The notes beneath the pieces are model-generated. The model did no database searches. It was not told the DNA's origin and was given only the letters and a program-made list of their open reading frames with translations. A stretch of 64,000 nucleotides of DNA from Candidatus Eiseniibacteriota bacterium (GTDB lineage Bacteria; Eisenbacteria; RBG-16-71-46; SZUA-252), in assembly GCA_003235575.1 (NCBI GenBank), contig QJVW01000079.1, positions 25,525 through 89,524 on the forward strand, in the 5' to 3' direction. How positions within the stretch are numbered: the first letter of the stretch is position 1; each line of letters starts with the position of its first letter. Below are positions 1 through 64,000 of this stretch, in pieces. The position numbers were made by a program, and so were the translations under genes.

Positions 1-1082
1 GCCGCCACGAGGTGCGGGCGTTTCTGCTCAGCAGCGCCCTCTTCTGGCTCGACCGGTATCACATCGACGGCATTCGCGTGGACGCCGTGGCCTCGATGTT
101 GTACCTCGACTACTCGCGCCGCGAGGGGGAGTGGATACCGAACGAACACGGCGGCCGGGAAAATCTCGAGGCGATCGGATTTCTTCGCGAGATGAACGAG
201 CGCGTGTACGGGGAGTATCCCGACGCGTTCACGACCGCCGAGGAATCGACGTCGTGGCCGATGGTCTCGCGTCCGCTCTACGTCGGAGGCCTGGGCTTCG
301 GATTCAAGTGGGATATGGGCTGGATGCACGACACGCTCACGTTCATGTCCAAGGACCCGATCCACCGCCGATTCCATCACCACGCGCTGACGTTCCGGAT
401 GATCTACGCCTACCACGAGAACTTCATGCTCCCGCTCTCCCACGACGAAATCGTGCACGGCAAGGGATCCCTGTTGGGGAAGATGCCCGGCGACGAGTGG
501 CAGCGCTTCGCCAACCTTCGCCTGATGCAGGCGTGGATGTATGCGCAACCCGGAAAGAAGCTTCTGTTCATGGGGGGCGAGTTCGGGCAGTACGCGGAGT
601 GGAGTCACGATCGGAGTCTGGATTGGCACCTGCTCGACCACGAGCCGCACCGCGGGGTGCAGCGGCTCATCGGAGATCTGAACCGGCTGTATCGGGAGCA
701 CCGCGCCCTGCATCAGTTCGATTGTGACAGCGCCGGGTTCGAGTGGGTCGACTGCACCGATCAGGACCAAAGCGTGGTCAGCTTTCTCCGGCGCGGGGAA
801 GATCCCGACGAGGCCGCTCTCTTCGTCTTCAACTTCACGCCGGTGCCCCGGCACAACTACCGGGTCGGCGTTCCCTGGCCCGGCGCGTGGCGCGAGATCC
901 TGAACACCGACGCCAGCCACTACGGTGGCAGCGGCCATGGCAACCTGGGCAACGTCGCGACCGCGCCGGTCTCCTTTCACGGCCGGGCGCAGTCGCTGAA
1001 CCTCGTCATCCCCCCGCTTGCCGCGGTGGCGTTTCTCGGCTCGCGGCATGGCGGCGCGCCGTCGGAGGGGCGCAGCGGGTGA
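1..1082 (+). CDS. glgB: 1,4-alpha-glucan branching enzyme, C-terminal part (5' truncated by window edge)
   Basis: GH13 GlgB motifs: [65 protein letters not shown]. Confidence 0.96.
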
Positions 1083-2959
1083 CGTGGACCGCCTCGCTGG
1101 GGGCGATACCGCAGTCGGAGGGGACGCGATTCCGACTCTGGGCCCCTAGCGCCCGCCGGGTCGAGGTCGTTCTCGAGAAGGGCGGCACGCGCCGCGCGGT
1201 GCCCCTGACGGCCTCCACGACCGGGATGTTCGGTGGGATGATTCCAAACGTCGGTCCGGGCGATCGGTACCACTACCGCGTGGACGACAACGACCCCATG
1301 CCCGATCCCGCCTCCCGGTCCCAGCCGGACGGCGTCCACGGCGCGTCGGAGGTGGTCGACCCCGCGGCGTTCGCGTGGAGCGACGGGTCGTGGGAGGGCG
1401 TCCCCCTGGAATCCCTGGTGCTGTACGAACTACACGTGGGGACGTTCACCCCGGAGGGGACCTTCGCCGCCGCGGCGGATCGGCTCCCGATGCTTCGCGA
1501 CCTGGGCGTCACCGCCATCGAACTGATGCCGCTCGCGGATTTCCCGGGCGCGCACAACTGGGGGTACGACGGCGCCGCGCTCTTCGCCCCCGCGCGGTGC
1601 TACGGCACGCCCGACGACGTGCGGCGATTCATCGATCGCGCGCACAGCCTCGGCCTGGCGGTGCACCTGGACATCGTGTTCAACCACTTGGGACCCGACG
1701 GCGCCTATCTCGCCGCCATCGCGCCGGCGGTCTTCTCCACCACGCACCGGAGCCCATGGGGAGCCGGCATCAATCTCGACGGGCCGGGGAGCGAGGGGGT
1801 TCGCTCGTTCTTCATCGAATGCGCGCTTCACTGGATCCACGAGTATCACCTCGACGGGCTGCGCCTGGACGCGACGCACGCCCTGGTGGACGAGAGCCCG
1901 CGGCATTTCCTGTCGGAACTGGCGGAGCGCGTGCGCTCCACCGTGCGGGGCCGGACGGTGCTGCTGATCGCGGAAGACGCGCGCAACCTCGCGGTGACCG
2001 TCCAGCCCGTGCATCGAGGCGGGTGGGGCATGGACGCCGTGTGGTCCGATGATTTCCACCATCTCATCCGGCGCATCCTGACGGGGGACCGCGAAGGCTA
2101 CTTCGTCGACTACACCGATCGCGTCGAGGACCTTGCCGCGGCGCTGAACCAGGGGTGGTTCTACACGGGCCAGTTCGCTCCCTACTTCAATGCGCCTCGA
2201 GGCACCGATCCGACCGGCATCGCGGCGCGGCGCTTCGTCATCTGCATCCAGAACCACGATCAGGTCGGCAACCGGGCGCACGGCGATCGGCTGCATCACG
2301 CGGCGTCCTTGCCGGCCTATCGAGCCGCGAGCGCCGTGTTGCTCTGCGCGCCGCAGACGCCGCTGCTCTTCATGGGGCAGGAGTGGGCGTGCTCGACGCC
2401 GTTCCAATTCTTCACGGACCACGCCGGGGAACTGGGGGAGCTGGTCCGCACGGGTCGCGCCCGCGAGTTCGAACGATTTCCCTCGTTCGCGGAGCCGTCG
2501 GCGCGATCGCGCATCCCCGATCCCCAGGCAACCGAGACGTTCGTGCGAAGCCGCCTCCAGTGGTCGGAGCGCGAGCGATCCCCCCACCGGGAGACGCTCC
2601 AGCTCTACGCCGACCTTCTGGAGCGCCGCCGCACCGAACCGGCGCTGAACAGCGCGGGCGATGCCAGCGGCGCGGCCCGCGCGCTCGACGCGCAGACGCT
2701 GCTCCTGCTGCGGAGGGCGCCGGAGGGCCATGACCTGCTCCTGATCGCACGGTTGCGCGGGGCGGGGACCGTCACGCTCACCGCCGAGGACGCCGGCTCG
2801 GGTTCGGAGCCTTGGGAGCTCATCCTCGACACCGAGGATCCCCGGTACGCGCCGGATCCCCGGCCGATCGAGCTGTCGGGCGCCGCCGGCGCCGTGCAAA
2901 TCCACTTCACGCGCCCCGGCGCGATCCTCCTTCGCCGCGAAGGAAGTGAGACGGGATGA
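1079..2959 (+). CDS. treZ: Malto-oligosyltrehalose trehalohydrolase
   Basis: FRLWAP start region, [37 protein letters not shown]. Start taken at GTG 1079, which overlaps the glgB stop (GTGA), rather than the ORF-track start at 743. Confidence 0.93.
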
Positions 2960-5889
2960 CCACCGATACGGAGGCGAGGGCCACGCCGCGCGGCGAGGCG
3001 TACGACCGGGCGTCCACCGAAATACCCGGCGCCACGTATCGACTGCAATTGGGTCCCGCGTTCGGCTTCGCGAAGGCGGAGGAGTTTCTCCCCTACCTCG
3101 CTCGGCTCGGGGTCACCGATCTCTACCTCTCGCCGATCTTCGCCGCGTCGCCGGGCAGCGAACACGGCTACGACGTCACCGATCACAACGCGATCAGCGC
3201 GGTGCTGGGCGGCGCGCCCGCCTTCGCTTCCCTGGGGGCGGCGCTGCGCCGGGCGGGGATGGGCCAGGTCATCGACGTCGTCCCCAATCACATGGGCGTC
3301 GGGCACCCCCGTTCCAACGCCTGGTGGTGGGACGTCCTCGAAAACGGCGAGTGCTCGCCGTATGCGCGGTACTTCGATATCGACTGGCGACCGGTGAAGG
3401 ACGAGCTGCGCGACAAGGTGCTCCTTCCGGTGTTGGGCGATCAGTACGGACACGTCCTGGAGCGTGGAGAGCTCACGCTCGCGCTCGGGCGCGGGACGCT
3501 CACGCTTCGCTATTTCGACCACGAATTCCCCGTGAATCCGCGGACCATCCCCGACATCCTGCGTCCCGGGTTGGATGACGGCCGGAGCCGTCTGGCGCGC
3601 GACGATCCCGATCGCGGCGAGTTCCTGAGCGTGCTGACGTCGCTCGAGAACCTCCCGACGCGTCTCGAAACGGATCCGGAGCGCATCGCCGAGCGGCAGC
3701 GGGAAAAGGAGGTGGCTCGCCATCGCCTGGAGCAACTGCTGGAGCGTTCGGCGCCGCTCCGCGCCTTCGTGGAGGACCGGATTCGCGCCTGCAACGGGGA
3801 GCCGGGACATCCGGGAAGTTTCGACGCGCTCCACGTCGTGCTGGAACGACAGGCGTACCGCTTGGCGTACTGGCGGACGGCCTTCCACGAGATCAACTAC
3901 CGACGGTTCTTCGATGTGAACTCGCTCGCCAGTCTGCGCGTGGAGGAGCCCGAGGCGTTCCAAGCGAGCCATCGGCTTCTGCTGGACCTCCTTCGGTCGG
4001 GGCCCCCGACCGGTGTGCGGCTCGATCATCTCGACGGACTGAACGACCCGGGCGCCTACGTCCGGCAGCTGCGGGACGCCGGGCGCCGCGAGCCGGACGA
4101 CGGGGACGGGGCGCCGCTCTACCTCCTTGCCGAGAAGATCTTCCACCCCGGCGAGGACCTTCCACCCGCCTGGGGGCTCCACGGCACGACGGGCTACGAT
4201 TACCTGGCGGAGTCGGATGGGCTCTACGTGGATCCGGTCGGATGGCGCGCCCTCCACACGTTCTACCGGCGGTTCACGCGGCGGGAGGGATCGTTCGAAG
4301 AGGTCATCTACGATAGCAAGCGCGCCGTGCTCGAGAGCACGCTGGCGAGCGAGCTGAACCTTCTGGCGCACGACCTGAATCGACTCTCGGAGGGGGATCG
4401 GCGGACCCGCGATTTCACGCTGAACAGCCTCCGGGACATGCTGGTCGAGGTGATCGCGTGCTTCCCCGTCTATCGAACGTACATCGAGCGGGGACGACAT
4501 CGGCCGGAGGATCGCGCGGTGATCGAGCGGGCCGTTGCTTCGGCGCGTCGCCGGAATCCCGCGATGGACACGTCGATCTTCGACTTCTTCGTCGCCGTGA
4601 TGCTCGACGACGCCCCGCCGGACCTTCCGGAGACGGAGCGGGCCGCGCGCCGCGACTTCACGATGAAGTTTCAGCAGTACACCGGGCCGGCGCAGGCGAA
4701 GGGCGTCGAAGACACCGCGTTCTACCGACATGTCGTGTTGGTGTCGCGCAACGAGGTCGGGGGCGCTCCCGACCGGCCCACCCTTACCCCCGCGGCCTAC
4801 CACGCCCGCGCGCTGGAGCGCCGGGCCCGCTGGCCGCATGGCATGCTTGCCACCAGCACGCACGACACGAAACGCTCGGAGGACGTGCGCGCCCGGCTGA
4901 ACGTCCTGTCGGAGTTGGCCGGCCCCTGGACCAAGGAAGTGAGCCGCTGGGCGCGTCTCCATGGCGTGAACCGGAGTCGCGTCGAGGGGGAGCGGGCGCC
5001 CGATCGGGGGGACGAGTACCTGTTCTACCAGACCCTGATCGGCATCTGGCCGTTCGGAACCGTCGACGTGGAGGCGCTGGTCGGTCGATTGAAGGAGTAC
5101 ATGCGCAAGGCGATCCGTGAAGCGAAGCTCCACACCAGCTGGATTCACGAACACCTGGACTATGAGCGTGCCGTGGACGATTTCGTGGAGCGAACCCTTC
5201 GCGGCCCGACGGCGCCGGCCTTCCTGGAATCGTTTCTGCCGTTCCAGGCGCGCGTGGCGGCCTGCGGAGCGACCAACTCCCTGTCGCAGCTCCTGCTGAA
5301 GCTCGTCGCTCCCGGCGTGCCGGACCTCTATCAGGGGACCGAGCTCTGGTCCCTGGCGCTGGTGGACCCGGATAATCGGCGTCCGGTCGACTACGCCCTT
5401 CGGGACGCGATGATGCCCGGCGTCGACGCCGCGCTCGATCCGAAGCGATCGCCCGAGGAACGGGCGGCGGCGATCGCGGACGCGTTGGGCCGGTGGGAGG
5501 ACGGGGGCGTGAAGCTGCTGGTGACGGCCGCGGGGCTGCGGCTACGCCGTGCGTGCGCGCCGCTCTTCCGTGAGGGGGACTACGTCCCGCTGGAGGTCGA
5601 GGGAGCGCGCGCGGAGCACATCACCGCGCTCGCCCGCCGCCACGGCGATGCCGTGATCGTCGCCGCCGCGCCGCGCTTGACCGCGTCGTTCCCTCGGCAG
5701 GGCGTGCACCTCGACACGGCCGCCTGGGGCGACACGCGCGTGATCCTGCCGCCGGATATCGCGGGCCGCTCGTACGAGGACCGCCTCACCGGAGCATCCC
5801 GCGCCGCCGTTCCGTCGGAAGGACGGTCCGCCATATCGGCGGCGTCGCTCTTCGCGTCGTTTCCCGTGGCCCTCCTGAAGGCCACGTAG
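2956..5889 (+). CDS. treY: Malto-oligosyltrehalose synthase
   Basis: ATYRLQ, SEHGYDV, DVVPNHM, YRRFFDVNSL, VRLDHLDGL, STHDTKRSED, PDLYQGTE; ATGA overlap with treZ. Confidence 0.95.
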   Translation: MTTDTEARATPRGEAYDRASTEIPGATYRLQLGPAFGFAKAEEFLPYLARLGVTDLYLSPIFAASPGSEHGYDVTDHNAISAVLGGAPAFASLGAALRRAGMGQVIDVVPNHMGVGHPRSNAWWWDVLENGECSPYARYFDIDWRPVKDELRDKVLLPVLGDQYGHVLERGELTLALGRGTLTLRYFDHEFPVNPRTIPDILRPGLDDGRSRLARDDPDRGEFLSVLTSLENLPTRLETDPERIAERQREKEVARHRLEQLLERSAPLRAFVEDRIRACNGEPGHPGSFDALHVVLERQAYRLAYWRTAFHEINYRRFFDVNSLASLRVEEPEAFQASHRLLLDLLRSGPPTGVRLDHLDGLNDPGAYVRQLRDAGRREPDDGDGAPLYLLAEKIFHPGEDLPPAWGLHGTTGYDYLAESDGLYVDPVGWRALHTFYRRFTRREGSFEEVIYDSKRAVLESTLASELNLLAHDLNRLSEGDRRTRDFTLNSLRDMLVEVIACFPVYRTYIERGRHRPEDRAVIERAVASARRRNPAMDTSIFDFFVAVMLDDAPPDLPETERAARRDFTMKFQQYTGPAQAKGVEDTAFYRHVVLVSRNEVGGAPDRPTLTPAAYHARALERRARWPHGMLATSTHDTKRSEDVRARLNVLSELAGPWTKEVSRWARLHGVNRSRVEGERAPDRGDEYLFYQTLIGIWPFGTVDVEALVGRLKEYMRKAIREAKLHTSWIHEHLDYERAVDDFVERTLRGPTAPAFLESFLPFQARVAACGATNSLSQLLLKLVAPGVPDLYQGTELWSLALVDPDNRRPVDYALRDAMMPGVDAALDPKRSPEERAAAIADALGRWEDGGVKLLVTAAGLRLRRACAPLFREGDYVPLEVEGARAEHITALARRHGDAVIVAAAPRLTASFPRQGVHLDTAAWGDTRVILPPDIAGRSYEDRLTGASRAAVPSEGRSAISAASLFASFPVALLKAT

Positions 5890-5938
5890 TCGCGGGCCGC
5901 CACACCCCACGGCCCGCCGTCGTCCCGCCCGCGCGGGG

Positions 5939-7222
<1,284 letters not shown>

Positions 7223-7256
7223 GGTGCGCTCTCCTTCTGCCGCGGCGGACGCGGCC

Positions 7257-9008
7257 TTATGTCGTGTCCCGCCCGCCGTCCTCCGAATGAAGGCGCCGGT
7301 GGGCCGGGTAGGGAAAGATGTCGGGCACGATACCCCGCCGGTGAACGTCCTGGGCCCGCCGCCAGAAGTCGGGCGTGAGCAGCTCGCCGTGCGCGGCGAG
7401 AAAGCACTCCCGCAGATCGCCGCGCAGACCCAGAAACGCCGAGAACTCCTCGGGGAAAATGTCGTGTTCTCCTACAAAATACCACGGTTCGGAGGACACT
7501 TCCTCTTCGGATGTTGTGGCGGCGGGCAGGTCGCGAAATCGGCAGTCGGTCAGCAGGCAGAGCTCGTCGTAGTCGTAGAAGATGACGCGCCCGTGCCGGG
7601 AGACGCCGAAGTTCTTCAGCAGCATGTCCCCGGGAAAGATATTGGTGTCCGCCAGGTCGCGCATCACCTGCCCGTAGTCGAGCACGGCGGCGCGCGCCAG
7701 GTCCGGCGGCGCCTCGCGGAGGTAGACGTCGAGGGGGATCAACTGTCGCTCGGTATAGAGATGCCGGAACGTCACCTGGCCGTCCCAAACCGTCACCGTC
7801 TCCGACGCTTCCGACACCAGTTCCTCCAAGAGACCGGGCTCGAACCGTTCCGTCGGGAACACCAGGTGCTCGAACTCCTGCGCGTCCACCAGCCGACCCG
7901 CGCGGTCGTGCCGGAACACGAGGCGGTACTTGTCGCGGACTTCCTCGCGCGTCACGCTCTTCGGGGGCGGGAAGCGATCCCGGATCACCTTGAACACGAC
8001 CTCGAATCCCTCGAGGGCGAACACGATCATGACCATGCCGCGCTGCCCGCGGGCGACGTGGAACCGCCCGTCGGTGGTCTGGAGATGCTGGACCAGCCAG
8101 CGATACAGCTCGGTCTTCCCGTGGCGGTGGAAGCCGATCGAGGTCCACAGGTCGGGAATCGGCTTCTGCGGCAACAGCACGGAGAGAAAGTCGATCATCT
8201 CCTTGGGACGGTCCACCTCCACGAAGAAGTAGGCGTGCGCGAAACTGAAGATCACGCTGAGTTCCTCTTCGCGGAGCAGGGCCGCGTCGACGCGGATGCG
8301 GCCCTCCGGATTGCGCAGCGCGAGGAGCAGGGGATAGGAGGCATCCCCGGCGTGGATGAGACCGATGAGGTACGCCCCCTTTCCGCGAAAGAAGGGCTCG
8401 CGGACCATCTCGATGGCGTCGATCGGGACGTTCTTCAGATGGCGTTCAATGGCCGCCGCGGCGCGATCGGCGTCCCCATGGATGTCTTCCCAGGGAAGTC
8501 GAAGCGCCGACGCCTGGAAGGCGCGGCGCAGCGCTCCGGCGGTTCCCGCCGTCGCGTCGTGTCGATGCGTGAAACTCCAGGGCGGCCCGTAGCGACGCGG
8601 CGACGCGCCGGGGCGGACGAACTCAGCCAGGGGATCGACGCCGACCGTGTGGAAGACCCGCCGGACGATGGAATTGAAGTACGTCTCGGCGAGATCCCGC
8701 TCGGAGGGGGCGATGGGCTGTCGATCGAACGCGTCGCGAACGGCGCGCCACGTCGTCCGATCCGAGGCGCGGGATCCCAGAATCGCCCCCATCGCATCGA
8801 GGCTCTGGGCGATGCAGGCGCCGTAGAGATCCAACCGCCGTTTCGGATTCCGGTGCACCGCAGCGCCGGCGCTCCGCTCGAAGTGCGTGCGCGCCTCGCG
8901 GGTCAGCACGCGGAATCGATCGAGGTACCGATCGAATCCCTCGGCGATGGCGCGCGCCGCCGCGTGCGCGAGGGCGGGGGGGTCGGACTCCTGGCTGGTC
9001 GGGGTCAT
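7257..9008 (-). CDS. aceK: Isocitrate dehydrogenase kinase/phosphatase
   Basis: AETYFNS, FYRGKG-like [70 protein letters not shown]. Confidence 0.93.
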
Positions 9009-9109
9009 GGTGGAGTTCTAGTGTACCCAACGTTCGGCGGGCGCGCGAGGGCGGCGGTGGGACGATTCCGTGGATGACCACGTCCCCCCGGCGGAGTAGA
9101 GTTGTTTCC

Positions 9110-9661
9110 ATGATGCGCCACGATGAATGTCCGCCGCCTGCAACGTGCGCTGGACCGGGTTCGGGAGGAATCGTCCCGCGTCGAGGCGTCGTACGCTCCG
9201 TGGCCGCGCTGCTCGTGGCGGCGGTCGTCGGCACCGGGTGTCAGGCGCCGGCTCCTGCTTTCTTGACCGATGCCGACCGGGCGGCGCTGGCGCGGGGCGC
9301 GGAGGCATGGGCCCAAGCGGCCGAGGCCGGAGATCCCGCCGCGCTCGGGGCCCTGTACGTCGAGGATGCGGTGGTGCTGCCTCCGAACCAGGGAGTCGTA
9401 TCCGGTCGCGCCGCCATCGAGACACACTTCGGCGCATTTCCGCCGCTTTCGAACGTACGGCTCGACCAGATCGAAGTGGAGGGATCCGGCGACGTCGCCT
9501 ACGTGCGTGGCCGCTACGCGATGACGATCCACGTGCCGGGCGCATCGGAGCCCACATCGGATCAAGGCAAGTACCTCGAGATCTGGAAGAAACAGGCGGA
9601 CGGCTCGTGGATGATCGCGCGCGATATGTACAGTTCGGACCTGGCGGCCACCGGACCGTGA
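9110..9661 (+). CDS. Probable lipoprotein with SnoaL/NTF2-like (DUF4440/YybH-type) domain
   Basis: Lipobox-like VVGTGC; LYVEDAVVLPP...GRAAI; GDVAYVRGRY; GKYLEIWKKQADGSWMIARDMYS. Start uncertain (9074 or 9110). Confidence 0.75.
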   Translation: MMRHDECPPPATCAGPGSGGIVPRRGVVRSVAALLVAAVVGTGCQAPAPAFLTDADRAALARGAEAWAQAAEAGDPAALGALYVEDAVVLPPNQGVVSGRAAIETHFGAFPPLSNVRLDQIEVEGSGDVAYVRGRYAMTIHVPGASEPTSDQGKYLEIWKKQADGSWMIARDMYSSDLAATGP

Positions 9662-9667
9662 GGCATC

Positions 9668-11941
9668 ATGATCGGTAGGACGCTCGGCAGTTTCACGATC
9701 CTCGCCAAGATCGGCGAGGGTGGCATGGGCGAGGTCTATCGGGCGCGCGACGCGCGGCTCGACCGGGAGGTCGCGCTCAAGGTGCTTCCCCCCGACGTCG
9801 CGGGGGACGCGGGCCGTCGGCGGAGGTTCGAGCGCGAGGCCCGCGCCGCCGCCGCGCTCAACCATCCCCACATCGTGACCATTCATTCCGTCGAAGAGGA
9901 AGACGGCACGATGTTCCTCACGATGGAACTCGTCGCCGGCCAACCGCTCTCGGATCGAATTCCCGCCGGGGGCATTCCGACCGTCGAACTGCTCCCGCTG
10001 GCGATCGGCATGGTCGACGCGGTGGCCGCCGCGCACGAGCGGGGGATCATCCACCGCGATCTGAAGCCCGGGAACATCCTCGTCGATGGCGGCGGGCAGA
10101 TCAAGGTGCTCGACTTCGGACTCGCCCGGATGACGGCCCCCCCGTCGGACGGCGCGGCGGACGTCACGAACACCGCGACCGAGGCGGGGATCGCGATGGG
10201 CACCTACCCCTACATGAGCCCCGAACAGGCGCTTGGTCGGACCGTCGACGCGCGGAGCGATCTGTTCAGCCTGGGCGCCGTCCTCTACGAGATGGCGACG
10301 GGGCGCCGCCCGTTTCGAGGCTCCACGGCCGTCGAGGTCGTCGGGAAGATCCTCCATCAGGCGCCGGACCCGGTCGCGTCGGACGAGAGTTCGGGGCGCG
10401 ATTCGCTGGCGCGCGTGATCTGGAAGTGTCTGGAGAAGGACGTCGACCGCCGTTACCAGACCGCGCGGGACCTCCTGGCGGACCTGCGCAATCTCGCGCG
10501 GGACGTGGAGGAGCGGGGCGCCGCCCCGGCGCCATCGGCGCCTACCGACGCGCGCATCGATTCGATCGCCATCGTTCCGTTCGAGAACGAGACCGCCGAT
10601 CCCGAGGCGGAATTCCTGTGCGACGGACTCGCCGAGAGCCTGATCAACACGCTATCGCAGCTTCCGAGGCTTCGCGTGATCTCGCGAACATCCAGTTTCG
10701 CGTTCAAGGGGAAGCAGTCGGATCCGCGGCGCGTCGGTCAGGATCTTCGGGTCGGCGCCGTGCTCGTCGGTCGGATGACGCAGCGCCAGGGACGACTGGT
10801 GGTGAGCGCCGAGCTCGTGGACGTCCGCGACAGCCGGCAGCTCTGGGGCGGCCGCTTCAATCGTCCGCTGACCGACTACTTCGATATCGAGGCGGATCTT
10901 GCTGAGGTCATTTCGGGCAAATTGGCCCTCACCCTTTCCCCCGAGGAGCAGTCGAAGCTGAAGCGCCGCCACACCGACGATCCGCAGGCCTACCAGCTCT
11001 ACCTCATGGGCCGGCAGTTCATGGTGGGCACGCCGGACCAAATGGCCCGCTCGCTGCGCTATTTCCGCGAAGCGCTGGAGCGCGAGCCGGACTACGCGCT
11101 GGCGCACGCCGCCCTCGCCGAGGCCTACGTCATCCAGGTCGTGCATGGCGTCCACTCCCGGGAGGAGGGGCTGCGCGTCGCAAGGGCCGCGATGGCCCGC
11201 GCCCTGGAACTCGATCCCCATCTCGCCGAAGCGTATACCGTGCAGGGCATGATCGCCGCCACGTTCGACTGGGATTGGGCGACCGCCGAGGCCGCGCACC
11301 GTCGCGCCATCGCCCTGAGCCCGGGGAGCAGCGTGGCGCGCCTGGAGTTCGCCGACTTCCTCTGCGCGACGGATCGTGCCGAGGAGGCGCTCGCCGAGGG
11401 GCTGGAGGCGCAGCGGCTCGATCCGCTTTCGGCGGGGACGACGCACTGGGTCGCCTTTTGCCTGCTTTGCATGGGGGACTACGACGGCGCCATCCGCGAG
11501 TTCAAGAAGGCGCTGGCCCTCTACCCGCATTGGGTCTGGGGGTGGATCAAGATGTCGTTCGCGCACACGAGGAAGGGGGCGCACGCGGAGGGGCTGGAGG
11601 CGGCGAACCGCGCCGAGGTCGAGAGCGGCGGGAAAGCGAGCCCGTTGGCGAAATCCTGGATCGCCTACGCCTGCTTCCATTGCGGCGACCCCGAGAAGGG
11701 GCGCGCCATGTACGCGGATCTCCTGACCCCGGGCGCCGAGGATCCGGTCGATTCGCTCATCATGGGAGTGGCGCACGCGGTTCTGGGGGACGCGGATGCG
11801 AGCTTCGCGTCCCTGGAGCGCGCCTTCGAGGAACGCTCGCCGAGCTTGTACTTCCTGAAGCTCCTTCCGCGCCTGTACCCCGAATTCCCGGCCAGCGACC
11901 CGCGCTTCGCGTCGCTCCTGCGGCGGATGCACTTGATCTGA
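9668..11941 (+). CDS. Hanks-type Ser/Thr protein kinase with TolB-like and TPR domains
   Basis: IGEGGMGEVY, VALK, HRDLKPGN, DFG, YMSPEQ, SDLFSLG; then SIAIVPFEN...LRVISRTSSF and TPR repeats. Confidence 0.92.
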   Translation: MIGRTLGSFTILAKIGEGGMGEVYRARDARLDREVALKVLPPDVAGDAGRRRRFEREARAAAALNHPHIVTIHSVEEEDGTMFLTMELVAGQPLSDRIPAGGIPTVELLPLAIGMVDAVAAAHERGIIHRDLKPGNILVDGGGQIKVLDFGLARMTAPPSDGAADVTNTATEAGIAMGTYPYMSPEQALGRTVDARSDLFSLGAVLYEMATGRRPFRGSTAVEVVGKILHQAPDPVASDESSGRDSLARVIWKCLEKDVDRRYQTARDLLADLRNLARDVEERGAAPAPSAPTDARIDSIAIVPFENETADPEAEFLCDGLAESLINTLSQLPRLRVISRTSSFAFKGKQSDPRRVGQDLRVGAVLVGRMTQRQGRLVVSAELVDVRDSRQLWGGRFNRPLTDYFDIEADLAEVISGKLALTLSPEEQSKLKRRHTDDPQAYQLYLMGRQFMVGTPDQMARSLRYFREALEREPDYALAHAALAEAYVIQVVHGVHSREEGLRVARAAMARALELDPHLAEAYTVQGMIAATFDWDWATAEAAHRRAIALSPGSSVARLEFADFLCATDRAEEALAEGLEAQRLDPLSAGTTHWVAFCLLCMGDYDGAIREFKKALALYPHWVWGWIKMSFAHTRKGAHAEGLEAANRAEVESGGKASPLAKSWIAYACFHCGDPEKGRAMYADLLTPGAEDPVDSLIMGVAHAVLGDADASFASLERAFEERSPSLYFLKLLPRLYPEFPASDPRFASLLRRMHLI

Positions 11942-12049
11942 CCGTCGCGCGCTCGTCGTACCCCCCTCCGCACGACGCCTACCATGGTCGCCCATCCGGC
12001 TCCGACCAGGGCGACCACCGGACCGGGATGCCGCCCCTCCGGGTCATGC

Positions 12050-12084
12050 TTGAATCACCATTCAAAGATTGACGCGTGGTTCAA
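12050..12084. promoter_or_regulatory. Tandem 16-bp palindromes, candidate TetR operators
   Basis: TTGAATCACCATTCAA (12050-12065, 6-4-6 perfect arms) and TTGACGCGTGGTTCAA (12069-12084), immediately upstream of GGAGG (12091-12095) and the TetR start. Confidence 0.6.
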
Positions 12085-12101
12085 CCCGCCGGAGGCGTCT
12101 C

Positions 12102-12782
12102 GTGTCCCTGTCCGCGTCACCGCCGTCATCGCGCGTTCGCGCCAAGCGTGAGCGCCGCCGCGAGGAGATCCTCCATGCCGCGCTGCGGGCATTCCGGGAG
12201 CGCGGCTACCATGCGACCACGCTGGACGACATCGCCGGACGCCTGGGCGTGCGCAACACCGCGCTCTACCACTACTTTCCGGACAAGGAAGCGATCCTCT
12301 ACCGGTGTCACCGCGAATCGCTCGGGGAACTCGACCGCATTCTCTCCGAGGCGCGCCGGCTTCCCACGCCGCGCGAGCGCTTGACGCACGTCATTCGCGA
12401 ACACGTCCGCGTCATGATCGAAACACTGGAAGGATCGCCCCTGGCCTTCGAGGTCACCTCCCTCTCCCCGCGGCGGCAGGCGTCGATCATCGCCGCGCGG
12501 GACCGGTACGAGCGGTCCGTCCGGCGCATCGTGGAGGAGGGAATCCGCCGGGGAGCGTTCCGCGGCGTCGACGCGAAGGTCGCGGTCTTCGCCATTTTGG
12601 GCGCCATCAACTGGATCGCGCGCTGGTATCGCCCTGGAGGCGCCCTCCGGGCGAGTGACTTGGGCGAACAGTTCGCGGATCAATTGCTCGGCGGTCTGGG
12701 GGTCGGCCCGCCGTCGCGGTCGGCCGTACGGTCCCGACCCCGGCGAGAGAACGGTGTGCACTCAGGGAGGAAGCGAGCATGA
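12102..12782 (+). CDS. TetR/AcrR family transcriptional regulator heading the benzoyl-CoA operon
   Basis: HTH FRERGYHATTLDDIAGRLGVRNTALYHYFPDKEAIL; C-terminal GAINWIARWYRPGG. GTG 12102 has a GGAGG SD; the stop overlaps had (ATGA). Confidence 0.9.
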   Translation: MSLSASPPSSRVRAKRERRREEILHAALRAFRERGYHATTLDDIAGRLGVRNTALYHYFPDKEAILYRCHRESLGELDRILSEARRLPTPRERLTHVIREHVRVMIETLEGSPLAFEVTSLSPRRQASIIAARDRYERSVRRIVEEGIRRGAFRGVDAKVAVFAILGAINWIARWYRPGGALRASDLGEQFADQLLGGLGVGPPSRSAVRSRPRRENGVHSGRKRA

Positions 12783-13828
12783 AGGCCCTACGATTGGAGG
12801 AGGCGAACGCGCCGCTCCAACTTCAGGAGTTGCCGGTGCCGAAACCGGGCGAGGATGAGGTTCTCGTACGGGTGGCCGGGTGCGGCGTCTGTCACACGGA
12901 TATCGGGTTTTGGCGCGATGGAGTCCCCACGCGCCACGGAATCCCGCTCACGCTGGGGCACGAGATCAGCGGCGTGGTCACCGCGGCCGGCGCGGCGTAC
13001 CGCGATTGGGTCGGCCGCGAGGTCATCGTCCCCTCGGTCATTCCCTGCGGCCAGTGCGACCTCTGCCGGGCCGGGCGTGGAAACGCCTGCCGAAAGCAGA
13101 AGATGCCGGGCAATGACATGGATGGGGGATTCGCCGACTACATCGCCGTGCCGGGACTCGGGCTCTGTCCGGTCGAGACGCGAAACGGCTACGACCTGGC
13201 CGAACTCTCGGTCATCGCGGACGCCGTCACCACGCCGTATCAGGCCGCGGTCCGAAGCGGCCTCTCCGCCGGCGACCTCGCCATCGTGGTCGGCGCGGGC
13301 GGCGTCGGCGGGTACGCGGTTCAGGTGGCCGCCGCCCTCGGCGCCCGCGTCGTCGCGCTCGACGTGGACGACGCGCGCCTCGAAGCCATCGCGCCCCACG
13401 GGGCTTCCCTCACGCTCAATTCCGAGGCCAATGACTTCAAGACGCTCAAGAAGGAAATCGTCGGGGCGGCGAAGGCCTGGGGCTGTCCCCCCAACGGATG
13501 GAAGATCTTCGAATGCTCCGGACACCCCGCGGGGCAGGAGACGGCGTTCGGCCTGCTGGGGTACGCGGGCGTCCTCATGGTCGTCGGGTTCACGTTGGCC
13601 AAGATCGAATTGCGGCTCAGCAACCTGATGGCGTTCGACGCCACCGTCCAGGGGACCTGGGGTTGCCGACCCGAGCTCTATCCGGAAGCGCTGCGACTCG
13701 TCACGGAGGGACGCATCACGTTGAAGCCGTTCATCGAACGTCATCCGCTCGCGGAGGGAGCAGAGATCCTGCGCCGTGTGGCGGATCACGAAGTTCACAA
13801 GCGGGCGATCCTGGAACCGGCCGCCTAG
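12779..13828 (+). CDS. had: 6-hydroxycyclohex-1-ene-1-carbonyl-CoA dehydrogenase (Zn-dependent MDR)
   Basis: GCGVCHTD, LGHEISG, PCGQCDLC...C, MPGNDMDGGFA, DAVTTPYQA, LMAFDATVQGTWGC; located in the dch/oah/bcr cluster. Confidence 0.88.
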   Translation: MKALRLEEANAPLQLQELPVPKPGEDEVLVRVAGCGVCHTDIGFWRDGVPTRHGIPLTLGHEISGVVTAAGAAYRDWVGREVIVPSVIPCGQCDLCRAGRGNACRKQKMPGNDMDGGFADYIAVPGLGLCPVETRNGYDLAELSVIADAVTTPYQAAVRSGLSAGDLAIVVGAGGVGGYAVQVAAALGARVVALDVDDARLEAIAPHGASLTLNSEANDFKTLKKEIVGAAKAWGCPPNGWKIFECSGHPAGQETAFGLLGYAGVLMVVGFTLAKIELRLSNLMAFDATVQGTWGCRPELYPEALRLVTEGRITLKPFIERHPLAEGAEILRRVADHEVHKRAILEPAA

Positions 13829-13874
13829 GCCCGGCACGCCGACGGCGCGTCGCCGTCCGCACGGAGGACCTACC

Positions 13875-14981
13875 ATGCAGTTGAAGAACCATTCGCTCCT
13901 AGCGGATTACCGATTCGAGCACATCACCTACGAGCTTCGCCCGGCCGTCGATCCGAAAGGTCGCCCGGTCGACGGGCTCTTCAATGCCTGGATCGTGCTC
14001 GACAACCCATCCCAAATGAACAGCTACACGACGGACATGGCTCGCGAGGTCGGCATCGCCTTCCGGCAGGCGAGCATGGATCGCCGCGTCGTCTGCTGCG
14101 TCTTCACGGCGACCGGCGACCGGGCGTTCTGCACCGGGGGAAACACGAAGGAGTACGCCGAGTACTACTCGGGGAATCCGCAGGAGTACAAGCAGTACAT
14201 GCGCGTGTTCAACGACATGATCGACGCCATCCTGCGGTGCGACAAACCGGTCGTCAATCGGGTGAACGGGATGCGTGTCGCCGGGGGGCAGGAGATCGGG
14301 ATGGCCTGCGACTTCAGCATCGCCGCCGATACCGCGCGCTTCGGCCAGGCGGGCCCCAAGCACGGGTCGGCGCCGGACGGCGGCTCCACCGATTTTCTGC
14401 CGCTCTACGTCGGCTTCTCCCACGCCATGGACAGCGCCGTGCTCTGCGAGATGTGGAGCGCGCACAAGGCGCTCTATCTCGGACTCCTCACCCAGGTCGT
14501 GCCGGTGCTGCGGCTCGACGGGCAATGGATTCCGAATCCCCTCGTCGTGACGGATCGGTTCCTGGACGAGTTCGGGCGCATCGTCTACGGCGACTTCAAG
14601 ACGGGCGAGGCGGCCGCCGCCGGGAAAGCAACCATGGCGAAGGCCACCGTCGACCAGTCACAGCTCGACCAGGCGGTCGAGGCGCTGTGCACCAAGATCC
14701 TGATGCTGATGCCCGATTGCGTCTCGAAGACGGTCAACGGCATCCGCAAGCACAAGCAGCGTCACTGGGACTTGAACGCCATCACCAATCGCGAGTGGCT
14801 GTCGCTGAACATGATGACGGAGGCGCGCGCCGGCTTCCGGGCGTTCAACGAGGGGCCGAAGGATCGCCGTGAAGTCGATTTCATCAAGCTTCGCCAGATG
14901 CTGGCGCAGGGTCATCCGTGGGACGACGAGCTCCTCCGGGCGATCTCTCCGCAGTTTCAGACGGAGGTGGCGGGGCGCTGA
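13875..14981 (+). CDS. oah: 6-oxocyclohex-1-ene-1-carbonyl-CoA hydrolase (ring-opening)
   Basis: NAWIVLDNPSQMNSYTT, AFCTGGNTKEYAEYYSGNPQEYKQYMR, GGGQEIGMACD, QAGPKHGSAP; ATG 13875 follows a GGAGG SD. Confidence 0.95.
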   Translation: MQLKNHSLLADYRFEHITYELRPAVDPKGRPVDGLFNAWIVLDNPSQMNSYTTDMAREVGIAFRQASMDRRVVCCVFTATGDRAFCTGGNTKEYAEYYSGNPQEYKQYMRVFNDMIDAILRCDKPVVNRVNGMRVAGGQEIGMACDFSIAADTARFGQAGPKHGSAPDGGSTDFLPLYVGFSHAMDSAVLCEMWSAHKALYLGLLTQVVPVLRLDGQWIPNPLVVTDRFLDEFGRIVYGDFKTGEAAAAGKATMAKATVDQSQLDQAVEALCTKILMLMPDCVSKTVNGIRKHKQRHWDLNAITNREWLSLNMMTEARAGFRAFNEGPKDRREVDFIKLRQMLAQGHPWDDELLRAISPQFQTEVAGR

Positions 14982-15002
14982 CCGCCCGCCACGGGGAACG
15001 GC

Positions 15003-15752
15003 ATGAACCTGGGCCTCGAGGGGCGGACGGCGGTCGTGACCGGAGGCGCCTCGGGGATCGGCGCCGCGGTGGCGGTGGCCCTGGCCGGCGAGGGATGCGA
15101 CATCGGGGTCGTGGACCATCGCCCCGCCACGGAGGCCGGATCGGTGCTGTCGGCCATCGAGGCGGCCGGGCGGCGGGGCCTGTACGTGGAAGCGGACGTT
15201 CGGGATCCGGCGCGGGCGGAGCGCGGGATCGCCACCATCGTCGACGCCTGGGGGCGGCTGGACGTGCTGGTGTGCTGCGCCGGGATCACGGACGACGCCG
15301 TCTCCTGGAAGATGACGCCCGAGCAGTGGGATGCGGTCATCGGCGTCAACCTGACCGGGTGCTTCCTTTGGAACCGCGCGGCGGCGCGCGTCATGAAGGA
15401 GCGGGGCAGCGGCCGCATCGTGAACATCGGCTCGATCAACGGCCTGCGCGGCAAATTCGGGCAGGCCAACTACGCGGCGTCGAAGGCGGGCATGGTGGGG
15501 CTTTCGAAGACGTTGGCCCGTGAACTGGGGAAATACGGCGTGACGGTGAACGTCGTGGCCCCCGGGATGGTTCGCACGCCGATGACGGCCCGGTTGCCGC
15601 GGGACGTCGTGGATCGGGCGATCGGCGAGACAGCCGGGGGACGCCTGGCCGAGCCGGAAGACTGCGCCGCCGTGGTGGCGTTTCTCTGCTCGGAGCGGGC
15701 GGCCCACGTGACCGGGCAGGTGGTTCGCGTGGACGGAGGACAGTACCCATGA
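15003..15752 (+). CDS. Short-chain dehydrogenase/reductase (3-oxoacyl/3-hydroxyacyl-CoA type)
   Basis: VTGGASGIG, CCAGI, IGSING, YAASK, VNVVAPG, VTGQVVRVDGG. A role in the lower pathway is inferred from context only. Confidence 0.85.
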   Translation: MNLGLEGRTAVVTGGASGIGAAVAVALAGEGCDIGVVDHRPATEAGSVLSAIEAAGRRGLYVEADVRDPARAERGIATIVDAWGRLDVLVCCAGITDDAVSWKMTPEQWDAVIGVNLTGCFLWNRAAARVMKERGSGRIVNIGSINGLRGKFGQANYAASKAGMVGLSKTLARELGKYGVTVNVVAPGMVRTPMTARLPRDVVDRAIGETAGGRLAEPEDCAAVVAFLCSERAAHVTGQVVRVDGGQYP

Positions 15753-15783
15753 GTCGGGCGTCCGGCAGCGGAGGAGGGGCAAG

Positions 15784-16542
15784 ATGCTGGTGAAGACGAG
15801 TATCGAGGGCGGCGTCGCCACCCTCACGATCGACAACCCCCCGCTGAACGTGATCACCCAGGCGCTGGCGCGCGCGCTGCGGGAGGCGCTGCCGCCGCTG
15901 GCCGAGCGCGGGGATCTGCGCGTCCTGCTGGTGCGGGCCGAGGGAAAACACTTCTCGGCCGGGGCGGATGTCGGCGAGCACCTGCCGCCGACGTACCGGG
16001 ACATGATTCCCGAATTCCTCGAGACCGTCGAGGCCGTGGCTGCCTTCCCGCAGCCGGTGATCGCCGCCGTGCGCGGGCGCTGCCTCGGGGGCGGCTTCGA
16101 GCTCGCGCAGGCCGCGGACATCATCGTCGCGGGGGAGGGCGCGTCCTTCGGGCAGCCGGAGATCCTTCTGGGGGTGATCGCCCCCCTCGCCTGTGTGGCC
16201 CTGCCGCGCGTCGCCGGCCGAGGGGCGGCGGCCGAGATGCTGTTCACCGGGGACCCCGTCACCGCGCGCCGGGCCGCCGAACGGGGCATCGTCCAGCGCG
16301 TGGTGCCTGACGATCAGGTGGAGAGCGAGGCGGCGGGTCTGGCCGAACGGATCGCCACCCGGAGCGCCCCGGCGCTGCGGCTCACGAAGCACACGCTGCG
16401 GGCCTCCGCGCTGCGGGCGCGTCCGGACGCGCTGCGCCTGGCGGAGCGGATCTACGTGGACGAGCTGATGGAGACGGAGGACGCCGTCGAGGGACTTCGC
16501 GCGTTCCTCGACAAGCGCGCCCCGAACTGGAGGCACCGGTGA
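15784..16542 (+). CDS. dch: Cyclohexa-1,5-diene-1-carbonyl-CoA hydratase (crotonase fold)
   Basis: HFSAGADVGEHLP, RGRCLGGGFEL, FGQPEILLGVIAP, EDAVEGLRAFLDKR; operon context. Confidence 0.85.
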   Translation: MLVKTSIEGGVATLTIDNPPLNVITQALARALREALPPLAERGDLRVLLVRAEGKHFSAGADVGEHLPPTYRDMIPEFLETVEAVAAFPQPVIAAVRGRCLGGGFELAQAADIIVAGEGASFGQPEILLGVIAPLACVALPRVAGRGAAAEMLFTGDPVTARRAAERGIVQRVVPDDQVESEAAGLAERIATRSAPALRLTKHTLRASALRARPDALRLAERIYVDELMETEDAVEGLRAFLDKRAPNWRHR

Positions 16543-17708
16543 ACGAGGTCGTGGTCTTTCCGGAATGGCGGGAGAAGGATCTCGACGGGATCCTGGGCGC
16601 CTGCCTCGAACTCATCGAGGACACCACCTTCCCGACCGTCAAACGGTGGCGCGACGCGGGCGGCAAAGTCGTCGGCCACTTCCAGGTCTACTTTCCCGAG
16701 GAACTCGCCGACGCTGCGGGGCTCCTGCCCTTCAAGGTTCGCGGCGCTTCGATCGACGCCTCGCAGGCCGACTCGCGGTTCGGCTCCTACCTTTGCTCCG
16801 TCGTGAAGACGTCGCTGGAGCTCGCCCTCAGCGAGCGGGTCCACCTCGACCTCTTCGTCACGCATCCGATCTGCGACGCGGCGCGCAACCTGGCGGCCGT
16901 CTGGGGTCGAAACGTCTCCTATCCCTGCCAGATCCTCTACCTGCCGCAGAACGCCGCCTCGCCGAGCGCGGCGACGTATCTCCGCGGGGAGTACGACCGG
17001 CTGCGCCGGGTCCTCGAAGGCATCGCCGGAGCGCCGGTGCCGAACGAGGCGCTCCGGCGCTCGATCACGCGCTTCAACGAGAATCGCGCCTTGCTCCGCG
17101 AGCTCTATGCGATCAAACGGGAAACGCCCTGGCAGGTGGCCGCCCATGAGGCCTACGTGCTGACGGCGGTCGGGGGACTGGTGCCGCGCGAGGAGCACAA
17201 CGCGCTGCTCCGCACGGTCCTCCCGCTCCTTCGCAGCCGGGCGGCGCATGCGCAGGACCGCATCCGCGTCGTCTTCGAGGGCGGATTCTGCGAGCAGCCG
17301 CCCCTCGACCTCATCCGATCGATCGGCCGGTCCTGCTACGTCGTGGACGATGACTTCCTGATCGGCATGCGCTGGATCCTCGACGACGTGGATCCCGGCA
17401 AGGATCCCCTCGCCGCCTTGGCGGCCGCGTACCTGGAGGGATCCGGGTACAGCCCGGTCCAGCACGATCCGCGGAAGCCCAAGGAGCGGATGCTCCTCGA
17501 CCGGATCGATCGTTCCGATGCGCGGGCGGCCATCGTTTCCTCCGCCAAGATGTGCGAGCCGGGCCTGGAGGAACAGGTCGCCTACGTGCAGGCGTTGGAC
17601 GGAGCGCGGATTCCTCACTTCGTGACGGAATTCGAGGAGAACATGACCACGTTCGAGCAGCTCGAGATCCAACTGGAAACATTCGTCGAGAATCTTCTCT
17701 TCGACTGA
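16539..17708 (+). CDS. bcrC: Class I benzoyl-CoA reductase, BcrC/BzdN-like subunit
   Basis: SYLCSVVKTSLEL, ICDAARNL, FNENRALL, GFCEQPPLDLI, YVVDDDF, KMCEPGL; GTGA overlap with dch. Confidence 0.85.
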   Translation: MNEVVVFPEWREKDLDGILGACLELIEDTTFPTVKRWRDAGGKVVGHFQVYFPEELADAAGLLPFKVRGASIDASQADSRFGSYLCSVVKTSLELALSERVHLDLFVTHPICDAARNLAAVWGRNVSYPCQILYLPQNAASPSAATYLRGEYDRLRRVLEGIAGAPVPNEALRRSITRFNENRALLRELYAIKRETPWQVAAHEAYVLTAVGGLVPREEHNALLRTVLPLLRSRAAHAQDRIRVVFEGGFCEQPPLDLIRSIGRSCYVVDDDFLIGMRWILDDVDPGKDPLAALAAAYLEGSGYSPVQHDPRKPKERMLLDRIDRSDARAAIVSSAKMCEPGLEEQVAYVQALDGARIPHFVTEFEENMTTFEQLEIQLETFVENLLFD

Positions 17709-17717
17709 GGGGCAGCC

Positions 17718-19025
17718 ATGGAAACGGAATCGAAGCACGACGGCATCGTGGGGCGCGGCAATCGGGAAGGCGCACGCCTCTTCCGGGAGTGGTTCGACTC
17801 CTTGACCCGAGCCGCCGAGGAAGATCGGGGCGGCGCCTATGTCTTCGTCATGGGAAGCCTCGGCGAATTGCTGCGCGCGTTCGACCTTCCGGTCGTCTTT
17901 CCCGAAATCAATTCCCTCCAAACCGCGGTGCGCAAGGTCGCGCACGAATACCTGAACGAGGCGGAGGATATCGGGTACTCCCCGGACATTTGCGGGTACG
18001 TGAAAGCCGACATCGCCACCCAGCAACGGGGCGGGCAACTTCCCATGGGGCGGATCCCCAAACCCGCCATCGCGGTCCTGACGAACGCCTGCAACACCTA
18101 CATCAAGTGGGCGGAGATCTGGGAGCGGATGTACCACATGCCGTGCTACGTGCTGGACGTGCCCGGTTCCCGCGCCGATGGGCTCACGCCGGGACCCGGC
18201 GACCGGGACTTCGACAACGACCGGCGCTATGTGGCCGCGCAATTGAAGGAGCTGATCGGGCTGCTCGAGGAAACGACGGGAAAGCGGTTCGATATCGACC
18301 GCCTGCGCGAGTCGCTGGTCCACGCGAACGCCATGAACCAGGGGTGGCAACGGGTCCTGGAGCTGAACCGGAGCCGTCCCTCCCTCTTCAACGCGCTCTC
18401 CGACGGAACGATCTATCTCGGTGTCTCCAACGGCTTCCGGGGCGCTCCCGAGGGCGCCCGGTACTTCACGGAACTGGTCGAGGAAATGGAGTACAAACGC
18501 GATCAGGGCATCGGGACCCTCGTCGACGAGCAGTACCGCCTCATCTTCGTCGGGGTGCCGTGCTACCCGATCTTCCGGCGATTCACGGAGCTCTTCACCG
18601 AGCACGGCGGGACGTTCGTGAACTCGACCTATCTCTGGTTCGCATCGGGCGGGTCGAACCTGGGGTTCCAATACGATCCACGGGATCCGCTCGAAAGCCT
18701 GGCCGAGGGCGTACTCGTGGGCGTGCGCGACGCGATGGACAGCATGTTCTTCCAGACGCGAGCGCTCGCCGGGATGATCGACGACTACGCCGCGGACGGC
18801 ATCGTGTTCCACCCGATCAAGAGCTGCCGCACGGTCTCGACCGGGCTCGCGGACAACCGCCGCGCCCTGATGGCGATGCGTGACATTCCAAGCCTGTTCG
18901 TCGAGTCGGACATGATGGACCGGCGTGTCGTTTCGGAAGCGCAGATGAAGAACCGCGTGGACGCGTTCTTCGAGGGTCTCGCCTCGCGCCGGCAACTGGC
19001 CGGGGCGGGCCGCGGCGAAGCGTAG
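17718..19025 (+). CDS. bcrB: Class I benzoyl-CoA reductase, BcrB/BzdO-like subunit
   Basis: [64 protein letters not shown]. Confidence 0.85.
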
Positions 19026-19039
19026 GGGAGGGAGGCCTC

Positions 19040-19858
19040 ATGGCGTACGCGGCGGGAGTCGATGTGGGTTCCACCCAGACGAAGGCGGTCGTGATCGACG
19101 AGGGGGGGCGGATCGTCGGGCGCTCCCTGACCGCGACCGGCGCCAACGTGATTCGGGCGGCGGAGGACGCCTTCCGCGAGGCCCTGGCCGACGGGGATCT
19201 GCGCGAGGAGGAGGTGGAGTACGTCGTCGGCACCGGCTACGGACGGTACAAGGTGACCTTCGGCAACACGCAGGTGACCGAGATATCGTGCCACGGCCGC
19301 GGCGCCGTGCACATGTTCCCGGCGACGCGGACCGTCGTCGACATGGGCGGTCAGGACACGAAGGCGATCCGCGTCTCCGCCCGCGGGGAAATCGAAGATT
19401 TCTGCATGAACGACAAGTGCGCGGCGGGAACGGGGAGGTTCCTGGGCGCGGCATCCTCGGCGCTCGACATTCCGCTGGAGCAGCTCGGTCCGACGGCGCT
19501 ACGGGGCGAGCGGCCGGTCAAGATCAGCACGACCTGCACGGTCTTCGCCGAGACCGAAGTGCTCTCGTGGCTGGGGAAGGGCAAGAAGATCGAGGACATC
19601 CTCCTCGGTGTGCACCACTCGATCGCGTATCGATCCGTCGCGCTTCTGTGGCGGACGGGGATCGAGGACGAAGTGACCTTTACCGGGGGCGTGGCCAAGA
19701 ACATCGCGATGATCGCGGCGTTGGAGCGGGAAATGGGCAAGAAGGTGAACGTGAGCGAGGAATCCCACTACATGGGCGCGCTCGGCGCGGCGCTGTTCGC
19801 CTTGGATCACATCGTGGCGAGTCGCGCGCCCGTGCGCGCCAGGGGGGTGACGCCATGA
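19040..19858 (+). CDS. bcrA: Class I benzoyl-CoA reductase ATP-dependent activase subunit (short BcrA/BzdQ-like)
   Basis: [55 protein letters not shown]. Confidence 0.8.
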
Positions 19859-20715
19859 GGCTCGTCGCCGGCATCGACGTCGGCTCGACGTACACGAAGG
19901 CGCTCCTCCTGCGGGAGGATCGCAGCATCGCGGCGCACGCCCTGGAGCCGACGGGCTTCCGGCTGGCCGAGATCGCCGAGACCGCATTGCGCCGCGCCCT
20001 GGAGCGCGCGGGGCTCGCGCGCGACGCGGTGGACTACATCGTGGCGACCGGCTTCGGCCGCCATCAGGTGACCTTCGCGGACGTGCACGTCACCGACATC
20101 ACCGCCGCGGCGCGCGGCGCGACGCTGCTCTTCCCGGGTACGCGCACGGTGCTGGACGTCGGAGGCCAGACGATGAAGGCGAGCCGTCTCGCGGAGACGG
20201 CGAAGGTCAAAGCGTTCCGCCTGAACGACAAATGCGCGGCGGGGACGGGGGCGTTTTTGGAAAAGACCGCGCGCTACATGGGGTACAGCACCGAGGAGAT
20301 CGGGCCGCTCGTGGCCACGTCGAAGGAGTTCCCGGCGATATCGGGCGTCTGCGCCGTCTTCGCGGAATCGGAAGTCATCAATCACCTCTCCCACGGCGTG
20401 GCGCCGGCGGACATCATGCACGGGGCGATCGTCTCCCTGGTCGGCCGGTCGGTGCAGCTCATGAAGCGGGTCAAGATGGAGCCCGAATTCACGCTGATCG
20501 GCGGCATCCTGCGATTCGAGACGATGGTCCGCGTGGCGCGGGAGGCCCTTCGCGCCGACGTCAACGTACCGGAGGGCGATCTCGTGCAGTTCGTCGCGGC
20601 GCTCGGCGCGGCGCAATTGGGTCATCGGCGCCTCGACCAACTCGCCGGGGGAACGCCCGCGACGGCGACCGGTCGCGCCGAGGCGCGCACCGGGGTCGGA
20701 CCGGCGGAGGGATGA
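19855..20715 (+). CDS. bcrD: Class I benzoyl-CoA reductase second activase subunit (BcrD/BzdP-like)
   Basis: [48 protein letters not shown]; ATGA overlap with the preceding gene. Confidence 0.8.
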
Positions 20716-21032
20716 ACCGGTCCGCCGAGGAGGGGTCGGGCGCGCCTCCCGACCGCCTCGCTTCTCTCGTCCGCGAGGAGGCGCTGCGCGCCGAGGCGCA
20801 GGCGCAGGTCCGACCCGATCCCGCCCGACTGGAGCAGGGGTGGACCCGGCGCTTCGTCGTCGAGGCGCGGCGGGTGGAGGAGTACGTGCGTCTCTACGAG
20901 TCGATCGGCTACGAGGTGGCCGCCGATCCCGTACGGCGCGAGCAGGTGGACGACCGCTGCGATGACTGCCGCGTCGTGCTCCTGCTGGATTACCGGACGA
21001 TCTACACCCGAACGAAAGAGGTGTCCCCATGA
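20712..21032 (+). CDS. Small uncharacterised protein (106 aa) with CxxC
   Basis: ATGA overlaps at both ends; GWTRRF...LYESIGYEV...RCDDC...TIYTR; codon style matches neighbours. Confidence 0.75.
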   Translation: MNRSAEEGSGAPPDRLASLVREEALRAEAQAQVRPDPARLEQGWTRRFVVEARRVEEYVRLYESIGYEVAADPVRREQVDDRCDDCRVVLLLDYRTIYTRTKEVSP

Positions 21033-21697
21033 ACCCAGCGAGATCTCGAATTGCCGTGCTCGTCTTCTTGATCGTCGCGACCCCGTGCGCGGGATTCGCC
21101 GAAACCGGCGAACCAGGACCGGCCTCCCTCCACGGTCGCCACGCGCTCGCCGCCCGCCTGGGGGTGTTCAATCACGGCAGCATCGCCGTGAGTTCCGGCA
21201 CGGCCGGCTCCTCGACGCGCGTCAGCGGTTTCGCGGGATACGGTTCCTATGCCTACGGCGTTGCTCCCGAGTGGATGGTGGGGGTGACCGCCGGCTCCCT
21301 CGACGCGGAAGTCCTGTCGAGCGTGACGCCCGGCAGCGTCATTTCGAGTGTCGCTTCGGTAACGCCGATCCTCTTCGAGGCGCGCTGGTATCCGCTCGGG
21401 CTGGCGATGGGATCTACGGGTCGTCCATTCTTCGGAGCCGCGATCGGACCGTACATCGGTTCGGCCATCAACGCCATTGTGGGGTCGCAGGGGTCGAGCG
21501 GCACCATCACCGAATCGGTCGTGGGAGGCCGCGCGCAAGCCGGAATCGACTGGATCGTGGGCCGGCGGTTCCTGCTGGAGGTCGCCGGCGGCTACCACCT
21601 GGTGGGCGAATTCGACGAGCCGATCGGCAGCGAAACCGACTACAGCGGCGCGGAATTCACCTTCGGTATCGGCATCCTCTTCGGAACGCCGCGCTAG
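21029..21697 (+). CDS. Outer-membrane beta-barrel protein (OmpW/OmpA-like, small)
   Basis: Signal peptide, alternating amphipathic strands, PFFGAAIG, C-terminal FTFGIGILF. Confidence 0.7.
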   Translation: MNPARSRIAVLVFLIVATPCAGFAETGEPGPASLHGRHALAARLGVFNHGSIAVSSGTAGSSTRVSGFAGYGSYAYGVAPEWMVGVTAGSLDAEVLSSVTPGSVISSVASVTPILFEARWYPLGLAMGSTGRPFFGAAIGPYIGSAINAIVGSQGSSGTITESVVGGRAQAGIDWIVGRRFLLEVAGGYHLVGEFDEPIGSETDYSGAEFTFGIGILFGTPR

Positions 21698-22746
21698 CGC
21701 GCCGGCGGTTCGGCCGGCACGCCGCCGAGGAGTCGAAGGCGCTCCAGCCGTTCGGGCTCGTCGCGCCGCAGCCAGTCGTCCGCGGAGAGGAGTCGGTAGG
21801 CCGCGGCGAAGTGCGGCGCGGCCTCGGCGTCCTTGTGCAGGGCGGCCAGGCACTCCGCGATCTCCTCGTGCACAAACCCGTCCGGAGAGTCCGACGCCTC
21901 GTTTTCGGCCAACAGCGCGCGTTGCTCTTCGAGGGCCTCCTCGATGCGGCCAAGCGACCGCTTGGCGCGCGCGATACACCAGCGCGCGACCCGGATCTCG
22001 TTCGGGGACCCGGCGGCCTCCCGGGCGCGCCATGCCTTTTGGAACAGATCGAGGGCGGTTTCGTAGTCTCCGCCGTCGTGATAGGTCCAGCCCAAATTGT
22101 TGTAGAGGGATCCGAGCCACTTCCGAGCGCGCGGCTCCGAGGAGCCTTCTGCGGCGACGATCGCTCTCCGATTCCAGTCGATCGACGCCTCGCCCGACTC
22201 CACGATGCCCATCATGTGCGCCGCGTCCACCGCGTACGCGTCGGCCCCCGCATCGCGCGCCGCCTCCCAGGCCTCGAGAAATCGTGGGCGCGCCTCGTCG
22301 ACCCGCTTGGACGACCGCAGCATCCGGCCCCGTTCGAGAAGGAGGCGCACGCGGGCCACCCTCATGTCCGGCTGGAGCATTCGCTCCGCCCGGTCGAGGG
22401 TCGCGGCGGCCTCATCGAATTTCATCTGAAGTCCCTGTGCGCGGGCGATCTGGGTCAAGAGCTGAGCCAGATAGTCGACGTTTCCGGACGATTCGGCGGC
22501 CGGGAGAATTCGCTGAAACGCCGCTTCCGTCGATTCGGGCTGATCGTAGTTCCACAGCGCGTCGAAATCGGGAAGTGCCTTGGGGGTCTCCGCCATGGAA
22601 GCTCCCGCGCCGGTGGATACCAGGAGAAATGTGACCACGATCACGCAGAGCCCGATCGATGCGGCGATGCTCGGGGGGGTGACGGCCGCCGGCCACCTGT
22701 CCCCGGCGTTCGACGGGAGGGAGCGGCTGGAGGTTGCGCGTCGCAC
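21694..22746 (-). CDS. TPR-repeat protein, probably exported
   Basis: QIARAQGL, AHMMGI, SLYNNLGW, RWCIARAKRSLG repeats; hydrophobic N-terminus; start uncertain. Confidence 0.75.
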   Translation of the reverse strand: MRRATSSRSLPSNAGDRWPAAVTPPSIAASIGLCVIVVTFLLVSTGAGASMAETPKALPDFDALWNYDQPESTEAAFQRILPAAESSGNVDYLAQLLTQIARAQGLQMKFDEAAATLDRAERMLQPDMRVARVRLLLERGRMLRSSKRVDEARPRFLEAWEAARDAGADAYAVDAAHMMGIVESGEASIDWNRRAIVAAEGSSEPRARKWLGSLYNNLGWTYHDGGDYETALDLFQKAWRAREAAGSPNEIRVARWCIARAKRSLGRIEEALEEQRALLAENEASDSPDGFVHEEIAECLAALHKDAEAAPHFAAAYRLLSADDWLRRDEPERLERLRLLGGVPAEPPAR

Positions 22747-22839
22747 GGGGATCAGAATACTCTATAGTTCGGTCCTAGAGCAATTTGGGGATGTCGGCCA
22801 CGCCGCCGGACGGGCCCGTCCCCCGTGGAGGTGAGTGCC

Positions 22840-23556
22840 ATGACGCAAGGAACAGCCTTGGGTCGCGCCGTCACCGTCGACGCCCGCGACCTCGCGCAGC
22901 AGCTGCCCTTTCTAGAAGGCGCCGGTCCAGCGATCCGTAGAAAGATCGCCGACGCCGGAACCGTCGCGCATCTGGCGCGCGACGAGTACTTCCTGCGGGA
23001 AGGGGACGTCTGCTCGACGTTCGCGATCGTGCTTTCCGGCCGCCTTCGGGTCTTCAAGTTGGGCGAGAGCGGCCAGGAGATCACGCTGTACCACGTCGGT
23101 CCGGGTGAGGCGTGTCCGCTGAACGTCTCCTGCATCCTCTCCGATCGTCCGGTGCCCGCGATGGCGAAGGCGGAGGATGACGTGTCCGCGCTCGTGGTCC
23201 CGGCCGACACCTTCCGCGCCTGGATGGCGGACGTGGCGCCCCTGCGGGCCTTTATCTTCGAAATGTTCGCCGAACGATTGACCGAGGTGATGTCCCTCGT
23301 CGAGGAGGTCGCGTTCCGGAAAATGGATCAGCGATTGGCTTCGTACTTGATGGCCATGTTCGACCAGGAGGAAGAGACGGGGGACTGCGTCGCGGTGACC
23401 CACGCGCACATCGCATCCGAACTGGGCACGGCGCGCGAAGTGGTCAGCCGCTTGCTCAAGGAATTCGAACGGCTGGGCGCCATCGAACTCTCCCGCGGGC
23501 GCATCTACCTCCGCCGTCCCGAGCTGCTCGCCACGTGGAACCAGCATGATGCGTAG
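22840..23556 (+). CDS. Crp/Fnr family transcriptional regulator
   Basis: cNMP-like domain (SGRLRVFK...EITLYHVGPGEAC), C-terminal HTH THAHIASELGTAREVVSRLL; GGAGG SD before ATG 22840. Confidence 0.9.
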   Translation: MTQGTALGRAVTVDARDLAQQLPFLEGAGPAIRRKIADAGTVAHLARDEYFLREGDVCSTFAIVLSGRLRVFKLGESGQEITLYHVGPGEACPLNVSCILSDRPVPAMAKAEDDVSALVVPADTFRAWMADVAPLRAFIFEMFAERLTEVMSLVEEVAFRKMDQRLASYLMAMFDQEEETGDCVAVTHAHIASELGTAREVVSRLLKEFERLGAIELSRGRIYLRRPELLATWNQHDA

Positions 23557-23714
23557 ACGGGAAGGGCCGACGGCGCCACGGAGTCTCTGGGGAGTGGACG
23601 CTTCCCTTGACCACGGGGGTCTGGCAAAGGGTGACTCGGGGAGCATCTCGTCGAGGTGCGCCGGGCGCCGCCGGAATCCCATCGCTATGATGCGCCGCGC
23701 GGCGCAACGATTCC

Positions 23715-23728
23715 GTGACCACGGTCAC
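23715..23728. promoter_or_regulatory. GTGA-N6-TCAC palindrome, candidate Crp-family site
   Basis: GTGACC-AC-GGTCAC between the Crp/Fnr gene and the next start. Confidence 0.35.
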
Positions 23729-23734
23729 CATTCT

Positions 23735-25072
23735 ATGTGCTTTGCAGACAGCGGGTTCGGTGTTCGACGCGCGCTCGCGGTCCTCGTGTGCGTCGCCGCC
23801 ATCGCCGCGCTCGTTCCGGGACAGGCGCGCGCCGCCGCGGAACGATTCTACGACCGCCTTCGTTCCGCCCGCGCCCTGGCCGCGGAGGGTGATCTCGCGG
23901 CCGCCCGCGAGTTGTTCGTAACGCTCGACAGGGAGGAAGGGGGCCACCCGTCGTCCCTGTGGAGTCTGGCGCGGATCGACGCGATACGCGGCGACGGGGA
24001 AGGCGCGGTCCGCGCGCTCGACGCGTTCGCGGGAATGGGCCTGGCGGGCTTTCCCGCGCGCGATTCGAGCTTCGCCGTCCTCAACGGTTTTCCCCGGTAC
24101 GAGACCGTGCTGCTGCGGCTCGCGAAGAACGCGGCGCCGCTGGCGAACGCCTCCGTCGCGCATCCTCTGGACGATGCGGGACTACTGCCGGAAGACCTGG
24201 CCTACGACCTGCGAACGCGGACCCTCTACGTCAGCAGCATTCACCGTCGCAAGGTGATCGCCATCGACAGCACGGGGACCCAGCGCGACTTCGTCGGCCC
24301 CGCGCAGAACGGCGTGTGGGGCGTGTACGGACTGGCGCTCGATGCGACGCGGAATCTCCTCTGGGGTAGCATGGCCGCGGGTCCCCTTTGCGAGAACGGC
24401 GATCCCGCCGATTCGGGGCGCACGGCGCTCGTCTGTTGGGATCTAGCTTCGGGAACGGAACGTCGGCGGGTCGAGTTGCCGCGCGACGGCGCGAGCCACG
24501 TCCTGGGCGACATCACGCTCGGGGAGGATGGAACCGTCTACGCCACCGAGTCGCTCGGCGGCGCACTCTACGCCCTTCGACCCGATGCCGCGGCCCTGGA
24601 TACGCTGGCGGCGCCCGGATCGTTCGGCTCTCCACAGTCGCCCGTCGTGCTTCCGGGAGGCGATCGCCTGATCGTCGCGGACTTCCCGCGGGGGCTCGTG
24701 CAGTTCGATCTCGCGACCCGGTCGATGGCTACGTTTCCGAAGCCGAGGTCGATGGCAGCCACCGGCATCGACGGGCTGACCTTGGTCCCCCGGCCGGGCG
24801 GATACGGACTGCTCGGCGTCCAAAACGGCACGCGGCCACGAAGAATCCTCTGGCTTTCGCTGGATGGAACCGCGGAACGCGTTCTGGGCTGGAAGGTCTT
24901 GGAGCAGGCGACCCCCGCCCTCGGCGAGCCGACGCACGCCATCGCCGTCGGCGACGAGGCCCTGATCATCGGCAACAGCGGCTGGGAGCGCGTCAACGAT
25001 CGGGACGAACTCGAGATGGGTCCCGGCGCAACCCCCCCCGCGATCCTTCGCATCCAATTGCCCGCTAAGTAG
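23735..25072 (+). CDS. Exported TPR plus beta-propeller (SMP-30/NHL-like) protein
   Basis: Signal peptide; LLPEDLAYD, VYGLALD, LGDITLGEDGTVY, GIDGL repeats; start uncertain. Confidence 0.7.
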   Translation: MCFADSGFGVRRALAVLVCVAAIAALVPGQARAAAERFYDRLRSARALAAEGDLAAARELFVTLDREEGGHPSSLWSLARIDAIRGDGEGAVRALDAFAGMGLAGFPARDSSFAVLNGFPRYETVLLRLAKNAAPLANASVAHPLDDAGLLPEDLAYDLRTRTLYVSSIHRRKVIAIDSTGTQRDFVGPAQNGVWGVYGLALDATRNLLWGSMAAGPLCENGDPADSGRTALVCWDLASGTERRRVELPRDGASHVLGDITLGEDGTVYATESLGGALYALRPDAAALDTLAAPGSFGSPQSPVVLPGGDRLIVADFPRGLVQFDLATRSMATFPKPRSMAATGIDGLTLVPRPGGYGLLGVQNGTRPRRILWLSLDGTAERVLGWKVLEQATPALGEPTHAIAVGDEALIIGNSGWERVNDRDELEMGPGATPPAILRIQLPAK

Positions 25073-25207
25073 TACTACCCAAGTCCACCTGACCCCTCCC
25101 CACGCGTCCCGTAGTCTTCTCCGACATCGCTGCCGCAACCTCCAAGTGGGGCGCTGATAGCGCGAAGCGCCCCCGACGCGGGTGGGCCGCGGGGAAAGCG
25201 GGAATCG

Positions 25208-27361
25208 ATGATCGTGGCGAATGCACGGCGTGCCTTGGGGTTGCAGCGTCGCCGAGGTATACCCGATCCCACGAGCCGGCCCGTTCGCCGTGCCGGTCGC
25301 CTGGTCGTGATCCTCGCCATCGCGGGCCTGCTGGCTGCTTCCCACGGTTGGGCCCAGGACCCCGCCGCCAGCGCTCCGGCGACGCCCGACGAGGACTGTC
25401 TGGACTGCCACTCCGACGGCGCGCTCGAAACCGCCCGTATCCGCGGTCGCGTGGTCTCCCTGGACATCAATCCGACGATCCTTCGCCACTCGGCGCACCC
25501 CAAGGCCGCCTGCGTCGACTGCCATGCGGGATACGACCCGGAGGAGACGCCGCATCGCGCGACCATGACGCGCGTCGCCTGCGGCCGGTGCCACGAGTCG
25601 ATCGAGACGCTTCACGCCGCGTCGCTCCATGGACAGGCGGCCGCTCGGGGGGACCCGCTCGCGCCGCTCTGTCAGGATTGCCATGGGGGGCACGACGTCC
25701 TGCCGGTGCACGACCCCGACTCGCCGGTGGCGCCGCTTCGCATCCCGGCCCTCTGCGGGAAGTGCCACCAGGAGGGAGCGTCGGTCCAGCGCCAGCGAAC
25801 GATTCACCAGGACCGGATCGTGGAGAATTTCTCCGAGAGCATCCACGGGGAGGGGCTCCTTCGCAAAGGCCTCGTCGTGGCGCCGAGTTGCGTCTCGTGT
25901 CACACGGCGCACTCCATTCTTCCCCACACGAATCCGGCCTCGTCGATCGCCCGGCAGCGTATCGCGTCGACCTGCGCCCACTGCCACGCGGAAATCGAGC
26001 GCGTCCATCGCAAGATCATCAAGGGCGAACTCTGGGAAAAGCAGGCGCACGTGCTCCCCGCCTGCGTCGACTGCCACCAGCCGCACAAGATCCGGAAGGT
26101 CTTCTACGACCAGGGAATGGCCGACAAGGATTGCATGCGGTGCCACGGGAACACGGACTTGACCGCCACCGCCGATGGCCGCTCCCTCTACGTCGACGCC
26201 ACGCGGGTCGCGGCATCCCGCCACGCGAAGACCTCCTGCAGCCAGTGCCACACGGATGTCACGGCCTCCCGCGAGCGACCGTGCGAGACGATCGTCAGCA
26301 AGGTCGACTGCTCCTCGTGTCACGCCGAGATCGGGCAGGAATACCAGGCGAGCATGCACGGGGAACTCCAGGCGAAGAACGATCCGAACGCGCCGACCTG
26401 CAAGGAGTGCCACGGGGCGCACGAGGTCCTGGGCAAACTACAACCGGAGTCGCCGACGTTTCCCACCAACGTTCCCCGCCTGTGCGCCCGCTGTCATCGG
26501 GAAGGGGAGGAAGCGGCGAAGCGTTACAAGGGAAGCGAGCACGACATCGTGGCGCATTACACGGAGAGCATTCACGGCAAGGGCCTGATGAAGAGCGGGC
26601 TGACCGTGACCGCCATGTGTTCCAGCTGTCACACGGCGCACTCCGAGCGTCCGAAGGACGATCCGGCTTCGAGCGTGAACCCCGCCAACATTCCGGGCAC
26701 CTGCGGGCGATGCCACCACGGCATCGAGGAGCAGTTCGCGAGCAGCATCCACGCGGCGACCGCGGCGAACGCCGACAAGGAGCTACCGGTCTGCAGCGAC
26801 TGCCACTCGGCGCACACGATCTCCCGCACCGACGTCACGGGGTTCAAGCTCGACATCATGACGAAGTGCGGTCGGTGTCATGAGGAGATCTCGAAATCCT
26901 ACTTCGACACCTACCACGGCAAGGTGTCCCAGTTGGGGTACACGAAGACGGCCAAGTGCTACGATTGCCATGGGTCCCACGACATCCTGCCCGCAACCGA
27001 TCCGCGCTCGCATTTGAGCCGCGGCCATGTCGTGGAGACATGCCGGAAGTGCCACGCCGGCGCGACCCGTCGCTTCGCCGGCTACCTCACGCACGCGACA
27101 CACCACGACCCGAAGAAGTATCCGTTCCTCTTCTGGACGTTCTGGGGCATGACGTCGCTGCTCATCGGTACGTTCGTTGTCGGCGGTCTGCACACCGCGC
27201 TCTGGCTTCCGCGAGCGCTGGCCATGCGCCGGGAACGGAGCCGAGGCAAGACGGACGGCGACGACACCGCCGGGCCGGAGCACCCCGACGATGCCGCCGC
27301 GCCGCGCGATCCGGACGGACCGCCGTCGTCCCCGGGCGAGGAGGAACCGCATGATTCCTGA
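25208..27361 (+). CDS. Multiheme cytochrome c, 19 CxxCH, C-terminal membrane anchor
   Basis: 19 CxxCH motifs counted manually; signal peptide; C-terminal TM FLFWTFWGMTSLLIGTFVVGGLH. Confidence 0.93.
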   Translation: MIVANARRALGLQRRRGIPDPTSRPVRRAGRLVVILAIAGLLAASHGWAQDPAASAPATPDEDCLDCHSDGALETARIRGRVVSLDINPTILRHSAHPKAACVDCHAGYDPEETPHRATMTRVACGRCHESIETLHAASLHGQAAARGDPLAPLCQDCHGGHDVLPVHDPDSPVAPLRIPALCGKCHQEGASVQRQRTIHQDRIVENFSESIHGEGLLRKGLVVAPSCVSCHTAHSILPHTNPASSIARQRIASTCAHCHAEIERVHRKIIKGELWEKQAHVLPACVDCHQPHKIRKVFYDQGMADKDCMRCHGNTDLTATADGRSLYVDATRVAASRHAKTSCSQCHTDVTASRERPCETIVSKVDCSSCHAEIGQEYQASMHGELQAKNDPNAPTCKECHGAHEVLGKLQPESPTFPTNVPRLCARCHREGEEAAKRYKGSEHDIVAHYTESIHGKGLMKSGLTVTAMCSSCHTAHSERPKDDPASSVNPANIPGTCGRCHHGIEEQFASSIHAATAANADKELPVCSDCHSAHTISRTDVTGFKLDIMTKCGRCHEEISKSYFDTYHGKVSQLGYTKTAKCYDCHGSHDILPATDPRSHLSRGHVVETCRKCHAGATRRFAGYLTHATHHDPKKYPFLFWTFWGMTSLLIGTFVVGGLHTALWLPRALAMRRERSRGKTDGDDTAGPEHPDDAAAPRDPDGPPSSPGEEEPHDS

Positions 27362-28193
27362 CCGCGGGGATCTTCACTTCCAGCGGTTCTCGCGACTGAA
27401 CCGCCTGCTGCACATCGTGATGATCGTCAGTTTTCTGTCCCTGGCGCTGACGGGGCTGACGCTGAAATTCTCCTATACGGGTTGGGCCCGGCTCATGGCC
27501 CGCCTGTTCGGGGGGTTCGAGTCGGCCGGATATGTCCACCGCGTGGGCGCCGTGCTGATGATCGTGACGTTCCTCACCCACCTCGTCGATCTGGTCCGCC
27601 GCAAGAGCCGCGAATTCGGGACGTGGCGCAATCTCCTGTTCGGACCGAACACGATGCTCTTCACGCGCCGCGACTGGCGTGAATTCGTGGGGAGCATTCG
27701 GTGGTTCCTGGGAAAGGGGCCGCGCCCGCAGTACGGGCGGTGGACCTACTGGGAGAAGTTCGACTACTTCGCCGTCTTCTGGGGAATGATGGTGATCGGA
27801 TCGACCGGGCTGATGCTCTGGTTCTCGGAGTTGTTCACGATCGTGATTCCCGGATGGTTCCTGAACGTCGCGACCATCGTCCACAGCGACGAAGCGCTCC
27901 TGGCGGTCGGATTCATCTTCACCGTCCATTTCTTCAACACACACCTGCGGCCCGAGAAATTCCCCATGGACATCGTCATCTTCACCGGGCGGATGCCGCT
28001 CGAGGAGTTCCGAGAAGACAAGCCCGGCGAATACGCCGAGTTGGTCCGCCGCGGGGAACTGGAGCAGCACCTGGTCGAGCCGTACCCTCCCATCGTGATT
28101 CGCGCGATACGCGCCTTCGGTTTCACGGCGGTCGCGCTGGGGTTCACCATCGTTGTCTGGATCATCTACGCGATGGTGTTCGCATACCGGTGA
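27351..28193 (+). CDS. FdnI/HydC-type diheme cytochrome b
   Basis: LLHIVMIVSF, VHRVGA, YGRWTYWEKFDYFAVFWG, IVHSDEALLA...TVHF; ATG 27351 overlaps the upstream gene. Confidence 0.85.
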   Translation: MIPDRGDLHFQRFSRLNRLLHIVMIVSFLSLALTGLTLKFSYTGWARLMARLFGGFESAGYVHRVGAVLMIVTFLTHLVDLVRRKSREFGTWRNLLFGPNTMLFTRRDWREFVGSIRWFLGKGPRPQYGRWTYWEKFDYFAVFWGMMVIGSTGLMLWFSELFTIVIPGWFLNVATIVHSDEALLAVGFIFTVHFFNTHLRPEKFPMDIVIFTGRMPLEEFREDKPGEYAELVRRGELEQHLVEPYPPIVIRAIRAFGFTAVALGFTIVVWIIYAMVFAYR

Positions 28194-30424
28194 CCGCGCG
28201 GCGTCGCATCCTCCGCCTGGCGCTGGGACTGGCCCTGATCGGCGGCTCGCTCGCGGCGCTCTCCGGGGGAGGCGGGCAGGCGTCCGCGCGCGTGGCACGG
28301 AGCGCGGCGGGGCCGAACGCCGACGAGACCTGCCTCGAATGCCACAGCGGCGGAACCCTGGGGCCACGCCTCGTTCGCGGCGCGATGGTTCCCATGGACA
28401 TCGACCCGGCGTTGCTTCGCGCCTCGGCCCACGGCCGTTTCACCTGCATCAAGTGCCACGTCGGGTTCAACGCCGCGCGCACGCCCCACCGGGCGCGCAC
28501 GACGCCGGTCGATTGCGGACGCTGCCACGCCGATGCCGATTCGATTCACCAGTTTCACGCGCCGGCTACGAGCCGCGCGCTGACCGGCTCGTCGGCGGCG
28601 TTCACGTGCACCCTCTGTCACGGATCGCACGCCGTCGCCGGGGGGCACGCCGACACCACGCCCGAGGGCGCGCGCGCCATCGCCGTCGCCTGCGCGCGGT
28701 GCCACCAGGAGGAGGTGACCCACTACGCGAAGTCCGCGCATGGGCGGGCCGCGGCCGCGGGGCAGACCGGAGCGCCGACGTGCCTCTCCTGCCACACGAA
28801 CGAGATCAGCGCGGCGCGGTTTCAGGGGACCATCGCCGATCGCAAGCTGGAGCAGGAGCGGCTGTGCCTCCAGTGCCACCTGGAGGACCCCGAAGTTCGC
28901 CGGCGCATGGGGCCCAAGGCGGGCTTCATTCGGGCGTACGACGTCAGCGTCCACGGGGCGGCCCTGCACGCCGGCGACGACAAGGCGGCCACCTGCATCG
29001 ACTGCCACGGCAGCCACGACATGGCCAAGGGGTACGAGGAGGGGGCGCTCACCGAGAAACGCCATATCCCCGAGACGTGCGGTCAGTGCCACGAAAAGAT
29101 AGCCCACACCTTCGAGGCCAGCGTGCACGGCGAGGCGGTGCGGGAAGGAGTCACCGACGCGCCGGTTTGCACGGATTGCCACGGGGAGCACACGATCAAG
29201 AAGGCGGACGCCCCGGACTCTCCCGTGGCGCCGGGCAACGTCTCCGTCGAGGTTTGCTCGCCCTGCCACTCCTCCGTTCGCCTCGCCACGAAGTACGGCA
29301 TCCGAAGCGATCGGTACCAGACGTACAGCGATTCCTTCCACGGTCTGGCCATCCGTGGCGGCCAGGTATCCGCCGCCAATTGCGCGTCGTGCCACGGGTC
29401 GCACGACATTCTCCCGTCGGCCGATCCGCGAAGCATGATCTACCCGGGAAATTTGGCGACGACCTGCGGCCAATGCCATCCCGGCGCCAGCGCCGCCTTC
29501 GCCTCCGGCAAGGTGCACCTGGAGCCGGTGGCGTCCGACGAGCCGCTCCTCTACTGGATTGCGACGATCTACACGTTCCTCATCGTCGGGGTGGTGGGGG
29601 GGATGTTCCTCCACAACGCCGTCGACTTCTACCGGAAGGCGCGCCACCGGCTTCGTCGCCGCCGGGGGCTGGAACCCGAGCCCGAGCCGGTCGGCCATGC
29701 CCTCTACGTGCGGATGACGCGGAGCGAGCGTCTGCAGCACGCCTCGCTGCTGGTCAGCTTCGTCGTGCTGGTCGTGACCGGATTCATGCTGCGCTACCCC
29801 GAGTCGTGGTGGGTGGAGGGGCTCCGGCGGGTCTGGGGCGACCTCTTCGAGATTCGAAGCATCGTGCACCGCATCGCCGGGGTGCTCATGGTCGGGGCAT
29901 CCGTCGTCCACCTCCACTACCTGGGCTTCACGGAACGCGGCCGCGGATTCCTTCGCGACATGCTTCCGCGCCCGTCGGACCTGGGCGACGTGATCGGGGC
30001 CTTGCGCTACTATGCGGGTCTGACGCAAGATCGCCCGCGATTCGGGCGGTTCTCCTACATCGAGAAGGCCGAGTACTGGGCGCTCGTGTGGGGGACCGTG
30101 GTCATGGCCGTTACGGGAGTGATTCTGTGGTTCCAGGATCCGTTCATCGCCTTGCTGACCAAGCTGGGGTGGGATGCCGCGCGTTCCATCCACTACTACG
30201 AGGCCGTGCTGGCGACGCTGGCGATCCTGGTCTGGCACATCTATTTCGTAATCTTCAATCCCGATGTCTATCCCATGAACCTGGCCTGGTTGAAGGGGAC
30301 GCTCACCGAGGAGGAAATGGAGGACGAGCACCCGCTCGAGCTGGAGGCGATCCGTCGCCGACGCGAGCAGGAGAAGGCGGACTCCACGGTGCCGGACCCG
30401 GAAAGGGAGGAGCCGCGTGAATGA
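28190..30424 (+). CDS. CbcL-like fusion: 13-heme cytochrome c plus FdnI-type cytochrome b
   Basis: 13 CxxCH motifs, then QHASLL, VHRIAG, FGRFSYIEKAEYWALVWG, IHYYEAVLA...WHIY; GTG 28190 overlaps the upstream stop. Confidence 0.88.
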   Translation: MTARRRILRLALGLALIGGSLAALSGGGGQASARVARSAAGPNADETCLECHSGGTLGPRLVRGAMVPMDIDPALLRASAHGRFTCIKCHVGFNAARTPHRARTTPVDCGRCHADADSIHQFHAPATSRALTGSSAAFTCTLCHGSHAVAGGHADTTPEGARAIAVACARCHQEEVTHYAKSAHGRAAAAGQTGAPTCLSCHTNEISAARFQGTIADRKLEQERLCLQCHLEDPEVRRRMGPKAGFIRAYDVSVHGAALHAGDDKAATCIDCHGSHDMAKGYEEGALTEKRHIPETCGQCHEKIAHTFEASVHGEAVREGVTDAPVCTDCHGEHTIKKADAPDSPVAPGNVSVEVCSPCHSSVRLATKYGIRSDRYQTYSDSFHGLAIRGGQVSAANCASCHGSHDILPSADPRSMIYPGNLATTCGQCHPGASAAFASGKVHLEPVASDEPLLYWIATIYTFLIVGVVGGMFLHNAVDFYRKARHRLRRRRGLEPEPEPVGHALYVRMTRSERLQHASLLVSFVVLVVTGFMLRYPESWWVEGLRRVWGDLFEIRSIVHRIAGVLMVGASVVHLHYLGFTERGRGFLRDMLPRPSDLGDVIGALRYYAGLTQDRPRFGRFSYIEKAEYWALVWGTVVMAVTGVILWFQDPFIALLTKLGWDAARSIHYYEAVLATLAILVWHIYFVIFNPDVYPMNLAWLKGTLTEEEMEDEHPLELEAIRRRREQEKADSTVPDPEREEPRE

Positions 30425-30863
30425 CGATCGTACCGCCGATCCGGAACGGCGGGGCGTCCTGGTGTGGCTGACGCGAGGGTTCCTGGCTCTGTGGGCGCCG
30501 GCCGCCGCGGGGGTGACCACGACCTTCCTCAAGGCGCCCTCCGCGGAGGAGCGCCCGGGGGAGCGCCAATTGAAGGTCGGCTCCCTCTCGTCGCTGGCCG
30601 TCGGGGACGCGCGCTTCGTTCGGCACGGCACGGAGCCCGTCTACGTGCTTCGCGTCGGCGAGACGGAAGTGCTGGCTCTTTCGGCGATCTGCACGCACAT
30701 GCGCTGCGTGCTCAAATGGGATCGCGAGAAGGAGCTCTTTCACTGTCCGTGCCACGACGGGGTCTTCGACCGTCAGGGCAACGTGCTTTCGGGCCCGCCC
30801 AAGAAGCCGCTGCGTCACTATCGGGCGGACGTTCGCGCGGACGAAATCGTGGTCCACACATGA
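30417..30863 (+). CDS. Rieske [2Fe-2S] protein
   Basis: RRGVL twin-arginine anchor; boxes CTHMRC and CPCHDG; GPPKKPL. Confidence 0.9.
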   Translation: MNDDRTADPERRGVLVWLTRGFLALWAPAAAGVTTTFLKAPSAEERPGERQLKVGSLSSLAVGDARFVRHGTEPVYVLRVGETEVLALSAICTHMRCVLKWDREKELFHCPCHDGVFDRQGNVLSGPPKKPLRHYRADVRADEIVVHT

Positions 30864-30875
30864 GCGGAGGCCCTC

Positions 30876-32000
30876 GTGGACCCGAAACCGAACGATAAGC
30901 GATCCGTTCTGACGTGGATCGAAGATCGCGTCAATCTCACGGAGATCATTTCCTTCCTGAGCGTGTTCGGGCTGCTCCCCTCGGAGCTCGATTCGCGCAA
31001 ACGCGTGCGGGAGGCACTGGGCGAGGTGATGCGGCGGCCGCTCCCCTCGTACGCGCGCTGGCCGCACGTGCTCGGCATTCTGTCCTTCATCCTCTTCCTG
31101 TTTCTCGGTCTGACCGGAACGATGCTGGCGTTCTACTACCAGCCGACGGCCGACGTCGCCTACTCCTCGGTCACCTTGATCGCGCGCGACGTGGCGTTCG
31201 GGGGCTTGATCCACCAGGTGCACTACTGGGCCGCCGTGCTGTTCCTGCTGGTGCTGGGCGCCCGCGTCATTCGGTTCTTCTTCACGGGGCTCTACGCGCG
31301 GGGCCGGGAGGCGATCTGGATGGTGGCGGTGCTCACCTTCGTCTTCGCCACGATCGCCGACATGACAGGACGCCTCCTGCCATGGGACACCGCCGGCTAC
31401 TGGACCACGATCCGGGCGCGGGAAGTGACGGACGCCTTGCCGATCCTGGGGCCGATCACGGCGTTTCTCGTGGGGGGAAGCGGCCTTGATTCGCTGGTGC
31501 TGACGCGCTACTACGTGCTCCACATCGCCGTGTTCCCGTTGATCCTCGTGCTGCTCTTCTACATTCACTTCTCGAGCGTTCGCCGCGTCGGGCTCTCCCG
31601 CGTGGACCGGGCCCCGGGCACGCGCTCGCTTCGCGTGGCGATGTACGACCTGCTCCTGCTGGTCCTCTTCATGGTCGGGGGGCTCATCACCTTCGCCGTG
31701 CTCTTGCCGCATTCGTTCGGCGTGGTGGCGGACCCGTTCACGACGCCGCCGGACGCGCATCCACCCTGGTACCTCCTGGCGCCGCACGCGCTGATGGAGG
31801 CGTTCCCGGCGTTCGTGCCGAAGTTCCTTCGCGGGCTGATCCCGGAGATCATGCTGGCCGCCGTGCTCTTCCTGCCGTTCCTGGATCCGGAATCGGGCTC
31901 CGGGACGCGCCGGCGCCTCTTCCGGAACGTCGGGATCGGCGTGCTGCTGCTCTGGGTGGTGCTGACCGTCGCCGGATGGCGTCTGGAGGTGGGGCGATGA
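30876..32000 (+). CDS. Cytochrome b of a Rieske/cytochrome b complex (b6-like N-terminal and subunit IV-like parts fused)
   Basis: GTMLAFYYQPT, HYWAA, TGRLLPWD...GYW, LTRYYVLH...IH, PPWY (PEWY-equivalent). Confidence 0.88.
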   Translation: MDPKPNDKRSVLTWIEDRVNLTEIISFLSVFGLLPSELDSRKRVREALGEVMRRPLPSYARWPHVLGILSFILFLFLGLTGTMLAFYYQPTADVAYSSVTLIARDVAFGGLIHQVHYWAAVLFLLVLGARVIRFFFTGLYARGREAIWMVAVLTFVFATIADMTGRLLPWDTAGYWTTIRAREVTDALPILGPITAFLVGGSGLDSLVLTRYYVLHIAVFPLILVLLFYIHFSSVRRVGLSRVDRAPGTRSLRVAMYDLLLLVLFMVGGLITFAVLLPHSFGVVADPFTTPPDAHPPWYLLAPHALMEAFPAFVPKFLRGLIPEIMLAAVLFLPFLDPESGSGTRRRLFRNVGIGVLLLWVVLTVAGWRLEVGR

Positions 32001-33295
32001 GCGGCGTGGCGTGGCTCCTGCGGATCGCCGCGGTCGTCGTGCTGGCGGCGCCCGTTTCGGCCCAAGACGCGCCAACGGAAGCGATCACGCTTCCGGGCGG
32101 TCATGAGGAGACGAAGCCGCCCGCCCGCACCGTTCCGGCGGGAGCGAAGCCGAAGGGCACGTCCAAGATGTGCGGCGTGTGCCACTCGGAGGTGCGCGTG
32201 AAGTACGAGCAGGGGGCGCACGATCGGGAGGGAATCGGCTGCACGTCCTGCCACGGGGGAAACGCCGACGCCATCACCGTCGGGTCGGCCCACACGGGCG
32301 GCTATCGCGGCGTGCCCGCGCGCCGCGCGATTCCCGCGCTGTGCGCGTCGTGCCACGCGGACGTGACCAAGATGCGGTTCTACAACCTGCCCTCGGACCA
32401 GTACGCGCTCTACCAGACGTCGCAGCACGGCGTCCTGCTCGCGAAGGGCGACAGCAACGCCGCGGTCTGCACCGATTGCCATGGCGTCCACGAAATCCGT
32501 CCGCCCGAGGACCCGCAAAGCCGCGTCTTCGGGCGCAACATACCGAGCACCTGCGGCACCTGCCATGGAACGCCGTCGTTCCAGGCCCGCTACAAACGGA
32601 AGGACAACCCGGTCACCGACTATCGGAAGGGCGTGCACGGGCGCGCGTACCTGACGGGCGCCAGCGACACGGCTCCCGAGTGCACCGCGTGCCACGGCAG
32701 TCACGGCGCCACGCCCCCCGGCGTCGGCGATGTGGAGAAGGTGTGCGGACAGTGCCACGAGACGGCGCGCGAGTACTTCGTGGGGAGCGCCCACAAGCAG
32801 GCGATGGACGACGCGGGGATCCCGGAGTGCGCCGCCTGTCACCACAGCCACAATACGATCGCCGTCGCGCCGCAGAAGATCAGCACCGTGTGTCAGGAGT
32901 GTCATGACGAGGGAGAGCCGCCGCTCCGCGTGGCCACCACGCTCGAGCGGATGATCGCGGAGGCGTCCGAGGAGATCGCGAAGGCGGACAGCCTCGTCGC
33001 GCAGGCGGCGAGCATCCCGCTGTACGTGGAGGACTACCGCTCCAGGCTCCAAGACGCGCGAACCGCCCTGCTGGAATCGGCGCCGGTCACCCACTCGCTC
33101 GACACGACGCTCGTCGAGCCGCACACGCGCCGTGCGCGATCCATCGCGGCGACGGTGAGTGAAGAAGTCGACGAGAAGTTGTCGAGTCGATGGTGGCACA
33201 AGGTCGGCCTGGGACTGTTCTGGTTCTACCTTCTGCTGACGGCCGCGATCATCACCAGGGCCCGCCGTCGGGCCGCGGCGGATTCCAAGCGGTGA
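31997..33295 (+). CDS. Multiheme cytochrome c, 9 CxxCH, C-terminal membrane anchor
   Basis: 9 CxxCH motifs; signal peptide; helical stalk; TM VGLGLFWFYLLLTAAII; ATGA overlap. Confidence 0.9.
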   Translation: MSGVAWLLRIAAVVVLAAPVSAQDAPTEAITLPGGHEETKPPARTVPAGAKPKGTSKMCGVCHSEVRVKYEQGAHDREGIGCTSCHGGNADAITVGSAHTGGYRGVPARRAIPALCASCHADVTKMRFYNLPSDQYALYQTSQHGVLLAKGDSNAAVCTDCHGVHEIRPPEDPQSRVFGRNIPSTCGTCHGTPSFQARYKRKDNPVTDYRKGVHGRAYLTGASDTAPECTACHGSHGATPPGVGDVEKVCGQCHETAREYFVGSAHKQAMDDAGIPECAACHHSHNTIAVAPQKISTVCQECHDEGEPPLRVATTLERMIAEASEEIAKADSLVAQAASIPLYVEDYRSRLQDARTALLESAPVTHSLDTTLVEPHTRRARSIAATVSEEVDEKLSSRWWHKVGLGLFWFYLLLTAAIITRARRRAAADSKR

Positions 33296-35091
33296 CACCA
33301 CGATTCCGCCTCCCCTCGCTGCCGCCGTCGTGGCGGGGGCGGCTGACGTCCGCGCCCATCCGCACGGCCGGATTCGCCCTGGCCTTGATGGTCGCGCTGG
33401 GCTTGATCGCGACGGTGACCGCCGTCGAGGTCACCAGCAAGCCGCGCTTCTGCGGTTCCTGCCACATCATGGCGCCCTACTACGAGTCGTGGCAGCACTC
33501 CTCGCACCACAACATCGCGTGCGTGGAATGCCACATCCCGCCCGGCGTCACCGCCGAGATCCGCAAGAAGTTCGAGGCGCTGTCCATGGTGGCTCGCTAC
33601 TTCACCGGGACGTACGGCACGAACCCCTGGACGGAGATCGAGGATGCGGCATGCCTGCGCTGCCACGAGCGTCGGCTCCTGGCGGGGAAGGAGTTGATCG
33701 GCGACATCGTCTTCGATCACACGGCGCACCTGTCCGAAATGCGCCGGGGCAAGACCCTGCGCTGCACGTCCTGCCACGGCCAGCTCGTGCAGGGAAGCCA
33801 CATCGCGGTCACCACGTCGACCTGCATCCTCTGCCACTTCAAGGGCGTGGAGGAGGGCGAGGAGACCACCCGGTGCGTCATCTGCCACACCACGCCGTCC
33901 AAGACCTACGAGTTGGGTTCGGTTCAATTCCGGCACTCGGACGTGACGCGGTACGGCATGGAGTGTCGGTGGTGCCACGAAAAGCCCCAGGGGAGCGAGG
34001 GCGAGGTGCCGCGCGAGCGCTGCGTGACCTGCCACAATCAGACCATTCGCCTGGAGAAGTACGGCGAGACCGAGTTGCTGCACCGAAAGCACGTCTCCGA
34101 GCACAAGATCGATTGCATGGATTGCCACCTGCACCTCGAACACGTGGCGCCGCTGGGCGAGGCCGGGTCGAAGAACGCGGCGGCCCGCCTGCAGGCGGCC
34201 ACCTCGCGGATTCACAAGGGGGCGTCGGAGTGCCGCGCCTGCCACGAGGCCGGGCACTCGCCGCAGCTGGCGCTCTATACGGGCACCGGCGGACGCAACG
34301 TGGAGTCGAGCCCGAGTCCCATGTTCGAATCGGGCGTGCGCTGCGAGGGGTGCCACATCCGGCTACCCGGCCAGGCGTCGGAGGTGCGGCGCGCGTCGGA
34401 TGTGTCGTGCATGGCGTGCCATGGTCCCGACTATCGGAAGATCTACCTCTCGTGGAAGTCGTCGATCGACCAGCGGTCGGGGGCGCTGGGCCGGCAACTG
34501 GCCGAGACCGCCCGCGCGATCGGGACCGCCACGCCGCGCTTCGCGGATGCCCGATTCAACCACGATCTCGTCGCGCGCGGTCGGGGCGTGCACAACGTGG
34601 AGTACGCCAACGCGCTGCTCCGACAGTCGCACGCGGACATGAACGCCGCACGTCGGGGCCGCGGCCTGGCTCCCCTGCCGCGTCCCTGGCCCGAACCGCC
34701 GTACGCGTCGCCCTGCTTCCGCTGTCACGAGGGCGTCGAGCAGCAACGCGGCTCGATGTTCGGGAAGCCCTTTGCGCACGAGCGCCACGTGGTCGCCTCG
34801 AAGATCGATTGCGCCGCCTGTCATCGAACGCACGAGGAACGGGACGAAGGAGAGGTGGTGCGCTTCGGGGCCTCAGGATGCGTGTCGTGTCACCACAAGC
34901 CGCCGGTCGCGGACTGCATCACATGCCACGGCGACGTACGCAAGCATACGGTCACGTCGTTCCGCGGCGAATTCGACCATGCCACGCACCTCGACGACGC
35001 GGAGAAGACCTGCGTCGAGTGCCATGACCTCAAGGCGCCGCCGCCGGGGGTGCGGACGAGCGTCTGCGCGGAGTGTCACGAGGACGAGTGA
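33292..35091 (+). CDS. Multiheme cytochrome c, 18 CxxCH, NapC/NirT-like N-terminus
   Basis: N-terminal TM then TSKPRFCGSCHIM..YYESWQHSSH...CVECH; 18 CxxCH motifs counted manually; GTGA overlap. Confidence 0.9.
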   Translation: MTPRFRLPSLPPSWRGRLTSAPIRTAGFALALMVALGLIATVTAVEVTSKPRFCGSCHIMAPYYESWQHSSHHNIACVECHIPPGVTAEIRKKFEALSMVARYFTGTYGTNPWTEIEDAACLRCHERRLLAGKELIGDIVFDHTAHLSEMRRGKTLRCTSCHGQLVQGSHIAVTTSTCILCHFKGVEEGEETTRCVICHTTPSKTYELGSVQFRHSDVTRYGMECRWCHEKPQGSEGEVPRERCVTCHNQTIRLEKYGETELLHRKHVSEHKIDCMDCHLHLEHVAPLGEAGSKNAAARLQAATSRIHKGASECRACHEAGHSPQLALYTGTGGRNVESSPSPMFESGVRCEGCHIRLPGQASEVRRASDVSCMACHGPDYRKIYLSWKSSIDQRSGALGRQLAETARAIGTATPRFADARFNHDLVARGRGVHNVEYANALLRQSHADMNAARRGRGLAPLPRPWPEPPYASPCFRCHEGVEQQRGSMFGKPFAHERHVVASKIDCAACHRTHEERDEGEVVRFGASGCVSCHHKPPVADCITCHGDVRKHTVTSFRGEFDHATHLDDAEKTCVECHDLKAPPPGVRTSVCAECHEDE

Positions 35092-35118
35092 CGCCGGGAG
35101 CCGCGCGCCCGCGACGGC

Positions 35119-35787
35119 TCAGTCCTTGTCGTCCCTCTTGAAGAACGAGCCGAGGCCCCGTTCGATGGCGCGGTAGGATCCGAGGCCGATCCCCAGGGCG
35201 AACGCGACGCCGACGGCTCCGAAGCCGATCAGGAATGCCGCCAGCACCATTTCGCGGGCCAGGCGCAGCTGCCACAGGATGATCGCGACGATGATGCCGA
35301 CCATGGACGCCTTCACCACCATGGCGATCAAGCGCGGCCGCGTCACGCCCTCCTCTTCCAGGATTTCGTGGAGGCGCGCTTCGAGCGCGTTGGCCGCGGC
35401 CAGTCCCACGCCCAAGAGAATGCCGGCGAGGGCCAGGTTCGGCAGGTAGAACACGACGTTGTCGATGAGGCGCGACAGCGCCAAGAGGCCCCACCGTTCC
35501 AGCGTGTCGTCCAGGAATACGAGGATGATCAGAAGCATCGTCACGTTCCCGGCGATGTTGTAGAGGGTGGAACGGACGTCGCCCTTCCCGAACGCCGCGC
35601 GCCACCCCGCGCGTCCCGCCAGGCGGTCGAGTCGAAGCCAGATCAGGAGGCGAATGACGGCGCGCTTGGCGAGCCACCCGACGAGCACCCCCAGGGCGAG
35701 AACCAGCAGCCCCGCCGCCAGGGTGGGTAGGAAGTCCTGGATCTGTTCCCAGAGAATCGCGAGTGGCTGACCCGATTGGGGATTCAT
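35119..35787 (-). CDS. Membrane protein with MscS-associated conserved TM-helix repeats
   Basis: FLPTLAAGLLVL, YLPNLALAGIL, AFALGIGLG; no long cytoplasmic MscS beta-domain. Confidence 0.65.
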   Translation of the reverse strand: MNPQSGQPLAILWEQIQDFLPTLAAGLLVLALGVLVGWLAKRAVIRLLIWLRLDRLAGRAGWRAAFGKGDVRSTLYNIAGNVTMLLIILVFLDDTLERWGLLALSRLIDNVVFYLPNLALAGILLGVGLAAANALEARLHEILEEEGVTRPRLIAMVVKASMVGIIVAIILWQLRLAREMVLAAFLIGFGAVGVAFALGIGLGSYRAIERGLGSFFKRDDKD

Positions 35788-35794
35788 GGCTCCT

Positions 35795-38041
35795 CTACTT
35801 TCTGCCCGTGAAGAATCGTTCGAAGCGACCCGAGTGGTGGGCTTCGACGTCCCGTACGACGATCAGGGGGCCGCGTCCGCGACGGGCGAGGACCCCGGGG
35901 AGTGTTTCGGCGAGGAGCGCGGCCACCGGATCGGTGCTCGGCGCCCCCATGACGACCAGGTCGCCCGGCTCCACCGCCCGCAGCAGGCCGACCCCGACGT
36001 TGCGACGTCGCAGGACCTCGAGCGGTGCGTCGATATCGGCCGCCTTCAGCGTTTCGCGTGCCGCCGCCTCCAGCGCGCGTGCCTCGCCGTCGGGGGTGCC
36101 GCTGGGGATTACGGTGACGGCGCGCGCGGTGGTGTCGTACTGCTCGGCGAACCGAGGCGCGAGCTCCGCGGCCAGTTGTGAATTGGCGCCGGACGTGACC
36201 GGCACGACGACGCCCCGAATCTGCTTGGGGTCCAGCGCGCCGTAGACGACGCCCACCTGGTTCGGCGCATCCTGAATGACGCGTTCGACGATCGAGGCGA
36301 CGAGGCGCTCCAAGAGCGATCGGGCGACGGGCTGGCCCAGCAGGAGGAAGTTGCAGTCCTCCTCGCGGGCGGTCTCCAGGATGCCCTGGCTGACGCGATG
36401 GGCGATCTTCAGCACGCCGCGAACGGGTACGCCGCGCTTCGCCGCGTACTCCACGGCCTCGTCCAGGAGCGGCTCCAATTTGCGCGCGAGCGGCCGTCCC
36501 GCCATCAGCGATTGCCCCAACGGGACCTCGGCGACGGTTACGACCACGATCTCGCCCTTGTGCTGGCGGGCGATGACGATGGCCGCTTCCATCAGGGACG
36601 GCATCGTTCGCGCGCTCGAGATCGCGGCGAGCACGCTGTATTCCTGGCGATCGATCCGCTCCATCCATCGGACGCGTTCGGCGAACGCGACCTCGCGGGT
36701 GCGGCTGTAGCCGTAGTAGAAGGCGACCCCCGCCGCGATCCAGCCCCCGGCCGCGAGCCACGCCAGCGGGTACTGGAAGAACATGAACACCGCGATGAAG
36801 AGCATCGTGGCGATGGCCAGGATCGGCGTGAAGGGCATGAACGGGACCTTGAACCCGCGGTCGAGTTCGGGGTGGGACTTCCGGAGGCGGATCACCGCCA
36901 CGTTCACGCCGCCGAAGAGGAGCAGGAACATCACGCCCGCCGCCGCGGCGACCTGCTCGATCGGCAGCGCGATCGCCATGCCGATGATCAGGATCGTCGA
37001 GAAGAGAATCGCGACATGGGGCGTCGCCGTCTTGGGATGCACCTTCGCCACCATGGTGGGGAGGCTGGCGTCGCGCGCCATCGCGAAGGCCACGCGCGAG
37101 GAGGAATAGATCGTCGCGTTCAGCGCCGAGATGGTCGACAAGAGCCCGCCCACCAGGATCACGATGCCGCCGCCCAGCACGAACTGGTTGGCCGCGGCGA
37201 CGAGGGCGATCTCCTTGGCCTGGCCCAGGTACTCCGTCACCATCATCCCCACGGGGGGCGTGACGGCCCCGATGGCGACGAGGGCGACCAGCAGGTAGAT
37301 CGGGATCACGATGAGGAGGGAGAGGAAGACGGCCCGGGGCACGTTCCGCTTCGGTGACTCCACTTCCTCGCTGGTCTGGGCGATGATCTCGTAGCCCTCG
37401 AACGCGATGAACGTCAGTCCCATGGCGGCGAAGATGCCGGCCCAGCCGTGCGTCATGAACGGCGTGAAGGCCCCCTGCCACCCGGGCCGGTGGACCATCG
37501 CCCACAGTCCCGCCGCGATGAAGGCGCCGATGATGACGATCTTCCCGATGGTCACCACGTTTCCGGCCTTGCCCGTCTCCGAGGCGCCCCGGTAGTTGAT
37601 GTAGGCGAAGATCGAGCAGGCGAGGACCGCCAACCAGATCTCCAGCGTGCCGAAGGGGAGCGCTGGCGTGGTGATGCCGGCGACCGAGAGCACTTCCTTG
37701 AAGTACGCGCCGAACCCGAGCGCGTAGAGCGAGCAGGCCACGGCGTGGGCGAACCAATCCATCCACCCGGAAAGAAAACCGGCGGGATCGGGGAGCGATG
37801 CCTTGATCCAAAGGTAGCCGCCGCCGGCGCCGTGGATGGCGCTGCCCAATTCCGCGTAGGCCATGGCGGTCAGCAGCGCGACGAATCCATTCAGGACGAA
37901 CACCAGCAGGAGCGCGGGGCCGGCCACGCCTGCCGCGATGCCGGTCAACACGAAGATGCCGGCGCCGATCATGGCGCCGACACCGATCATCGTGACATCG
38001 ACGAGCCGCATTTCGCGACTCAGGCGTACTTCGGTGGCCAC
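35795..38041 (-). CDS. APC-family amino acid permease fused to universal stress protein domains
   Basis: IGVGAMIGAGIFVL, AYAELGSA, FIAFEGYE, SSSRVAFAMARD; C-terminal USP-like repeats (ILETAREEDC, VVVPVTSG). Confidence 0.88.
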   Translation of the reverse strand: MATEVRLSREMRLVDVTMIGVGAMIGAGIFVLTGIAAGVAGPALLLVFVLNGFVALLTAMAYAELGSAIHGAGGGYLWIKASLPDPAGFLSGWMDWFAHAVACSLYALGFGAYFKEVLSVAGITTPALPFGTLEIWLAVLACSIFAYINYRGASETGKAGNVVTIGKIVIIGAFIAAGLWAMVHRPGWQGAFTPFMTHGWAGIFAAMGLTFIAFEGYEIIAQTSEEVESPKRNVPRAVFLSLLIVIPIYLLVALVAIGAVTPPVGMMVTEYLGQAKEIALVAAANQFVLGGGIVILVGGLLSTISALNATIYSSSRVAFAMARDASLPTMVAKVHPKTATPHVAILFSTILIIGMAIALPIEQVAAAAGVMFLLLFGGVNVAVIRLRKSHPELDRGFKVPFMPFTPILAIATMLFIAVFMFFQYPLAWLAAGGWIAAGVAFYYGYSRTREVAFAERVRWMERIDRQEYSVLAAISSARTMPSLMEAAIVIARQHKGEIVVVTVAEVPLGQSLMAGRPLARKLEPLLDEAVEYAAKRGVPVRGVLKIAHRVSQGILETAREEDCNFLLLGQPVARSLLERLVASIVERVIQDAPNQVGVVYGALDPKQIRGVVVPVTSGANSQLAAELAPRFAEQYDTTARAVTVIPSGTPDGEARALEAAARETLKAADIDAPLEVLRRRNVGVGLLRAVEPGDLVVMGAPSTDPVAALLAETLPGVLARRGRGPLIVVRDVEAHHSGRFERFFTGRK

Positions 38042-38285
38042 GTGCCCTCCGTTGGCGTGCGGCGATTCTTACGGCCGCGAACCGTCCGCTGCAACTGCTT
38101 TCACCGGACATTCCGCGGGAGATGCCGCGTTTACACCCGCCGAGCGCTCGGGTAGCATCCGGGCAGATGATACCCGACCGGCACGAAAAGTGGGGGCAAC
38201 CATGACGGCGCCATCGATTTTGCCTGCCGGGGCGCGGCATGGTTCGGCCCGCGCGCCGGCCGCCCCGCGCGAAGGCGGTCGCTAG

Positions 38286-39989
38286 GTGGCGCGCTTGCCG
38301 AAGTCGTTCCGACGCCTCCTCCTGTTGGTGGCGTCGATTCCCCTCCTGGTCGTCTTGCTCGGAATCCTATACCAGCTCGGAATGAACCACCTCGAGGGCC
38401 AGGTGCGCACGCTGGGGGAGAGTCTCCAGTGGGCCGCGGCGACGTTGACGACGACGGGATACGGCCGGGACTCGTCGTGGACGCATCCCGTCATGGAATT
38501 CTTCGTGATCTTCGTGGAGTTCGCCGGCGTGCTGCTCCTCTTCCTCGTCTTCCCCGTCTTCGTCATTCCGTTCTTGGAGGAACGGTTCGAAGTGCGCCTT
38601 CCCGGCGTGCTCCCCGACCTCGACGGGCACGTGTTGATCTACCGGTACGGCCCCGCGGTGACGTCCCTCCTGGAGGAACTGGAGCAGGCGGACGTTCCGT
38701 CGGTGATCTTCGAGGAGGACGAGGCGGTCGCGCGACGGCTGCACGAACGGGAGCACAAGGTGGTCCTCGGAAATCTCGAGGACGAGGATCCGGATCTCAG
38801 CCACCTTGTCGGCGCCCGGGGACTGGTGCTGAACGGTCACGATGACGACAATGCCGTGATGATTCTGGGCGCGCGATACCACGGGTACGAAGGGCCCATC
38901 ATCGCGCTCGTCGAGGATCCCAACCGGAGGCCGCCGCTCCTTCGCGCCGGCGCCAACATCGCCTTCACGCCGTCGCACGTGCTCGCCGCCGCGATCGCCG
39001 CGCGCGCGAGCGTGAAGATCAGCCCGCGGCTCTCCACGGTGCGCCAGCTCGGCCAGCACCTGCAGGTCGCGGAGCTGCGCATTCACGCCTCCAGTCCGTT
39101 CGCGGGGAAGTCCGTGGCGGATGCTCGCATTCGCGCCCAGACCGGCGCGACGGTCGTGGGGCTCTGGTCGGGGGGCGAGCTCCTGCGCCAGCCTCCCGTG
39201 AGCACCATCATCGGGGTCGGAATGATCGTGGTCGCCGTCGGAGGGCCGCAGGCGATCGAGCGACTGGGCGCCCTCGCGACTCCCGTCCGCCGGGACGGCG
39301 TCCTGCTCATCGTGGGGGACAGCGAGATCGGAAGAAAGGTCGCGTCGTTCCTGCGCGAGGCGGGAGAGCAGGTGCGTGTCGTGCAGCCGGAGGCCGCGGA
39401 GGGCGTCGATGTCGTGGGGGATCCCCTGAGCCCCGACGTGCTGAAGAAGGCCGGCGCGGCGGACGCGCAGGCCGTCGTGGTTTCGTTCGACTCGGACAGC
39501 GCGACGCTCCTGGCGTCGGCGGTGACGCGAAATCTGGCGCCGGAGGTGGTGATCATCGCCGCGGCGAGCCGCGCGGAAAACGTGTCCCGCATCCATCGCG
39601 CGGGCGCGGATTTCGCGCTATCGGTCGGACAGGTGGCGGGGCAGCTCCTGGCCTATCACCTGCTCGGCCAGGAGTCGGTGTCGCTGGAGGCGGAGATCAA
39701 GATCGTGTCCACCTCCGCGGGCACGCTGGCCGGCCGGTCCATCGGCACGACGTGGATTCGCGAAAAGACCGGTTGTTCCATCGTCGCCGTCGAGCGTGGA
39801 GACGAAATCATCGTGGAGTGGGACGAGCAGTTGACGCTCCAGGAAAGCGATACGGTCTACGTCAGCGGCACGAGCGAGACGATCGCCGAATACTTTCGGG
39901 TGTTTCCTGGAACGCAGCACGCCCCGGCGGCGCGCCAGCGTCCCGCCTACATCGTGGAGTCGTCCGACCCCGGAGGCTCCGGAGCCTGA
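38286..39989 (+). CDS. Potassium channel with tandem RCK (TrkA-N/TrkA-C) domains
   Basis: 2-TM pore with filter TLTTTGYG; two RCK-N/RCK-C pairs (GATVVG, GCSIVAVERG). Confidence 0.85.
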   Translation: MARLPKSFRRLLLLVASIPLLVVLLGILYQLGMNHLEGQVRTLGESLQWAAATLTTTGYGRDSSWTHPVMEFFVIFVEFAGVLLLFLVFPVFVIPFLEERFEVRLPGVLPDLDGHVLIYRYGPAVTSLLEELEQADVPSVIFEEDEAVARRLHEREHKVVLGNLEDEDPDLSHLVGARGLVLNGHDDDNAVMILGARYHGYEGPIIALVEDPNRRPPLLRAGANIAFTPSHVLAAAIAARASVKISPRLSTVRQLGQHLQVAELRIHASSPFAGKSVADARIRAQTGATVVGLWSGGELLRQPPVSTIIGVGMIVVAVGGPQAIERLGALATPVRRDGVLLIVGDSEIGRKVASFLREAGEQVRVVQPEAAEGVDVVGDPLSPDVLKKAGAADAQAVVVSFDSDSATLLASAVTRNLAPEVVIIAAASRAENVSRIHRAGADFALSVGQVAGQLLAYHLLGQESVSLEAEIKIVSTSAGTLAGRSIGTTWIREKTGCSIVAVERGDEIIVEWDEQLTLQESDTVYVSGTSETIAEYFRVFPGTQHAPAARQRPAYIVESSDPGGSGA

Positions 39990-41173
39990 CCCGGCGCCTG
40001 CGCCGGCGGGGGAGTGGATCGCGCCGTCCGGTGGCGATCGGGTTTCCGTGTCGACCCCAGCCAGCCCTTGCGCCGGAAGTAGACGAGCATGCCCACGGCG
40101 GAGACGGCCATGATCAGGAGCACCCCCGGGTAGGCCCACCGCTGGTGCAGTTCCGGCATGTGGTCGAAGTTCATGCCGTAGATGCCCGCCAGGAAGGTGA
40201 GCGGGATGAAGATGCTGGCCATGATCGTCAGCACTTTCATGACCTCGTTCGTCCGGTTGGCGGCTACCGAGAGGTGCGTGTTCATCATGCCGGTGACGAG
40301 TTCTCGATACGTGTCGACGACCTCCACGGCCTGGCTGGCATGATCCAGCGTGTCGCGAAAGTAGGGAAGCACGCGCTCGTCCACCCAGGGGCTTCCTTCG
40401 CGCAACAGGATTTGGAGCGAGTCCCGTTGCGGCCGTAGCGCCCGCCGAAATCCCAAGAGATCCCCCTTCACGCGCAGCAGGCGGCGCATCGTCTCGTCGT
40501 CCGCGTGCAGCATCACGTCCTCTTCCAGGGCCTCCAGCCGCTCGCCCAGGTGCTCGATGACGGGAAAGTAGTGATCGACGACCGTGTCGAGGAGGGCGTA
40601 CGCCAGGTAGTCGGTGCCCGACGCGCGCATGGGTCCCAACCCGTCCCGAAGCCGCCGTCGAACCGGGTCGAGAACGTCGCCCGCGTGCTCCTGAAAGGTG
40701 ATCACGGCGTCGCGCGATAGAACGATGCTGACCTGCTCGGCGGCGACCTCCAATTCGGCGCGGAGGTGGTACATCCGGGTCACCAGGAAGTGGTGGCGCT
40801 CGTAGACCTCGCTCTTGGGGGCCTGCGGCACGTTGACGACGTCCTCGAGGAGAAGGGGATGGAGATCGAACGCGCTCCCGATCCGGCGGAGGACGGTCTC
40901 GTCGCCCAGACCCTGAACGTCGACCCAGAGCTTCATGCCCGGCCGCCGCGCCGCCACCAACGCCTCCACGTCCTCGACGTCTCGCTCCGCGATCTCGGTG
41001 GCCGAGTACTCCACCGCGTGCAGACGCGGCGCCTCGGAACCCGTGGGGATGACCAGCGTGCCCGGGCGGGAGCCCGCTTCGGGGTGTTGCTTTCGGAAGC
41101 GTCCCAGGAGGTTCGTCGTGCCGCGCCGGAGATTGGGGACCGAGAACGCGCTTCGGATCGATTGTGGGGACAT
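39947..41173 (-). CDS. corA: Magnesium/cobalt transporter CorA
   Basis: LWVDVQG, LHPLLLEDV, DYLAYALLD, NEVMKVLT, GIYGMNF signature, MPEL; start taken at ATG 41173. Confidence 0.93.
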   Translation of the reverse strand: MSPQSIRSAFSVPNLRRGTTNLLGRFRKQHPEAGSRPGTLVIPTGSEAPRLHAVEYSATEIAERDVEDVEALVAARRPGMKLWVDVQGLGDETVLRRIGSAFDLHPLLLEDVVNVPQAPKSEVYERHHFLVTRMYHLRAELEVAAEQVSIVLSRDAVITFQEHAGDVLDPVRRRLRDGLGPMRASGTDYLAYALLDTVVDHYFPVIEHLGERLEALEEDVMLHADDETMRRLLRVKGDLLGFRRALRPQRDSLQILLREGSPWVDERVLPYFRDTLDHASQAVEVVDTYRELVTGMMNTHLSVAANRTNEVMKVLTIMASIFIPLTFLAGIYGMNFDHMPELHQRWAYPGVLLIMAVSAVGMLVYFRRKGWLGSTRKPDRHRTARSTPPPAQAPGQAPEPPGSDDSTM

Positions 41174-41342
41174 GCGAATCCTCCAAGACGGGCCGGAGTT
41201 CCGTGCTCGCGGGTCCATCGCGAGGATGCCCGATCCCACACGCCGTGTCACGGCCCCAACGGGGGATCGTATCCACGGAGACGGCGGCCGTAGGCGCCCT
41301 CGCATGCACTCGCATCCAACCCTAGCGCAAGGAGTATCGCCG

Positions 41343-41786
41343 ATGAACCGTGTCCTGGGAATCCTCGGCGGCCTCATGGCCGCCACGATCGTCCTCCTCG
41401 CACCCGCCCCCGCCCGCGCGGACGGGAGCAGCGTCGTGTTGGGAGGGTATTGCGTCGTGGCCTACCTCGACGCCGGCAAGCCGATCTACGGCACCGTGGA
41501 GAACCAATCCACCTACGAGGGCAAGCGGTATCACTTCGTGAACGCCGAAGCCAAGGCGGCCTTCGATAAGAACCCCGCGCGGTACGCCGGGGCCATCCGG
41601 TATGACGCGTGGTGCGCCACCGCACTGGCCATGGGCAAGGAAGTCGCCAGCGAGCCGGCCCAGTTCCTGGTTCGCGATGGGGCCCTCTACCTCTTTTCCA
41701 GCGCGGACGCCAAGGCGATGTTCGAGAAGGACGCCGCCGGGATGACGAAGAAAGCGGATCAAAACTGGAAGAAGCACATGAAGTAG
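41343..41786 (+). CDS. Exported YHS-domain protein
   Basis: Signal peptide; GGYCVVAY, YEGKRYHF...AFDKNPARY, WCATAL, GALYLF, ADQNW. Confidence 0.8.
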   Translation: MNRVLGILGGLMAATIVLLAPAPARADGSSVVLGGYCVVAYLDAGKPIYGTVENQSTYEGKRYHFVNAEAKAAFDKNPARYAGAIRYDAWCATALAMGKEVASEPAQFLVRDGALYLFSSADAKAMFEKDAAGMTKKADQNWKKHMK

Positions 41787-41893
41787 CGAACCCGTCCGAC
41801 GTTGCGCGGGGCGCCCGGCGCGCCCCGTCGCCGGCGTCGGGCGGCGCACCGCGTGATTGACATCGCCGCGTCGGGCCCCCACCGTACCGGGCC

Positions 41894-43267
41894 ATGCGGC
41901 TCCCGAACCTCCTCGCCACGCGACGCGGCAGGCTGACGGCGTTCACGCTGCTCTACCTCACCGAGGGGATTCCCTCCGGGTTCGCGACGACCGCGGTCGC
42001 CACGTACATGCGGCGGCAGGGCCTCGACCCGGGCGCGATCGGCGCGTTCATCGGCGCGCTCTATCTGCCGTGGGCGCTCAAGTGGGCGGCGGGACCGATC
42101 GTCGACGTGATCTCCAGCGACCGCTGGGGGCGCCGGAGGGTCTGGATCCTTCTCACGCAGTCGATGATGGCGATCACGCTGCTGCTCGCCATGCCGGTCG
42201 ACTTCCAGTCGCACCTCGGCCTCTTCACCGCCTTGATCCTCATCCACAACGTGTTCGCCGCCACCCAGGATGTCGCGATCGACGCGCTGGCGGTAGACGT
42301 CCTGTCTCCCGACGAGCGCGGGCTCGCCAACGGTCTCATGTACGGCGGCCAGTTCGTCGGCATCGCGCTCGGGGGCTCGGGCGTCCTGCTCCTGACGCCC
42401 TGGATCGGATTTCGAACCTCGTTCCTCGTCGTCGCGGGGATGGTGGCGCTTGTCACCCTTCTCGTGCCGGTGCCCATGCGGGAGCCGCCGGGGCCGCCGC
42501 GGGAGCGCGGGGAAGGTTCTCGGGGCGCTGTCGTGGCGGCGCGGATCGGCCGGTTCGTCCGCGACTCGTACCGCGCCTTCACCGGAAGCCGCGCGGCGAT
42601 GGCCGCCATCGTTCTCGCCCTGCTGCCCATGGGGGCCTACGCCCTCTCCTTCTCCCTCCAATCGATCGTCGCGGTCGAGCTTGGGCTCGACGATCGGCAG
42701 ATCGGCTCGCTCGGCATGATCGGAACGGTCCTCGCCGCGGGCTGCTGCGTGCTGGGCGGATGGTTATCGGATCGATTCGGCCGGCGCCGCACGCTGGCCG
42801 TCTTCATCGCGGCCACCGCCGTACCGACGGTGCTTCTGGCGCTCGCGATGCAGCACTACGGCTGGGTCATGCCGGCCGGCGACCTGGCGGACGGCCGCGG
42901 GCCGGCGCCCGCCGGCCTGGTGCGGCTGTTCTGGATCCTCGTGATCGCGTATTCGGTGGCGCAGGGTTTGATGTACGGAGTGGGGACGGCCATCTTCATG
43001 GATGTCACGACCCGCGCCGTCGCCGCCACCCAGTTCACGGCCTACATGGCGATGACGAACCTCGTCGCGTCGTACACATCCACGTGGCAGGGGCATGCCG
43101 TCACCGCGTGGGGGTTCCCGGCCACGCTCGGGATCGATGCCGCGGTGGGAATGCTCTCGCTGGCCGTTCTGCCGTTCATGGGCTCGCCCCGGCGGCGGGG
43201 GGAGACCAGCGAAGGCGATGGCCCGGCCGGGCCCGGCGATCAGTCGTCCCCGGCGTCCGTGCCGTAG
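41894..43267 (+). CDS. AmpG/RhtX-like MFS transporter
   Basis: LYLTEGIPSG, WALKWAAGPIVD, ATQDVAIDALAV, ATQFTAYMAMTN. Confidence 0.82.
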   Translation: MRLPNLLATRRGRLTAFTLLYLTEGIPSGFATTAVATYMRRQGLDPGAIGAFIGALYLPWALKWAAGPIVDVISSDRWGRRRVWILLTQSMMAITLLLAMPVDFQSHLGLFTALILIHNVFAATQDVAIDALAVDVLSPDERGLANGLMYGGQFVGIALGGSGVLLLTPWIGFRTSFLVVAGMVALVTLLVPVPMREPPGPPRERGEGSRGAVVAARIGRFVRDSYRAFTGSRAAMAAIVLALLPMGAYALSFSLQSIVAVELGLDDRQIGSLGMIGTVLAAGCCVLGGWLSDRFGRRRTLAVFIAATAVPTVLLALAMQHYGWVMPAGDLADGRGPAPAGLVRLFWILVIAYSVAQGLMYGVGTAIFMDVTTRAVAATQFTAYMAMTNLVASYTSTWQGHAVTAWGFPATLGIDAAVGMLSLAVLPFMGSPRRRGETSEGDGPAGPGDQSSPASVP

Positions 43268-44583
43268 CCGAGCCGCCGCATCTTCTTGTAGAGGTGGCTT
43301 CGCTCCAGCCCCAATCGCTCGGCGGTCCGCGTCATGTTGCCCCCCTCGGCCGCCAGGGCGGCGTCGATCTGCGCGCGCTCGAAATCACGCACGGAGTCGC
43401 TCAGGCGGCGGGAGGGCGCGGCGAGGTCGTTCGGGCGGGGAAGCGCCGCCCGGACCTGATCCGGCCCGATCGTGGGGCCCGGCGCCATGATCACCAGGCG
43501 CTCGACCAGATTGCGCAGTTCGCGGATGTTTCCCGGGAAGGCATAGCCGCGCATCACGTCGAGCGCCGCCGCGCCAACGTGTCGACGCCTCCCGCCCGTT
43601 TCCGCCGCCACCTGCCTCGCGAAGTGGTCCACCAGAAGCGGTAGGTCCTCGAGCCGCTCCCGAAGCGGCGGGACCGTCACGGGAATCACCGCGAGCCGAA
43701 AGTAGAGATCCTCGCGAAAGCCTCCACGGCGGGTCTCCTCGGCCAGGTCCCGGTTGGTCGCCGCGATCACGCGTACGTCGACACGGATGACGCGCTGGCC
43801 CCCGACGCGCGGGAACTCGCCTTCCTGAAGCACGCGAAGGAGCTTCGTCTGGGCGCGCTGGCTCAGATCGCCCACCTCGTCCAGAAAGAGCGTCCCGCCG
43901 TGCGCCTCCTCGAAGCGTCCCTTCCGCGACTGCGTCGCGCCGGTAAACGCGCCGCGTTCGTGACCGAACAGCTCCGATTCGATCAACTCCTCGGGGATGG
44001 CCGCGCAGTTCACGGCGACGAAGGGCCGGTCGCGCCGCGGCCCGGCCGCGTGGAGCGCGCGCGCCACCAGTTCCTTTCCCGTGCCGTTCTCGCCTTGAAT
44101 CAGAACCCGCGCGCCGCTGGCGCCGGCGACCCGGATCTCCTGCAGGAGGGCGCGCACCGCCTCGGATTCGCCGATGATCGGCACCGCCCAGGCACGCTGC
44201 AGCCGCTCGTTCTCCGCGCGAAGGGTCCGTGCGGAGGAGGCGTTCCGCAGGAGCACCAGGAGACGCTCCAGCGAAATCGGTTTCTCGAGGAAATCGTAGG
44301 CGCCCAGCCGGGTGGCCTGCACGGCGACGTCCACGGTGGCGTGACCGGACATCATGACGACGATGGTGTCGGGACTCTGCTCCCGGATCTCCGCGAGGAG
44401 GTCGATCCCGCTTCCGTCCGGGAATCGGACGTCCAGCAGGACGACGTCGTAGGCCTCGCGCGTGTAGGCGCGCCCCTCGGCCAGCGTGGAGGCGACGTCG
44501 ACGTGGTAGCCCTCGCGCCCCAGCGCGCGCTGCAGGCTGGCGCGGATGTTCGCCTCGTCGTCGACGATCAGGATCGAGGTCAT
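43240..44583 (-). CDS. Sigma54-dependent response regulator (NtrC/NtrX-like)
   Basis: Receiver (VDDE, LLDVRFP), GENGTGKE, ESELFGHERGAFTGA, LFLDEVG, FPGNIRELRN, Fis-type HTH. Confidence 0.94.
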   Translation of the reverse strand: MTSILIVDDEANIRASLQRALGREGYHVDVASTLAEGRAYTREAYDVVLLDVRFPDGSGIDLLAEIREQSPDTIVVMMSGHATVDVAVQATRLGAYDFLEKPISLERLLVLLRNASSARTLRAENERLQRAWAVPIIGESEAVRALLQEIRVAGASGARVLIQGENGTGKELVARALHAAGPRRDRPFVAVNCAAIPEELIESELFGHERGAFTGATQSRKGRFEEAHGGTLFLDEVGDLSQRAQTKLLRVLQEGEFPRVGGQRVIRVDVRVIAATNRDLAEETRRGGFREDLYFRLAVIPVTVPPLRERLEDLPLLVDHFARQVAAETGGRRRHVGAAALDVMRGYAFPGNIRELRNLVERLVIMAPGPTIGPDQVRAALPRPNDLAAPSRRLSDSVRDFERAQIDAALAAEGGNMTRTAERLGLERSHLYKKMRRLGYGTDAGDD

Positions 44584-46319
44584 GACCGTCGCTCCGCTTC
44601 GCGCGGAACACGCACGCGCACGACCGTGCCGGCGCCGGGGCGGCTCTCGACGGCGATCGTCCCGTCGTGGTCGCTCACGATCCGCTCCACGATCGTGAGC
44701 CCCAGGCCGCTACCGTCCGGCTTCGTGGAATAGCCGGGCACGAAGAGATTCGCGCGCTGTTCCTCGGAGAGGCCGGGCCCGTCGTCCTGGACGGTGAAGA
44801 CCACGTCGTCGCCGTCCGCGAGCGCCGAGAGGGACGCACGGCCCGGAGGGGCGTTCCCCCGAACCGCCTCCACGGCGTTCTTCGCCAGATTGACGAGCAC
44901 CTGCCGCAGCTGTCCCGCGTCGGCGTCGAGGACCAAGTCGGGGGCGGGCGTACCGACCGCAAGCCGGCCCTCGGCGATTTCGCGACCGAATAGCGTCCCC
45001 ACTTCCTCCAGGAGCGCCGCCACGCGGCACGGGGCGATGACCGGCGCGGGCACGCGGGCGAAGTCGGTGAACTCCTGGAGCAGCCGGTTCATCGTGGAGA
45101 CTTCCTCGGCGATGGTGCGCACCGCGAGGCGAAGGATTTCGGGGAAATCGTCGCGGCCCTGCTCGTAGCTCCGGCGCACGTCCTCGATCGAGACGGCGAT
45201 CGGCGTGAGCGGATTTCGGATCTCGTGCGCCACGCGGCGCGCCATCTGGCTCCAGGCGGCCTGGCGCTCGCTGGTGACCAGCTTGTCCCGGTAGGTCGCG
45301 AGGTCGCGGCGCATCGTTTCCAGGGCGTCGACCAGCGTGTCCAATTCCCGCACGCTCGCGATCTGCAGCGGTTCGTCCCATTCGCCCCGGGCAACGGTGC
45401 GGGAAAACGCGGCGAGCCGTTCCACGGGGCGCGAGACCTGCGCGGACCAGATCGAACCGAGCAGCACGGCGATCAACAGCCCCACGCCGCCCAGGACGAG
45501 CGACGTGATGCGGAGCGCGCCGATCGTGGCATCGGCGCCTTCCGTGGGAACCAGCCCCGTCACCGTCGCATCGGTGCCCTCGCCGAGGGCGAGCGGGTAC
45601 ACACCCGCGAGGTACGACCTGCCGCCGACGACGACGCGCGACGCCGTCCCCGCCGGGGCATCGGCGCGCGCCGGCAGCGCCACCGTCGCGTCGAGCGTAC
45701 GGGCCATCGTGCGGTCCTCGCCGTCGCGCAGGAGCAGCTCCATGCCGCCCACCTGCTTCAGTCGCTCCAGGTACGCGCCGTCCAGGATCAATCCGCCGAT
45801 CACCGTTCCGGCGCTGCGGCGCGCGTACCGGATCGGCGCCCCGATGATCACGGCGAGGCCCGAGTCGCCGACCACGGGGACCAGGGCGATGCCGGACAGG
45901 GCGCGCGGCGCGCGCACTTCGACCGGCCGTTCCGGGTCGCGGCCGCCGACCGCCGCGCGCAGCGAGGATCCGGCATCCGCCTCGACGACCCCCTCCGTGT
46001 CCGCGACGTAGAGCACATCCAGTCCCAAGAGGAATTTCCGCTCGGCAAGATAGTCGGTCAGCTCCCGGCGATCGCCTCCCACGAGGTAGAGCCGCTTGAG
46101 GACGGGGTCCTCTCCGAGGAGCCGAAGTTTCTGGGCGATCCGGTCCGTTTCCGCACGGAGATCGGACTGCAATCCGCCCAGGGCCGCGCCCAAACGCGCC
46201 TCGGCCTGCCGCCGCACGGTCGTTTCGATCTGACGCGACAGAAGAAACATCGAAAGCGCGAGCGGGATCACGGCGATCAGCGCGGCGCCGGCGATCAGGC
46301 GGGATCGGAGCGAATTCAT
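44580..46319 (-). CDS. HAMP-domain sensor histidine kinase (NtrY-like)
   Basis: Two TM segments, HAMP, ARRVAHEIRNPLTPI, NLAKNA, DDGPG, GSGLGL; ATGA overlaps on both sides. Confidence 0.9.
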   Translation of the reverse strand: MNSLRSRLIAGAALIAVIPLALSMFLLSRQIETTVRRQAEARLGAALGGLQSDLRAETDRIAQKLRLLGEDPVLKRLYLVGGDRRELTDYLAERKFLLGLDVLYVADTEGVVEADAGSSLRAAVGGRDPERPVEVRAPRALSGIALVPVVGDSGLAVIIGAPIRYARRSAGTVIGGLILDGAYLERLKQVGGMELLLRDGEDRTMARTLDATVALPARADAPAGTASRVVVGGRSYLAGVYPLALGEGTDATVTGLVPTEGADATIGALRITSLVLGGVGLLIAVLLGSIWSAQVSRPVERLAAFSRTVARGEWDEPLQIASVRELDTLVDALETMRRDLATYRDKLVTSERQAAWSQMARRVAHEIRNPLTPIAVSIEDVRRSYEQGRDDFPEILRLAVRTIAEEVSTMNRLLQEFTDFARVPAPVIAPCRVAALLEEVGTLFGREIAEGRLAVGTPAPDLVLDADAGQLRQVLVNLAKNAVEAVRGNAPPGRASLSALADGDDVVFTVQDDGPGLSEEQRANLFVPGYSTKPDGSGLGLTIVERIVSDHDGTIAVESRPGAGTVVRVRVPREAERRS

Positions 46320-47473
46320 CGGCGCGGCTCCGGTGGGACGCAGTCGAACAGGTTCACGAACGCGCCGACGCCCACGCGCTCCAGAAACGGGACGAGGTCG
46401 GCATGCGCGACGACGGGGCAGCCCATCGTGAAGAGGCGGACGCTGCGCGGCCCGTCGCCCATCTCGGGAATCGATTTCAGGGCGGCTTGTGAAATCGAAT
46501 CGGGGTCGATCGACACGGGGAGGAACGCCACGCGGACGGGGGGGGGCGCCACGCCGCCCGCGCCGGGCGCGTGCTCCGGCGCCAGCGCGCGCCGCAGCAG
46601 CCCCGCGCCGGGAATTCGGGAATCGACGTCGAACGGGAGGGCCCGCCCGTCGCGGCCTCCGGCCGTCGCTCCCCCCTCCGGCTCGCCGTCGGGCGCCGGT
46701 CGGAGGTAGGGGACGAGATCGCCGTGGAAGAGCACGTCGTTCATGCGCCCCATCGGCGCGAAGTCCGACGCGTCCAGCGCTCCGCTTCCGGTCGCGATCA
46801 GGATCCCCTGTTCGCGGGGGGCGGTGAAGAGGCGCGTCGGGCCCGTGAGGTCGCGGGCGTGCCGGGATGCTTCGCCCGGCCAGAAAACCGCCGCGTCGAT
46901 GTCTCCTCGCTCGAAGGCGATCTCCTGATCGGAGGACTCGTCGTAGAGCCGGACCACGATCGTGTCGGGCCACGCAGACCCGTCGTCTCCATCCCGCATG
47001 CGAACCAGGCGGTAGGCATCGTCGCGCTCCTCCACGATCCGGTACGGCGCGCCCAGTCGCTCGAGGCGAAGGGCGCAGGCGCCGCAGGTGAAGAGGAGTG
47101 GTCGGCGCAACGAGGAGGGATACCCCCAGCGCACGCTCCGCGGCGCGCGCGTGGACGGCGCTTCCCCCCCGATGGAGAGCCGTTCGAGCTTCTTCACGGC
47201 ACCGAGCGATCCGGTGAGGATTCGCACCGCGATGACGTCGCCTGCTCGCTCGCCGGTGAACGCTCCGGTTGCCACGAGCTTCTTGCCGTCGCGGAACGTG
47301 AGGGAGTGGCCCGCCGAGATGGAAAGCGTATCGAGGAGCGCCACGTAGACGCGCTCCCCCCGGACCCAGAGGGCGCGAGCATGCATCGGGACGGGTTCGG
47401 CGGGCGCGCGTGGCGGTGCTGCCGTGAGGGCGCCCGCCAGCAGCGCGACGGCCAGAAGGAGGGCGCGCTTCAT
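46316..47473 (-). CDS. Exported hypothetical protein, first gene of the two-component operon
   Basis: Signal peptide MKRALLLAVALLAG; segment WPDTIVVRLY...AFERGDIDAA is reminiscent of family-5 solute-binding proteins. Confidence 0.65.
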   Translation of the reverse strand: MKRALLLAVALLAGALTAAPPRAPAEPVPMHARALWVRGERVYVALLDTLSISAGHSLTFRDGKKLVATGAFTGERAGDVIAVRILTGSLGAVKKLERLSIGGEAPSTRAPRSVRWGYPSSLRRPLLFTCGACALRLERLGAPYRIVEERDDAYRLVRMRDGDDGSAWPDTIVVRLYDESSDQEIAFERGDIDAAVFWPGEASRHARDLTGPTRLFTAPREQGILIATGSGALDASDFAPMGRMNDVLFHGDLVPYLRPAPDGEPEGGATAGGRDGRALPFDVDSRIPGAGLLRRALAPEHAPGAGGVAPPPVRVAFLPVSIDPDSISQAALKSIPEMGDGPRSVRLFTMGCPVVAHADLVPFLERVGVGAFVNLFDCVPPEPRR

Positions 47474-47680
47474 CGGTGGGCGGACCGTTCTGGGCATGTA
47501 CCGCGAGGCACCATTACTGTGTCCCTTCTGCCACGGCGGCGGCGTGCGTTTGTTCGCAACGAGTTACTGGCAACAATCAGGATCGGCTATCCAGGCCTGT
47601 GTGTCAAGGATGCCACGAAACAGGTGCATTCACGGAGGCGTTGATGAGTGAAATCATTTATTAACAGCAGCTTACACGCT

Positions 47681-47696
47681 TGGCACGCCCTCTGTA
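47681..47696 (+). promoter_or_regulatory. Possible sigma54 (-24/-12) promoter
   Basis: TGGCACGCCCTCTGTA: perfect -24 element, but the -12 element is GT instead of GC; preceded by an AT-rich tract. Confidence 0.4.
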
Positions 47697-47840
47697 ATAG
47701 ACAGTCTCCGCCAGGCGGATTCCAAGGCCCGCCTGCCGGGTCAGGCTCCCGGGCATTTGCCGCAAGCCAATGGCCGTGACGCGGGACCCGGCCACCCGTG
47801 TCACGGATCGGTCCAGGACAAACCGGGAGGGAGAACGACC

Positions 47841-48437
47841 ATGAATGGCACGATCAAGAGGAGCACGACCTTTGCGCTCACCGCGCTGGCCATCGTCCTC
47901 GCGGCAGTCGGATGCAACCAGGAAAGAGGGCAGGTCACGTCGAAGGGGGGCGGATCCGGGGGGGACTTCGGAGCGCGGACCGCCGCTCCATCCCAGGCCG
48001 TGAGCGCGAGCACGGCGGAATTGGCGAACACGGCGGATGCGGCGGTCTCGGCCGCCGACACCTCGCTGGAAGCGGAGCAGACGCCCCGAGGTGACGAGAC
48101 CGAAGTGACTCCGGCCGCATACCTGCCGCCCGACGTGGTCGCCACTGAAACGGAGCTGGTCGCGGTTCCCGGTTCCATCGTCGAGATCCTGGCGGAAGGC
48201 TCCGACGACGTCGTCGAGATGATTCTCTCGGACGGTGGGCGAACGAATGCGGCGTTCCGCTTCGATGAGGGCGCCGGTCTCTGGCGCGCTTCCTACCGAA
48301 TGCCGCTTCGCCCCGCGTCGAATCGGATCGGCCTCTCCGTCACGGCCAAGAACGCGGAGAAGCGGTGGCGTCGGGTGTGGGTCTTCGTGAAGGTTCCCAG
48401 CGAAGTCGCGGAGGCCGATTCCGCCGGCAGTCGATGA
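47841..48437 (+). CDS. Hypothetical lipoprotein
   Basis: GGAGG SD; lipobox LAAVGC; Ala/Ser-rich linker then a beta-rich domain. Confidence 0.7.
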   Translation: MNGTIKRSTTFALTALAIVLAAVGCNQERGQVTSKGGGSGGDFGARTAAPSQAVSASTAELANTADAAVSAADTSLEAEQTPRGDETEVTPAAYLPPDVVATETELVAVPGSIVEILAEGSDDVVEMILSDGGRTNAAFRFDEGAGLWRASYRMPLRPASNRIGLSVTAKNAEKRWRRVWVFVKVPSEVAEADSAGSR

Positions 48438-48453
48438 CCGGATGAACCTGGAA

Positions 48454-48480
48454 GGGGAGGGGGCCACGCGCCCCCTCCCC
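48454..48480. terminator. GC-rich hairpin after the lipoprotein gene
   Basis: GGGGAGGGGGC-cacgc-GCCCCCTCCCC, perfect 11-bp stem; no clear U-tract. Confidence 0.55.
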
Positions 48481-48693
48481 TGCGTGTGCTGCGCGCGCGA
48501 TGCGTGAAGTTCCTGATGCCTTTCCCGTTGAACGATCCAGAAACTTGCACGATCCATGCGTAAGATTGTTGTAGTCTCGTCGGTAGTGCGGATCGTCCCC
48601 GTGGTCGGAGCCTCGGGGGCGTCGGAATCCATTACGACGAAATACGATGTGGCGATTGCGTCTCTCCTGTGACAATCGTTTCGTATCGGGCGA

Positions 48694-50152
<1,459 letters not shown>

Positions 50153-50178
50153 TCCCTCCCGTCATCGATGGACCGCGG

Positions 50179-50200
50179 CGGCGGGCCGAAAGGCCCGCCG
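50179..50200 (+). terminator. Hairpin after gdhA
   Basis: CGGCGGGCC-GAAA-GGCCCGCCG, 9-bp stem with GNRA loop; short T run follows. Confidence 0.55.
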
Positions 50201-50244
50201 CGCGCATTTACTCCCGGACCCCGCCCGTGGCACCATAGTCACCT

Positions 50245-53235
50245 GTGAGCCCGACCCACGAGCCGACCACCCTCGCGGAAGTAGGCAATCCGTTCCAGGC
50301 GTTCCAGGACCTGATGCCGTTTCGGGTCCAGGACATCCTGCTCGTCTCCAGTCTCTACGACTCCTTCACGCTGCAGGAAGACGGACGGCTGAACGAACTG
50401 ATCGCGGGCGAGTTCCTGGATCTCTCCCTGCCGCACATGCCGGGGCTGACCCACGTCTCGAGCGGCGCCGAGGCGCTGATGCTGGCGACGTCCGAGCGGC
50501 GGTTCAACCTCATCATCACCACCCTTCGCGCCGCCGACATGGACGCCACGGCGCTCGCGCGGGAGGTGCAGCGCTCGGGACTCGACGTCGCCGTCGTCGC
50601 CATGGCGTACGACAACGATGAACGGAAGGACTTCGAACGGGAGCACGACCTCTCCGATCTGGACGGTCTCTTCCTCTGGCAGGGGAACGCCCGCGTCCTT
50701 CTCGCGATCGTCAAGTACGTCGAGGATCTCCGGAACGTCGCGCACGACACGGCGGCGATGGGGGTGCGCGTCGTCCTGGTCGTCGAGGACAACGTCCGCT
50801 ACTACTCGTCGTTCCTCCCCGAGTTCTACACGGAGATCATCCGGCAGTCGCAAAGCCTGATCAGCGAGGGGATGAACCCCTCGCACAAGATCGTGCGAAC
50901 CCGGGCTCGTCCGAAGCTGCTCCTCGCCACGACCTTCGAGGAGGCGTGGGACTACTTCACGCGGTACGAGCCGTACATCCTGGGGATCATCTCGGACATC
51001 GAGTTCCCGCATCGCGGGGAGCGCGTTCGGGAGGCCGGCTTCGAACTCGCCCGCATGGCGCGGGAGCGGATTCCCGATCTGCCGATCGCCCTTCAATCCA
51101 GCCGCGCCGAGTTCGCGGATGGGGCCGCGGAGGTGGGCGCCGTTTTTCTCCGCAAGTACTCGGACACGCTCCTGCACGACCTCCGCGCCTTCATGGTCGA
51201 GCAATTCGCCTACGGCGACTTCGTGTTCAAGCTTCCCGACGGCACGGAGGTGGACCGGGCCAAGGATTTGAAGTCGCTGGAGGAGAAACTGCGCACGGTT
51301 CCCGCCGAGAGCATCAACTACCACGGCGAACGGAACCACTTCTCGAACTGGTTCACCGCGCGCACGGAGTTCGCCCTCGCGCGCAAGATGCGCCCGCGAA
51401 AGGTGTCGGACTTCGATTCGCTCGACGGACTGCGCCGCGACCTGATCGCGGCGATCGCCGAATACCGGCGGGAGCAGAGCGAAACGCTGGTCGCCGACTT
51501 CGATCCGAAGACCTTCGATGCCAGCAGCAACTTCTTCGCCCGTATCGGGAACGGCTCGCTGGGCGGCAAGGCGCGGGGCCTGGCCTTCGTGCGCTACCTC
51601 CTCAACTACCACGGCGTCGGCAAGATGTTGCCGGGCGTGCGTATCGCGGTCCCTCCCGCGGTGGTGCTCGCCACGGACTGCTTCGACCGCTACCTGGAGC
51701 AGAACCGTCTCGGCGACCTGGCGTTCCACAGCAGGGACGACGAAGCGATCCAGCGGGAATTCCTCCGCGCCCCGTTGCCGCGCGACGTCGTGCGCAAGCT
51801 CCGCGCGTTCGTGGAGGTCGTGCAGGGCCCGCTCGCCGTGCGCAGCTCGAGCCTCCTGGAGGACTCGCAGTACCAACCGTTCACGGGCGTCTACGAGACC
51901 TTCATGCTTCCCAACGATCACGCGGACGTTCGCGTGCGTCTTCGTCATCTGATGATGGCCGTACGACGCGTGTACGCGTCGATGTTCTCCCGCCAAGCGA
52001 AGGACTACCTGCACGCCACACCCTATCGCCTGGAAGAGGAGAAGATGGCCGTCGCGATCCAAAAGGTGGTCGGCGCCCATCACGAGAACCGGTTCTATCC
52101 CGATTTCTCCGGCGTCGCGCGCGCGTTCAACTACTACCCGACGCCGCCACTCACGGCCGAGGACGGCATCGCCGCCGTCGCCCTGGGAATGGGACGTAGC
52201 GTGGTGGCGGGAGAGCGGTGTCTCAGCTTCTGCCCGCGCCATCCCCAGGCGATCATCCAGTTCTCCACCGTGCGGGAGATCGTGGGAAATTCGCAGCGGG
52301 AATTCTGGGCGGTGGAACTCGACCCGAACGCCGACATCGAATCCGAAAAGGCAATGCGGGAGGCGCGGTTCGGACTCGAGGTCGCGGAGCGCGATCAGAC
52401 GCTCTTCGCCCTCGGCTCCACCTACTCGGCGGAGAACCAGGCGGTGTACGACGGGCTATCGCGCCCGGGCGTCCGACTGGTGACCTTCGCGCCGATTCTC
52501 AAGCACAGCGTCTTTCCGCTGGCCGAGATCCTGACGATCCTGCTCGAGGTGGGGAGCCAAGGGATGAACCGGCCGGCCGAGATCGAATTCGCGGTGTGTC
52601 TCTCCAACGACGCGAACAAGCCGCATGAATTCGGATTCCTCCAGATGCGTCCGTTGGTCCTGCACCGCGAGACGGAGAATCTCGATCTCGACGAGGCGCC
52701 CGTCGACGCGCTCATCTGCCGCAGCGCCCGCGTCATGGGCAATGGAACGATCGACACCATTCGCGATGTCGTCGTCGTCGATTTCCACCACTTCGACCGG
52801 TCGCAAAGCCAGGCGGCGGCGGAGGAGATCGGGCGATTCAACGCCGTGCTGCAGGGTGAAAAACGCCCGTACCTCCTGATCGGCGTCGGACGCTGGGGCT
52901 CCACCGATCCGTGGCTCGGCATTCCCGTGACGTGGGATCAGATCTCCGGAGCGCGCGTGATCGTCGAATCGGGCTTTCGGGACTTCTGCGTCGTCCCATC
53001 CCAGGGGAGTCACTTCTTCCAGAATCTGATGTCGTTCCAGATCGGGTACTTCACCGTCAACGCCGACTCGGGGGACGGGTACATCGATTGGGACTGGCTC
53101 ACGGCCCAACCCGCCGCCGGGACGCACGGATTCGTCCGGCATCTGCGCTTCGAGGAGCCGATCGTCGTGAAGATGAACGGCAGGAGGACGCAGGGGCTGA
53201 TCTACAAGCCGGGGCGTGCGGGGGAACCGGCCTGA
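50245..53235 (+). CDS. Receiver-like domains plus PEP-synthase/PPDK-type ATP-grasp domain plus phospho-His swivel domain (no PEP/pyruvate-binding barrel)
   Basis: ILLVSSLYD and VLVVEDN receiver-like starts; GSLGGKARGL; PLAVRSSSLLEDS; EEKMAVAIQ; C-terminal ARVIVESG...GSHFF. Confidence 0.85.
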   Translation: MSPTHEPTTLAEVGNPFQAFQDLMPFRVQDILLVSSLYDSFTLQEDGRLNELIAGEFLDLSLPHMPGLTHVSSGAEALMLATSERRFNLIITTLRAADMDATALAREVQRSGLDVAVVAMAYDNDERKDFEREHDLSDLDGLFLWQGNARVLLAIVKYVEDLRNVAHDTAAMGVRVVLVVEDNVRYYSSFLPEFYTEIIRQSQSLISEGMNPSHKIVRTRARPKLLLATTFEEAWDYFTRYEPYILGIISDIEFPHRGERVREAGFELARMARERIPDLPIALQSSRAEFADGAAEVGAVFLRKYSDTLLHDLRAFMVEQFAYGDFVFKLPDGTEVDRAKDLKSLEEKLRTVPAESINYHGERNHFSNWFTARTEFALARKMRPRKVSDFDSLDGLRRDLIAAIAEYRREQSETLVADFDPKTFDASSNFFARIGNGSLGGKARGLAFVRYLLNYHGVGKMLPGVRIAVPPAVVLATDCFDRYLEQNRLGDLAFHSRDDEAIQREFLRAPLPRDVVRKLRAFVEVVQGPLAVRSSSLLEDSQYQPFTGVYETFMLPNDHADVRVRLRHLMMAVRRVYASMFSRQAKDYLHATPYRLEEEKMAVAIQKVVGAHHENRFYPDFSGVARAFNYYPTPPLTAEDGIAAVALGMGRSVVAGERCLSFCPRHPQAIIQFSTVREIVGNSQREFWAVELDPNADIESEKAMREARFGLEVAERDQTLFALGSTYSAENQAVYDGLSRPGVRLVTFAPILKHSVFPLAEILTILLEVGSQGMNRPAEIEFAVCLSNDANKPHEFGFLQMRPLVLHRETENLDLDEAPVDALICRSARVMGNGTIDTIRDVVVVDFHHFDRSQSQAAAEEIGRFNAVLQGEKRPYLLIGVGRWGSTDPWLGIPVTWDQISGARVIVESGFRDFCVVPSQGSHFFQNLMSFQIGYFTVNADSGDGYIDWDWLTAQPAAGTHGFVRHLRFEEPIVVKMNGRRTQGLIYKPGRAGEPA

Positions 53236-53287
53236 TGCGTTCGGCGGCCGGTCGGGCGCCTGGCCCGGCCGACCGCCGCCCTCGTTC

Positions 53288-55528
53288 TCAGAACCGCTGC
53301 GCGATCCTGGCGTAGACGTTCCGGCCGGGCCGCCAGAGTCGCGATGGATCCAGGTGGCGCCGGTACGCGTCGTCGAAGACGTTTTCGATCCCGAGCGTCA
53401 CCGACGTACGGCCCCGCGACGTTCCGGTCCGCAGATTCCACACGACGAACCCGGGCGTGTTGGTCTCTCCCTGCGCCACCGCGGCGCGCGTCTGCTCCGC
53501 CGCCGCCTCCATCTCCGCCTCAACCCACGGCCACGACCCCCACGGGGTGAGGCGCGCGGAGGCCGAGCCCTCGAGCGGCGCGACGAGCGGCAGGGGACCG
53601 CCGGTCGATAGGTTCTCGCCCTCGGTGTACGAAACGGTTCCTCGTAGCCTGAGCCACGAAGCGGCGTCCGCCGCGACCGTGCCGCTCGCGCCCGTCAATC
53701 GCGCGGCGCCGATGTTGTCGTACCGGCGGACCGGCATGCCGGAGAGGGAATCTCCCGTGACGGACGTCGCAATGTATTCCTCGATCCGGTTCCGGAAGGC
53801 GGTGGCCGAAGCCTGCATCGTGCGCCCGGCGTACCCGATCGTCACCTCGGCGTTCCGGCTCGTTTCCGTCGTCAGGTCGGCGTTGCCGACGTAGACGTAT
53901 CCGTCCGGGCGCAGAAGGATGCCGAAGAGCTCGGTGGGATCCGGAATGCGATACCCGATGCCCAGGCTGCTTCGCATGTAGAGGCCGCTTGCGTGACGGG
54001 CCCGCAGGCCCACGTTGCCGCTCGCAACCGATTCGGAGGTCCGCGCGTACCCGTCGGCGCTTCGCGTGACGCGATCCAGCCGCAGGCCGGCGCTCCCGAT
54101 CAGCCATGATCTCGAACTCGTTCCGCCTTGTACGAACGCGCCGATGTCCGTGACGCGGACGCCCGGCCAGGTGCGCAGTTCCATCGTGGTCGTGGCGCCG
54201 CTCTTCGTGCGCTCCACCCAGCGCGAGCCCTCCGCGTTCCATCGCGTCGCCTCGATGCCCGCGTCGAAGGTGAACGCCGGAAGGGCATGGAAGCGCCCCT
54301 GGATCCGTCCGCCCCCGATGTCGGTCTGGGATCTGGCGTCGGTGTCGGACCGCATGGTCATTCCGCCCGGCATCGACGGTGGTTTCACCATGGACATCGT
54401 CATGTGGTGGTCCACCGACTGCACGAAGACCTTCGCGGTGAGGCCGTCCAGAACGCGCCCGCTTCGTTGCCACCCATAATCGAGGGCGTAGAGGCTTCGG
54501 TCCTCCTCGGGGATGAAGGCGTTTCCGGACCCGGGGTAGCCGATGTCGCGGCCGGCATAGTGCTGCGTCCGCAGGTCGAGCCGATGGGAGGGCGATAGGG
54601 CATAGCTGCCTGCGAGATCGACCGTGAGATCCCGGTACGACGAGGCGTCGATCGTGCCGAGCGGAGATCGCTGGTCGCCGAAACTCGCCCCGTCTACCGA
54701 GGCGGTGAAGGAAGCGCGCTGCCGGTGGCCCCAGAGCGTCGCCCCGAGCCGTCCGCCGGGAACGGCGCTGGAGGCCGACGCGCGCAGCTCTCCCTGAAGC
54801 GGAAGATCGTCGCGCGTGGCGCGCGTGACGACGTTGATCACGCCCCCCACGTTGCCGGAACCGTAGAGCGTGGAGCCGGGTCCCGACAGAAGCTCCACGC
54901 GCTCGACGTTGTCGGGCTGAATCGTGGCCAGCCCACCGTCCATCCCGACGTTGCACGCGCGTTCCACGCGGTTCCCGTCGAGCATGACGACGACACGCTC
55001 GCCCCCGAGTCCGCGGACGTACGCCTTCGCGCCCCAATTGCCGGGCCGCGACGAGGAGACGCCCTCCGCGCCGTCGAGCGCTTCGGCCAGAGACGGTGTC
55101 GCCCGGATCGAGATGTCCTCGCGGGAACGGATTCCGTAGGCGAGCTGCGATCCCTCGCCCAGCCCGCGGGATGCATCCGGCTCGGCGGTCACCTCCATGG
55201 AGTGAAGCACCACCGGTGCGCGCGTCATCCGAATCTCTCCGTGCAGATCCGCCGCGTCGATCACCAGCGAACCGTAACCGATCCGACGAAGGGTCACCGT
55301 CGTCGTGTTGGCGGGAAGCAACAGCCGGAACCGGCCGTCGCGAGCCGTCGTGACGAACCGGTCTCCCGCCGAGATCGTGACGTCCGAGAGCGGTTCCCCG
55401 GACGCGACATCGACGATCCTTCCTTCGGCCGGTCCCGATCGGGCGGCGGCGATCGCCGCGGCGGGCAGGGTGGCGACGCTCAGGATCAACGCGGCCGCGA
55501 GCCAGCCGCCAATGCATGGACGTGACAT
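53288..55528 (-). CDS. TonB-dependent receptor, OprC-like putative copper transporter
   Basis: Signal peptide, N-terminal carboxypeptidase-regulatory-like domain, plug (VELLSGPGSTLYG..GGVIN), CxxxM (CNVGM), HxM (HHM), C-terminal Phe; ATG 55528 with GGAGG SD. Confidence 0.85.
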   Translation of the reverse strand: MSRPCIGGWLAAALILSVATLPAAAIAAARSGPAEGRIVDVASGEPLSDVTISAGDRFVTTARDGRFRLLLPANTTTVTLRRIGYGSLVIDAADLHGEIRMTRAPVVLHSMEVTAEPDASRGLGEGSQLAYGIRSREDISIRATPSLAEALDGAEGVSSSRPGNWGAKAYVRGLGGERVVVMLDGNRVERACNVGMDGGLATIQPDNVERVELLSGPGSTLYGSGNVGGVINVVTRATRDDLPLQGELRASASSAVPGGRLGATLWGHRQRASFTASVDGASFGDQRSPLGTIDASSYRDLTVDLAGSYALSPSHRLDLRTQHYAGRDIGYPGSGNAFIPEEDRSLYALDYGWQRSGRVLDGLTAKVFVQSVDHHMTMSMVKPPSMPGGMTMRSDTDARSQTDIGGGRIQGRFHALPAFTFDAGIEATRWNAEGSRWVERTKSGATTTMELRTWPGVRVTDIGAFVQGGTSSRSWLIGSAGLRLDRVTRSADGYARTSESVASGNVGLRARHASGLYMRSSLGIGYRIPDPTELFGILLRPDGYVYVGNADLTTETSRNAEVTIGYAGRTMQASATAFRNRIEEYIATSVTGDSLSGMPVRRYDNIGAARLTGASGTVAADAASWLRLRGTVSYTEGENLSTGGPLPLVAPLEGSASARLTPWGSWPWVEAEMEAAAEQTRAAVAQGETNTPGFVVWNLRTGTSRGRTSVTLGIENVFDDAYRRHLDPSRLWRPGRNVYARIAQRF

Positions 55529-55536
55529 GGGGAAAT

Positions 55537-55610
55537 CCTCCGATTGTCTGCCTGTTGGCGCGGGGATGCCGTCGACCCCCGCGGCGTTCGTGCGATCAGG
55601 CGATCGGAGG
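55537..55610 (-). promoter_or_regulatory. SD-sequestering RNA structure linking the uORF 3' end and the receptor start
   Basis: In mRNA sense, CCUCCGAU (uORF Pro-Pro-Ile codons) is complementary to AUCGGAGG (receptor SD); GCCUG/CAGGC and an internal GCGGGG/CCCCGC stem also pair. Confidence 0.65.
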
Positions 55611-56030
55611 GGGACCTGTGGGGAACGGAAGCAGTCGCGGCTCGGAGGCGCGATGGGTGTCGTCGGGGCCGGGCGTCGGGGCCGCTCGGTGGAGCAAGGA
55701 CGGCGGGGCCGCGTCGGAGACGCCGATGGGCGCCACGAATTGCGCCTGGAACGAGCAGCAGTCGTCGGTGCACTGGCAGGGCCGATTCGCCGCGTCGCCG
55801 TCCTCCGGCGCGTGGCACGGGGGGGCGCCATTCGCGGAAGCGCCGCCGGTGCCGGCGGACGCGGCGCCCGTCGGCATGGAGCACGGACTGGTGCATGCGT
55901 ACGGATGGACGAGGGGGGCGGCCAGCAGCGTTACGGCGAACAGCACCGCCTGAAGCAGGGCCGCGGTGCGGCGGGGCGATGAGGCGTGGTCGGGTCTGCG
56001 TCGGTCCATGGTGCTTGCTCCCTCATCCAT
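55596..56030 (-). CDS. Cys-rich membrane-targeted upstream ORF (DUF2946/CruR-like), putative arrest peptide
   Basis: GGAGG SD; hydrophobic segment; 7 Cys (CTSPC, PCH, CQCTDDCC); ends LLPFPTGPPPIA; 67 nt upstream of the receptor start. Confidence 0.7.
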   Translation of the reverse strand: MDEGASTMDRRRPDHASSPRRTAALLQAVLFAVTLLAAPLVHPYACTSPCSMPTGAASAGTGGASANGAPPCHAPEDGDAANRPCQCTDDCCSFQAQFVAPIGVSDAAPPSLLHRAAPTPGPDDTHRASEPRLLPFPTGPPPIA

Positions 56031-56154
56031 GAGCCTACCTCCGCGTCGCGGGCGGTACGCATGGTCCGATCGTAGCCCGCGCGCGCGCCACGCAGTCCGT
56101 ACGCCCAGCGGCGACTAGCGATGGAAGGGGCAAATACGATATACTTGAAGGCTA

Positions 56155-57093
56155 ATGGCCGATCCCGCTACCCGCGGCGACGTCGGCCTCGCCGGGCCCT
56201 CCGGCAGGGCCCGCGACGTCGCCCACATCCTCCGCATCCTCAATCCCTTTGGCTACGTCCAGGTCCGCTCCAAGCGCGAGTTCATGGACAGGCTGGAGTG
56301 GGTCCTTCGGATCAGCGTGGCCCTCTGCTTCATCGGCCACGGTTTCTGGGGCACCATCTCGAAACCGGAATGGATCGGGCTGATCACGCCCATGGGCTTT
56401 TCCGAGTCGACGGCATGGGCGCTGCTTCCCTGGATCGGGTGGGCCGACGTCCTCCTCGGGGTTCTGGTCATCGCCAAACCGAGGAGCTTCCTGCTTTGGA
56501 AGGCGTTCTTATGGGCGTCGTTCACTCCGTTTCTTCGCCCGCTGGCGGGCCTGAGTTGGTTCGAGGTGCCGGAGCGGGCGGGGAATTACGGCGTGCCGCT
56601 CGCGTTCCTGCTCCTGGCCGGCGGAATGGGGCTCATGAGGACGTGGTGGAACGGGTTCGAGGTCGCCGACGAGCCGGAGACCAAACTCACGGAAGCCACG
56701 ATTCACAAAGTTCGGCTGGTGCTCCAACTATCGGTCGGCGTGCTGTTGCTGGGGCACGGCGGTCTGATGGCGATCGCTCAAAAGCCGATGTACCTCGCCC
56801 ATTTCCACGCGATCGGGTTGCCCGTCACGCAGTCGGCGATCACGCTGATCGGATGGGGGGAAATGCTGCTGGGAGCCGTCGTCGCGTTTCGACCGATGAT
56901 TCCCCTCGTCTGGTTCATCTTCTTCTGGAAGCTGGCGACGGAGTCGCTGTACGCGTTCGCGGGCAGGCCCATCGACGTCTTCGAGACCATCGAGCGCTGG
57001 GGGGACTACGGCGGGTGCATCGCGCTGCTGTTGATTCTCTACTACCTGGCGCGCCGTCCTCCGGCCGAGGAGCCCGCGCGATCCGAGGCGTAA
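56155..57093 (+). CDS. Integral membrane protein with two DoxX-like repeats
   Basis: Repeat 1 LRISVALCFIGHG...IGWADVLLG...ERAGNYG; repeat 2 LQLSVGVLLLGHG...IGWGEMLLG...ERWGDYG; start uncertain. Confidence 0.7.
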   Translation: MADPATRGDVGLAGPSGRARDVAHILRILNPFGYVQVRSKREFMDRLEWVLRISVALCFIGHGFWGTISKPEWIGLITPMGFSESTAWALLPWIGWADVLLGVLVIAKPRSFLLWKAFLWASFTPFLRPLAGLSWFEVPERAGNYGVPLAFLLLAGGMGLMRTWWNGFEVADEPETKLTEATIHKVRLVLQLSVGVLLLGHGGLMAIAQKPMYLAHFHAIGLPVTQSAITLIGWGEMLLGAVVAFRPMIPLVWFIFFWKLATESLYAFAGRPIDVFETIERWGDYGGCIALLLILYYLARRPPAEEPARSEA

Positions 57094-57094
57094 C

Positions 57095-57481
57095 CTAGCG
57101 CGATACCACCTCGACGCGGACCTTCGCCGTGCCTTCCCGCAGGAAGCCGAGCCGCCGCGCCGCCTTCTTCGATACGTCGATCACTCGCCCGCGCCGAAAC
57201 GGCCCGCGATCTGTGATCCGCAACACCACGCTCCGTCCGTTCTCCAGATTGGTCACGCGAACGCGGGTTCCGAAGGGAAGCGTGCGGTGCGCCGCCGTCA
57301 TGTTTCCCTGGTTGTACTTCTCCCCGCTCGCGGTGCGCCGGCCATGGTATTTCCCCGCATAGTAGGAAGCCACGCCCGTCTCGACGGCGGCCGTCCGCGA
57401 CGGATACCGCCCGCCCGTGGAGGCGCAACCCGTGGCCAGGACAAGGGCGAGCAGGAGGGGTGTCAGGATTCGCGTACGCAT
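57095..57481 (-). CDS. rlpA: RlpA-family lytic transglycosylase lipoprotein
   Basis: Lipobox LATGC; GVASYY, TASGE, TAAHRTLPFGTRVRVTNLENGRSV, DRGPF, IDVS. Confidence 0.92.
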   Translation of the reverse strand: MRTRILTPLLLALVLATGCASTGGRYPSRTAAVETGVASYYAGKYHGRRTASGEKYNQGNMTAAHRTLPFGTRVRVTNLENGRSVVLRITDRGPFRRGRVIDVSKKAARRLGFLREGTAKVRVEVVSR

Positions 57482-57534
57482 CTCCCCCGGAGAGATCGGC
57501 ACGCGGCCTGAAATCTGAAGCGGAATCGTCGCCG

Positions 57535-58797
57535 TCAGACGGTCTGCGGCTCCGGCTGTTTCGCCGCCTCGCGTTTCGCGCGCGGCACGCCCCGGGCGAA
57601 TCCTCCGTGCGCTTTTCGCTCCTCCAGGCGGCACGACCAGACCAGTTCGCCCTCGTGAACGGTGATGTCGGGGCAGGCGTCGCACATGTTCATGCGGCCG
57701 TCGGCGAGGATGTCCACGGGTTGGATGATCATGACCGACTGCAGGTGCAGTCGGGGAAAGGGTCGCAGCGGGCGGCGGATCGTGCCCGCGAGATACCGTG
57801 TCAGGGCCCCGCGAATACCCGGGTCGATCGGCCAGGTGGCCGCGGCGATCGAGCGCCCGTGCCGGAGCGTCGCGGGCGGCGCGTAGGCCAGAAAGCGTCC
57901 GTGACGCCAGTGATGGAGCGACTGCGCCAGCTCCATGAAGCGGGGACCCGCGTAGCCGAGGATCTCGGAATCCGTACCCACGTAGGTCGTCAGGAGCCAC
58001 TTCAAGGAATCGGCCTTCTCGGTGCCGTTCAAGTAGGCGCACGGCGCGAACTCGGGGAAACGATCGCGGATCGTCGCCACCACGTCGCGGGAAGAGATGT
58101 CGAGGCGCGTGGCGCCGGTGGGCCGGCTGTACACGAGGTCGTCCATGGCGATCCGGTCGCGCCCGACGTAGAAGTCCATCTCCTCGGCGTAGGCGCCCGA
58201 GGCCTGCCGGTAGGCGATGAAGACCACCACGTGCACCTTGTCGATGTGTCGTTGCGCCCACGCCACGATCTCCGGAGCGTACTGCAGCGTGTCCTCGTAC
58301 ACCGTGGCATTGAACGCGCACGAGATGCCCCCCACCCGGGCGACGCGCTCCGCGAACGAGAGCCGGAGTTCGTTCAGCTCGATCTCCGTCTTTCCCTTCC
58401 ATCCGGGACGCGCCTGCTTGCTGTCGATGTGGAAGGTGAATCCCATGAGGCCCGCGCCCTTCAGCGCGCGCAAAAGATCGTCGGTGAGCGCGAGCCCGTT
58501 CGTGTTGAGGATCGGCTTGTACCCGCGGGCGGCCACGCGCGAGACGATCGAAACGACGTCGGGGTGCGTCAGGGGATCGCCGCCGGCGATCGAGACTCCG
58601 TCGAACGTCCGATGGCGCGCGAAGACATCGAGTTCCTCTTCGATCTGCGCGAGGGGTTTGTGCCCCTGGTACTGATTCGCCCGATAGCAGCCCTCGCAGT
58701 AGAGATTGCAGGCCTCGGTCGGCTCGAGCCAGGCGATGGGGTTGTCGGGGAGGCTCCAGGGAAGGCGGTACAGGGTACGATGATCCGGGTAGTGCAT
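57535..58797 (-). CDS. Radical SAM protein of unknown function
   Basis: CNLYCEGC (CxxxCxxC), GGDPLTHP, NTNG; C-terminal MCDACPD...SCRLE; start taken at ATG 58797. Confidence 0.88.
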   Translation of the reverse strand: MHYPDHRTLYRLPWSLPDNPIAWLEPTEACNLYCEGCYRANQYQGHKPLAQIEEELDVFARHRTFDGVSIAGGDPLTHPDVVSIVSRVAARGYKPILNTNGLALTDDLLRALKGAGLMGFTFHIDSKQARPGWKGKTEIELNELRLSFAERVARVGGISCAFNATVYEDTLQYAPEIVAWAQRHIDKVHVVVFIAYRQASGAYAEEMDFYVGRDRIAMDDLVYSRPTGATRLDISSRDVVATIRDRFPEFAPCAYLNGTEKADSLKWLLTTYVGTDSEILGYAGPRFMELAQSLHHWRHGRFLAYAPPATLRHGRSIAAATWPIDPGIRGALTRYLAGTIRRPLRPFPRLHLQSVMIIQPVDILADGRMNMCDACPDITVHEGELVWSCRLEERKAHGGFARGVPRAKREAAKQPEPQTV

Positions 58798-59018
58798 CGT
58801 GATGGCTCCATGGGTCGCGGCGCGCTCGGCCGCGCGGCCCCGAGAGAGGGTCGATGTCAACCGTAGACCGGCATTGGCGTGCAGTATCCCGCCGCGCAAC
58901 GCGCACCGACGCCGGTACGAAAGTCGTAGATTCGGAGCCGCGTCAACGGCCCCCGGGCGATCCGTCGCGGTCATTTCACGCCGCTGCCGGATGCCCGGTA
59001 CTGCTATCGTCACACGCT

Positions 59019-59708
59019 ATGACGCCGACGATTCTCATCGTGGAAGACGATCGCCGCATCGCGGCGCTCATCGCCAAGAACCTCGAATCGGCGGGATTCG
59101 CCTGCCGGCACGCCTACGACGGGGACACGGCGCTCCGGGAGTTCGCGCACGCCGAGCCGGCGCTCATCGTGCTCGATCTCATGCTGCCCGGCGTCGGCGG
59201 GCTCGAGATCACCCGTCACATCCGCCGGGAGAGCGCCGTGCCGATCCTCATGCTGACGGCCCGATCCAGCGAAGGGGACAAGGTGCTGGGTTTCGAGGTC
59301 GGCGCGGACGACTACCTGACCAAGCCGTTCAGCACGCTCGAGTTGGTGGCCCGCGTCCGCGCCCTTCTTCGTCGCGCCGCCCCGCACGAGCAGGAGAAGG
59401 GGATCGCGGTCGACGATCTTCGCATCGATCCCGCCCGGCGGGAGGTTCTTCGCGCCGGCGCGCCGGTGGCGTTGACCACGCTCGAGTTCGACCTTCTCTA
59501 CTTCCTCGCCTCCCGTCCGGGCCGCATCTATTCGAGGGAGGCGCTCATGAACCGTGTCTGGGGCGACGGTCGCGTGGTCGATGACCGCTCCATCGACAGC
59601 CTCGTGAGCCGAGTTCGCCGCAAGTTGGAGCCGGACCCCGCGCGGCCGCGCTACATCCAGACTGTGTGGGGCGCCGGCTACCGATTCGCGGAAGGGGGCG
59701 CGCCGTGA
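59019..59708 (+). CDS. OmpR-family response regulator
   Basis: ILIVEDD, LDLMLPG, GADDYLTKPF, winged helix (LTTLEFDLL, RSIDSLVSRVRRKL, QTVWGAGY). Confidence 0.93.
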   Translation: MTPTILIVEDDRRIAALIAKNLESAGFACRHAYDGDTALREFAHAEPALIVLDLMLPGVGGLEITRHIRRESAVPILMLTARSSEGDKVLGFEVGADDYLTKPFSTLELVARVRALLRRAAPHEQEKGIAVDDLRIDPARREVLRAGAPVALTTLEFDLLYFLASRPGRIYSREALMNRVWGDGRVVDDRSIDSLVSRVRRKLEPDPARPRYIQTVWGAGYRFAEGGAP

Positions 59709-61270
59709 CGCGTCTGCGGGCGACGAGCCTCTTCTGGAAACTGACCGGATCCTTCCTCCTGGTGCTGGTGCTCGCGATCATCCTGCAGGGTGTCGTGGCG
59801 ATCATGATCATCGAGCCGATCGCCCGGCGCGCGGCCAAGCAGCGGGCGGATACACTCCTCGTCTCGACCGCGGTCGAGATCGCGGACGTGTTCGCGGCCA
59901 TCGACCCCGGGACGCGCCGCGCCCACCCGCGGAGGCTCGACGCCGAGATCGCCGCGGTCCTGCGGGCGCACCGGCTCGAGGCGGGCCCGCTAGTCCTGCA
60001 ATTCCGCCATCGCGACGGACGCGCGGTAGGGATGAGACTGGGCCCGCCCGGGTGGGGACGGGGTCCGCGCCCCGGGATGGGCCCCGGTTGGAGGCTTCGG
60101 AGAGACGGGGGTGGCGGGCCTTCGGGGGCGCCGCCGCCGGGCCGTGAATCGGCGGAAGCGTGGCCGCCCGCGTTCCCCCCCGGCGCCGACGGCGGTGACG
60201 GGACGATTCGGCCGCCGGGCGAGGCCGGGGTTCCGTTGCGGCCCCTGAGCCGCGTCGCGGTCACGGCCGGCGCGGATACGCTGGGGCATCTGGTGGCGCT
60301 GACGGGTCCACGTCGCCTCTTCTTCCTGCCGGCCGACGTGCCCGGCTCGATCTTGCTCTTCTTCCCGATCGCGATTCTTCTTGCAGGAGGCGCCGGCGTC
60401 CTGACGTTCCGGTCGCTGACGCGGCGGCTGCGAACGCTCGAATCGCTGGCCGCCCGCGTCGCCGAGGGTGACCTCGCCGCGCGCGTTCCGGCGCCGGCCG
60501 CCGACGAGATCGGTCGGCTGGGGGCGGCGCTGAACCGCATGGCCGAACGACTGGCGTCCGCGCGCGATCGCGCGACGGAGGGTGAGCGGCAGCGGGCGCA
60601 ACTCCTGGCGGACATTTCGCACGAACTGGCGACGCCGATGACTTCCATCCGCGGGTTCGCGGAGACGCTTCTCGATCCCTCCGTGTCGTTATCGGAGCAG
60701 GAGCGTCTCGAATACCTCCGCAGCGTGGTGGAGGAGGCGAAGCGGCTGGATCTTCTCATTCAGGATCTCTTCGAATTGAATCGCATGGAAGCCGGCGCCC
60801 TGCCGCTGGCATTGGAGCGGCTCGATTGGGCGGCCCTCTGCCGGAACACGATGCGACGCTTCGAGCCCCGCTTCCGCGCCGCGGGTCTCGCACTCCGCTG
60901 GGCGGGCCCCGACGACGAAGCGTGGATCACCGCCGATGGGCGACGCATGGAACAAGTCCTGGAAAATCTCTTGGTGAACGCCCTGCGGTACGTCCCCTCC
61001 GGCGGGACCGTCACGGCGGCCCTCGATGCCGGGCCCGCGGACGGGACGCTACGGCTCTCGGTCTCGGACGACGGTCCCGGCATCGCGCCGAAGGATCTGC
61101 CCCACATCTTCGAGCGCTTCTACCGGGCCGACGAGGCGCGGGCGAGCGGGGGGACCGGACTCGGTCTCGCCATCGTCCGCCAGATCGTCCTGCAGCACGG
61201 CGGCGCCGTCCGCGCGGAGACGCGCCTTCCCCACGGAACGACGTTCGTCGTCGATCTGCCTCTCGCCTGA
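59705..61270 (+). CDS. HAMP sensor histidine kinase
   Basis: Two TM segments, DEIGRLG, ISHELATPMT, NLLVNALRY, DDGPG, FERFYR, GTGLGL; GTGA overlap with the regulator. Confidence 0.92.
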   Translation: MTRLRATSLFWKLTGSFLLVLVLAIILQGVVAIMIIEPIARRAAKQRADTLLVSTAVEIADVFAAIDPGTRRAHPRRLDAEIAAVLRAHRLEAGPLVLQFRHRDGRAVGMRLGPPGWGRGPRPGMGPGWRLRRDGGGGPSGAPPPGRESAEAWPPAFPPGADGGDGTIRPPGEAGVPLRPLSRVAVTAGADTLGHLVALTGPRRLFFLPADVPGSILLFFPIAILLAGGAGVLTFRSLTRRLRTLESLAARVAEGDLAARVPAPAADEIGRLGAALNRMAERLASARDRATEGERQRAQLLADISHELATPMTSIRGFAETLLDPSVSLSEQERLEYLRSVVEEAKRLDLLIQDLFELNRMEAGALPLALERLDWAALCRNTMRRFEPRFRAAGLALRWAGPDDEAWITADGRRMEQVLENLLVNALRYVPSGGTVTAALDAGPADGTLRLSVSDDGPGIAPKDLPHIFERFYRADEARASGGTGLGLAIVRQIVLQHGGAVRAETRLPHGTTFVVDLPLA

Positions 61271-61284
61271 TCTCCGGGGCCGCA

Positions 61285-61324
61285 CCGCCACACTTTGCCG
61301 CCCCGCCGCCACACTTTCGCCACA
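61285..61324 (+). promoter_or_regulatory. Helically phased direct repeats, candidate OmpR-type binding site
   Basis: CCGCCACACTTT at 61285 and 61306, plus CGCCACA at 61318; CCACA/CCGCC units spaced 10-11 bp apart. Confidence 0.55.
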
Positions 61325-61439
61325 TCTCGCGGGTACAGTCCTAGTGACAGGAACATCGTTGCCGCCCGGTCCCCACCGGGCCAGAGGGGTCCCCACAGAC
61401 CGGCGAACGCCCGGGGTCATGAGGCTCCGGGAACGGAGG

Positions 61440-62540
61440 ATGGCCATGATGCAGCGAAACGTGAGACTCGGTGCAGGTTGCGGGCGGTTCAGGGTGTCGT
61501 TTCTGGCGATGTCGGCCATGGCGCTGCTCCTCGGATCCGCGGGGTGCAGCGAGAAGAACGCGAGCACAGCCCCGGCGCCGGGGAACGAGTCGGGCCCGAT
61601 CATCGTCGCCGAGCCCGCGCCGCCGTCGCTCGCCGAACTCCAGTCCAGGCTCGGTCTGACGGCGGAGCAGAGCACCGCCCTCGAGCCGCCGCTCGGTGCG
61701 TGGCAGACGGCCCACGACGAGATGATGGCGCGCCTTCGTGCGGGCGAAGGGGAAGCCGCGGGTCCGGAGTACGGGCTCGGCGGGGAGATCGAGCCGCCGC
61801 ACCTTCGGTTTCTGGAGGAGGCGACGCCTCTTCTGACGAGGGAGCAGCTCCGGGCGTTGGCGCGCTACTTGGAAGAGCGACGCGAGACCGCGCGGCTCCG
61901 TCTCGGGCCCGAGGGGCAGCGGCCCGGTCCGGGCTCCCCCCTGGAACGCATCGTCCGCGTTCTCCGCGAGGAGTTCCAACTCACGAACGAACAGATGACG
62001 CAACTTCGGGAGGCGGTGCGAAAGACCCACGAAGCGTTCCGCACGCTGCACACGGCGTACATCGCGGGGACGATTTCGGCGGAGGACGTTCGTGACGGCG
62101 TCGCCACGGCCCTCGACACGCTGCAGGGTGAGGCGGGAGCGATTCTGGGCGTCGAGGCGTTCGAGCGCCTGGCGGGACTCCTGGACCAGGAGAAATCGGC
62201 CGTGGCGCAGCGACTGCTCGATACGCTCCAGGCGCGGACCGACCGCCACCTCGAGTTCCTGACCCGCGTGCTCGTGCTCGATCCGTCGCAGCAGGAGGCC
62301 GTGCGGACGGCGCTGGAAGCCGCGCGGCAGGGCATGGAACCGCTCCTGACCGAGGTGCGCGACGGAACGATTTCCTTCCCCGAAGCGCTCTATCGCGAGA
62401 TCGGGATTCACGCCACGCTGCGTGCGGCGATTCGGACGGCGCTGACGCAGGATCAACTCGATCTCCTCGAAGCACTGCGCCCGCTCCTCCGGCACGATCC
62501 CCCGCTGCCGCTCTACTTCGGGGGAGGGACGGGAGCATGA
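61440..62540 (+). CDS. Helical lipoprotein with multiple Spy/CpxP-like LTxxQ motifs
   Basis: GGAGG SD; lipobox GSAGC; LTAEQ, LTREQ, LTNEQ, LDPSQ, LTQDQ. Confidence 0.7.
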   Translation: MAMMQRNVRLGAGCGRFRVSFLAMSAMALLLGSAGCSEKNASTAPAPGNESGPIIVAEPAPPSLAELQSRLGLTAEQSTALEPPLGAWQTAHDEMMARLRAGEGEAAGPEYGLGGEIEPPHLRFLEEATPLLTREQLRALARYLEERRETARLRLGPEGQRPGPGSPLERIVRVLREEFQLTNEQMTQLREAVRKTHEAFRTLHTAYIAGTISAEDVRDGVATALDTLQGEAGAILGVEAFERLAGLLDQEKSAVAQRLLDTLQARTDRHLEFLTRVLVLDPSQQEAVRTALEAARQGMEPLLTEVRDGTISFPEALYREIGIHATLRAAIRTALTQDQLDLLEALRPLLRHDPPLPLYFGGGTGA

Positions 62541-62625
62541 GACGCGTTCGCGCCCGACGAAGCGAGGGGCGTACGGTGAAGTTCAAACGGGCCGATCACA
62601 GGGCCCATGAAGAAGGAGAACCACG

Positions 62626-63348
62626 ATGACGACGAGACAATGGATGGCCGGCGCCGCGGCGGTAGCGGTCCTCGCGATGCTCGGCGCGGGCACGGTATCG
62701 GCGCAGCCGCGGGACGATCGACCGGCAAAGAGCCGCGCGACCGATGATGCCCGCTTCAGTGATCAGGACATGGATTCGTGGGAATGCCCGTGCGGGTTCG
62801 AGCACGGCGCCGGCTTCGGTCCGGGACCGGGAGCGGGTTGGGGCGGGCCCGGCAGGTGGGGACGGGGAGGCCCGGGAATGCATCGCCGCGGATTCGGCGG
62901 GCCGGGGGCAGGGTTTGGCGGCCCCAGAGGGCCAGGGCGCGGTGGCTGGGGGCTCGGTTTCGGACCTGGCGCGGGGTTGCTGCGCGGGGGCGGTCGCATC
63001 GCGAAGGCGCTCGACCTCACGGACGCGCAGATCGAGAAGCTCCGGGACATTCGGGAGGACCATCACCGCACGATGATCAAGGCTCGGGCGGACATGGAAC
63101 TCGCGCGCATGGACCTGAGTCGCATGCTGGAGGACGATGAGACGACCGGGGCCAGCGTGGAGCGGCAGATCGATGCGATGGCACGGTTGCACGCGCAGCA
63201 GATGAAGTCGATGGCCGAGGCCCATCGCCTGGCGCGTGATGTCCTCACCGCGAAGCAGCGCGATCGGCTGAAGGAAATGCGCCGTTGGGGCGACGACGGG
63301 GAGGAGGGGAAGGGCGGGGATCGGCCCCGCCGCGGTTCGAAGCGATAG
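62626..63348 (+). CDS. Spy/CpxP (LTxxQ) family periplasmic protein with Gly/Pro-rich linker
   Basis: AAGGAG SD; signal peptide; LDLTDAQIEKL, VLTAKQRDRL. Confidence 0.8.
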   Translation: MTTRQWMAGAAAVAVLAMLGAGTVSAQPRDDRPAKSRATDDARFSDQDMDSWECPCGFEHGAGFGPGPGAGWGGPGRWGRGGPGMHRRGFGGPGAGFGGPRGPGRGGWGLGFGPGAGLLRGGGRIAKALDLTDAQIEKLRDIREDHHRTMIKARADMELARMDLSRMLEDDETTGASVERQIDAMARLHAQQMKSMAEAHRLARDVLTAKQRDRLKEMRRWGDDGEEGKGGDRPRRGSKR

Positions 63349-63541
63349 AACCGGTGCGTCGGGGGCCCTCCGCGGCCCCCGGCGCGCTGCCGATTCCGCA
63401 GCACTCCTCGTTCCGTGAAGAACCCACCCAGGCGCGCCGCATCTAGAATCGGTCGCGTCCTCGCCCGAATTCGTCTATTCTTCCCCCTCGCACACGACTG
63501 TCGACTTCCGGACCACGACCACCTACGAGGACCGCATCGCG

Positions 63542-64000
63542 ATGATTGGGAAGAAGTTACGCGCCTACGAAATCACCGAGGAGATCGGCTCCGGCGGCAT
63601 GGCCACGGTCTACCGCGCCTATCAGCCGAGCATGGATCGTCATGTAGCCATCAAGGTCATTCGCTCCTCCATCCTGCACGATCCGGGGCTCCGAGAACGA
63701 TTTCAACGCGAGGCGCGTCTCATCGCGCGTCTGGAGCACCCGCATCTCCTTCCTGTCTACGATTTCGATGGCGAGCACGATCCCCCCTACATCGTCATGC
63801 GCTACCTGGAAGGCGGAACGCTGAAGCAGGTGCAGCAGCGGGGCGGCGTGCCGCACGACGAGCTTCTCTACATCCTGCACCAGCTCTCCGGCGCTCTCGA
63901 CTACGCGCACCGCCAGGGGGTTGTCCACCGCGATCTCAAGCCCTCCAACGTGATGATCGACCGGGAGGGGAACGCGTTTCTCACCGACTTCGGCATCGCG
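63542..64000 (+). CDS. Ser/Thr protein kinase, N-terminal part (runs off window edge; not in ORF track)
   Basis: My translation: MIGKKLRAYEITEEIGSGGMATVYRA, VAIK, HRDLKPSNVMID, LTDFGIA. Confidence 0.9.
   Translation, partial: MIGKKLRAYEITEEIGSGGMATVYRAYQPSMDRHVAIKVIRSSILHDPGLRERFQREARLIARLEHPHLLPVYDFDGEHDPPYIVMRYLEGGTLKQVQQRGGVPHDELLYILHQLSGALDYAHRQGVVHRDLKPSNVMIDREGNAFLTDFGIA

Follow-up and report, generated by a model that had tools for sequence, protein, structure and literature searches.

Described systems closest to the operon

The closest described relative of the reductase analyzed here is the MBR type, known from MbdONQP of Thauera chlorobenzoica 3CB-1 and from the mbd cluster of Aromatoleum (Azoarcus) sp. 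CIB and represented by solved structures (PDB entries 9g87, 9gai, 9gal, and 9gba). In the mbd cluster, the MBR-type operon is controlled by MbdR (4uds), a TetR-family repressor that is released by 3-methylbenzoyl-CoA (PMC4424350). Two further types serve for comparison: the Bcr type, comprising BcrCBAD of Thauera aromatica and BadDEFG of Rhodopseudomonas palustris, and the Bzd type, BzdNOPQ of Aromatoleum sp. CIB, which belongs to the same BCR/HAD family, has short ATPase subunits, and consists of modules thought to form transient complexes only (BzdNO structure 8s02; PMC11971306).

We analyzed a 64,000-nucleotide stretch of DNA from Candidatus Eiseniibacteriota bacterium (GCA_003235575.1 QJVW01000079.1:25525-89524), referred to here as the window. 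It carries an operon that very likely encodes the upper central benzoyl-CoA pathway, with an MBR-type (MbdNOQP-like), ATP-dependent class I reductase at its core.

Gene content and layout of the operon

The genes lie on the plus strand in the order tetR-had-oah-SDR-crotonase-gamma-beta-alpha-delta (Table 1), and GC3 values of 0.81 to 0.92 give a strong coding signal across the operon genes. Four-base ATGA/GTGA overlaps join TetR/Had, crotonase/gamma, alpha/delta, delta/small gene, and small gene/next gene, while the remaining gaps measure 9 to 46 bases. An earlier note on this DNA had described a tightly coupled operon running from tetR to the delta subunit gene, and all nine of the listed genes were confirmed; the list itself fell short, since positions 12102 to 21697 hold 11 ORFs, the extra two (106 and 222 aa) lying 3′ of delta. 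The 222-aa product gave no Pfam or NCBIfam match, and the 80 related loci described below contain no homologue of it; by sequence comparison, this ORF is placed outside the conserved operon. A promoter scan found no sigma-70 consensus, terminator-like matches were no more common than expected by chance, and a search for RNA runs containing operon sequence found none.

Table 1. Features of the operon and its surroundings, with positions counted from the first nucleotide of the window
Feature	Position	Strand	Evidence
Candidate operator, two adjacent palindromes	12050-12085	+	Sequence read; partly conserved upstream of tetR
TetR-family regulator, 226 aa	12102-12782	+	Best solved relative 3vpr, 121 bits; head of operon in relatives
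Had	12779-13828	+	TIGR03201, 470 bits (cut-off, 339)
Oah, 6-oxocyclohex-1-ene-1-carbonyl-CoA hydrolase (ring-opening), 368 aa	13875-14981	+	TIGR03200, 557 bits (cut-off, 464)
SDR, FabG/PhaB-like, 249 aa	15003-15752	+	PF13561, PF00106; TIGR01829, 240 bits
Crotonase	15784-16542	+	Best NCBIfam model TIGR03189, 183 bits (below cut-off of 292.5)
Reductase gamma, 389 aa, MbdN/BcrC equivalent	16539-17708	+	PF06050; MbdN match
Reductase beta, 435 aa, MbdO/BcrB equivalent, substrate-binding active-site subunit	17718-19025	+	PF06050; MbdO match
Reductase alpha, 272 aa, MbdQ equivalent, ATPase	19040-19858	+	PF01869; MbdQ match
Reductase delta, 286 aa, MbdP equivalent, ATPase	19855-20715	+	PF01869; MbdP match
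CxxC protein, 106 aa, coupled to delta	20712-21032	+	Conserved position; no Pfam match
Protein with signal-peptide-like N terminus, 222 aa	21029-21697	+	ATGA overlap with small gene

The reductase is a new member of the MBR type

The reductase is encoded by four distinct, adjacent, and coupled subunit genes, two of the HGD-D family, PF06050 (beta and gamma), and two of the BcrAD/BadFG ATPase family, PF01869 (alpha and delta). For each of the four, the top solved relative is its Mbd counterpart: gamma matches MbdN (9g87_B) with 510 bits and 57% identity, beta matches MbdO (9g87_A) with 503 bits and 52% identity, alpha matches MbdQ (9gai_D, 269 aa) with 403 bits and 70% identity but MbdP with only 166 bits, and delta matches MbdP (9gai_C, 273 aa) with 304 bits and 56% identity, compared to 188 bits for MbdQ. 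Subunit sizes also agree (389/435/272/286 aa here versus 388/445/269/273 aa), with pairwise identities of 52 to 70%. The earlier note had treated the short activase subunits (272 and 286 aa) as an oddity that might indicate either an MBR-like enzyme or a new subclass. The sizes of MbdQ and MbdP make short activases the normal MBR architecture, which removes the oddity and leaves the new subclass unsupported, whereas the MBR-like half of that suggestion agrees with the subunit matches.

The relationship to the Bcr type is more distant. Both systems are predicted ATP-dependent heterotetramers, and the operon shares the gamma-beta-alpha-delta order and the Dch/Had/Oah logic of Bcr clusters. The earlier description of the B and C subunits as Thauera bcr-like is correct insofar as Bcr HMMs are the top NCBIfam models for beta and gamma, but all four subunits score far below the Bcr equivalog cut-offs (A, 222 versus 578 bits; B, 218 versus 487; C, 238 versus 421; D, 138 versus 313). 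Beta is ~34 to 35% identical to canonical BcrB representatives. Alpha lacks the BcrA insertion of ~170 residues and aligns with the 432-position BcrA model in separate pieces, the main one covering positions 229 to 432 only. Scores on the NCBIfam equivalog models of the Bzd type were likewise below their cut-offs (BzdN, 92 versus 454 bits; BzdO, 95 versus 449; BzdQ, 189 versus 380), as were those on the HadB and HadC models (129 and 140 bits versus 750 and 700), and two distinct ATPase genes are present instead of a single homodimeric activator.

An active-site comparison was made against BzdNO (PMC11971306), to which beta and gamma match with 88 and 80 bits only. Beta residues Cys92, Cys125, and Cys370 align with Cys95, Cys128, and Cys380, the three [4Fe-4S] cluster ligands of BzdO, but the catalytic His131 of BzdO is replaced by Tyr128 here and by Phe in MbdO. 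All 7 cysteines of gamma are common to MbdN, whereas only 3 of the [8Fe-9S] double cubane cluster cysteines of BzdN are kept (C86, C112, and C339). Cys127 and Cys166 are present in alpha and in delta. The MBR type has all the gamma cysteines, the ligands of the beta cluster, and the cysteine pair of each ATPase in common with the reductase, which we conclude is a new member of this known and structurally solved type. At just 52 to 57% identity to the characterized MBR, homology of the catalytic subunits gives no guide to substrate preference.

The locus differs from its MBR relatives in several respects. The gene order is gamma-beta-alpha-delta here versus beta-gamma-alpha-delta on an Mbd-type contig (L086), and genes for a ferredoxin, an oxoglutarate oxidoreductase, a ligase, and an ABC transporter are missing from the cluster. 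The host, an uncultured Eisenbacteria-like sediment bacterium, has no other ring reductase.

Beta-subunit tree, distribution, and host

We placed the beta subunit in a tree built with a quick search. Window beta and MbdO fall in one clade (SH-aLRT values of 100 and 96; 56 to 57 rows), in which intermediate sequences form a continuum. Canonical BcrB proteins (P0151 and P0152, with 815 and 630 bits on TIGR02260) and HAD-like/dehydratase-like representatives lie outside it. Within the clade, the window's group forms its own sub-clade (18 rows; support, 98), while MbdO proper occupies a long branch (0.39) that is nested among environmental sequences and set apart from the window's group. A phylogeny had been proposed in the earlier note as a check, and for beta it gave this placement with MbdO; neither nesting within the canonical Bzd or Bcr clades at ordinary lengths nor grouping with 2-hydroxyacyl-CoA dehydratases, the two outcomes that the note had named as counting against it, occurred.

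The operon layout recurs in genomes of Eisenbacteria, Gemmatimonadota, and Acidobacteriota. Among the 80 related loci, which are the matches listed, consist of close relatives, and include no named Thauera or Aromatoleum locus, the series TetR-Had-Oah-SDR-crotonase-gamma-beta-alpha-delta-small is complete in ~20, and parts of it occur in most. Relatives occur in at least 554 species genomes. Within the host phylum, MBR-type reductases are ~3.5 times more frequent than those of the canonical Bcr type. A search of plasmid proteins returned distant relatives only (22 to 27% identity). One MbdO relative (P0290) is encoded by a lone beta gene beside toxin-antitoxin genes.

As the earlier note had anticipated, the host is not a typical denitrifying betaproteobacterium: the nearest relatives are metagenome-assembled genomes labeled Candidatus Eisenbacteria, and no NarG was found in the genome. 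This genome, a 95%-complete metagenome bin, has no AOR/BamB family gene and contains the reductase genes as its sole BCR/HAD-family set. The note was also right that a ligase, a ferredoxin, and a BzdR/BadR-type regulator are missing from the cluster. The genome search that it recommended found, on another contig (C114), a benzoate-CoA ligase family gene (468 bits; cut-off, 375) and a KorAB-type 2-oxoacid:ferredoxin oxidoreductase, along with an Rnf complex. The ligase gene, the one candidate, adjoins a salicylyl-CoA 5-hydroxylase-like gene and may serve another pathway. Neither the cluster nor the 80 related loci contain a ferredoxin gene; in Thauera, a ferredoxin gene is clustered with the reductase genes.

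With this locus, an uncultured and barely known phylum of marine and hydrothermal sediments gains a near-complete anaerobic pathway for aromatic rings that is well conserved. The locus also shows the MBR subclass, previously studied in denitrifying Betaproteobacteria, to be widespread in Eisenbacteria, Gemmatimonadota, and Acidobacteriota. MBR-type genes are mostly annotated as "2-hydroxyacyl-CoA dehydratase," and recognizing them therefore matters for reading aromatic-carbon turnover from metagenomes. Knowledge of the enzyme class itself is unchanged.

Had, Oah, SDR, and crotonase

Had and Oah exceed curated equivalog cut-offs (Table 1). The crotonase had been called dch in the earlier note; TIGR03189 is indeed its best NCBIfam match, but the score stays below the cut-off and is level with EchA19. 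Its gene lies directly 5′ of gamma in most related loci, and the best match together with this conserved position points to a role as Dch (cyclohexa-1,5-dienecarbonyl-CoA hydratase). In most related loci, the SDR gene likewise separates oah from the crotonase gene. TIGR01829, among the SDR matches, is an acetoacetyl-CoA reductase model, and we infer from sequence that the SDR is a 3-hydroxyacyl-CoA dehydrogenase acting on 3-hydroxypimeloyl-CoA. A search for bzdZ/mbdZ as a possible explanation of the SDR gave no result. We also considered the SDR and crotonase as a BadH/BadK-type pair and rejected this assignment, since the best models for the SDR are FabG/PhaB and since the partner crotonase and ADH of the variant operons match Oah and Had best.

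Alternative readings of the reductase genes

The nearest characterized enzyme is a 3-methylbenzoyl-CoA reductase, and the operon is led, as in the mbd cluster (PMC4424350), by a TetR-type and not a BzdR/BadR-type regulator. Both observations would suit an enzyme that, like MBR in Thauera chlorobenzoica, is specialized for 3-methyl-, chloro-, or otherwise substituted benzoyl-CoA and is not the general benzoyl-CoA reductase of the organism. We consider such a specialist unlikely: it would be the sole ring reductase in the genome, the thresholds passed by Had and Oah are built on the benzoyl-CoA pathway, and the separate long branch of MbdO among environmental sequences suggests that a specialist role may be derived within the MbdO branch. 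Less probable still is a fourth, functionally distinct class I subclass that merely resembles MBR and differs, for example, in electron donor, a fifth subunit, or ring substrate. The limited identity of the catalytic subunits to MbdN and MbdO, the well-supported sub-clade of the window's group, the gamma-beta gene order versus beta-gamma on L086, and the lack of a clustered ferredoxin (0 of 80 loci) would all fit it; however, the clade shared with MbdO is strongly supported and continuous through its intermediates, subunit sizes and cysteine patterns are those of MBR, and the small CxxC gene, which also lies 3′ of delta on the Mbd-type contig, is no mark of the window's group alone.

Public annotation of the nearest homologues ("2-hydroxyacyl-CoA dehydratase family protein") and the fact that HGD-D is the only Pfam family matched could suggest a different reading of the four genes, as a 2-hydroxyacyl-CoA dehydratase plus activator or as some other non-dearomatizing radical enzyme of the BCR/HAD family. 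This is hardly credible given that HadB and HadC reach 106 and 117 bits compared to 503 and 510 for MbdO and MbdN, that the two ATPase genes differ from each other, that Had and Oah in the same operon act only on the dearomatized ring, and that the tree sets the window apart from dehydratase-like sequences.

TetR regulator, candidate operator, and proposed mechanism

The description of the operon as TetR-led agrees with our results, and tetR at the operon head is conserved across phyla (62 to 75% identity). MbdR sets a precedent for a TetR-family regulator at an MBR-type locus (PMC4424350), although the two proteins are not orthologous: MbdR (4uds) matches over the full length with 44 bits and ranks 24th among PDB matches, while the best solved relatives of TetR are 3vpr (121 bits), 3dcf (111 bits), KstR2, and FadR. 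Two palindromes, TTGAAT-N4-ATTCAA and TTGA-N8-TCAA, lie immediately 5′ of the tetR Shine-Dalgarno sequence (GGAGG, 12091-12095). Of 36 related loci, 16 carry the second in the 160 nt preceding tetR, whereas 1.19 Mb of DNA from the loci contains it 26 times; most of the remaining loci have near-variants. This candidate operator (TTGAAN-N4-NTTCAA-like) is palindromic, as is that of MbdR, but differs from it in sequence (ATAC-N10-GTAT for MbdR), and in the window the regulator gene comes first in the catabolic operon. By analogy with MbdR, for which induction by aryl-CoA has been demonstrated, we propose that TetR is an acyl-/aryl-CoA-responsive repressor of the operon. A neighboring Crp-family gene was considered for an FNR-type role and rejected, as its product lacks an N-terminal Cys cluster.

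With the reductase taken as MBR type, the most likely function of the operon is a CoA-thioester-induced, TetR-repressed central benzoyl-CoA pathway. Judged by the protein families, a ferredoxin encoded outside the cluster would supply electrons to the alpha/delta ATPase pair, in which a bridging [4Fe-4S] cluster is predicted and where ATP hydrolysis would drive low-potential electrons into gamma/beta. Beta would reduce benzoyl-CoA, and probably substituted analogues as well, to the cyclic 1,5-dienoyl-CoA. The crotonase would then hydrate the diene, Had would oxidize the 6-hydroxy product, Oah would open the ring to give 3-hydroxypimeloyl-CoA, and the SDR probably oxidizes the latter. TetR would bind the twin palindromes and probably keep the operon repressed until an aryl-CoA thioester releases the protein, as for MbdR.

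A conserved small CxxC protein

The 106-aa protein yielded no match in Pfam, PDB sequence, or PDB fold searches, the AlphaFold2 model having a pLDDT of 84. Its gene lies at most 300 nt 3′ of delta in 60 of 65 related loci, and a small gene of this type also follows delta on the Mbd-proper contig L086. Residues D36, G43, W44, R47, G66, C83, C86, and Y98 are invariant. We put forward, as a tentative joint proposal, that the CxxC protein is an unrecognized fifth component of the MBR type and that MBR, and not Bcr or Bzd, is the ATP-dependent ring reductase usually present in non-proteobacterial phyla of soil and sediment, where it would act as the general benzoyl-CoA reductase. As a fifth component, the protein might be an adaptor for electron entry, act as a redox partner, or help to assemble the enzyme, among other possible roles, and its conservation provides a mechanistic lead. 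The small gene would occupy the place where other clusters have a ferredoxin gene.

Operon organization

The earlier note, a model's reading of the sequence alone, had placed a TetR-led benzoyl-CoA operon at 12102-21697. Eleven ORFs run head to tail on the plus strand across this interval; neighbours overlap by 4 bases at five junctions and are otherwise 9 to 46 bases apart. These coordinates, overlaps and gaps therefore bear out the gene content, order and sizes proposed for 12102-20715; the two final ORFs, of 106 and 222 amino acids, had been overlooked. The window has a G+C content of 64-72%, and a third-position G+C of 0.81-0.92 marks out the operon genes.

Features of the operon and its surroundings (window coordinates), with the Mbd counterpart of each reductase subunit
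Feature	Position	Strand	Length (aa)	Mbd counterpart (bits; identity)	Remark
Palindrome TTGAAT-N4-ATTCAA	12050-12065				Upstream of tetR start codon; read from sequence
Palindrome TTGA-N8-TCAA	12070-12085				Upstream of tetR start codon, adjoining the first palindrome; read from sequence
TetR	12102-12782	+	226
Zn-dependent dehydrogenase (Had)	12779-13828	+	349
Long crotonase (Oah)	13875-14981	+	368
SDR	15003-15752	+	249
Crotonase	15784-16542	+	252
HGD-D protein (gamma)	16539-17708	+	389	MbdN (510; 57%)
HGD-D protein (beta)	17718-19025	+	435	MbdO (503; 52%)
BcrAD/BadFG ATPase (alpha)	19040-19858	+	272	MbdQ (403; 70%)
BcrAD/BadFG ATPase (delta)	19855-20715	+	286	MbdP (304; 56%)
Small ORF	20712-21032	+	106
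ORF with signal-peptide-like start	21029-21697	+	222
ORF of coding-type composition	23546-25072		508		Between a Crp-family regulator gene and a multiheme cytochrome operon

Families were called with curated NCBIfam equivalog thresholds. The ring-pathway dehydrogenase Had (470 bits versus a cut-off of 339) and the ring-opening hydrolase Oah (557 versus 464) exceeded theirs, and the short-chain dehydrogenase (SDR) resembles FabG/PhaB models. Dienoyl-CoA hydratase is the top model for the 252-amino-acid crotonase, in agreement with the earlier dch label, but its 183 bits fall below the curated cut-off of 292.5 and equal the generic enoyl-CoA hydratase score; we therefore infer, rather than assign, a Dch function. 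The 222-amino-acid ORF, coupled to the small gene through ATGA, matches no family and lacks a homologue in the best 80 of at least 554 related loci. The 508-amino-acid ORF has no match in Pfam.

From sequence comparison, the locus is best explained as an ordinary class I benzoyl-CoA reductase operon of the methylbenzoyl-CoA reductase (MBR) type in an uncultured Eisenbacteria-like sediment bacterium, where it would serve as the central anaerobic ring-reduction pathway.

Reductase type

All four reductase subunits missed every curated NCBIfam cut-off, scoring 222, 218, 238 and 138 bits on Bcr-type models A, B, C and D (cut-offs of 578, 487, 421 and 313) and 92, 95 and 189 bits on Bzd-type models (cut-offs of 454, 449 and 380). 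In the Protein Data Bank, by far the strongest match of every subunit was its counterpart in the 3-methylbenzoyl-CoA reductase MbdONQP (9g87, 9gai, 9gal, 9gba), at 304 to 510 bits and 52-70% identity, in keeping with the MBR-like reading of the earlier note. Scores were just 88 and 80 bits for beta and gamma against BzdO and BzdN, and the window subunits scored 106 and 117 bits against HadB and HadC. Three class I types, BCR, MBR and BZD, have been described, and the MBR of Thauera chlorobenzoica is only 24-25% identical to BzdNO (PMC11971306).

The short activases, alpha (272 amino acids) and delta (286), had been regarded as an oddity. MbdQ (269) and MbdP (273) are equally short, and such activases are thus normal MBR-type architecture; Thauera BcrA (432-position model) is the unusual one because it carries an insertion.

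Phylogeny placed the beta subunit with MbdO, and neither nesting within Bcr or Bzd nor grouping with 2-hydroxyacyl-CoA dehydratases was found. The tree (IQ-TREE quick search, LG+C20 model) had 141 rows: the window, 25 relatives from named genomes, MbdO with 26 relatives, and 88 representatives clustered at 50% identity, with BcrB represented by two sequences (815 and 630 bits on TIGR02260). The window and MbdO fell in a single clade (SH-aLRT support of 100 and 96) that left canonical BcrB and dehydratase-like sequences outside. A new subclass had also been suggested. The window does belong to an 18-row group of its own (support of 98), drawn from Eisenbacteria, Gemmatimonadota and Rokubacteria, and MbdO proper forms another, of 10 rows, whose long branch (0.39) lies amid environmental sequences. 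Because sequences at 55-63% identity form a continuum connecting the two groups, a new subclass is unneeded; the MBR type is already known, and the window adds another representative of it.

Mechanistic residues were compared as well. Beta Cys92, Cys125 and Cys370 align with BzdO Cys95, Cys128 and Cys380, ligands of the catalytic [4Fe-4S] cluster (PMC11971306). BzdO His131 is replaced by Tyr128 in the window and by Phe in MbdO, Tyr or Phe being the rule at this position among aligned Bcr- and MBR-like sequences. All seven cysteines of gamma are common to MbdN, whereas just three of the BzdN [8Fe-9S] double-cubane cysteines are kept. Alpha and delta both contain Cys127 and Cys166, a pair that we take, from HgdC-type activators, to hold the bridging cluster.

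Host genome

Neither a second BCR/HAD-family set nor an AOR/BamB family gene occurs in the host assembly (2.9 Mb, 95% complete), so the window reductase is the genome's sole ring reductase. A genome search for ligase, ferredoxin and KGOR, proposed earlier as a check, located a benzoate-CoA ligase family gene (468 bits versus a cut-off of 375) on contig C114 (C114:2-18072); a salicylyl-CoA 5-hydroxylase/oxidoreductase-like gene (1140 bits) and a crotonase gene diverge from it. A few kilobases from the ligase lie a KorAB-type 2-oxoacid:ferredoxin oxidoreductase and then an Rnf complex; together, these three could plausibly supply activated substrate and reduced ferredoxin. No ferredoxin gene occurs in the window cluster or in the best 80 of at least 554 related loci; one small ferredoxin-like ORF lies on contig C35. 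The host has genes for two heme-copper oxidases but lacks NarG and is therefore not a classical denitrifier, in agreement with the earlier surmise that it does not look like a typical denitrifying betaproteobacterium. The same DNA appears in hydrothermal-vent and marine-sediment metagenomes of several studies.

Distribution of the operon

When one genome per species was scanned, relatives turned up in at least 554 genomes. The 80 best, at 73-89% identity, come from MAGs whose labels include Candidatus Eisenbacteria, Gemmatimonadota, Acidobacteriota, Chloroflexota and Rokubacteria; about 20 show the complete order TetR-Had-Oah-SDR-crotonase-gamma-beta-alpha-delta-small, and most of the remainder are partial. 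About 10 carry a variant (L045, L046, L049, L050, L052, L060, L064, L069, L075 and L083) with a divergent Oah-like crotonase after tetR (215 bits) and a divergent Had-like dehydrogenase after the small gene (241 bits), both below cut-off. Within the host phylum, 62 of 201 sampled genomes have a beta-subunit relative, about 46 of them of window type, and identity is lower in more distant kin (86-89% within the host genus, 72-82% within the host class); 13 of the 201 have a beta subunit of the canonical Bcr type.

In four Gemmatimonadota loci (L024, L026, L033 and L040), a second, distant BCR/HAD-like set lies immediately upstream of the MBR-type genes; identity to the window's counterparts is 23-26% for its gamma- and beta-like genes and 37-43% for its two ATPase genes. 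Loci L084 and L085 (10001-11344) carry an MbdO-like gene (72% identical to MbdO), with gamma, alpha and delta genes absent; this lone beta gene beside MazE/PIN toxin-antitoxin genes and gene fragments makes the locus look like a decayed mbd-type cluster. Because close beta homologues fall short of the Bcr and Bzd model cut-offs, NCBI records mostly label them "2-hydroxyacyl-CoA dehydratase family protein", and surveys using these names will under-count MBR-type reductases.

A small CxxC protein downstream of delta

The most open lead of the locus is the 106-amino-acid CxxC protein, which is translationally coupled to the delta subunit and whose ORF overlaps the delta stop codon (ATGA). It has no match in Pfam, PDB sequences or PDB folds. 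An AlphaFold2 model from a 52-row alignment (mean pLDDT of 84, above 93 at residues 31-80) confidently predicts an alpha/beta fold. In 60 of 65 related loci the gene for this protein comes after delta, and a distant homologue with 26% identity and the same GWxxR...LGxEV...CxxC pattern follows delta at L086:6350-6628, on an Mbd-type contig with a beta subunit that shares 78% identity with MbdO. Conserved and so far undescribed, the small protein thus accompanies MBR-type reductase genes.

TetR regulator and candidate operator

The TetR at the operon head is kept at 62-75% identity in related loci. Its closest solved relatives are 3vpr, 3dcf, KstR2 and FadR, and several of these regulators respond to acyl-CoA ligands. 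Of the two palindromes before tetR, TTGA-N8-TCAA lies within 160 nt upstream of the gene in 16 of 36 related loci, compared with 26 sites across 1.19 Mb of locus DNA. In Aromatoleum sp. CIB, the TetR-family repressor MbdR controls the mbd genes and is released by 3-methylbenzoyl-CoA (PMC4424350). MbdR is a distant, full-length match to the window TetR (44 bits), and our best guess, by analogy, is that the latter would follow an MbdR-like logic of repression and aryl-CoA release, with an operator of its own and without being an MbdR orthologue. TTGAAC-N4-GTTCAA-like sites recur upstream of tetR in related loci of several phyla; they often occur in pairs, with a TTGACA-like box before them.

Follow-up and report, generated by a model that had tools for sequence, protein, structure and literature searches.

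The locus at 25208-35091 carries seven co-directional, tightly packed genes (g1-g7, + strand, Table 1), and the question it raises is what so many c-type hemes would be connected to and in which direction they would carry electrons. An earlier note on this DNA had described an operon that lacks molybdoenzyme, hydrogenase, NrfD and beta-barrel genes, and domain searches likewise found none of these within the operon.

Gene layout and heme content

The window, meaning the whole 64-kb stretch of DNA that was analysed, was checked for open reading frames by six-frame translation. The recount of CXXCH motifs gave 19 (g1), 13 (g3), 9 (g6) and 18 (g7), reproducing the 59 heme motifs claimed before, and the motif count for CX3CH, CX4CH and CXXCK in g1-g7 was zero. 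These four genes were the only ORFs of the window with at least two CXXCH motifs. Their density was 59 in 2,496 residues (23.6 per 1000) versus 5 in ~125,500 six-frame residues elsewhere in the window (0.04 per 1000), an enrichment of roughly 600-fold. All heme domains of g1-g7 were placed in the periplasm by topology prediction. Porin, outer-membrane cytochrome and heme-maturation genes were absent from the 64-kb window.

Overlaps were found at five of the six junctions (11 nt across the g1 stop, then 4 (GTGA), 8, 4 (ATGA) and 4 (GTGA) nt), the sole gap being the 12 nt between g4 and g5. The earlier description of mostly overlapping genes is borne out, and the layout supports translational coupling of g1-g7. 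Two exact 151-nt metatranscriptome contigs matched, one of which spans the g6/g7 junction; as two short contigs, they could represent DNA carry-over. The support for co-transcription consists of the coupling, the conserved gene order and the one contig across g6/g7.

Table 1. Genes g1-g7 and key sites within them (nucleotide positions in the window).
Feature	Position	Strand	Description
g1	25208-27361	+	717-aa 19-heme c-type cytochrome
g2	27351-28193	+	280-aa FdnI/HydC-type cytochrome b
g3	28190-30424	+	744-aa 13-heme c domain/FdnI-type b fusion
g4	30417-30863	+	148-aa Rieske [2Fe-2S] protein
g4 cluster boxes	30690-30773		CTHMRC...CPCHDGVF
g5	30876-32000	+	374-aa seven-helix bc-type cytochrome b
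g5 His116	31221-31223		bL-side His
g5 Arg130	31263-31265		at the place of the helix-B heme bH ligand His
g5 His216	31521-31523		bL-side His
g5 His231	31566-31568		helix-D bH His
g5 Qo motif	31761-31772		PPWY
g6	31997-33295	+	432-aa 9-heme c-type cytochrome
g7	33292-35091	+	599-aa 18-heme c-type cytochrome, NrfH/NapC-like N-terminus
g7 heme-1 motif	33451-33471		CGSCHIM

The module inventory given before, comprising two FdnI-type cytochromes b, a Rieske protein, a bc-type cytochrome b and an NrfH-like 18-heme protein, was correct. The first of these modules begins with g1, which carries a signal peptide and, towards the C-terminus, a single membrane helix (aa 640-658) followed by a cytoplasmic tail rich in acidic residues and proline; its real start may lie further downstream. 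Its Pfam matches were Cytochrome_C7, c3_2 and Paired_CXXCH, and a ~243-aa 8-heme repeat occurs in tandem (31% ungapped identity between residues 96-338 and 339-581). The membrane partner of g1 is g2, in which four predicted helices bear four His positions and one additional C-terminal helix follows. The g2 protein matched PF01292 (E = 6e-6, 26.5 bits) and TIGR01583 (E = 2e-12, 47.5 bits) under the respective cut-offs of 30.1 and 115.85 bits. Identity to the Ignavibacteria homologues was 62% for g1, against a protein also of 19 hemes, and 73% for g2.

In g3, a 13-heme periplasmic c domain is joined through a linker helix to an FdnI-type diheme b domain of four helices, which matched PF01292 (E = 9e-16) and TIGR01583. 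Thirteen CXXCH motifs were counted in 106 of 120 g3 homologues, and the FdnI-type His residues H517, H560, H668 and H683 were invariant across all 120. Matches to Ni_hydr_CYTB / formate dehydrogenase gamma were obtained with both g2 and the g3 C-terminus. Unit A (g1+g2) and unit B (g3) would each set a periplasmic domain of 19 or 13 hemes, with one helix, against a four-helix diheme b, which would wire the periplasmic hemes through the membrane to a quinone site.

A multiheme c domain fused to an FdnI/HydC-type diheme b, as in g3, is also the design of CbcL (Cbc1) of Geobacter sulfurreducens (PMC9129911), and CbcA/CbcB is a two-gene split of that design, as g1+g2 (PMC13591261). CbcL is a diheme b joined to 9 c hemes, and in Geobacter ImcH, CbcL and CbcBA serve different potential windows (PMC9129911, PMC13591261), several b/c units being present there as potential-dependent branches much as units stand side by side here. 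The heme numbers differ (13 in g3 and 19 in g1 versus 9 in CbcL and 7 in CbcA), and no CbcL model of NCBIfam or Pfam matched in g1-g7; the likeness is one of architecture. Unlike CbcL and CbcBA, the units here share an operon with a Rieske/cytochrome b module.

The Rieske/cytochrome b core

In unit C (g4-g7), the Rieske cluster boxes of g4 are conserved in all orthologues. The protein matched PF00355 (E = 3e-14), while b6f/bc1-type Rieske NCBIfam models matched below cut-off, and a possible Tat-like RR motif lies near the N-terminus. Gly and Phe occur where the bovine Rieske protein has Ser163 and Tyr165; g4 is of the low-potential type, in keeping with menaquinol oxidation.

The earlier note had called g5 a bc-type cytochrome b, and as a family assignment this holds. 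A b6-like part is fused to a subunit-IV-like part (Pfam Cytochrome_B and Cytochrom_B_C). Like canonical bc1/b6f complexes, g4-g5 have the Rieske boxes and a seven-helix cytochrome b, in which the two helix-D His residues are spaced by 14 residues as in b6 and the bL-side His116 and His216 are retained. It is not canonical at the helix-B ligand of heme bH, which is Arg130. In a gap-free alignment to cytochrome b6 structures, this residue lies opposite b6 His100. Arg was found at the position in 120 of 120 close homologues and 18 of 18 clade representatives, whereas all 124 canonical relatives have His. Other bH markers are relaxed: the helix-C Gly that packs against bH on the cytoplasmic side (124/124 in canonical relatives) is replaced in the clade by Ala (12 sequences) or Asn (1) and kept in 5; the bH His of helix D is missing in 12 of 120 close homologues (kept in 108) and present in 12 of 18 clade representatives; and the small residue beside the helix-A Gly has become Ile, Leu or Val. 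The bL-side markers G81, H116, G165 and H216 are essentially invariant in the clade. The Qo motif PPWY is without the carboxylate of the canonical PEWY or PDWY, and g5, which contains no Cys, offers no site for attaching heme ci. Close to the N-terminus, the cytoplasmic side bears a conserved insertion of ~20 aa. AlphaFold gave a poor model of the g5 monomer (pLDDT 59).

Judged by these residues, g5 belongs to a discrete cytochrome b clade, which the earlier note had overlooked, and it appears to have lost heme bH, one of the two b hemes. Because the bH ligand is replaced by Arg, the bH-side signatures are relaxed, the bL side is invariant and the Qo motif is PPWY, g5 is unlikely to support a canonical Q cycle. 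Arg133 is invariant, and its equivalent in canonical cytochromes b touches a propionate of bH; since His231 is also mostly kept, a five-coordinate or otherwise ligated heme may occupy the bH site. A lineage-wide loss of one bH His ligand occurs in Pyrobaculum cytochrome b as well, where it has been read as heme loss (Kao and Hunte 2014, PMC4122944). That protein is archaeal and unrelated to the g5 clade by lineage and partners; in the g5 clade the missing ligand is the helix-B His, changed to an invariant Arg, and the partners carry 27 c-type hemes.

The place of cytochrome c1 or f in canonical complexes is occupied by g6, which combines a signal peptide and a long helical stalk with a membrane helix at the C-terminus (aa 402-420). 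A multiheme c likewise replaces cytochrome c1 in Geobacter Cbc6/ExtMNOPQ, anammox complexes and the Caldithrix nap-linked pair (PMC5877670, PMC12954380, PMC5317091). Aligned over almost its entire length, g6 is 32-35% identical to the multiheme subunit found in canonical Rieske/cytochrome b trios, and 9 hemes are kept in every R-clade g6 counted (L029, L032, L038-L042).

Beyond the subunits of canonical complexes, unit C always adds the 18-heme NrfH-like g7, which matched PF03264 (NapC/NirT) and TIGR03153 (NrfH). Like NrfH, NapC and CymA, it is anchored by an N-terminal helix (aa 27-45), after which come CXXCHxM and, spaced much as in NrfH, another CXXCH. These proteins have about 160 aa and 4 hemes versus 599 aa and 18 hemes in g7, which, unlike NrfH, has no partner reductase and is always encoded with the Rieske/cytochrome b pair. 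Eighteen hemes were counted in 113 of 120 g7 homologues and the CXXCHxM motif likewise in 113, and identity was 43-47% across genomes of 31% and 56% GC. The 18-heme subunit is clade-specific; a NapC-like protein of Ignavibacteria matches its first ~70 residues only. Up to four quinone-linked routes had been proposed for the operon. The heme-1 motif CXXCHxM of NrfH is kept in g7, but in the alignment to NrfH chain 2j7a_C the positions of Lys82 and Asp89 are not clearly conserved, and four is best taken as an upper bound.

Conservation of the cluster in related loci

Synteny was compared across about 40 related loci, and g4-g7 proved to be an invariant four-gene module. About 30 loci, hosted by Eisenbacteria, Acidobacteriota and unassigned genomes whose GC ranges from 31% to 71%, carry the genes for the Rieske protein, the Arg-type cytochrome b and the 9-heme and ~18-heme cytochromes together. 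The g3 fusion usually adjoins them (it is missing in L014, L032 and L041), and the g1-g2 pair is facultative, lying upstream, downstream or on the opposite strand. The operon is a mosaic of the g4-g7 core, g3 and g1-g2. The combined hub proposed earlier is not one indivisible unit, and because L032 and L041 have the core without any FdnI-type unit, units A and B need not physically partner unit C. In several loci, of Acidobacteriota and others, canonical paralogues (four His, PEWY) adjoin the module, which argues that canonical and Arg-type cytochromes b are not interchangeable. A gene-for-gene match to a characterised complex, on whose absence the earlier note had staked its reading, was found neither in the literature nor in PDB searches, which returned generic b6/bc1 and NrfH matches only and no solved complex equivalent. 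The g4-g7 core is an uncharacterised four-gene unit.

Direction and destination of electron flow

With moderate confidence, we read g1-g7 as joining the quinone pool to long periplasmic heme chains, probably for outward extracellular electron transfer, with unit C working without heme bH. The genes would encode modules of the cytoplasmic membrane through which electrons pass between the (mena)quinone pool and these chains, unit C being the evolutionarily fixed core of the composite. Its cytochrome b would have kept the Qo site and heme bL and lost the bis-His bH site. Quinol would be oxidised at Qo with release of two protons to the periplasm, and the first electron would pass through the Rieske cluster to the 9-heme chain of g6. 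As there is no bH/Qi route, the second electron would stay on the periplasmic side instead of recrossing the membrane within cytochrome b; it would pass from heme bL, we infer, most plausibly to the membrane-proximal heme of g7. With this exit on the periplasmic side, both electrons would finish in the periplasmic wires.

The likeliest use would be extracellular electron transfer to metal oxides, humics or partner cells. MtrCAB/porin-cytochrome conduits are plausible acceptors of the heme-wire electrons; the module is an inner-membrane system, MtrCAB-type genes are absent from the 64-kb window, and outer-membrane conduits would be encoded elsewhere in the genome. In relatives, an MtrA-like decaheme gene and a PF11854 MtrB_PioB porin gene adjoin the module (L039), as do homologues of this pair in L028, and a decaheme and a barrel-like 692-aa protein near the module in L041 are probably a porin-cytochrome pair. 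In Ignavibacteria, the version with a canonical cytochrome b adjoins multiheme cytochromes that carry a tail for type IX secretion. Both kinds of neighbour support an inner-membrane quinone-to-multiheme interface serving extracellular electron transfer, and with it the possible role in extracellular respiration suggested in the earlier note.

Outward flow is favoured. PF11854 covers both MtrB (reducing) and PioB (Fe(II)-oxidising) porins, which also suits an inward flow from Fe(II), reduced humics, a syntrophic partner or a cathode-like mineral through the heme wires to the quinone pool. The Rieske/cytochrome b unit would then work in reverse and the FdnI-type units in their native direction, that of formate dehydrogenase-N, where an FdnI-type b receives electrons at the periplasmic side and delivers them to a site of quinone reduction. 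The PPWY motif without carboxylate is shared with the APWY clade and the Acidithiobacillus ferrooxidans PPWY complexes, for which reverse working has been discussed (PMC4122944). We consider inward flow unlikely, given that the bH/Qi half normally needed for reverse working appears lost, that the Rieske type fits menaquinol oxidation and that the heterotrophic anaerobic aromatic-degradation cluster of the host requires an electron sink.

The multiheme proteins might also be, or feed, a periplasmic reductase of a soluble substrate (nitrite, hydroxylamine, sulfite, tetrathionate or selenite/tellurite), like NrfH-NrfA or the Geobacter ext cluster, with no extracellular electron transfer. The best NCBIfam match of g5 was ExtP, the b-type cytochrome of a selenite/tellurite operon, although its 146 bits are half of the 290-bit family cut-off. 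The ext cluster too has a Rieske protein, a cytochrome b and 10- and 12-heme cytochromes (PMC5877670), but a rhodanese, an ExtI-like porin and a selenocysteine cytochrome are absent here. The NrfH-like start of g7 and the Rieske/cytochrome b pair of the Caldithrix nap locus (PMC5317091) would also fit, yet catalytic-heme motifs, CXXCK included, are absent from the operon, and genes of the NrfA, Hao, MccA, Otr or molybdoenzyme type occur neither in it nor among its conserved neighbours, which in relatives are porin-cytochrome pairs and more multiheme/b units. Such a reductase is quite improbable.

Upstream in the window lies a class I benzoyl-CoA reductase operon (two HGD-D, two BcrAD/BadFG, two enoyl-CoA hydratases, a short-chain dehydrogenase and an alcohol dehydrogenase), and a bc-type complex clusters with p-cresol methylhydroxylase in Geobacter metallireducens, as recounted in PMC4122944 from Peters 2007 and Johannes 2008. 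A dedicated electron route of the benzoyl-CoA pathway for anaerobic aromatic oxidation is nevertheless very hard to credit. The benzoyl-CoA operon abuts g3 directly in the Eisenbacteria loci L003 and L015, but in the window five unrelated genes part the two clusters; the three loci are closely related (cytochrome b 71-77% identical) and the order may be merely inherited, and the association is missing from other Eisenbacteria, Acidobacteriota and Ignavibacteria loci. Benzoyl-CoA reductase is moreover cytoplasmic, ferredoxin-dependent and reductive, with no obvious contact to periplasmic hemes. The aromatic link drawn in the earlier note has as its basis the gene order common to these three Eisenbacteria loci. 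The host, an uncultured bacterium of marine sediment, has Candidatus Eisenbacteria MAGs as its closest relatives, and the sequence was present in hydrothermal, marine-sediment and mangrove metagenomes.

Genes, heme motifs and conservation of the cluster

The seven genes g1 to g7, with start codons chosen at the junctions, have the high third-position GC typical for genes of the window (68% GC). Adjacent ORFs overlap at five of the six junctions (11, 4, 8, 4 and 4 nt), the sole exception being g4/g5, with a 12-nt gap. A recount of CXXCH gave 19 motifs in g1, 13 in g3, 9 in g6 and 18 in g7, which agrees with the 59 motifs and the mostly overlapping start and stop codons described in the earlier note, and each of its domain calls was upheld by Pfam and NCBIfam. 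CX3-4CH and CXXCK variants were not found in g1-g7. Across the 64-kb window in all frames, ORFs with at least two CXXCH motifs were confined to g1, g3, g6 and g7. The density was 23.6 motifs per 1000 residues in these four genes versus 0.04 per 1000 elsewhere in the window, so that the clustering is far above chance. The heme domains of all four were predicted from hydropathy to be periplasmic.

Positions in the window of the genes and other features discussed
Feature	Coordinates	Strand	Description
Isocitrate dehydrogenase and AceK genes	5939-9008	-	AceK: isocitrate dehydrogenase kinase/phosphatase
TetR regulator	12069-12782		precedes benzoyl-CoA reductase cluster
Benzoyl-CoA reductase and ring-processing cluster	12779-20715	+	Zn alcohol dehydrogenase, two enoyl-CoA hydratases, short-chain dehydrogenase, two HGD-D, two BcrAD/BadFG ATPases
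222-aa ORF	21029-21697	+	signal peptide
Crp/Fnr-type regulator	22825-23556		
508-aa ORF	23546-25072	+	hydrophobic signal-like segment
g1	25208-27361	+	multiheme cytochrome
g2	27351-28193	+	FdnI-type cytochrome b
Stretch of raised depth	27324-27807		480 nt, inside g2
g3	28190-30424	+	multiheme/FdnI-type b fusion
g4	30417-30863	+	Rieske protein
Rieske boxes of g4	30690-30773		CTHMRC...CPCHDGVF
g5	30876-32000	+	cytochrome b
Qo motif of g5	31761-31772		PPWY
g6	31997-33295	+	multiheme cytochrome
g7	33292-35091	+	NrfH-like multiheme cytochrome
Transport and regulatory genes	~13 kb between g7 and glutamate dehydrogenase		mechanosensitive-channel-like, permease-Usp, TrkA, CorA, YHS, MFS, two-component
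Sigma-54-dependent response regulator and HAMP histidine kinase	43240-46973	-	regulator 8 kb downstream of cluster
Glutamate dehydrogenase and PPDK_N-domain protein	48743-53235	+	second protein 996 aa

A sigma-70 scan of 22500-36000 found no promoter, and searches for sigma-54 and FNR/CRP boxes gave chance-level counts with none upstream of g1; the consensus sequences may not suit the host phylum. Terminator-like sites around the cluster were not clearly over the shuffled background. One sediment metatranscriptome contained two exact 151-nt contigs, one of which crosses the g6/g7 junction, and two contigs this short are too thin to prove an operon.

The search for syntenic clusters suggested in the earlier note was made by scanning 185,579 species genomes with clade-specific peptides, and more contexts were obtained via divergent clade members. 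The 33 loci found were all in MAGs, mostly of Candidatus Eisenbacteria (cytochrome b identity 64-81%) and Acidobacteriota (Polarisedimenticolia and Thermoanaerobaculia, 40-60%). Comparison of the numbered loci by tblastn and ORF clustering separated three layers. The first consists of a Rieske protein, an Arg-type cytochrome b (Arg at the helix-B heme bH ligand position, where canonical proteins have His), a 9-heme cytochrome and an ~18-heme NrfH-like cytochrome, and its order is constant from 31% GC (L038) to 71% GC (L028). Heme counts were 9 and 18 in the window, L029, L038, L040 and L041, 9 and 21 in L039, and 9 and 12 in L042. The second layer is a g3-type fusion of an 11-13-heme domain with an FdnI-type b, which in most loci immediately precedes the Rieske gene. 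This position is occupied by g1-g2 in L014 and by at least a g2-type b in L031, where the contig starts; no g3-type gene was found in L041, or within 9.5 kb in L032. With L014, L032 and L041 lacking it, g3 was ruled out as an obligatory partner of the core. The g1-g2 pair forms a third, facultative layer. It is upstream in L005, L008, L009, L011 and L014, downstream in L025 and, in L028, on the other strand; L039 has it fused into one gene.

The earlier note had regarded all seven genes as one combined inner-membrane hub linking up to four quinol or quinone routes to periplasmic heme wires. The general idea is reasonable, but the three-layer conservation makes the object of interest narrower and different, namely the four-gene core g4-g7 (unit C). 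As judged from sequence, the core would be a widespread Rieske/bL-only-cytochrome-b/27-heme module, flanked here by two CbcL-like units, g1+g2 (unit A) and g3 (unit B).

The Rieske/cytochrome b module

The g4 protein matches PF00355 and has the CxHxxC ... CxCH feature of bc1/b6f-type complexes, with both disulfide cysteines present and the cluster boxes kept in all orthologues. Past box II (CPCH-D-G-V-F), Gly and Phe stand at the positions of bovine Ser163 and Tyr165 in every orthologue. According to established mutagenesis, these two bovine residues are hydrogen-bond donors that raise the cluster potential; since both donors are absent, g4 bears the marks of a low-potential, menaquinol-type Rieske protein.

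The g5 protein matches the Pfam families Cytochrome_B and Cytochrom_B_C. A HMMER alignment with cytochrome b6 structures was gap-free through helix B and placed g5 His116 on b6 His86 (heme bp/bL) and g5 Arg130 on b6 His100 (heme bn/bH); the helix-D pair is His216 and His231, with b6-like spacing. Arg130 was kept in 120 of 120 close homologues. An exhaustive family search over 1.84 billion representatives gave Arg in 18/18 clade representatives, down to ~35% identity, and His in all 124 canonical relatives ranked below them, so the boundary between the two types is sharp. On the bH side, the markers are relaxed only in the Arg-type clade: the helix-D bH His is lost in 12/120 close homologues (kept in 108) and present in 12/18 clade representatives, the cytoplasmic-side helix-C Gly (124/124 in canonical proteins) is Ala in 12, Gly in 5 and Asn in 1, and the residue beside the helix-A Gly, small in canonical proteins, is Ile, Leu or Val. 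The bL-side markers Gly81, His116, Gly165 and His216 are essentially invariant in the clade. Other features of g5 are a clade-specific, invariant Arg180 on the periplasmic side and a conserved cytoplasmic-side insertion of ~20 residues near the N-terminus. The protein has no cysteine, so no heme ci is expected.

The module thus belongs to the Rieske/cytochrome b superfamily but differs from canonical complexes in two respects. The four His ligands are incomplete, as the second helix-B His is Arg130, and the Qo motif PPWY lacks the carboxylate that position 2 carries in PEWY/PDWY. Conservation of the motif within the clade was 110/120 for the first Pro, 118/120 for the second, 115/120 for Trp and 120/120 for Tyr, with PLWF or PGWF in divergent members. 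We infer that g5 keeps heme bL and the Qo site, and that the bis-His heme bH has been lost or has changed radically, and a normal Qi site with it; the sequence argues against Q-cycle turnover with a Qi/Qn site. A differently ligated heme may still occupy the bH position, because Arg133, the counterpart of the propionate-binding Arg of canonical cytochrome b, is invariant and His231 is present in 108/120 close homologues. In an analogous case, Kao and Hunte took the missing bH ligand of Pyrobaculum as heme loss (PMC4122944). An AlphaFold model of g5 (14-sequence alignment, heme-free) had pLDDT 59 and pTM 0.47, too poor for a fold search.

The g6 protein, encoded directly 3' of the cytochrome b gene, has a long helical stalk and a C-terminal anchor in addition to its hemes. 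It resembles cytochrome c1 in position and topology, has a homologue in the multiheme subunit of the canonical trios described below, and may be the acceptor from the Rieske cluster. The start of g7 matches NapC/NirT/NrfH, with a membrane helix at aa 27-45 and a CGSCHIM that aligns with heme 1 (CXXCHxM) of the NrfH chain 2j7a_C, as in the tetraheme quinol dehydrogenases of this family. Beyond this start the protein runs on to 18 hemes, a number found in 113/120 homologues, and CXXCHxM was likewise kept in 113/120. At the positions of NrfH Lys82 and Asp89, g7 has Glu and Arg; Lys residues lie one or two positions off, with a 2-residue gap nearby. No NrfA, NapAB or TorA gene is present in the g1-g7 operon, and a catalytic heme of the NrfA/Hao type was ruled out by the lack of a CXXCK motif and of homology. 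More than 1,100 relatives of g7, with only generic annotation, were found in sediment and soil genomes that belong to Eisenbacteria or Acidobacteriota or are unassigned.

A canonical trio (Rieske protein, four-His PEWY cytochrome b and 9-heme cytochrome) adjoins the Arg-type module in several Acidobacteriota and other loci. In Ignavibacteria, a canonical Rieske/cytochrome b/11-heme set shares one cluster with a 6-heme NapC-like gene and with genes resembling g1, g2 and g3. The match of g7 to this NapC-like protein ends after the first ~70 residues, so the 18-heme protein is peculiar to the Arg-type clade. This is explained most economically if a canonical multiheme-associated Rieske/cytochrome b unit was duplicated, after which the bH site was lost and the 18-heme subunit gained.

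A literature search found no description of the cluster, and PDB sequence searches with g1, g3 and g6 gave no meaningful structural relative; a gene-for-gene match to a characterised complex did not emerge. Alternative complex III was ruled out, as no NrfD-like or ActB-like gene is present. The composition of the Geobacter ext cluster (ExtKLMNOPQS) is known (PMC5877670). Against the ExtP model NF040969, g5 scored 146 bits, half-way to the cut-off of 290; ExtP and ExtQ are split in Geobacter, g5 is a fused protein, and neither an ExtKL selenoprotein, a rhodanese nor an ExtI porin is encoded in the window. Identity with Ext/Cbc6 was ruled out on the ExtP score and the absent accessory genes.

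The FdnI-type units

The g1 protein is predicted to have a signal peptide and one C-terminal helix, and a ~243-aa 8-heme unit occurs in it as two tandem copies (31% identical, ungapped). A four-helix b-type bundle with one further helix makes up g2, which matches FdnI/Ni_hydr_CYTB in Pfam and NCBIfam. The pair mirrors the manner in which FdnH and FdnI assemble in formate dehydrogenase-N. The same design is fused in g3 into a single chain of signal peptide, heme domain, linker helix and four b-type helices, and its C-terminus matches PF01292/TIGR01583. Exactly 13 CXXCH were counted in 106/120 g3 homologues, and the four FdnI-type His are invariant.

CbcL-type oxidases of Geobacter are needed to respire low-potential extracellular acceptors. 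Their architecture, in which a membrane diheme b of the FdnI/HydC type is attached to a periplasmic multiheme c domain (PMC9129911), is that of g3 and, split into two genes, of g1+g2. The likeness is one of architecture, and the heme numbers differ, with 13 (g3) and 19 (g1) c hemes here versus 9 in Geobacter CbcL (GSU0274). Units A and B may act like CbcL/CbcBA-type b/c quinol:cytochrome oxidoreductases.

Relative to g3 (53% identity to the Ignavibacteria protein), the g1-g2 pair is unusually conserved, at 62% for g1 and 73% for g2. In two metagenomes, assembler depth over the stretch inside g2 was ~450x and ~185x, compared with ~10x for its neighbours, and many diverging metagenome contigs end there. 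The depth jump and contig ends suggest that g2 is shared near-identically by many community members, which agrees with its high amino acid conservation and hints that the pair spread laterally.

Proposed electron routes and genomic context

In its working, as proposed here from sequence, the module was likened to the inner-membrane b/c quinol oxidases of Geobacter (PMC13591261, PMC9129911). Quinol would be oxidised at the Qo site of unit C, one electron passing via the Rieske cluster to the 9-heme chain and the other via heme bL to an acceptor on the periplasmic side, where it should leave because the transmembrane bH/Qi route would be missing. The obvious candidate for this acceptor is the 18-heme subunit, which is clade-specific and should have its NrfH-like first heme at the surface of the membrane.

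Neither the operon nor the rest of the 64-kb window contains a catalytic or porin gene, which extends the earlier note's statement on the operon, and the beta-barrel porin and periplasmic decaheme pair of an MtrAB/Pcc conduit is absent from the window. Such pairs occur at related loci: an MtrA-like decaheme and a PF11854 MtrB_PioB porin lie just past the module in L039, in L028 homologues of both (65% and 56% identical) lie immediately upstream of g3, and in L041 a decaheme precedes a signal-peptide protein of 692 aa with much beta-strand-like sequence, probably also a porin-cytochrome pair. In Ignavibacteria, the cluster comes after two multiheme cytochromes that have type IX secretion tails. 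The most likely output is extracellular electron transfer via conduits encoded elsewhere. The main rival is inward flow from Fe(II) or a partner, since quinone reduction is the native direction of FdnI-type units and porins of the PioB/MtrB family serve both directions; outward flow is favoured in that it fits a heterotroph needing an electron sink and the low-potential Rieske protein. A soluble acceptor in the periplasm is less likely, as is a dedicated link to aromatic metabolism.

The 222-aa ORF upstream of the cluster, which matched nothing in Pfam, has an alternating sequence rich in Gly and aromatic residues, as is typical of small outer-membrane beta-barrels. An MtrB-type conduit would be larger. 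Small monoheme class I cytochromes c, absent from the window, adjoin the cluster upstream of the g1 homologue in L005, L009 and L014, where a LuxR-type response regulator accompanies them, and at 8830-9180 in L041; they may be soluble carriers for the higher-potential branch.

A bolder reading, which we consider improbable, is that the Arg-type cytochrome b is bL-only and the Rieske/cytochrome b fold has become a device for quinol bifurcation directed to the periplasm. At higher potential, the first electron would reach the 9-heme chain via the Rieske cluster; at low potential, the strongly reducing semiquinone electron would pass via heme bL to the 18-heme NrfH-like chain. Such a cell could drive very low-potential extracellular acceptors at the cost of a parallel higher-potential one or, in reverse, merge two donors onto quinone. 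In a variant, the FdnI-type diheme b of g3 would substitute for the lost bH/Qi half, splitting the Q cycle over two proteins.

Outside Geobacter and Shewanella, the exit of electrons from the quinone pool is the least understood step of extracellular respiration, and the module is a candidate for this step in several uncultured groups of sediment and soil. If g5 is truly bL-only, the module may be a natural experiment on the Q cycle, with a Qo site and Rieske cluster working without the bH/Qi half; this would bear on bc complex evolution and on the energetics of respiring metals close to the thermodynamic limit. In metagenomes, the module can be recognised by a joint set of markers: Arg in place of the bH ligand, PPWY, and the 9-heme and 18-heme partners. 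The window sequence recurs in hydrothermal-vent, marine-sediment and mangrove metagenomes.

The benzoyl-CoA reductase cluster upstream of g1 is complete-looking and of class I (ATP-dependent). In the Eisenbacteria loci L003 and L015, this operon abuts g3 directly and glutamate dehydrogenase comes after g7; compared with these, insertions flank g3-g7 in the window, with g1-g2 and four other genes upstream and ~13 kb downstream. Glutamate dehydrogenase directly follows g7 in L002, L003, L006, L015 and L033, so the ~13 kb before it here looks inserted; a PPDK_N-like gene is next in L006 and L015.

Orthologues of the sigma-54-dependent regulator adjoin the cytochrome cluster in L005, L016 and L019, and the Ignavibacteria clusters are preceded by PAS-kinase/sigma-54-regulator pairs. 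The 508-aa ORF, in the g1 direction, ends 135 nt upstream of g1 and, with its own 5' end, overlaps the Crp/Fnr-type regulator gene. It had no Pfam match even at E = 1, and homologues with 56-58% identity occur in L006 and L033, ~6 kb downstream of the cluster there. The isocitrate dehydrogenase gene adjoins the AceK gene (both Pfam domains, E = 1e-105). Proteobacteria are the best-known source of this regulatory pair, which occurs here in what is probably a candidate-phylum genome.

Follow-up and report, generated by a model that had tools for sequence, protein, structure and literature searches.

A 64,000-nucleotide stretch of DNA from a Candidatus Eiseniibacteriota bacterium (the window; all coordinates are positions within it, on the forward strand) encodes what is, on balance, probably a naturally occurring cytochrome b that has no bis-His heme bH. 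The protein would form part of a menaquinol:multiheme-cytochrome oxidoreductase that works through its Qo site only and is probably non-electrogenic. Cytochrome b has four axial histidines, which are regarded as invariant. In this protein and its relatives, termed here the Arg130 family, a bis-His heme bH/bn is predicted to be unable to form because the ligand position on helix B is an invariant Arg and the His on helix D is dispensable. With heme bH unformable, the complex would therefore not run a classical Q cycle, in which electrons move from Qo through bL and bH to Qi. That heme bH is physically absent and electrogenicity lost is inferred, as are the path taken by the second electron and the acceptor used in vivo.

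The gene (30876..32000) specifies a 374-aa cytochrome b of the fused b6 plus subunit-IV type with seven predicted transmembrane (TM) helices, as judged by Pfam, PDB alignment, an AF2 model and Foldseek. The N-terminal four-helix heme-binding domain matches PF00033 (3e-33; 115.6 bits against a cut-off of 27.2) and the subunit-IV/petD-like C-terminal domain, which carries the ef-loop Qo motif, matches PF00032 (29.9 bits, cut-off 20.7), and both domains together place the protein in the cytochrome b/b6 superfamily. HMMER comparison with the solved b6 chains 2zt9_A, 1q90_B and 1vf5_A (E ~1e-34) aligned helix B without gaps, in agreement with the ungapped b6 alignment of an earlier, preliminary description of this DNA. 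The AF2 model, which is without ligands, has a pLDDT of 83 and was matched by Foldseek to cytochrome b chains with TM scores of 0.65-0.75. The helix-D histidines, His216 and His231, have the 14-residue spacing typical of b6 and align to b6 His187 and His202, as had been described. Val65 aligns to b6 Cys35; thus the CxGG Cys for covalent heme ci is indeed missing, and V, I or L occupies the position across the Arg130 family. This absence had also been considered unusual, a view that does not hold since most canonical relatives lack the Cys too, making it an ordinary trait. What does set the family apart is an n-side insertion of about 22 residues near the N terminus (30936..31004; consensus NLTEI.SF..FGL.P.ELD.RKP), found in no canonical cytochrome b. 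The insertion ranks with the most strongly conserved regions of the protein (Glu23 and Ser26 invariant, Asp39 nearly so), and it is modeled by AF2 with moderate confidence as helices at residues 21-33 and 44-52.

Arg130 is encoded by CGC (31263..31265) and, in the b6 alignment and family comparison, occupies the second helix-B histidine position, that of the heme bH/bn ligand His100 of b6. The replacement noted in the preliminary description is thus real and extends throughout the family. All 121 close homologues have Arg at this position and none has His; Arg is likewise found in 199/199 members of the wider family, down to approximately 33% identity, as opposed to His in 127/127 canonical sequences compared. 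Among 50%-identity cluster representatives, Arg is present in all of the roughly 17 best, to 35% identity, and the remoter ones are HHHH. Instead of the four axial histidines of canonical Q-cycle complexes, the family therefore displays Arg at the second helix-B position and a variable fourth His. Carriers are 71 species-level MAGs of Ca. Eisenbacteria, Acidobacteriota, Latescibacterota and Gemmatimonadota, and their cytochromes b form a single clade (SH-aLRT 100), of which, on this tree, Arg130 is a synapomorphy.

The CGC codon is a single base from CAC, and a single-base error had been offered as an alternative explanation; an assembly fault or a decaying pseudogene of a normal cytochrome b would be related ones. 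All are extremely improbable. Arg recurs in all 199 members from independent assemblies and is encoded by all six Arg codons across the 71 genomes, 14 of which use AGR codons that lie at least two changes away from His. The single-base-error alternative is thereby refuted. Decay is ruled out by conservation and synteny: the open reading frame is intact, 33 columns are invariant across 21 diverse members, and gene order is kept in 71 genomes. Arg130, the b6-type helix-D spacing, the missing ci Cys and the PPWY motif are family traits, neither chance nor error.

The helix-D partner of the former heme bH, His231 (31566..31568; b6 His202), is under looser constraint. At this position the family (n=198) has H in 164 members, T in 14, N in 13, S in 3, G in 3 and Y in 1; that is, His is replaced in 34/198 and kept in 83%. 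At least 12 state changes map to position 231 on the family tree, and members without His231 retain every other signature residue. By these counts His231 is dispensable, and by its retention in 83% it has some function in most lineages. Surrounding residues are bulkier than their canonical counterparts, with Gly/Ala/Val replaced by Tyr229 (31560..31562; 91% conserved in the family), Leu by Phe232 and Gly by Ala151. Three residues associated with the n-side heme region are nonetheless invariant: Gly67, equivalent to the bovine Gly34 that packs on heme bH; Arg133, equivalent to bovine Arg100, a heme bH propionate partner; and Arg236 (b6 Arg207). Such conservation would also be expected if an n-side heme had been retained or a different anionic ligand were bound. 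Other lineages without bH ligands have Phe/Leu or Trp/Trp at the two positions, whereas the former ligand pair of the Arg130 family stays polar (Arg plus His, Thr, Asn or Ser). Because those lineages fill the site with such residues, the invariance of Arg130 appears to exceed what simple pocket filling needs. Substitute ligands were sought among other histidines. Only His116 and His216 are invariant, and a substitute heme-ligand histidine was rejected as a general solution; His113 was rejected since it lies one turn towards the p-side and is variable. His30, within the N-terminal insertion, was gained only once in the phylogeny, in a Thr231 clade of 11 sequences, and the other lineages without His231 do not have it.

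The p-side half of the protein presents a different picture of conservation. Both heme bL ligands, His116 on helix B (31221..31223; b6 His86), the retention of which was noted previously, and His216 on helix D (31521..31523; b6 His187), are invariant in b6 and family alignments, as are Gly81 and Gly165. The Qo pocket keeps its cd and ef loops. Within the ef loop, PPWY (residues 296-299; 31761..31772) replaces PEWY. Pro occupies the position of the Qo Glu in 92% of the family, Glu occurs in none of 71 loci, and the acidic Qo residue of PEWY/PDWY motifs is thus lost family-wide. The motif had been singled out earlier and is confirmed, but it is not unusual in itself: certain functional complexes are known to have non-acidic Qo motifs (PMC4122944). 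Helix C carries Asp162 and Arg166 (31359..31373; Arg166 at the position of bovine Tyr131) next to heme bL and the Qo region, at positions where canonical proteins have Gly and Tyr.

Directly preceding the cytochrome b gene is that of a 148-aa Rieske [2Fe-2S] protein (30417..30863; PF00355) with a Tat-like RR motif and the cluster motifs CTHMRC ... CPCHDGVF. An adjacent Rieske gene with intact cluster motifs (CxHxxC ... CxCH) is found in 72/72 Arg130-family modules. Box II reads CPCH[D/E/A]G.F in these modules, versus CACHNG.Y in the canonical paralog described below, and has neither the Ser nor the Tyr whose hydrogen bonds raise the Rieske potential. This suggests that the potential of the Arg130-family Rieske center is lowered rather than raised.

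Downstream, the usual cytochrome c1/f is replaced by a c-type cytochrome with nine hemes that is anchored in the membrane at its C terminus (31976..33295; the 9-heme gene), followed by one with 18 hemes whose membrane-anchored N-terminal domain is probably of the NrfH/NapC type (33292..35091; the 18-heme gene). Both were assigned by profile matches and heme motifs. The 18-heme reading frame is open from 33190, with GTG at 33292 the likely start. Its product scores 63.5 bits against TIGR03153 (NrfH), under the cut-off of 134, and 44 bits against PF03264 (cut-off 24), and its first heme motif is of the NrfH type, CxxCHxM, in 48/50 orthologues. The order Rieske, cytochrome b(Arg), 9-heme, 18-heme is held in every locus long enough to contain it, and the 18-heme gene always directly follows the 9-heme gene. 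That a whole family exists with a fixed set of multi-heme partners had been missed in the preliminary description. Directly upstream of the Rieske gene, here and in most loci, lies a CbcL-like fusion of a 13-heme c-type cytochrome to an FdnI/HydC-type dihaem cytochrome b (28190..30424; profile matches, likely GTG start at 28190). It is preceded by a stand-alone FdnI-type cytochrome b that is Ni_hydr_CYTB-like in profile matches (27351..28193) and, as read from heme motifs, a c-type cytochrome with 19 hemes and a hydrophobic segment at its C terminus (25208..27361). From their arrangement, the 19-heme gene and the FdnI-type gene after it are a split CbcL-like module. The operon encodes 59 c-heme motifs in all, together with several modules that interact with quinone, and no terminal reductase was found in it. 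For menaquinone synthesis, the genome has the classical MenA (179 bits, cut-off 102); the futalosine route was rejected, as MqnA was not found in the genome.

Genomes with an Arg130 module also keep a canonical HHHH/PEWY paralog comprising Rieske, cytochrome b and 9-heme genes. The cytochrome b copy of the genome studied here is on contig C128, and in 16 related loci the canonical module adjoins the Arg130 module. The two share a three-gene core of Rieske protein, fused cytochrome b and homologous C-terminally anchored 9-heme cytochrome. They differ in that the paralog has four histidines, PEWY and Gly/Gly/Tyr where the Arg130 family has Ala151/Asp162/Arg166. Moreover, it has neither the N-terminal insertion nor the 18-heme NrfH-type gene, its 9-heme gene standing alone, and it falls in a clade apart from the Arg130 family (SH-aLRT 100).

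Among solved structures, the best sequence matches (E ~1e-34) are b6/subunit IV and fused seven-helix 'green-clade' cytochromes b. These share with the Arg130 family the 14-residue helix-D His spacing, seven TM helices, an adjacent Rieske gene and a common loop architecture (LPWD..GYW in the cd loop, P.WY in the ef loop). The family departs from b6 by its invariant Arg in place of His100, a dispensable His202 equivalent, the lack of Cys35 (heme ci) and PPWY for PEWY, and from b6f by the 22-residue n-side insertion and by 9-heme and 18-heme partners rather than cytochrome f or c1. A Rieske/cytochrome b core of uncharacterized function within an anaerobe's multi-heme cluster is also seen in Cbc6/ExtMNOPQS of Geobacter sulfurreducens, which comprises ExtO (Rieske), ExtP (cytochrome b), ExtQ and 12-, 10- and 4-heme cytochromes (PMC5877670). 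ExtP (NF040969, the selenite/tellurite-operon cytochrome b equivalog) is the best NCBIfam model for the Arg130 cytochrome b, but identity with ExtP was rejected because the score of 146.4 bits is far under the cut-off of 290. Furthermore, ExtP is a split, 23-kDa b6-type protein as opposed to a fused 374-aa one, and the Ext cluster has different partner cytochromes plus a porin, a rhodanese and a selenoprotein.

Loss of a heme bH histidine throughout a lineage has a precedent in Pyrobaculum, where the ligand is systematically missing from cytochrome b and was read as heme loss (Kao and Hunte 2014, PMC4122944). Pyrobaculum is the only natural Rieske-type cytochrome b systematically without a heme bH ligand found in the searchable literature. 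It differs from the Arg130 family in being archaeal rather than bacterial, in being confined to one genus and in missing the fourth histidine rather than the second, and neither an invariant Arg nor a multi-heme partner set is reported for it. A laboratory model of the state of the Arg130 family is the engineered bH knockout H212N of Rhodobacter capsulatus bc1 cytochrome b, in which heme bL is still reduced (PMC4330944). That protein is, however, a crippled mutant, whereas the Arg130 family is ancient, under selection, remodeled around Qo and heme bL, and equipped with new partner cytochromes. PPWY also occurs in bc1 complexes of Acidithiobacillus ferrooxidans, whose cytochromes b cluster among gammaproteobacterial ones (PMC4122944); these are eight-helix proteins with four histidines, and their PPWY arose independently of that in the Arg130 family. 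The searchable full-text literature contains no description of an Arg-for-His cytochrome b family, although work in subscription journals could hold one. One major survey excluded such sequences by design.

The preliminary description had proposed a complex whose heme bH is lost or re-ligated and that runs no standard Q-cycle, a proposal supported by the Arg130 clade, the relaxed His231, the loss of the Qo Glu and the existence of a canonical paralog. We propose that the complex retains the p-side half of the machinery, namely heme bL with both histidines, the Rieske 2Fe-2S center and the cd and ef loops of Qo, with the Qo glutamate exchanged for proline and an Asp162/Arg166 pair appearing by heme bL. 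Menaquinol would be oxidized at Qo only, without charge translocation, or the reaction would proceed in the reverse direction. The first electron would pass from the Rieske center to the membrane-anchored 9-heme cytochrome. The second might exit from heme bL towards the p-side, where the family-specific 18-heme cytochrome of the NrfH type is a candidate for receiving it, or might go back through this heme and end on a quinone species in a Qo site. Counting against p-side exit, heme bL is placed rather deeply for an electron to reach a periplasmic c heme directly. Such a de-geared complex would serve quinol oxidation when the potential of the acceptor is too low to fund a charge-translocating Q cycle, and the canonical HHHH/PEWY paralog would serve conditions of higher driving force. 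Geobacter uses distinct inner-membrane quinol oxidases according to acceptor potential, and it has been proposed that the one working at the lowest potential does not conserve energy (bioRxiv 10.1101/2021.04.15.440034). As a more tentative extension, which we hold at well under even confidence, Qo bifurcation may be kept with the transmembrane low-potential chain abolished. Electrons might then enter two periplasmic multi-heme wires (Rieske to 9-heme, bL to 18-heme), or the emptied bH pocket, with Arg130, Tyr229 and the insertion, might act as a cofactor-free quinone or ligand site fed by bL.

Three other readings were weighed against a Qo-only complex devoid of heme bH. Heme bH could still be bound but re-ligated, five-coordinate on His231 (or with no protein axial ligand where this is lost) and with Arg130 distal, so that electrons would still cross the membrane, in modified fashion, to a quinone or other acceptor on the n-side. 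The invariant Gly67, Arg133 and Arg236, which canonically pack on or neutralize the n-side heme, are consistent with such a heme, as is the retention of His231 in most members; the absolute invariance of Arg130 suggests a specific chemical role, and His30 could replace the ligand in its Thr231 clade. We nevertheless consider re-ligation unlikely. On at least 12 occasions His231 gave way to T/N/S/G/Y while the other signature residues stayed unchanged, Tyr229 and Ala151 crowd the heme site, and His30 represents one event unmatched in the other lineages without His231. Arg is not known to serve as a heme axial ligand, which also counts against a re-ligated heme.

In a further reading, the vacated pocket (Arg130, Tyr229, His/Thr/Asn231 and the conserved acidic insertion) would have become a new polar site for a quinone or small molecule, with bL reducing the ligand directly in a Q-cycle-like loop without bH. 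This would account for a ligand pair that is polar and not hydrophobic as in other lineages devoid of bH ligands, for the conserved Tyr229 and invariant Arg133 and Arg236, and for the high conservation of the 22-residue n-side insertion, including Glu23, Ser26 and Asp39. The idea is purely inferential, and the polar cluster could equally be structural, for instance a salt bridge bracing helices B and D in the heme's stead. We know of no precedent for a polar ligand site in a vacated heme bH pocket and rate this reading as rather improbable. A module running mainly in reverse, in which the periplasmic multi-heme network would draw electrons from Fe(II), from a partner cell or from a mineral acting as cathode and menaquinone would be reduced at a Qo-type site, appears doubtful to a similar or slightly greater degree. 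In its favor are the occurrence of PPWY in A. ferrooxidans bc1, the proposal of reversed operation for Geobacter metallireducens bc1, discussed with the APWY clade (PMC4122944), and an operon rich in c hemes and quinone-interacting modules in which no terminal reductase was found. However, uphill reduction of quinone by a Rieske center needs energy delivered via the bH/Qi branch, which is lost here, and Rieske box II suggests a lowered potential.

Arg130 modules are currently labeled merely cytochrome b or "quinol-cytochrome oxidoreductase". An Arg at the place of b6 His100, combined with PPWY and the insertion near the N terminus, provides an annotation marker for soil, sediment and groundwater metagenomes. 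A deep clade spanning several phyla and under purifying selection breaks the four-histidine rule yet keeps the Rieske protein, heme bL and the Qo loops. If confirmed, the family would constitute a natural bH knockout for asking how a Qo site avoids or exploits short-circuits, and a system for asking whether bifurcation can feed two periplasmic chains. The two-wire or cofactor-free-site reading, if true, would represent a previously unknown wiring of the Qo reaction. A confirmed family would likewise serve to study the way in which anaerobes de-gear complex III to suit acceptors of low potential, metal oxides among them.

The cytochrome b gene at 30876-32000 (forward strand) encodes a 374-residue protein that matches Pfam PF00033 (Cytochrome_B; 3e-33) and, above the cut-off, the subunit-IV-like C-terminal domain PF00032. 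Its nearest solved relatives and its fold are those of cytochrome b6/subunit IV and bacterial bc complexes. HMMER aligned helix B without gaps to the solved cytochrome b6 chains 2zt9, 1q90 and 1vf5 (E about 1e-34), pairing His116, Arg130, His216 and His231 with b6 His86, His100, His187 and His202, respectively. In b6f numbering, His86 and His187 hold the p-side heme (bL, or bp), and His100 and His202 the n-side heme (bH, or bn). Each residue singled out in the preliminary description was borne out: Arg at the second ligand position of helix B (CGC, 31263-31265), retention of His116 and the helix D pair His216/His231, absence of the heme ci cysteine (Val65 at the Cys35 position) and PPWY for PEWY at the motif of the quinol oxidation (Qo) site (31761-31772, Pro297 replacing Glu).

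A sequencing error at the Arg codon, which that description had left as an alternative, is refuted by the homologs. Arg occupies column 130 in all 121 close homologs (54-100% identity) from a word-indexed search. When 1.84 billion cluster representatives were searched exhaustively with HMMER, 4,554 matched, and Arg was present in all of the approximately 17 top representatives (>170 bits), down to 35% identity; below about 166 bits, representatives were canonical, with four axial histidines and PEWY or PDWY. In a combined alignment, all 199 members of this Arg family carry Arg and all 127 canonical sequences His, and a maximum-likelihood tree resolves the family as a single clade (SH-aLRT 100, branch length 0.48). 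Across 71 species-level genomes, Arg is encoded by CGC (34), CGG (19), AGG (9), AGA (5), CGT (3) and CGA (1), and the codons of 14 lineages are at least two steps from any His codon. Use of all six codons indicates selection on the amino acid. We see a negligible chance that CGC is an error or the gene a pseudogene.

Further residues distinguish the Arg family from canonical cytochromes b. An n-side insertion of approximately 22 residues near the N-terminus (residues 21-43, consensus NLTEI.SF..FGL.P.ELD.RKP) is among the best-conserved regions of the protein. Other signatures are Arg104-Asp105, Gln114, Arg180, Pro297 at the PEWY glutamate, Asp162 and Arg166 in helix C beside heme bL and the Qo pocket (canonically Gly and the counterpart of bovine Tyr131), and Tyr229 and Phe232 flanking position 231 (canonically Gly/Ala/Val and Leu). 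No member departs from His116 and His216, the bL ligands, or from Gly81 and Gly165, which pack against heme. Position 231, in contrast, is His in 164 members, Thr in 14, Asn in 13, Ser and Gly in three each and Tyr in one, with at least 12 state changes on the tree. Members without His231 keep all remaining signature residues, and the histidine is dispensable in many members of the family. Because Arg130 is invariant and position 231 varies, a bis-histidine n-side heme is impossible in every member. Judged from sequence, bis-His heme bH is certainly absent from the family, in support of the preliminary proposal that bH was lost or re-ligated and that no standard Q cycle runs.

Whether any n-side heme persists is a separate matter. 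Side chains around the site are enlarged: Arg replaces His, Tyr replaces Gly/Ala/Val, Phe replaces Leu and Ala151 replaces Gly, the pattern expected if an emptied heme pocket had been filled. Invariant Gly67 (bovine Gly34), Arg133 (bovine Arg100) and Arg236 (b6 Arg207), together with the polar pair at the ligand positions, point the other way; this pair persists in the Arg family, whereas scattered other representatives without bH ligands have Phe/Leu or Trp/Trp. We predict that probably no n-side heme of any kind is physically present. The retained Gly67, Arg133 and Arg236, along with His231 in 83% of members, could instead reflect a re-ligated, five-coordinate heme with Arg as distal residue, an arrangement made unlikely by the repeated loss of His231 and by Tyr229. 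A pocket rebuilt to bind a quinone or another ligand, which bL would supply with electrons directly, is hinted at by the residue set Arg/His-Thr-Asn/Tyr, polar throughout, and by conservation of the acidic n-side insertion; we consider this reading quite improbable. Predominantly reverse operation, for electron uptake, would accord with PPWY in the bc1 of Acidithiobacillus ferrooxidans (PMC4122944), but uphill running normally needs the missing bH branch, and we give this possibility little credence.

Two side observations concern the same site. In a Thr231 Eisenbacteria subclade (11 sequences, one event), His appears at position 30 of the insertion (window 30963-30965); this gain may place the insertion close to the former heme pocket, with His30 possibly a histidine relocated there. 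bH ligands are also missing from unrelated cluster representatives (P0179, Phe/Leu; P0217, Phe/Leu with PPWY; P0242, Trp/Trp; P0251, Tyr at the helix-B position), so that n-side ligands seem to have been lost several times independently, with hydrophobic residues rather than Arg as replacements in this group.

Seven genes of one orientation (25208-35091), the cytochrome b gene being the fifth, carry 59 CxxCH motifs in total. Upstream lie genes for a 19-heme cytochrome (from 25208), a separate FdnI-type cytochrome b (b561; ATG at 27351), a 13-heme cytochrome fused to an FdnI-type cytochrome b in a CbcL-like architecture (28190-30424; GTG at 28190) and a Rieske protein (30417-30863). Directly downstream are a 9-heme cytochrome with a C-terminal anchor and an 18-heme cytochrome with an NrfH/NapC-like N-terminus (33292-35091). 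The b561, fusion, Rieske, 9-heme and, at its likely GTG start, 18-heme genes each begin within the preceding gene. The CbcL-like design thus occurs twice, split (19-heme cytochrome and separate cytochrome b, 25208-28193) and fused. CxxCHxM, the heme-1 signature of NrfH, is the first heme motif in 48 of 50 18-heme orthologs (loci L006-L075), and this protein may itself be a menaquinol dehydrogenase; with two CbcL-like units and the Qo site, that would bring the cluster to as many as four modules interacting with quinone. The genome encodes MenA, consistent with a menaquinone pool.

With one genome scanned per species, 71 carried the Arg family, and every one of these is a MAG. Candidatus Eisenbacteria make up the majority, including most nearest relatives (75-77% identity); the single best match (81%) is a MAG labelled only Acidobacteriota. 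Other carriers are Acidobacteriota (Polarisedimenticolia, Thermoanaerobaculia, Blastocatellia and Aminicenantes), Latescibacterota and Gemmatimonadota. Clusters in MAGs labelled Hyphomicrobiales, Bacteroidota, Patescibacteria, 'uncultured Clostridia' and Gemmatimonas phototrophica (loci L009, L011, L023, L037, L040, L059, L063, L064 and L067) barely differ from the clusters of Eisenbacteria, Blastocatellia or Latescibacterota MAGs; for example, L037 and L036, like L059 and L070, are separated by branch lengths under 0.1. For such MAGs, misbinning or misnaming seems a better explanation of the label than lateral transfer. Every locus of sufficient length has the order Rieske, Arg-type cytochrome b, 9-heme, 18-heme, and in most an 11- to 13-heme/cytochrome b fusion lies directly upstream. 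In 16 loci of related genomes the Arg-type module has a second module beside it, made up of a Rieske protein, a cytochrome b and a 9-heme cytochrome homologous to that of the Arg-type module. Four histidines, PEWY and, at the signature positions, Gly/Gly/Tyr are constant in the cytochrome b of this second module, and in these 16 loci an 18-heme gene never follows it. The window's own genome carries a homologous canonical Rieske/cytochrome b (four histidines, PEWY)/multi-heme cytochrome module on its contig C128 (about 1-2611, minus strand; L001).

CxHxxC ... CxCH is intact in each of the 72 Rieske genes from Arg-type modules. Box I of these proteins, the one encoded in the window included, reads CTH[LMV][RH]C, with Arg or His inside, and box II reads CPCH[D/E/A]G.F, with Gly and Phe in place of the Ser and Tyr of bc1 Rieske proteins, whereas the canonical paralog has CACHNG.Y and keeps Tyr. 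Mutagenesis of bc1 Rieske proteins established that hydrogen bonds from Ser and Tyr raise the Rieske potential. The box sequences suggest that midpoint potentials differ systematically between Arg-type and canonical modules.

With no bH link, the Q-cycle path from Qo through bL and bH to the quinone reduction (Qi) site cannot exist. The p-side machinery is kept under selection, so a Qo-type menaquinol oxidase is the simplest reading of the module. Electrons from menaquinol would pass to a lowered-potential Rieske centre, the anchored 9-heme cytochrome and a periplasmic heme network. The second electron could exit heme bL on the p-side; the obvious candidate to accept it there is the sole subunit separating Arg-type from canonical modules, the NrfH-type 18-heme cytochrome. 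Alternatively bL, perhaps via the bL-bL contact of a dimer, might hand it back to a quinone species at Qo, and both electrons would finally leave through the Rieske centre. Either route would release scalar protons and move no charge across the membrane. We somewhat favor this overall reading, a Qo-type, non-charge-moving menaquinol oxidase without bH, whose mechanistic steps we infer. Rhodobacter bc1 engineered to lack bH still reduces heme bL via an active Qo site (PMC4330944).

The best curated family model for the window cytochrome b is Geobacter ExtP, yet the score is half of the cut-off; the functionally uncharacterized Cbc6/Ext cluster of ExtP likewise combines a Rieske protein with multi-heme cytochromes (PMC5877670). 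In the searchable full-text literature, the sole natural precedent found for an absent bH ligand is Pyrobaculum, whose cytochromes b lack the fourth histidine (PMC4122944) rather than the second of helix B. That study removed sequences lacking any of the four histidines, "considered as invariable", before analysis, a filter that would have hidden the Arg family. Our search of the openly readable full-text literature found no description of the Arg-for-His clade or the 9-heme/18-heme partnership.

Forgoing charge movement would have a clear rationale. For a Q cycle to run, the potential of the acceptor must exceed that of the quinone pool by about as much as the proton-motive force. Low-potential respirers are known to switch to less-coupled quinol oxidases, as with Geobacter ImcH, CbcL and CbcBA (bioRxiv 10.1101/2021.04.15.440034), and a genome with both canonical and de-geared Rieske/cytochrome b modules would fit this switching logic. 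Although a true cytochrome b/Rieske module, the Arg-type module lacks a feature that defines Q-cycle complexes.

Follow-up and report, generated by a model that had tools for sequence, protein, structure and literature searches.

Organization of the leader and receptor genes

Analysis of the window, the 64,000-nt stretch of DNA considered here, revealed a small leader ORF on the minus strand followed by a gene encoding a TonB-dependent receptor (TBDT), the ATG of which (55528) lies exactly 67 nt downstream of the leader stop codon (Table 1). The original prediction had proposed that this ORF acts as a metal-sensing leader whose terminal codons pair with the Shine-Dalgarno (SD) sequence of the receptor gene, and re-reading of the sequence bore out all of the coordinates on which that proposal was built. 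In addition to the ATG at 56030, Met8 at 56009 is a candidate start of the leader; it would yield a product of 137 aa and is the better conserved of the two, being an invariant Met in the homologs.

The leader contains seven Cys residues (C46, C50, C72, C85, C87, C91 and C92) and ends in RLLPFPTGPPPIA, with three residues (PIA, counting from GPP) between the C-terminal motif and the stop codon in the tail TGPPPIA. A candidate metal motif, defined as CXXC or CxxxC, is present as C87-TDD-C91, embedded in the invariant CxCxxxC(C). The N-terminal helix has a mean Kyte-Doolittle hydropathy of 2.27 over residues 23-41 and is the sole confident element of the AlphaFold2 model (pLDDT 84-93 for residues 19-45); the peptide overall is predicted to be mostly unstructured (pLDDT 59.6), with low confidence beyond this helix. 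Pfam and NCBIfam scans of the leader ORF gave no match, nor did Rfam for 55300-56300 at E≤1, and a scan of the locus for σ70 promoters and intrinsic terminators was likewise negative.

For the receptor, no NCBIfam subfamily score reached its cut-off; TIGR01778, the TonB-copper model, aligned with it end to end, at 123 bits compared to a cut-off of 472. The window's own operon contained no copper gene. Metatranscriptomic data yielded a single 136-nt contig, which fell on the receptor 3' end only. Metagenome runs containing the locus, examined for population variation, gave highly fragmented contigs across 55500-55650.

Table 1. Features of the leader and receptor genes and of the RNA elements between them
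Feature	Position	Strand	Description
Leader ORF	55596..56030	minus	144 aa; stop TGA at 55598-55596; homologs P0002-P0017, 27-60% identity
Leader SD, GGAGG	56038..56042	minus	7 nt 5' of the ATG at 56030; read from sequence
N-terminal hydrophobic helix, residues 19-45	55896..55976	minus	follows an Arg-rich stretch; predicted export signal or membrane anchor
Cys cluster, C85-x-C87-x-x-x-C91-C92	55755..55778	minus	putative metal-binding motif; CxCxxxC invariant across 17 sequences
C-terminal motif, R132-LLPFPTGPPP-142	55605..55637	minus	putative arrest/pause sequence; LLP and GPP invariant
Anti-SD, CCUCCGAU	55603..55610	minus	codons Pro141 (rare CCU) and Pro142, first two bases of Ile143
Receptor SD region, AUCGGAGG	55537..55544	minus	receptor SD (GGAGG 55541-55537, 8 nt before the ATG) and 3-nt flank; pairs with leader tail
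Helix 2, 5' arm, GCCUG	55597..55601	minus	shares bases with last Ala codon and with stop codon (U and G); MFE structure
Helix 2, 3' arm, CAGGC	55550..55554	minus	MFE structure; RNAalifold
Inner GC-rich hairpin, intergenic	55559..55583 (about)	minus	sequence and number vary among relatives
TonB-dependent receptor gene	53288..55528	minus	746 aa; Pfam: CarboxypepD_reg-like, Plug, beta-barrel; putative regulated target

The leader belongs to a conserved family

Seven close homologs share 45-60% identity with the leader and a profile search added more, bringing the family to more than 130 homologous proteins with invariant motifs, none of which carries a Pfam annotation. Over the whole range of identity (27-60%), the homologs keep CxCxxxC(C) and (R/W)LLP(F/Y)xxGPP, the latter followed by 3-5 residues and the stop codon, and the residues corresponding to C85, C87, C91, L134, P135, G139, P140 and P141 are invariant; seven Cys/His positions of the protein are conserved. 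The distance separating these motifs is tightly kept, the first Pro of GPP following the last Cys at 47-50 residues in 129 of 132 family members (49 in the window leader). Three residues follow GPP in the core group and two to five in nearly the whole family.

The most conserved segment of the leader is its last 12 residues, and the remaining C-terminal half is variable and predicted to be disordered. Within the tail, the third Pro varies among relatives (GPPS, GPPA, GPPV or GPPT). The position that is Arg in RAPP is T or N, rarely H, throughout the family (T138 in the window leader), and the nearest conserved Arg is R/W132, seven residues upstream of the Gly.

Gene order was kept in 13 loci, in which the leader is followed after 67-95 nt by a TBDT of 745-768 aa with a GGAGG 7-8 nt before its ATG. 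Homologs, invariant motifs and kept gene order together confirm the leader as a genuine conserved gene preceding the receptor. Copper genes accompany relatives of the leader in several arrangements (leader-TBDT-CopC-CopD, CopCD-leader and leader-PCuAC/cytochrome c-PCuAC-SCO1), and these are the neighbours reported for DUF2946 proteins (PMC9426467, PMC9973294). Gene neighbourhood thus places the wider family in a copper context.

The terminal leader codons form a conserved anti-SD element

Within the window, CCUCCGAU is the exact complement of AUCGGAGG, and the proposed pairing of the leader tail with the SD was recovered as the MFE structure (-38.4 kcal/mol). The window sequence alone does not place this hairpin beyond chance, and significance was reached only through related loci. 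The window fold has a z of -1.44, with 16 of 200 shuffles folding equally well; the complementary 8-mer is not over-represented (3 matches versus 4.65 expected); and at 10 of 28 other sites in the GC-rich window at which GGAGG is followed by a start codon, the predicted probability of SD pairing is at least 0.8.

Comparison of the related loci revealed that in 12 of 13 cases the MFE structure has the leader tail base-paired with the SD. All 13 use CCU within GPP(P), so that the tail reads CCUCC, although the wobble positions nearby vary. This codon is rare locally, accounting for 7 of 321 Pro codons (2.2%) in the adjacent TBDT genes and for none of the 34 in the window receptor gene, and the anti-SD CCU is the only one among the 20 Pro codons of the leader ORF. 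When the six tail codons were recoded by local codon usage and SD-tail pairing was compared with that of the native sequence, native pairing was reached by at most 3% of the synonymous variants in 10 of 11 loci; for the window, the pairing probability was 1.00 compared to a mean of 0.10 in the variants. The exception, L007, showed moderate pairing (P 0.64), and 19% of its synonymous variants equalled the native sequence. The rare CCU could also, in part, serve slow decoding instead of pairing.

The flanks of the core pairing differ from locus to locus, reading CCUCCGAU:AUCGGAGG in the window, CCUCCUGU:ACAGGAGG in L015, CCUUCGGU:ACCGGAGG in L016, CCUCCGG:CCGGAGG in L029 and CCUCCGC:GCGGAGG in L007. 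In the second helix, 86% of alignment cells show GCCUGA:UCAGGC paired, and RNAalifold also predicts this helix. Fixed-column covariation and RNAalifold showed that the helices are conserved, with 82% of cells paired versus 25-45% when the alignment was slid, and that compensatory changes at fixed columns were not above those in shuffles. This outcome is explained in part by the anti-SD occupying two codon registers, 3 nt apart, and a register-free duplex permutation was therefore used instead, by which cognate tail/SD duplexes beat permuted pairings (50/5040 and 342/40320 in two runs; p about 0.01). A sister subfamily, which also keeps CxCxxxC, has tail codons CGU CUC C that pair with an SD of GGAGACG, and meets the same need for tail-SD pairing by another sequence.

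In sum, the use of rare CCU, the synonymous-codon test and the permutation of cognate and non-cognate duplexes show, at the level of comparative sequence, that sequestration of the SD by the leader 3' codons is under selection.

Relationship to CutF, CruR and other arrest peptides

Three elements of the original prediction required revision. The Pfam model for DUF2946 (PF11162, gathering score 23.7 bits) gave no match to the window ORF at E≤10 and none to the 13 other core-family members; among distant relatives, P0015 (E 0.023, profile positions 3-117 of 117), P0017 (E 0.026) and P0022 (23.5 bits) aligned with it over its full length, below threshold. The connection to DUF2946 is distant and transitive, running through a sister family that hhalign joins to the core family (probability 96.5%, E 7e-10) and members of which reach 23.5 bits on DUF2946 (cut-off 23.7). 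A tblastn search for bona fide DUF2946 genes on plasmids returned two chance-level matches only. The reading of the tail as a RAPP-like motif was rejected because it lacks the Arg that R-[AG]-P-P has at -3 from the A-site Pro, a residue found by mutagenesis to be irreplaceable in RAPP/RGPP arrest peptides (PMC12992588). Finally, the combination of an Arg-less GPP motif with SD occlusion had been put forward as possibly undescribed, and is already described for CutF, in which stalling that depends on Cu melts a stem-loop that shields the SD (PMC9973294; bioRxiv 10.1101/2025.02.05.636593).

The proposed CruR/CutF-like architecture, on the other hand, was substantiated by the export helix, the Cys motif, the 47-50-residue spacer, the Pro motif three residues before the stop and the copper neighbours of the relatives. 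In position, the C-terminal motif matches RAPP in CruR and EGPPP in CutF (PMC9426467; 10.1101/2025.02.05.636593). The window leader also has every feature of the rule-based definition of 'CutF-like' proteins (PMC9973294), with a length below 150 aa, PP among its final 15 residues, a predicted signal peptide and a downstream gene in the same orientation.

CutF (Rhodobacter capsulatus, cutFOG) is close in design in several respects, being a cis-acting small leader protein with an N-terminal export signal and a thiol motif, CxxxC, ~45 residues before its C-terminal Pro motif (PMC9973294). Its tail, EGPPPRL, shares with TGPPPIA of the window leader an Arg-less xGPPPxx sequence directly before the stop (10.1101/2025.02.05.636593), and its downstream SD likewise lies in a stem-loop, which a stalled ribosome melts in CutF and the counterpart of which is a predicted helix here. 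The GPPP tail of CutF alone gave no detectable stall in a LepB fusion (PMC9973294). In contrast to CutF, which matches DUF2946 and targets a multicopper oxidase, the window leader has no Pfam DUF2946 match, precedes a TBDT gene, and carries CxCxxxCC and a long conserved LLP(F/Y)xx before GPP. In addition, the CutF stem-loop is purely intergenic whereas the anti-SD of the window consists of the motif's own Pro codons, with the rare CCU, together with the stop-codon region; the lineage, Gemmatimonadota-type MAGs, is unmentioned in published surveys; and the polarity of control is probably the opposite.

CruR (Bp2923, Bordetella pertussis, DUF2946), for which arrest was shown in vitro (PMC12992588), resembles the window leader in its target, since a leader ORF of ~145 aa precedes a TonB-dependent transporter. 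The distance from its last Cys to its first Pro is 48 residues (C93 to P141), compared to 47-50 here, and its Pro motif likewise leaves three residues to the stop; PCuAC, Sco and CopC are among the family neighbours, and the peptide is predicted to be unstructured (PMC9426467). Both ORFs, moreover, contain a C>G bubble in their 3' part (~55720-55590 in the window; C 49-54%, G 22-27%), the feature from which the cruR rut site was inferred (PMC9426467). CruR differs in having RAPP with its essential Arg rather than T/N-G-P-P and CXXC rather than CxCxxxC(C), and in its use of Rho-dependent termination over a 162-nt spacer with no SD-occluding helix reported, whereas the window has 67 nt and a conserved SD-sequestering helix.

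More remote parallels are found in SecM, MifM and VemP, which regulate SecA, YidC2 and SecDF, respectively; in these systems the arrest sequence also lies near the stop of an exported leader and the stalled ribosome disrupts an SD-sequestering stem-loop, but they monitor protein export rather than metal, lack a Cys cluster and have unrelated arrest sequences. RAPP/RGPP peptides (ApdA, ApdP and others) likewise have, close to their C terminus, a Pro-Pro that occupies the P and A sites, and are small secreted or membrane proteins encoded upstream of regulated genes, including TonB- and Cu-related ones (PMC10987492, PMC12992588); their defining Arg is missing from the whole window-leader family.

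Because of the profile links, the 47-50-residue Cys-to-Pro spacing and the copper neighbours, we assign the leader, on sequence grounds, to a distant, Arg-less branch of CutF/CruR relatives in uncultured Gemmatimonadota-type bacteria, rather than to a new kind of switch. An SD-shielding stem-loop next to an EGPPPRL end was already known from CutF, and control of a TBDT from CruR; what is new is the lineage, the Arg-less LLPFxxGPP motif and the double use of the putative arrest codons as anti-SD.

Proposed mechanism

We consider it reasonably likely that the leader acts in cis, in the manner of CutF/CruR, to gate the translation of the downstream TBDT gene. Four elements of the leader would contribute: an exported or anchored N-terminal helix, CxCxxxCC, an unstructured spacer of ~47 residues, and (R/W)LLP(F/Y)xxGPP three codons before the stop. 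In free mRNA, CCUCCGAU and GCCUG would pair with AUCGGAGG and CAGGC, and the receptor ribosome-binding site would therefore be closed. A ribosome paused such that its P and A sites contain the two GPP Pro codons would shield ~55613-55598, and with it the 5' strand of both helices in full; the SD would consequently be open and the receptor translated. Relative to the presumed P-site codon, the 5' strand begins 3 nt and ends 16 nt downstream, and we infer from this geometry that it would fall within the normal ribosome footprint. Once the leader is finished and the ribosome gone, the helix would re-form.

During the pause, the thiol cluster would be 47-50 residues from the peptidyl-transferase centre, either at a point just beyond the exit tunnel or within SecYEG, where it may sense copper and alter the duration of the pause. 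With the polarity of CruR, scarce copper would cause a long pause and turn the receptor on, and bound copper would cause release and turn it off; this polarity seems the likelier one because relatives of the leader head copper-acquisition genes. Strong intrinsic arrest is not assured, since the leader lacks the Arg of RAPP/RGPP peptides and the CutF GPPP tail by itself gave no detectable stall.

As a broader and more tentative proposal, which we regard as possible rather than probable, (R/W)LLP(F/Y)xxGPP may represent a new, Arg-independent class of metal-responsive arrest motif, in which one 8-nt element is both arrest site and RNA switch, with the Pro codons acting as anti-SD by way of the rare CCU. 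Such a device might be used throughout Gemmatimonadota-type bacteria to control the translation of copper-acquisition genes (TBDTs, CopCD, PCuAC/SCO1).

If the proposed gating is correct, the CutF/CruR principle, in which copper is sensed by a nascent peptide that controls the gene behind it, would reach a phylum and a family missed by Pfam and by surveys, and the RAPP Arg would not be required for such control. With a 67-nt spacer and putative arrest codons that are themselves the anti-SD, the locus would also be a compact model. Small Cys-rich 'hypothetical proteins' encoded before Gemmatimonadota TBDT, CopCD and PCuAC genes could then be annotated as CutF/CruR-like leader peptides, and receptors behind such leaders flagged as probable copper-regulated importers.

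Alternative explanations

The same architecture might instead operate with CutF polarity, such that metal bound to the co-translationally exported nascent chain prolongs an otherwise weak, EF-P-dependent polyproline pause, the SD opens and the receptor is on at high metal. We consider this unlikely, although TGPPPIA is much closer to EGPPPRL of CutF than to RAPP (10.1101/2025.02.05.636593), the Arg essential for RAPP-type arrest is missing (PMC12992588), the SD-shielding stem-loop follows the logic of CutF (PMC9973294) and the N-terminal export helix is conserved. The family's targets are uptake and acquisition genes (TBDT, CopCD, PCuAC, SCO1), which one would expect to be on when copper is scarce; the third Pro is unconserved and thus a PPP/EF-P mechanism cannot be general; and the conservation of LLPFx upstream of GPP far exceeds what a plain polyproline pause needs. 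Translational coupling without any regulated arrest is a simpler possibility to which we give little credence. In this case, any ribosome finishing the leader would melt the hairpin, the receptor would be made in proportion to the leader, and the leader product would be a functional small exported thiol protein, e.g. a metal-binding partner of the receptor. The location of the anti-SD and stop codon inside the helices, such that termination alone would open them, is consistent with coupling, as are the export helix of the protein and its seven conserved positions with Cys or His. However, the tight 47-50-residue distance from Cys to GPP has no obvious meaning for a mature protein and fits the tunnel-length logic shown experimentally for CruR (PMC9426467), conservation is concentrated in the last 12 residues rather than in the rest of the C-terminal half, and in cells the proteins CruR and CutF either escape detection or are degraded (PMC9426467, PMC9973294).

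Transcription attenuation of the CruR type, in which a paused ribosome would mainly block Rho, release would permit termination before the receptor gene and the hairpin would be secondary, is in our view very improbable. The intergenic region is short (67 nt, compared to 162 nt in cruR) and strongly structured, and the selection signals act specifically on SD pairing, which Rho control does not need, even though the C>G bubble is of the kind used for the cruR rut site (PMC9426467) and the scan found no intrinsic terminator. Least credible of all is chance, i.e. a spurious ORF in GC-rich DNA with a fortuitous 8-bp complement. The fold z, the 8-mer count and the many paired SDs of the window would allow it, but it is refuted by the comparative data, namely the size of the homolog family with its invariant motifs, the conserved synteny, and the rare-codon, synonymous-recoding and permutation tests, all of which speak against it.

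Simple synonymous or compensatory mutations at this locus could separate the favoured translational control, as in CutF, from Rho-dependent control, as in CruR, and the locus could likewise settle the polarity, i.e. whether metal releases or induces the stall. Rho attenuation and SD sequestration are not mutually exclusive.

Conserved leader ORF upstream of the receptor gene

Reading of the minus strand and the ORF listing of the region recovered all of the sequence elements described in the original prediction (see table), including a leader ORF with a GGAGG 7 nt 5' of its ATG, an N-terminus rich in Arg, then a hydrophobic stretch, seven Cys residues and the C-terminus RLLPFPTGPPPIA directly before the stop. 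A word-indexed search identified six homologs (45-60% identity) in MAGs labelled Gemmatimonadaceae or Acidobacteriota, and ten further ones came from a full profile search against 1.8 billion representatives. In the alignment of these 17 sequences, C85, C87, C91, L134, P135, G139, P140 and P141 were invariant. They define two motifs, CxCxxxC(C) and, near the C-terminus, (R/W)LLP(F/Y)xxGPP, after which three residues precede the stop. By this comparison, the leader ORF is a real, conserved gene. Because Met8, but not Met1, is invariant among the homologs, the product may be 137 aa in length. The start is ambiguous, with GGAGG ahead of Met1 and GGGAG 8 nt 5' of Met8; the 7-residue extension, M(D/V)E(G/E)xxT, occurs in only four of the seven closest sequences (the window ORF and three of the six homologs). 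AlphaFold2 run on the leader alignment was confident only for a helix at residues 19-45 and low elsewhere (mean pLDDT 59.6), which fits an export or anchor helix joined to a largely unstructured chain.

The downstream gene encodes a 746-aa TonB-dependent receptor (TBDT) with Plug and barrel domains. A same-strand TBDT of 745-768 aa with a CarboxypepD_reg-like N-domain follows the leader in all loci that extend far enough, with a gap of 67-95 nt and a GGAGG 7-8 nt ahead of the TBDT ATG, and several loci have a radical-SAM gene and a DPBB_1 (RlpA-like) gene upstream of the leader. The receptor scored below the cut-off of every NCBIfam TBDT subfamily; the TonB-copper model aligned with it end to end at 123 bits (cut-off 472).

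Pairing between the leader 3' end and the receptor SD

RNAfold returned, as its MFE structure, exactly the fold of the original prediction (−38.4 kcal/mol), in which the last leader codons (the anti-SD) pair with the receptor SD, whose GGAGG lies 8 nt ahead of the start codon, and a GC-rich hairpin lies between this helix and a second one overlapping the stop codon. Taken alone, this fold was statistically unremarkable (z = −1.44; 16 of 200 shuffles were as stable), the anti-SD 8-mer was not over-represented, and among the 28 sites in the window where a long ORF starts behind a GGAGG, folded as controls, 10 had an SD predicted to be paired with a probability of 0.8 or higher. The case must therefore rest on comparison among loci.

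The leader tail was paired with the SD in the MFE structure of 12 of 13 loci, with two constant outer helices, CCUCC...:...GGAGG and GCCUGA(UC):(GA)UCAGGC, and inner hairpins that varied in number and sequence; in a fixed-column alignment the helices were paired in 82% of cells, compared with 25-45% when slid. The adjacent TBDT genes use CCU for 7 of their 321 Pro codons (2.2%), and in the window it is absent from the 34 Pro codons of the receptor gene and from the 17 over the 100 codons ahead of the GPP Gly. In all 13 loci, nonetheless, GPP(P) contains a CCU with CC or UC after it, which spells the anti-SD, and wobble bases vary in the neighbouring Gly and first Pro codons. When the six tail codons were recoded 200 times per locus using local codon usage, the native SD-to-tail pairing probability (0.86-1.00 in 10 of 11 loci) was matched there by at most 3% of variants, the exception being locus L007 (0.64; 19% of variants equal to native).

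Compensatory changes in fixed alignment columns did not exceed those in shuffles, partly because the anti-SD can begin at either the first or the second Pro and so falls in two codon registers. The flanks co-vary in their own registers, the tail:SD pairs being CCUCCGAU:AUCGGAGG in the window, CCUCCUGU:ACAGGAGG in L015, CCUUCGGU:ACCGGAGG in L016, CCUCCGG:CCGGAGG in L029 and CCUCCGC:GCGGAGG in L007. In a register-free comparison of cognate and permuted tail/SD duplex energies, using one representative per lineage, 50 of 5040 permutations (seven lineages) and 342 of 40320 (eight lineages) matched the observed energies (p ~0.01). From structure, rare codon use, recoding and co-variation together, we therefore conclude that pairing of the last leader codons with the receptor SD is a selected feature. 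Both the leader ORF and the conservation of its anti-SD pairing were thus borne out.

The GPP Gly codon is a locally unusual GGA in most loci and GGU in the window. In several MFE structures (the window, L013, L015 and L016) its partner is a UCC, or CC in the window, located after the SD and ahead of the receptor ATG; this may be a third short helix lengthening the sequestration.

Coordinates of features in the window and in loci of the sister subfamily and wider family
Feature	Position	Strand	Remark
Leader ORF	55596..56030	minus	144 aa
Alternative leader starts	56007-56030	minus	Met1 or Met8
Leader stop TGA	55598-55596	minus	67 nt ahead of receptor ATG at 55528
Anti-SD CCUCCGAU	55610-55603	minus	codons Pro141-Pro142-Ile143
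Receptor SD 8-mer AUCGGAGG	55544-55537	minus	exact complement of anti-SD; contains GGAGG
GCCUG:CAGGC helix	55601-55597 with 55554-55550	minus	5' arm overlaps stop codon
Gly codon and CC partner	55614-55616 with 55529-55534		possible third helix
C>G bubble	55590-55720	minus	leader 3' third
Gene with weak DoxX_3 match	56155-57093	plus	312 aa
ORFs	57095-59013	minus	
ORFs	58854-61270	plus	
Metatranscriptome match	53307-53442		receptor 3' end
Sister leaders	L011:3001-3435, L022:1226-1682, L024:3001-3517, L025:3001-3486		
Genes 3' of sister leaders	L011:3435-4280, L022:1682-2302, L024:3517-4293, L025:3486-4328		258-281 aa
Copper operon-like loci	L026:3001-6405, L012:2770-5162		

Relationship to DUF2946, CruR and CutF

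The Pfam DUF2946 model gave no match to the window ORF, even at E ≤ 10, and by this measure the ORF is outside DUF2946 as modelled now. A profile of its family reached a much larger sister subfamily of >100 proteins (CPMH...CxCxGxC...LLPFATGPPQRLRI), labelled Gemmatimonadota where a source name is carried and having no precomputed Pfam domain, which aligned with the core family by hhalign at 96.5% probability (E 7e-10, 113 columns). Sister members in turn aligned end to end with DUF2946 just under threshold (best 23.5 bits, cut-off 23.7; 9 of 30 at E ≤ 1). In 129 of 132 members, the first Pro of GPP lies 47-50 residues from the last Cys of CxCxxxC; the same count gives 48 for the Bordetella copper leader CruR (CXXC 90-93, RAPP 139-142; PMC9426467), and a gap of 45 residues is published for its Rhodobacter counterpart CutF (PMC9973294). 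Neighbours in the wider family are those published for DUF2946 genes (PMC9426467, PMC9973294), including leader-TBDT-CopC-CopD (L026), leader-PCuAC/cytochrome c-PCuAC-SCO1 (L012), CopCD-leader-unknown His-rich protein-ArsR-type regulator (L024, L025) and further TBDTs beside leader relatives (L020, L021, L027). The window ORF also has every attribute of the published rule-based "CutF-like" definition: it is <150 aa, carries an N-terminal signal, has PP in its last 15 residues and is followed by a gene on the same strand. Despite the DUF2946 miss, the transitive sequence link, spacing and neighbours lead us to read the window ORF as a distant branch of the CutF/CruR superfamily that Pfam does not detect. 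L026 and L012 resemble entire operons for copper acquisition or for copper delivery to cytochrome oxidase, L012 with a PCuAC/cytochrome c fusion and SCO1/SenC.

In the sister subfamily, the anti-SD is formed by tail codons CGU CUC C rather than Pro codons, and its partner is GGAGACG, of the form GGAGA(C/U)G. Because the same end is achieved with different codons, this suggests that leaders of the clade mask the SD with their 3' ends as a general rule. Four sister leaders (CPMH...CxCxGxC...LLPFATGPPQRLR(I/S)) lie ahead of a gene for a protein of 258-281 aa whose N-terminus is signal-like and which contains a stretch rich in His and Asp (DHDHDH..LHFSHP), CopC/CopD being encoded upstream and an ArsR-type HTH protein downstream. 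This protein matched no Pfam or NCBIfam model and may be an uncharacterised copper-related protein.

Proposed mechanism and comparison with known leaders

If the CruR toeprint is taken as a model, a ribosome paused at GPP would have P140 in its P site and P141 in its A site and would by geometry cover about 55613-55598, the entire 5' strand of both helices, so the receptor SD would be free during the pause. The feature itself is real and selected, as judged from the compared loci; the original interpretation is partly supported, with stalling and metal response constituting a proposal. The RAPP-like reading of the motif did not hold, T or N standing in place of Arg. Fujiwara et al. found this Arg irreplaceable in RAPP/RGPP, with AGPP/AAPP variants losing arrest (PMC12992588), and the window motif is therefore not RAPP-class. 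The CutF tail by itself gave no detectable arrested product (PMC9973294). The strongly conserved LLP(F/Y)xx could make other contacts in the tunnel, or pausing could depend on conditions.

Nor was the arrangement an undescribed variant, as had been suggested, since both halves are published. CutF ends in P109-EPEGPPPRL-118, an xGPPP without Arg that stands two residues from the stop, and a cutF-cutO stem-loop masks the cutO SD until melted by a Cu-dependent, EF-P-sensitive stall at PPP (PMC9973294; 10.1101/2025.02.05.636593). CruR regulates a TBDT and arrests in vitro on both Pro codons (PMC9426467; PMC12992588). The window family differs in lineage, in its CxCxxxC(C) cluster, in the long conserved LLP(F/Y)xx ahead of GPP, in the T or N at the position of the RAPP Arg, in combining a TBDT target with SD sequestration over a short spacer, and in that its arrest-motif codons and stop-codon region themselves supply the 5' strand of the helices that sequester the SD. 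The system would be a clean, compact and testable case of nascent-peptide copper sensing, carried into a new phylum and using an Arg-less motif.

Because relatives of the leader head copper-acquisition genes, regulation would probably follow the CruR polarity, with the receptor ON at low copper, and we regard the opposing CutF polarity as rather unlikely. A Rho component in receptor control is possible, because the 3' third of the leader ORF contains a C>G bubble (over 78-nt windows, C is 49-54% and G 22-27%) similar to the rut region of cruR; scans of the locus found no intrinsic terminator and no Rfam family.

Genomic surroundings

Near-identical sequence was present in hydrothermal-vent, marine-sediment and mangrove metagenomes. 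The sole RNA evidence is a 136-nt, adapter-flanked sediment metatranscriptome contig, 100% identical to the receptor 3' end. Divergent from the leader, across a 124-bp common upstream region, is a membrane protein gene with a weak DoxX_3 match; the L006 leader adjoins the same type of neighbour, and L001-L004 have a DPBB_1 (RlpA-like) gene there instead. By their translations, the order of further window ORFs matches the radical-SAM and RlpA-like genes preceding the leader in L001-L004. The window also contains an overlapping opposite-strand ORF pair whose translations suggest an OmpR-type response regulator together with a histidine kinase.
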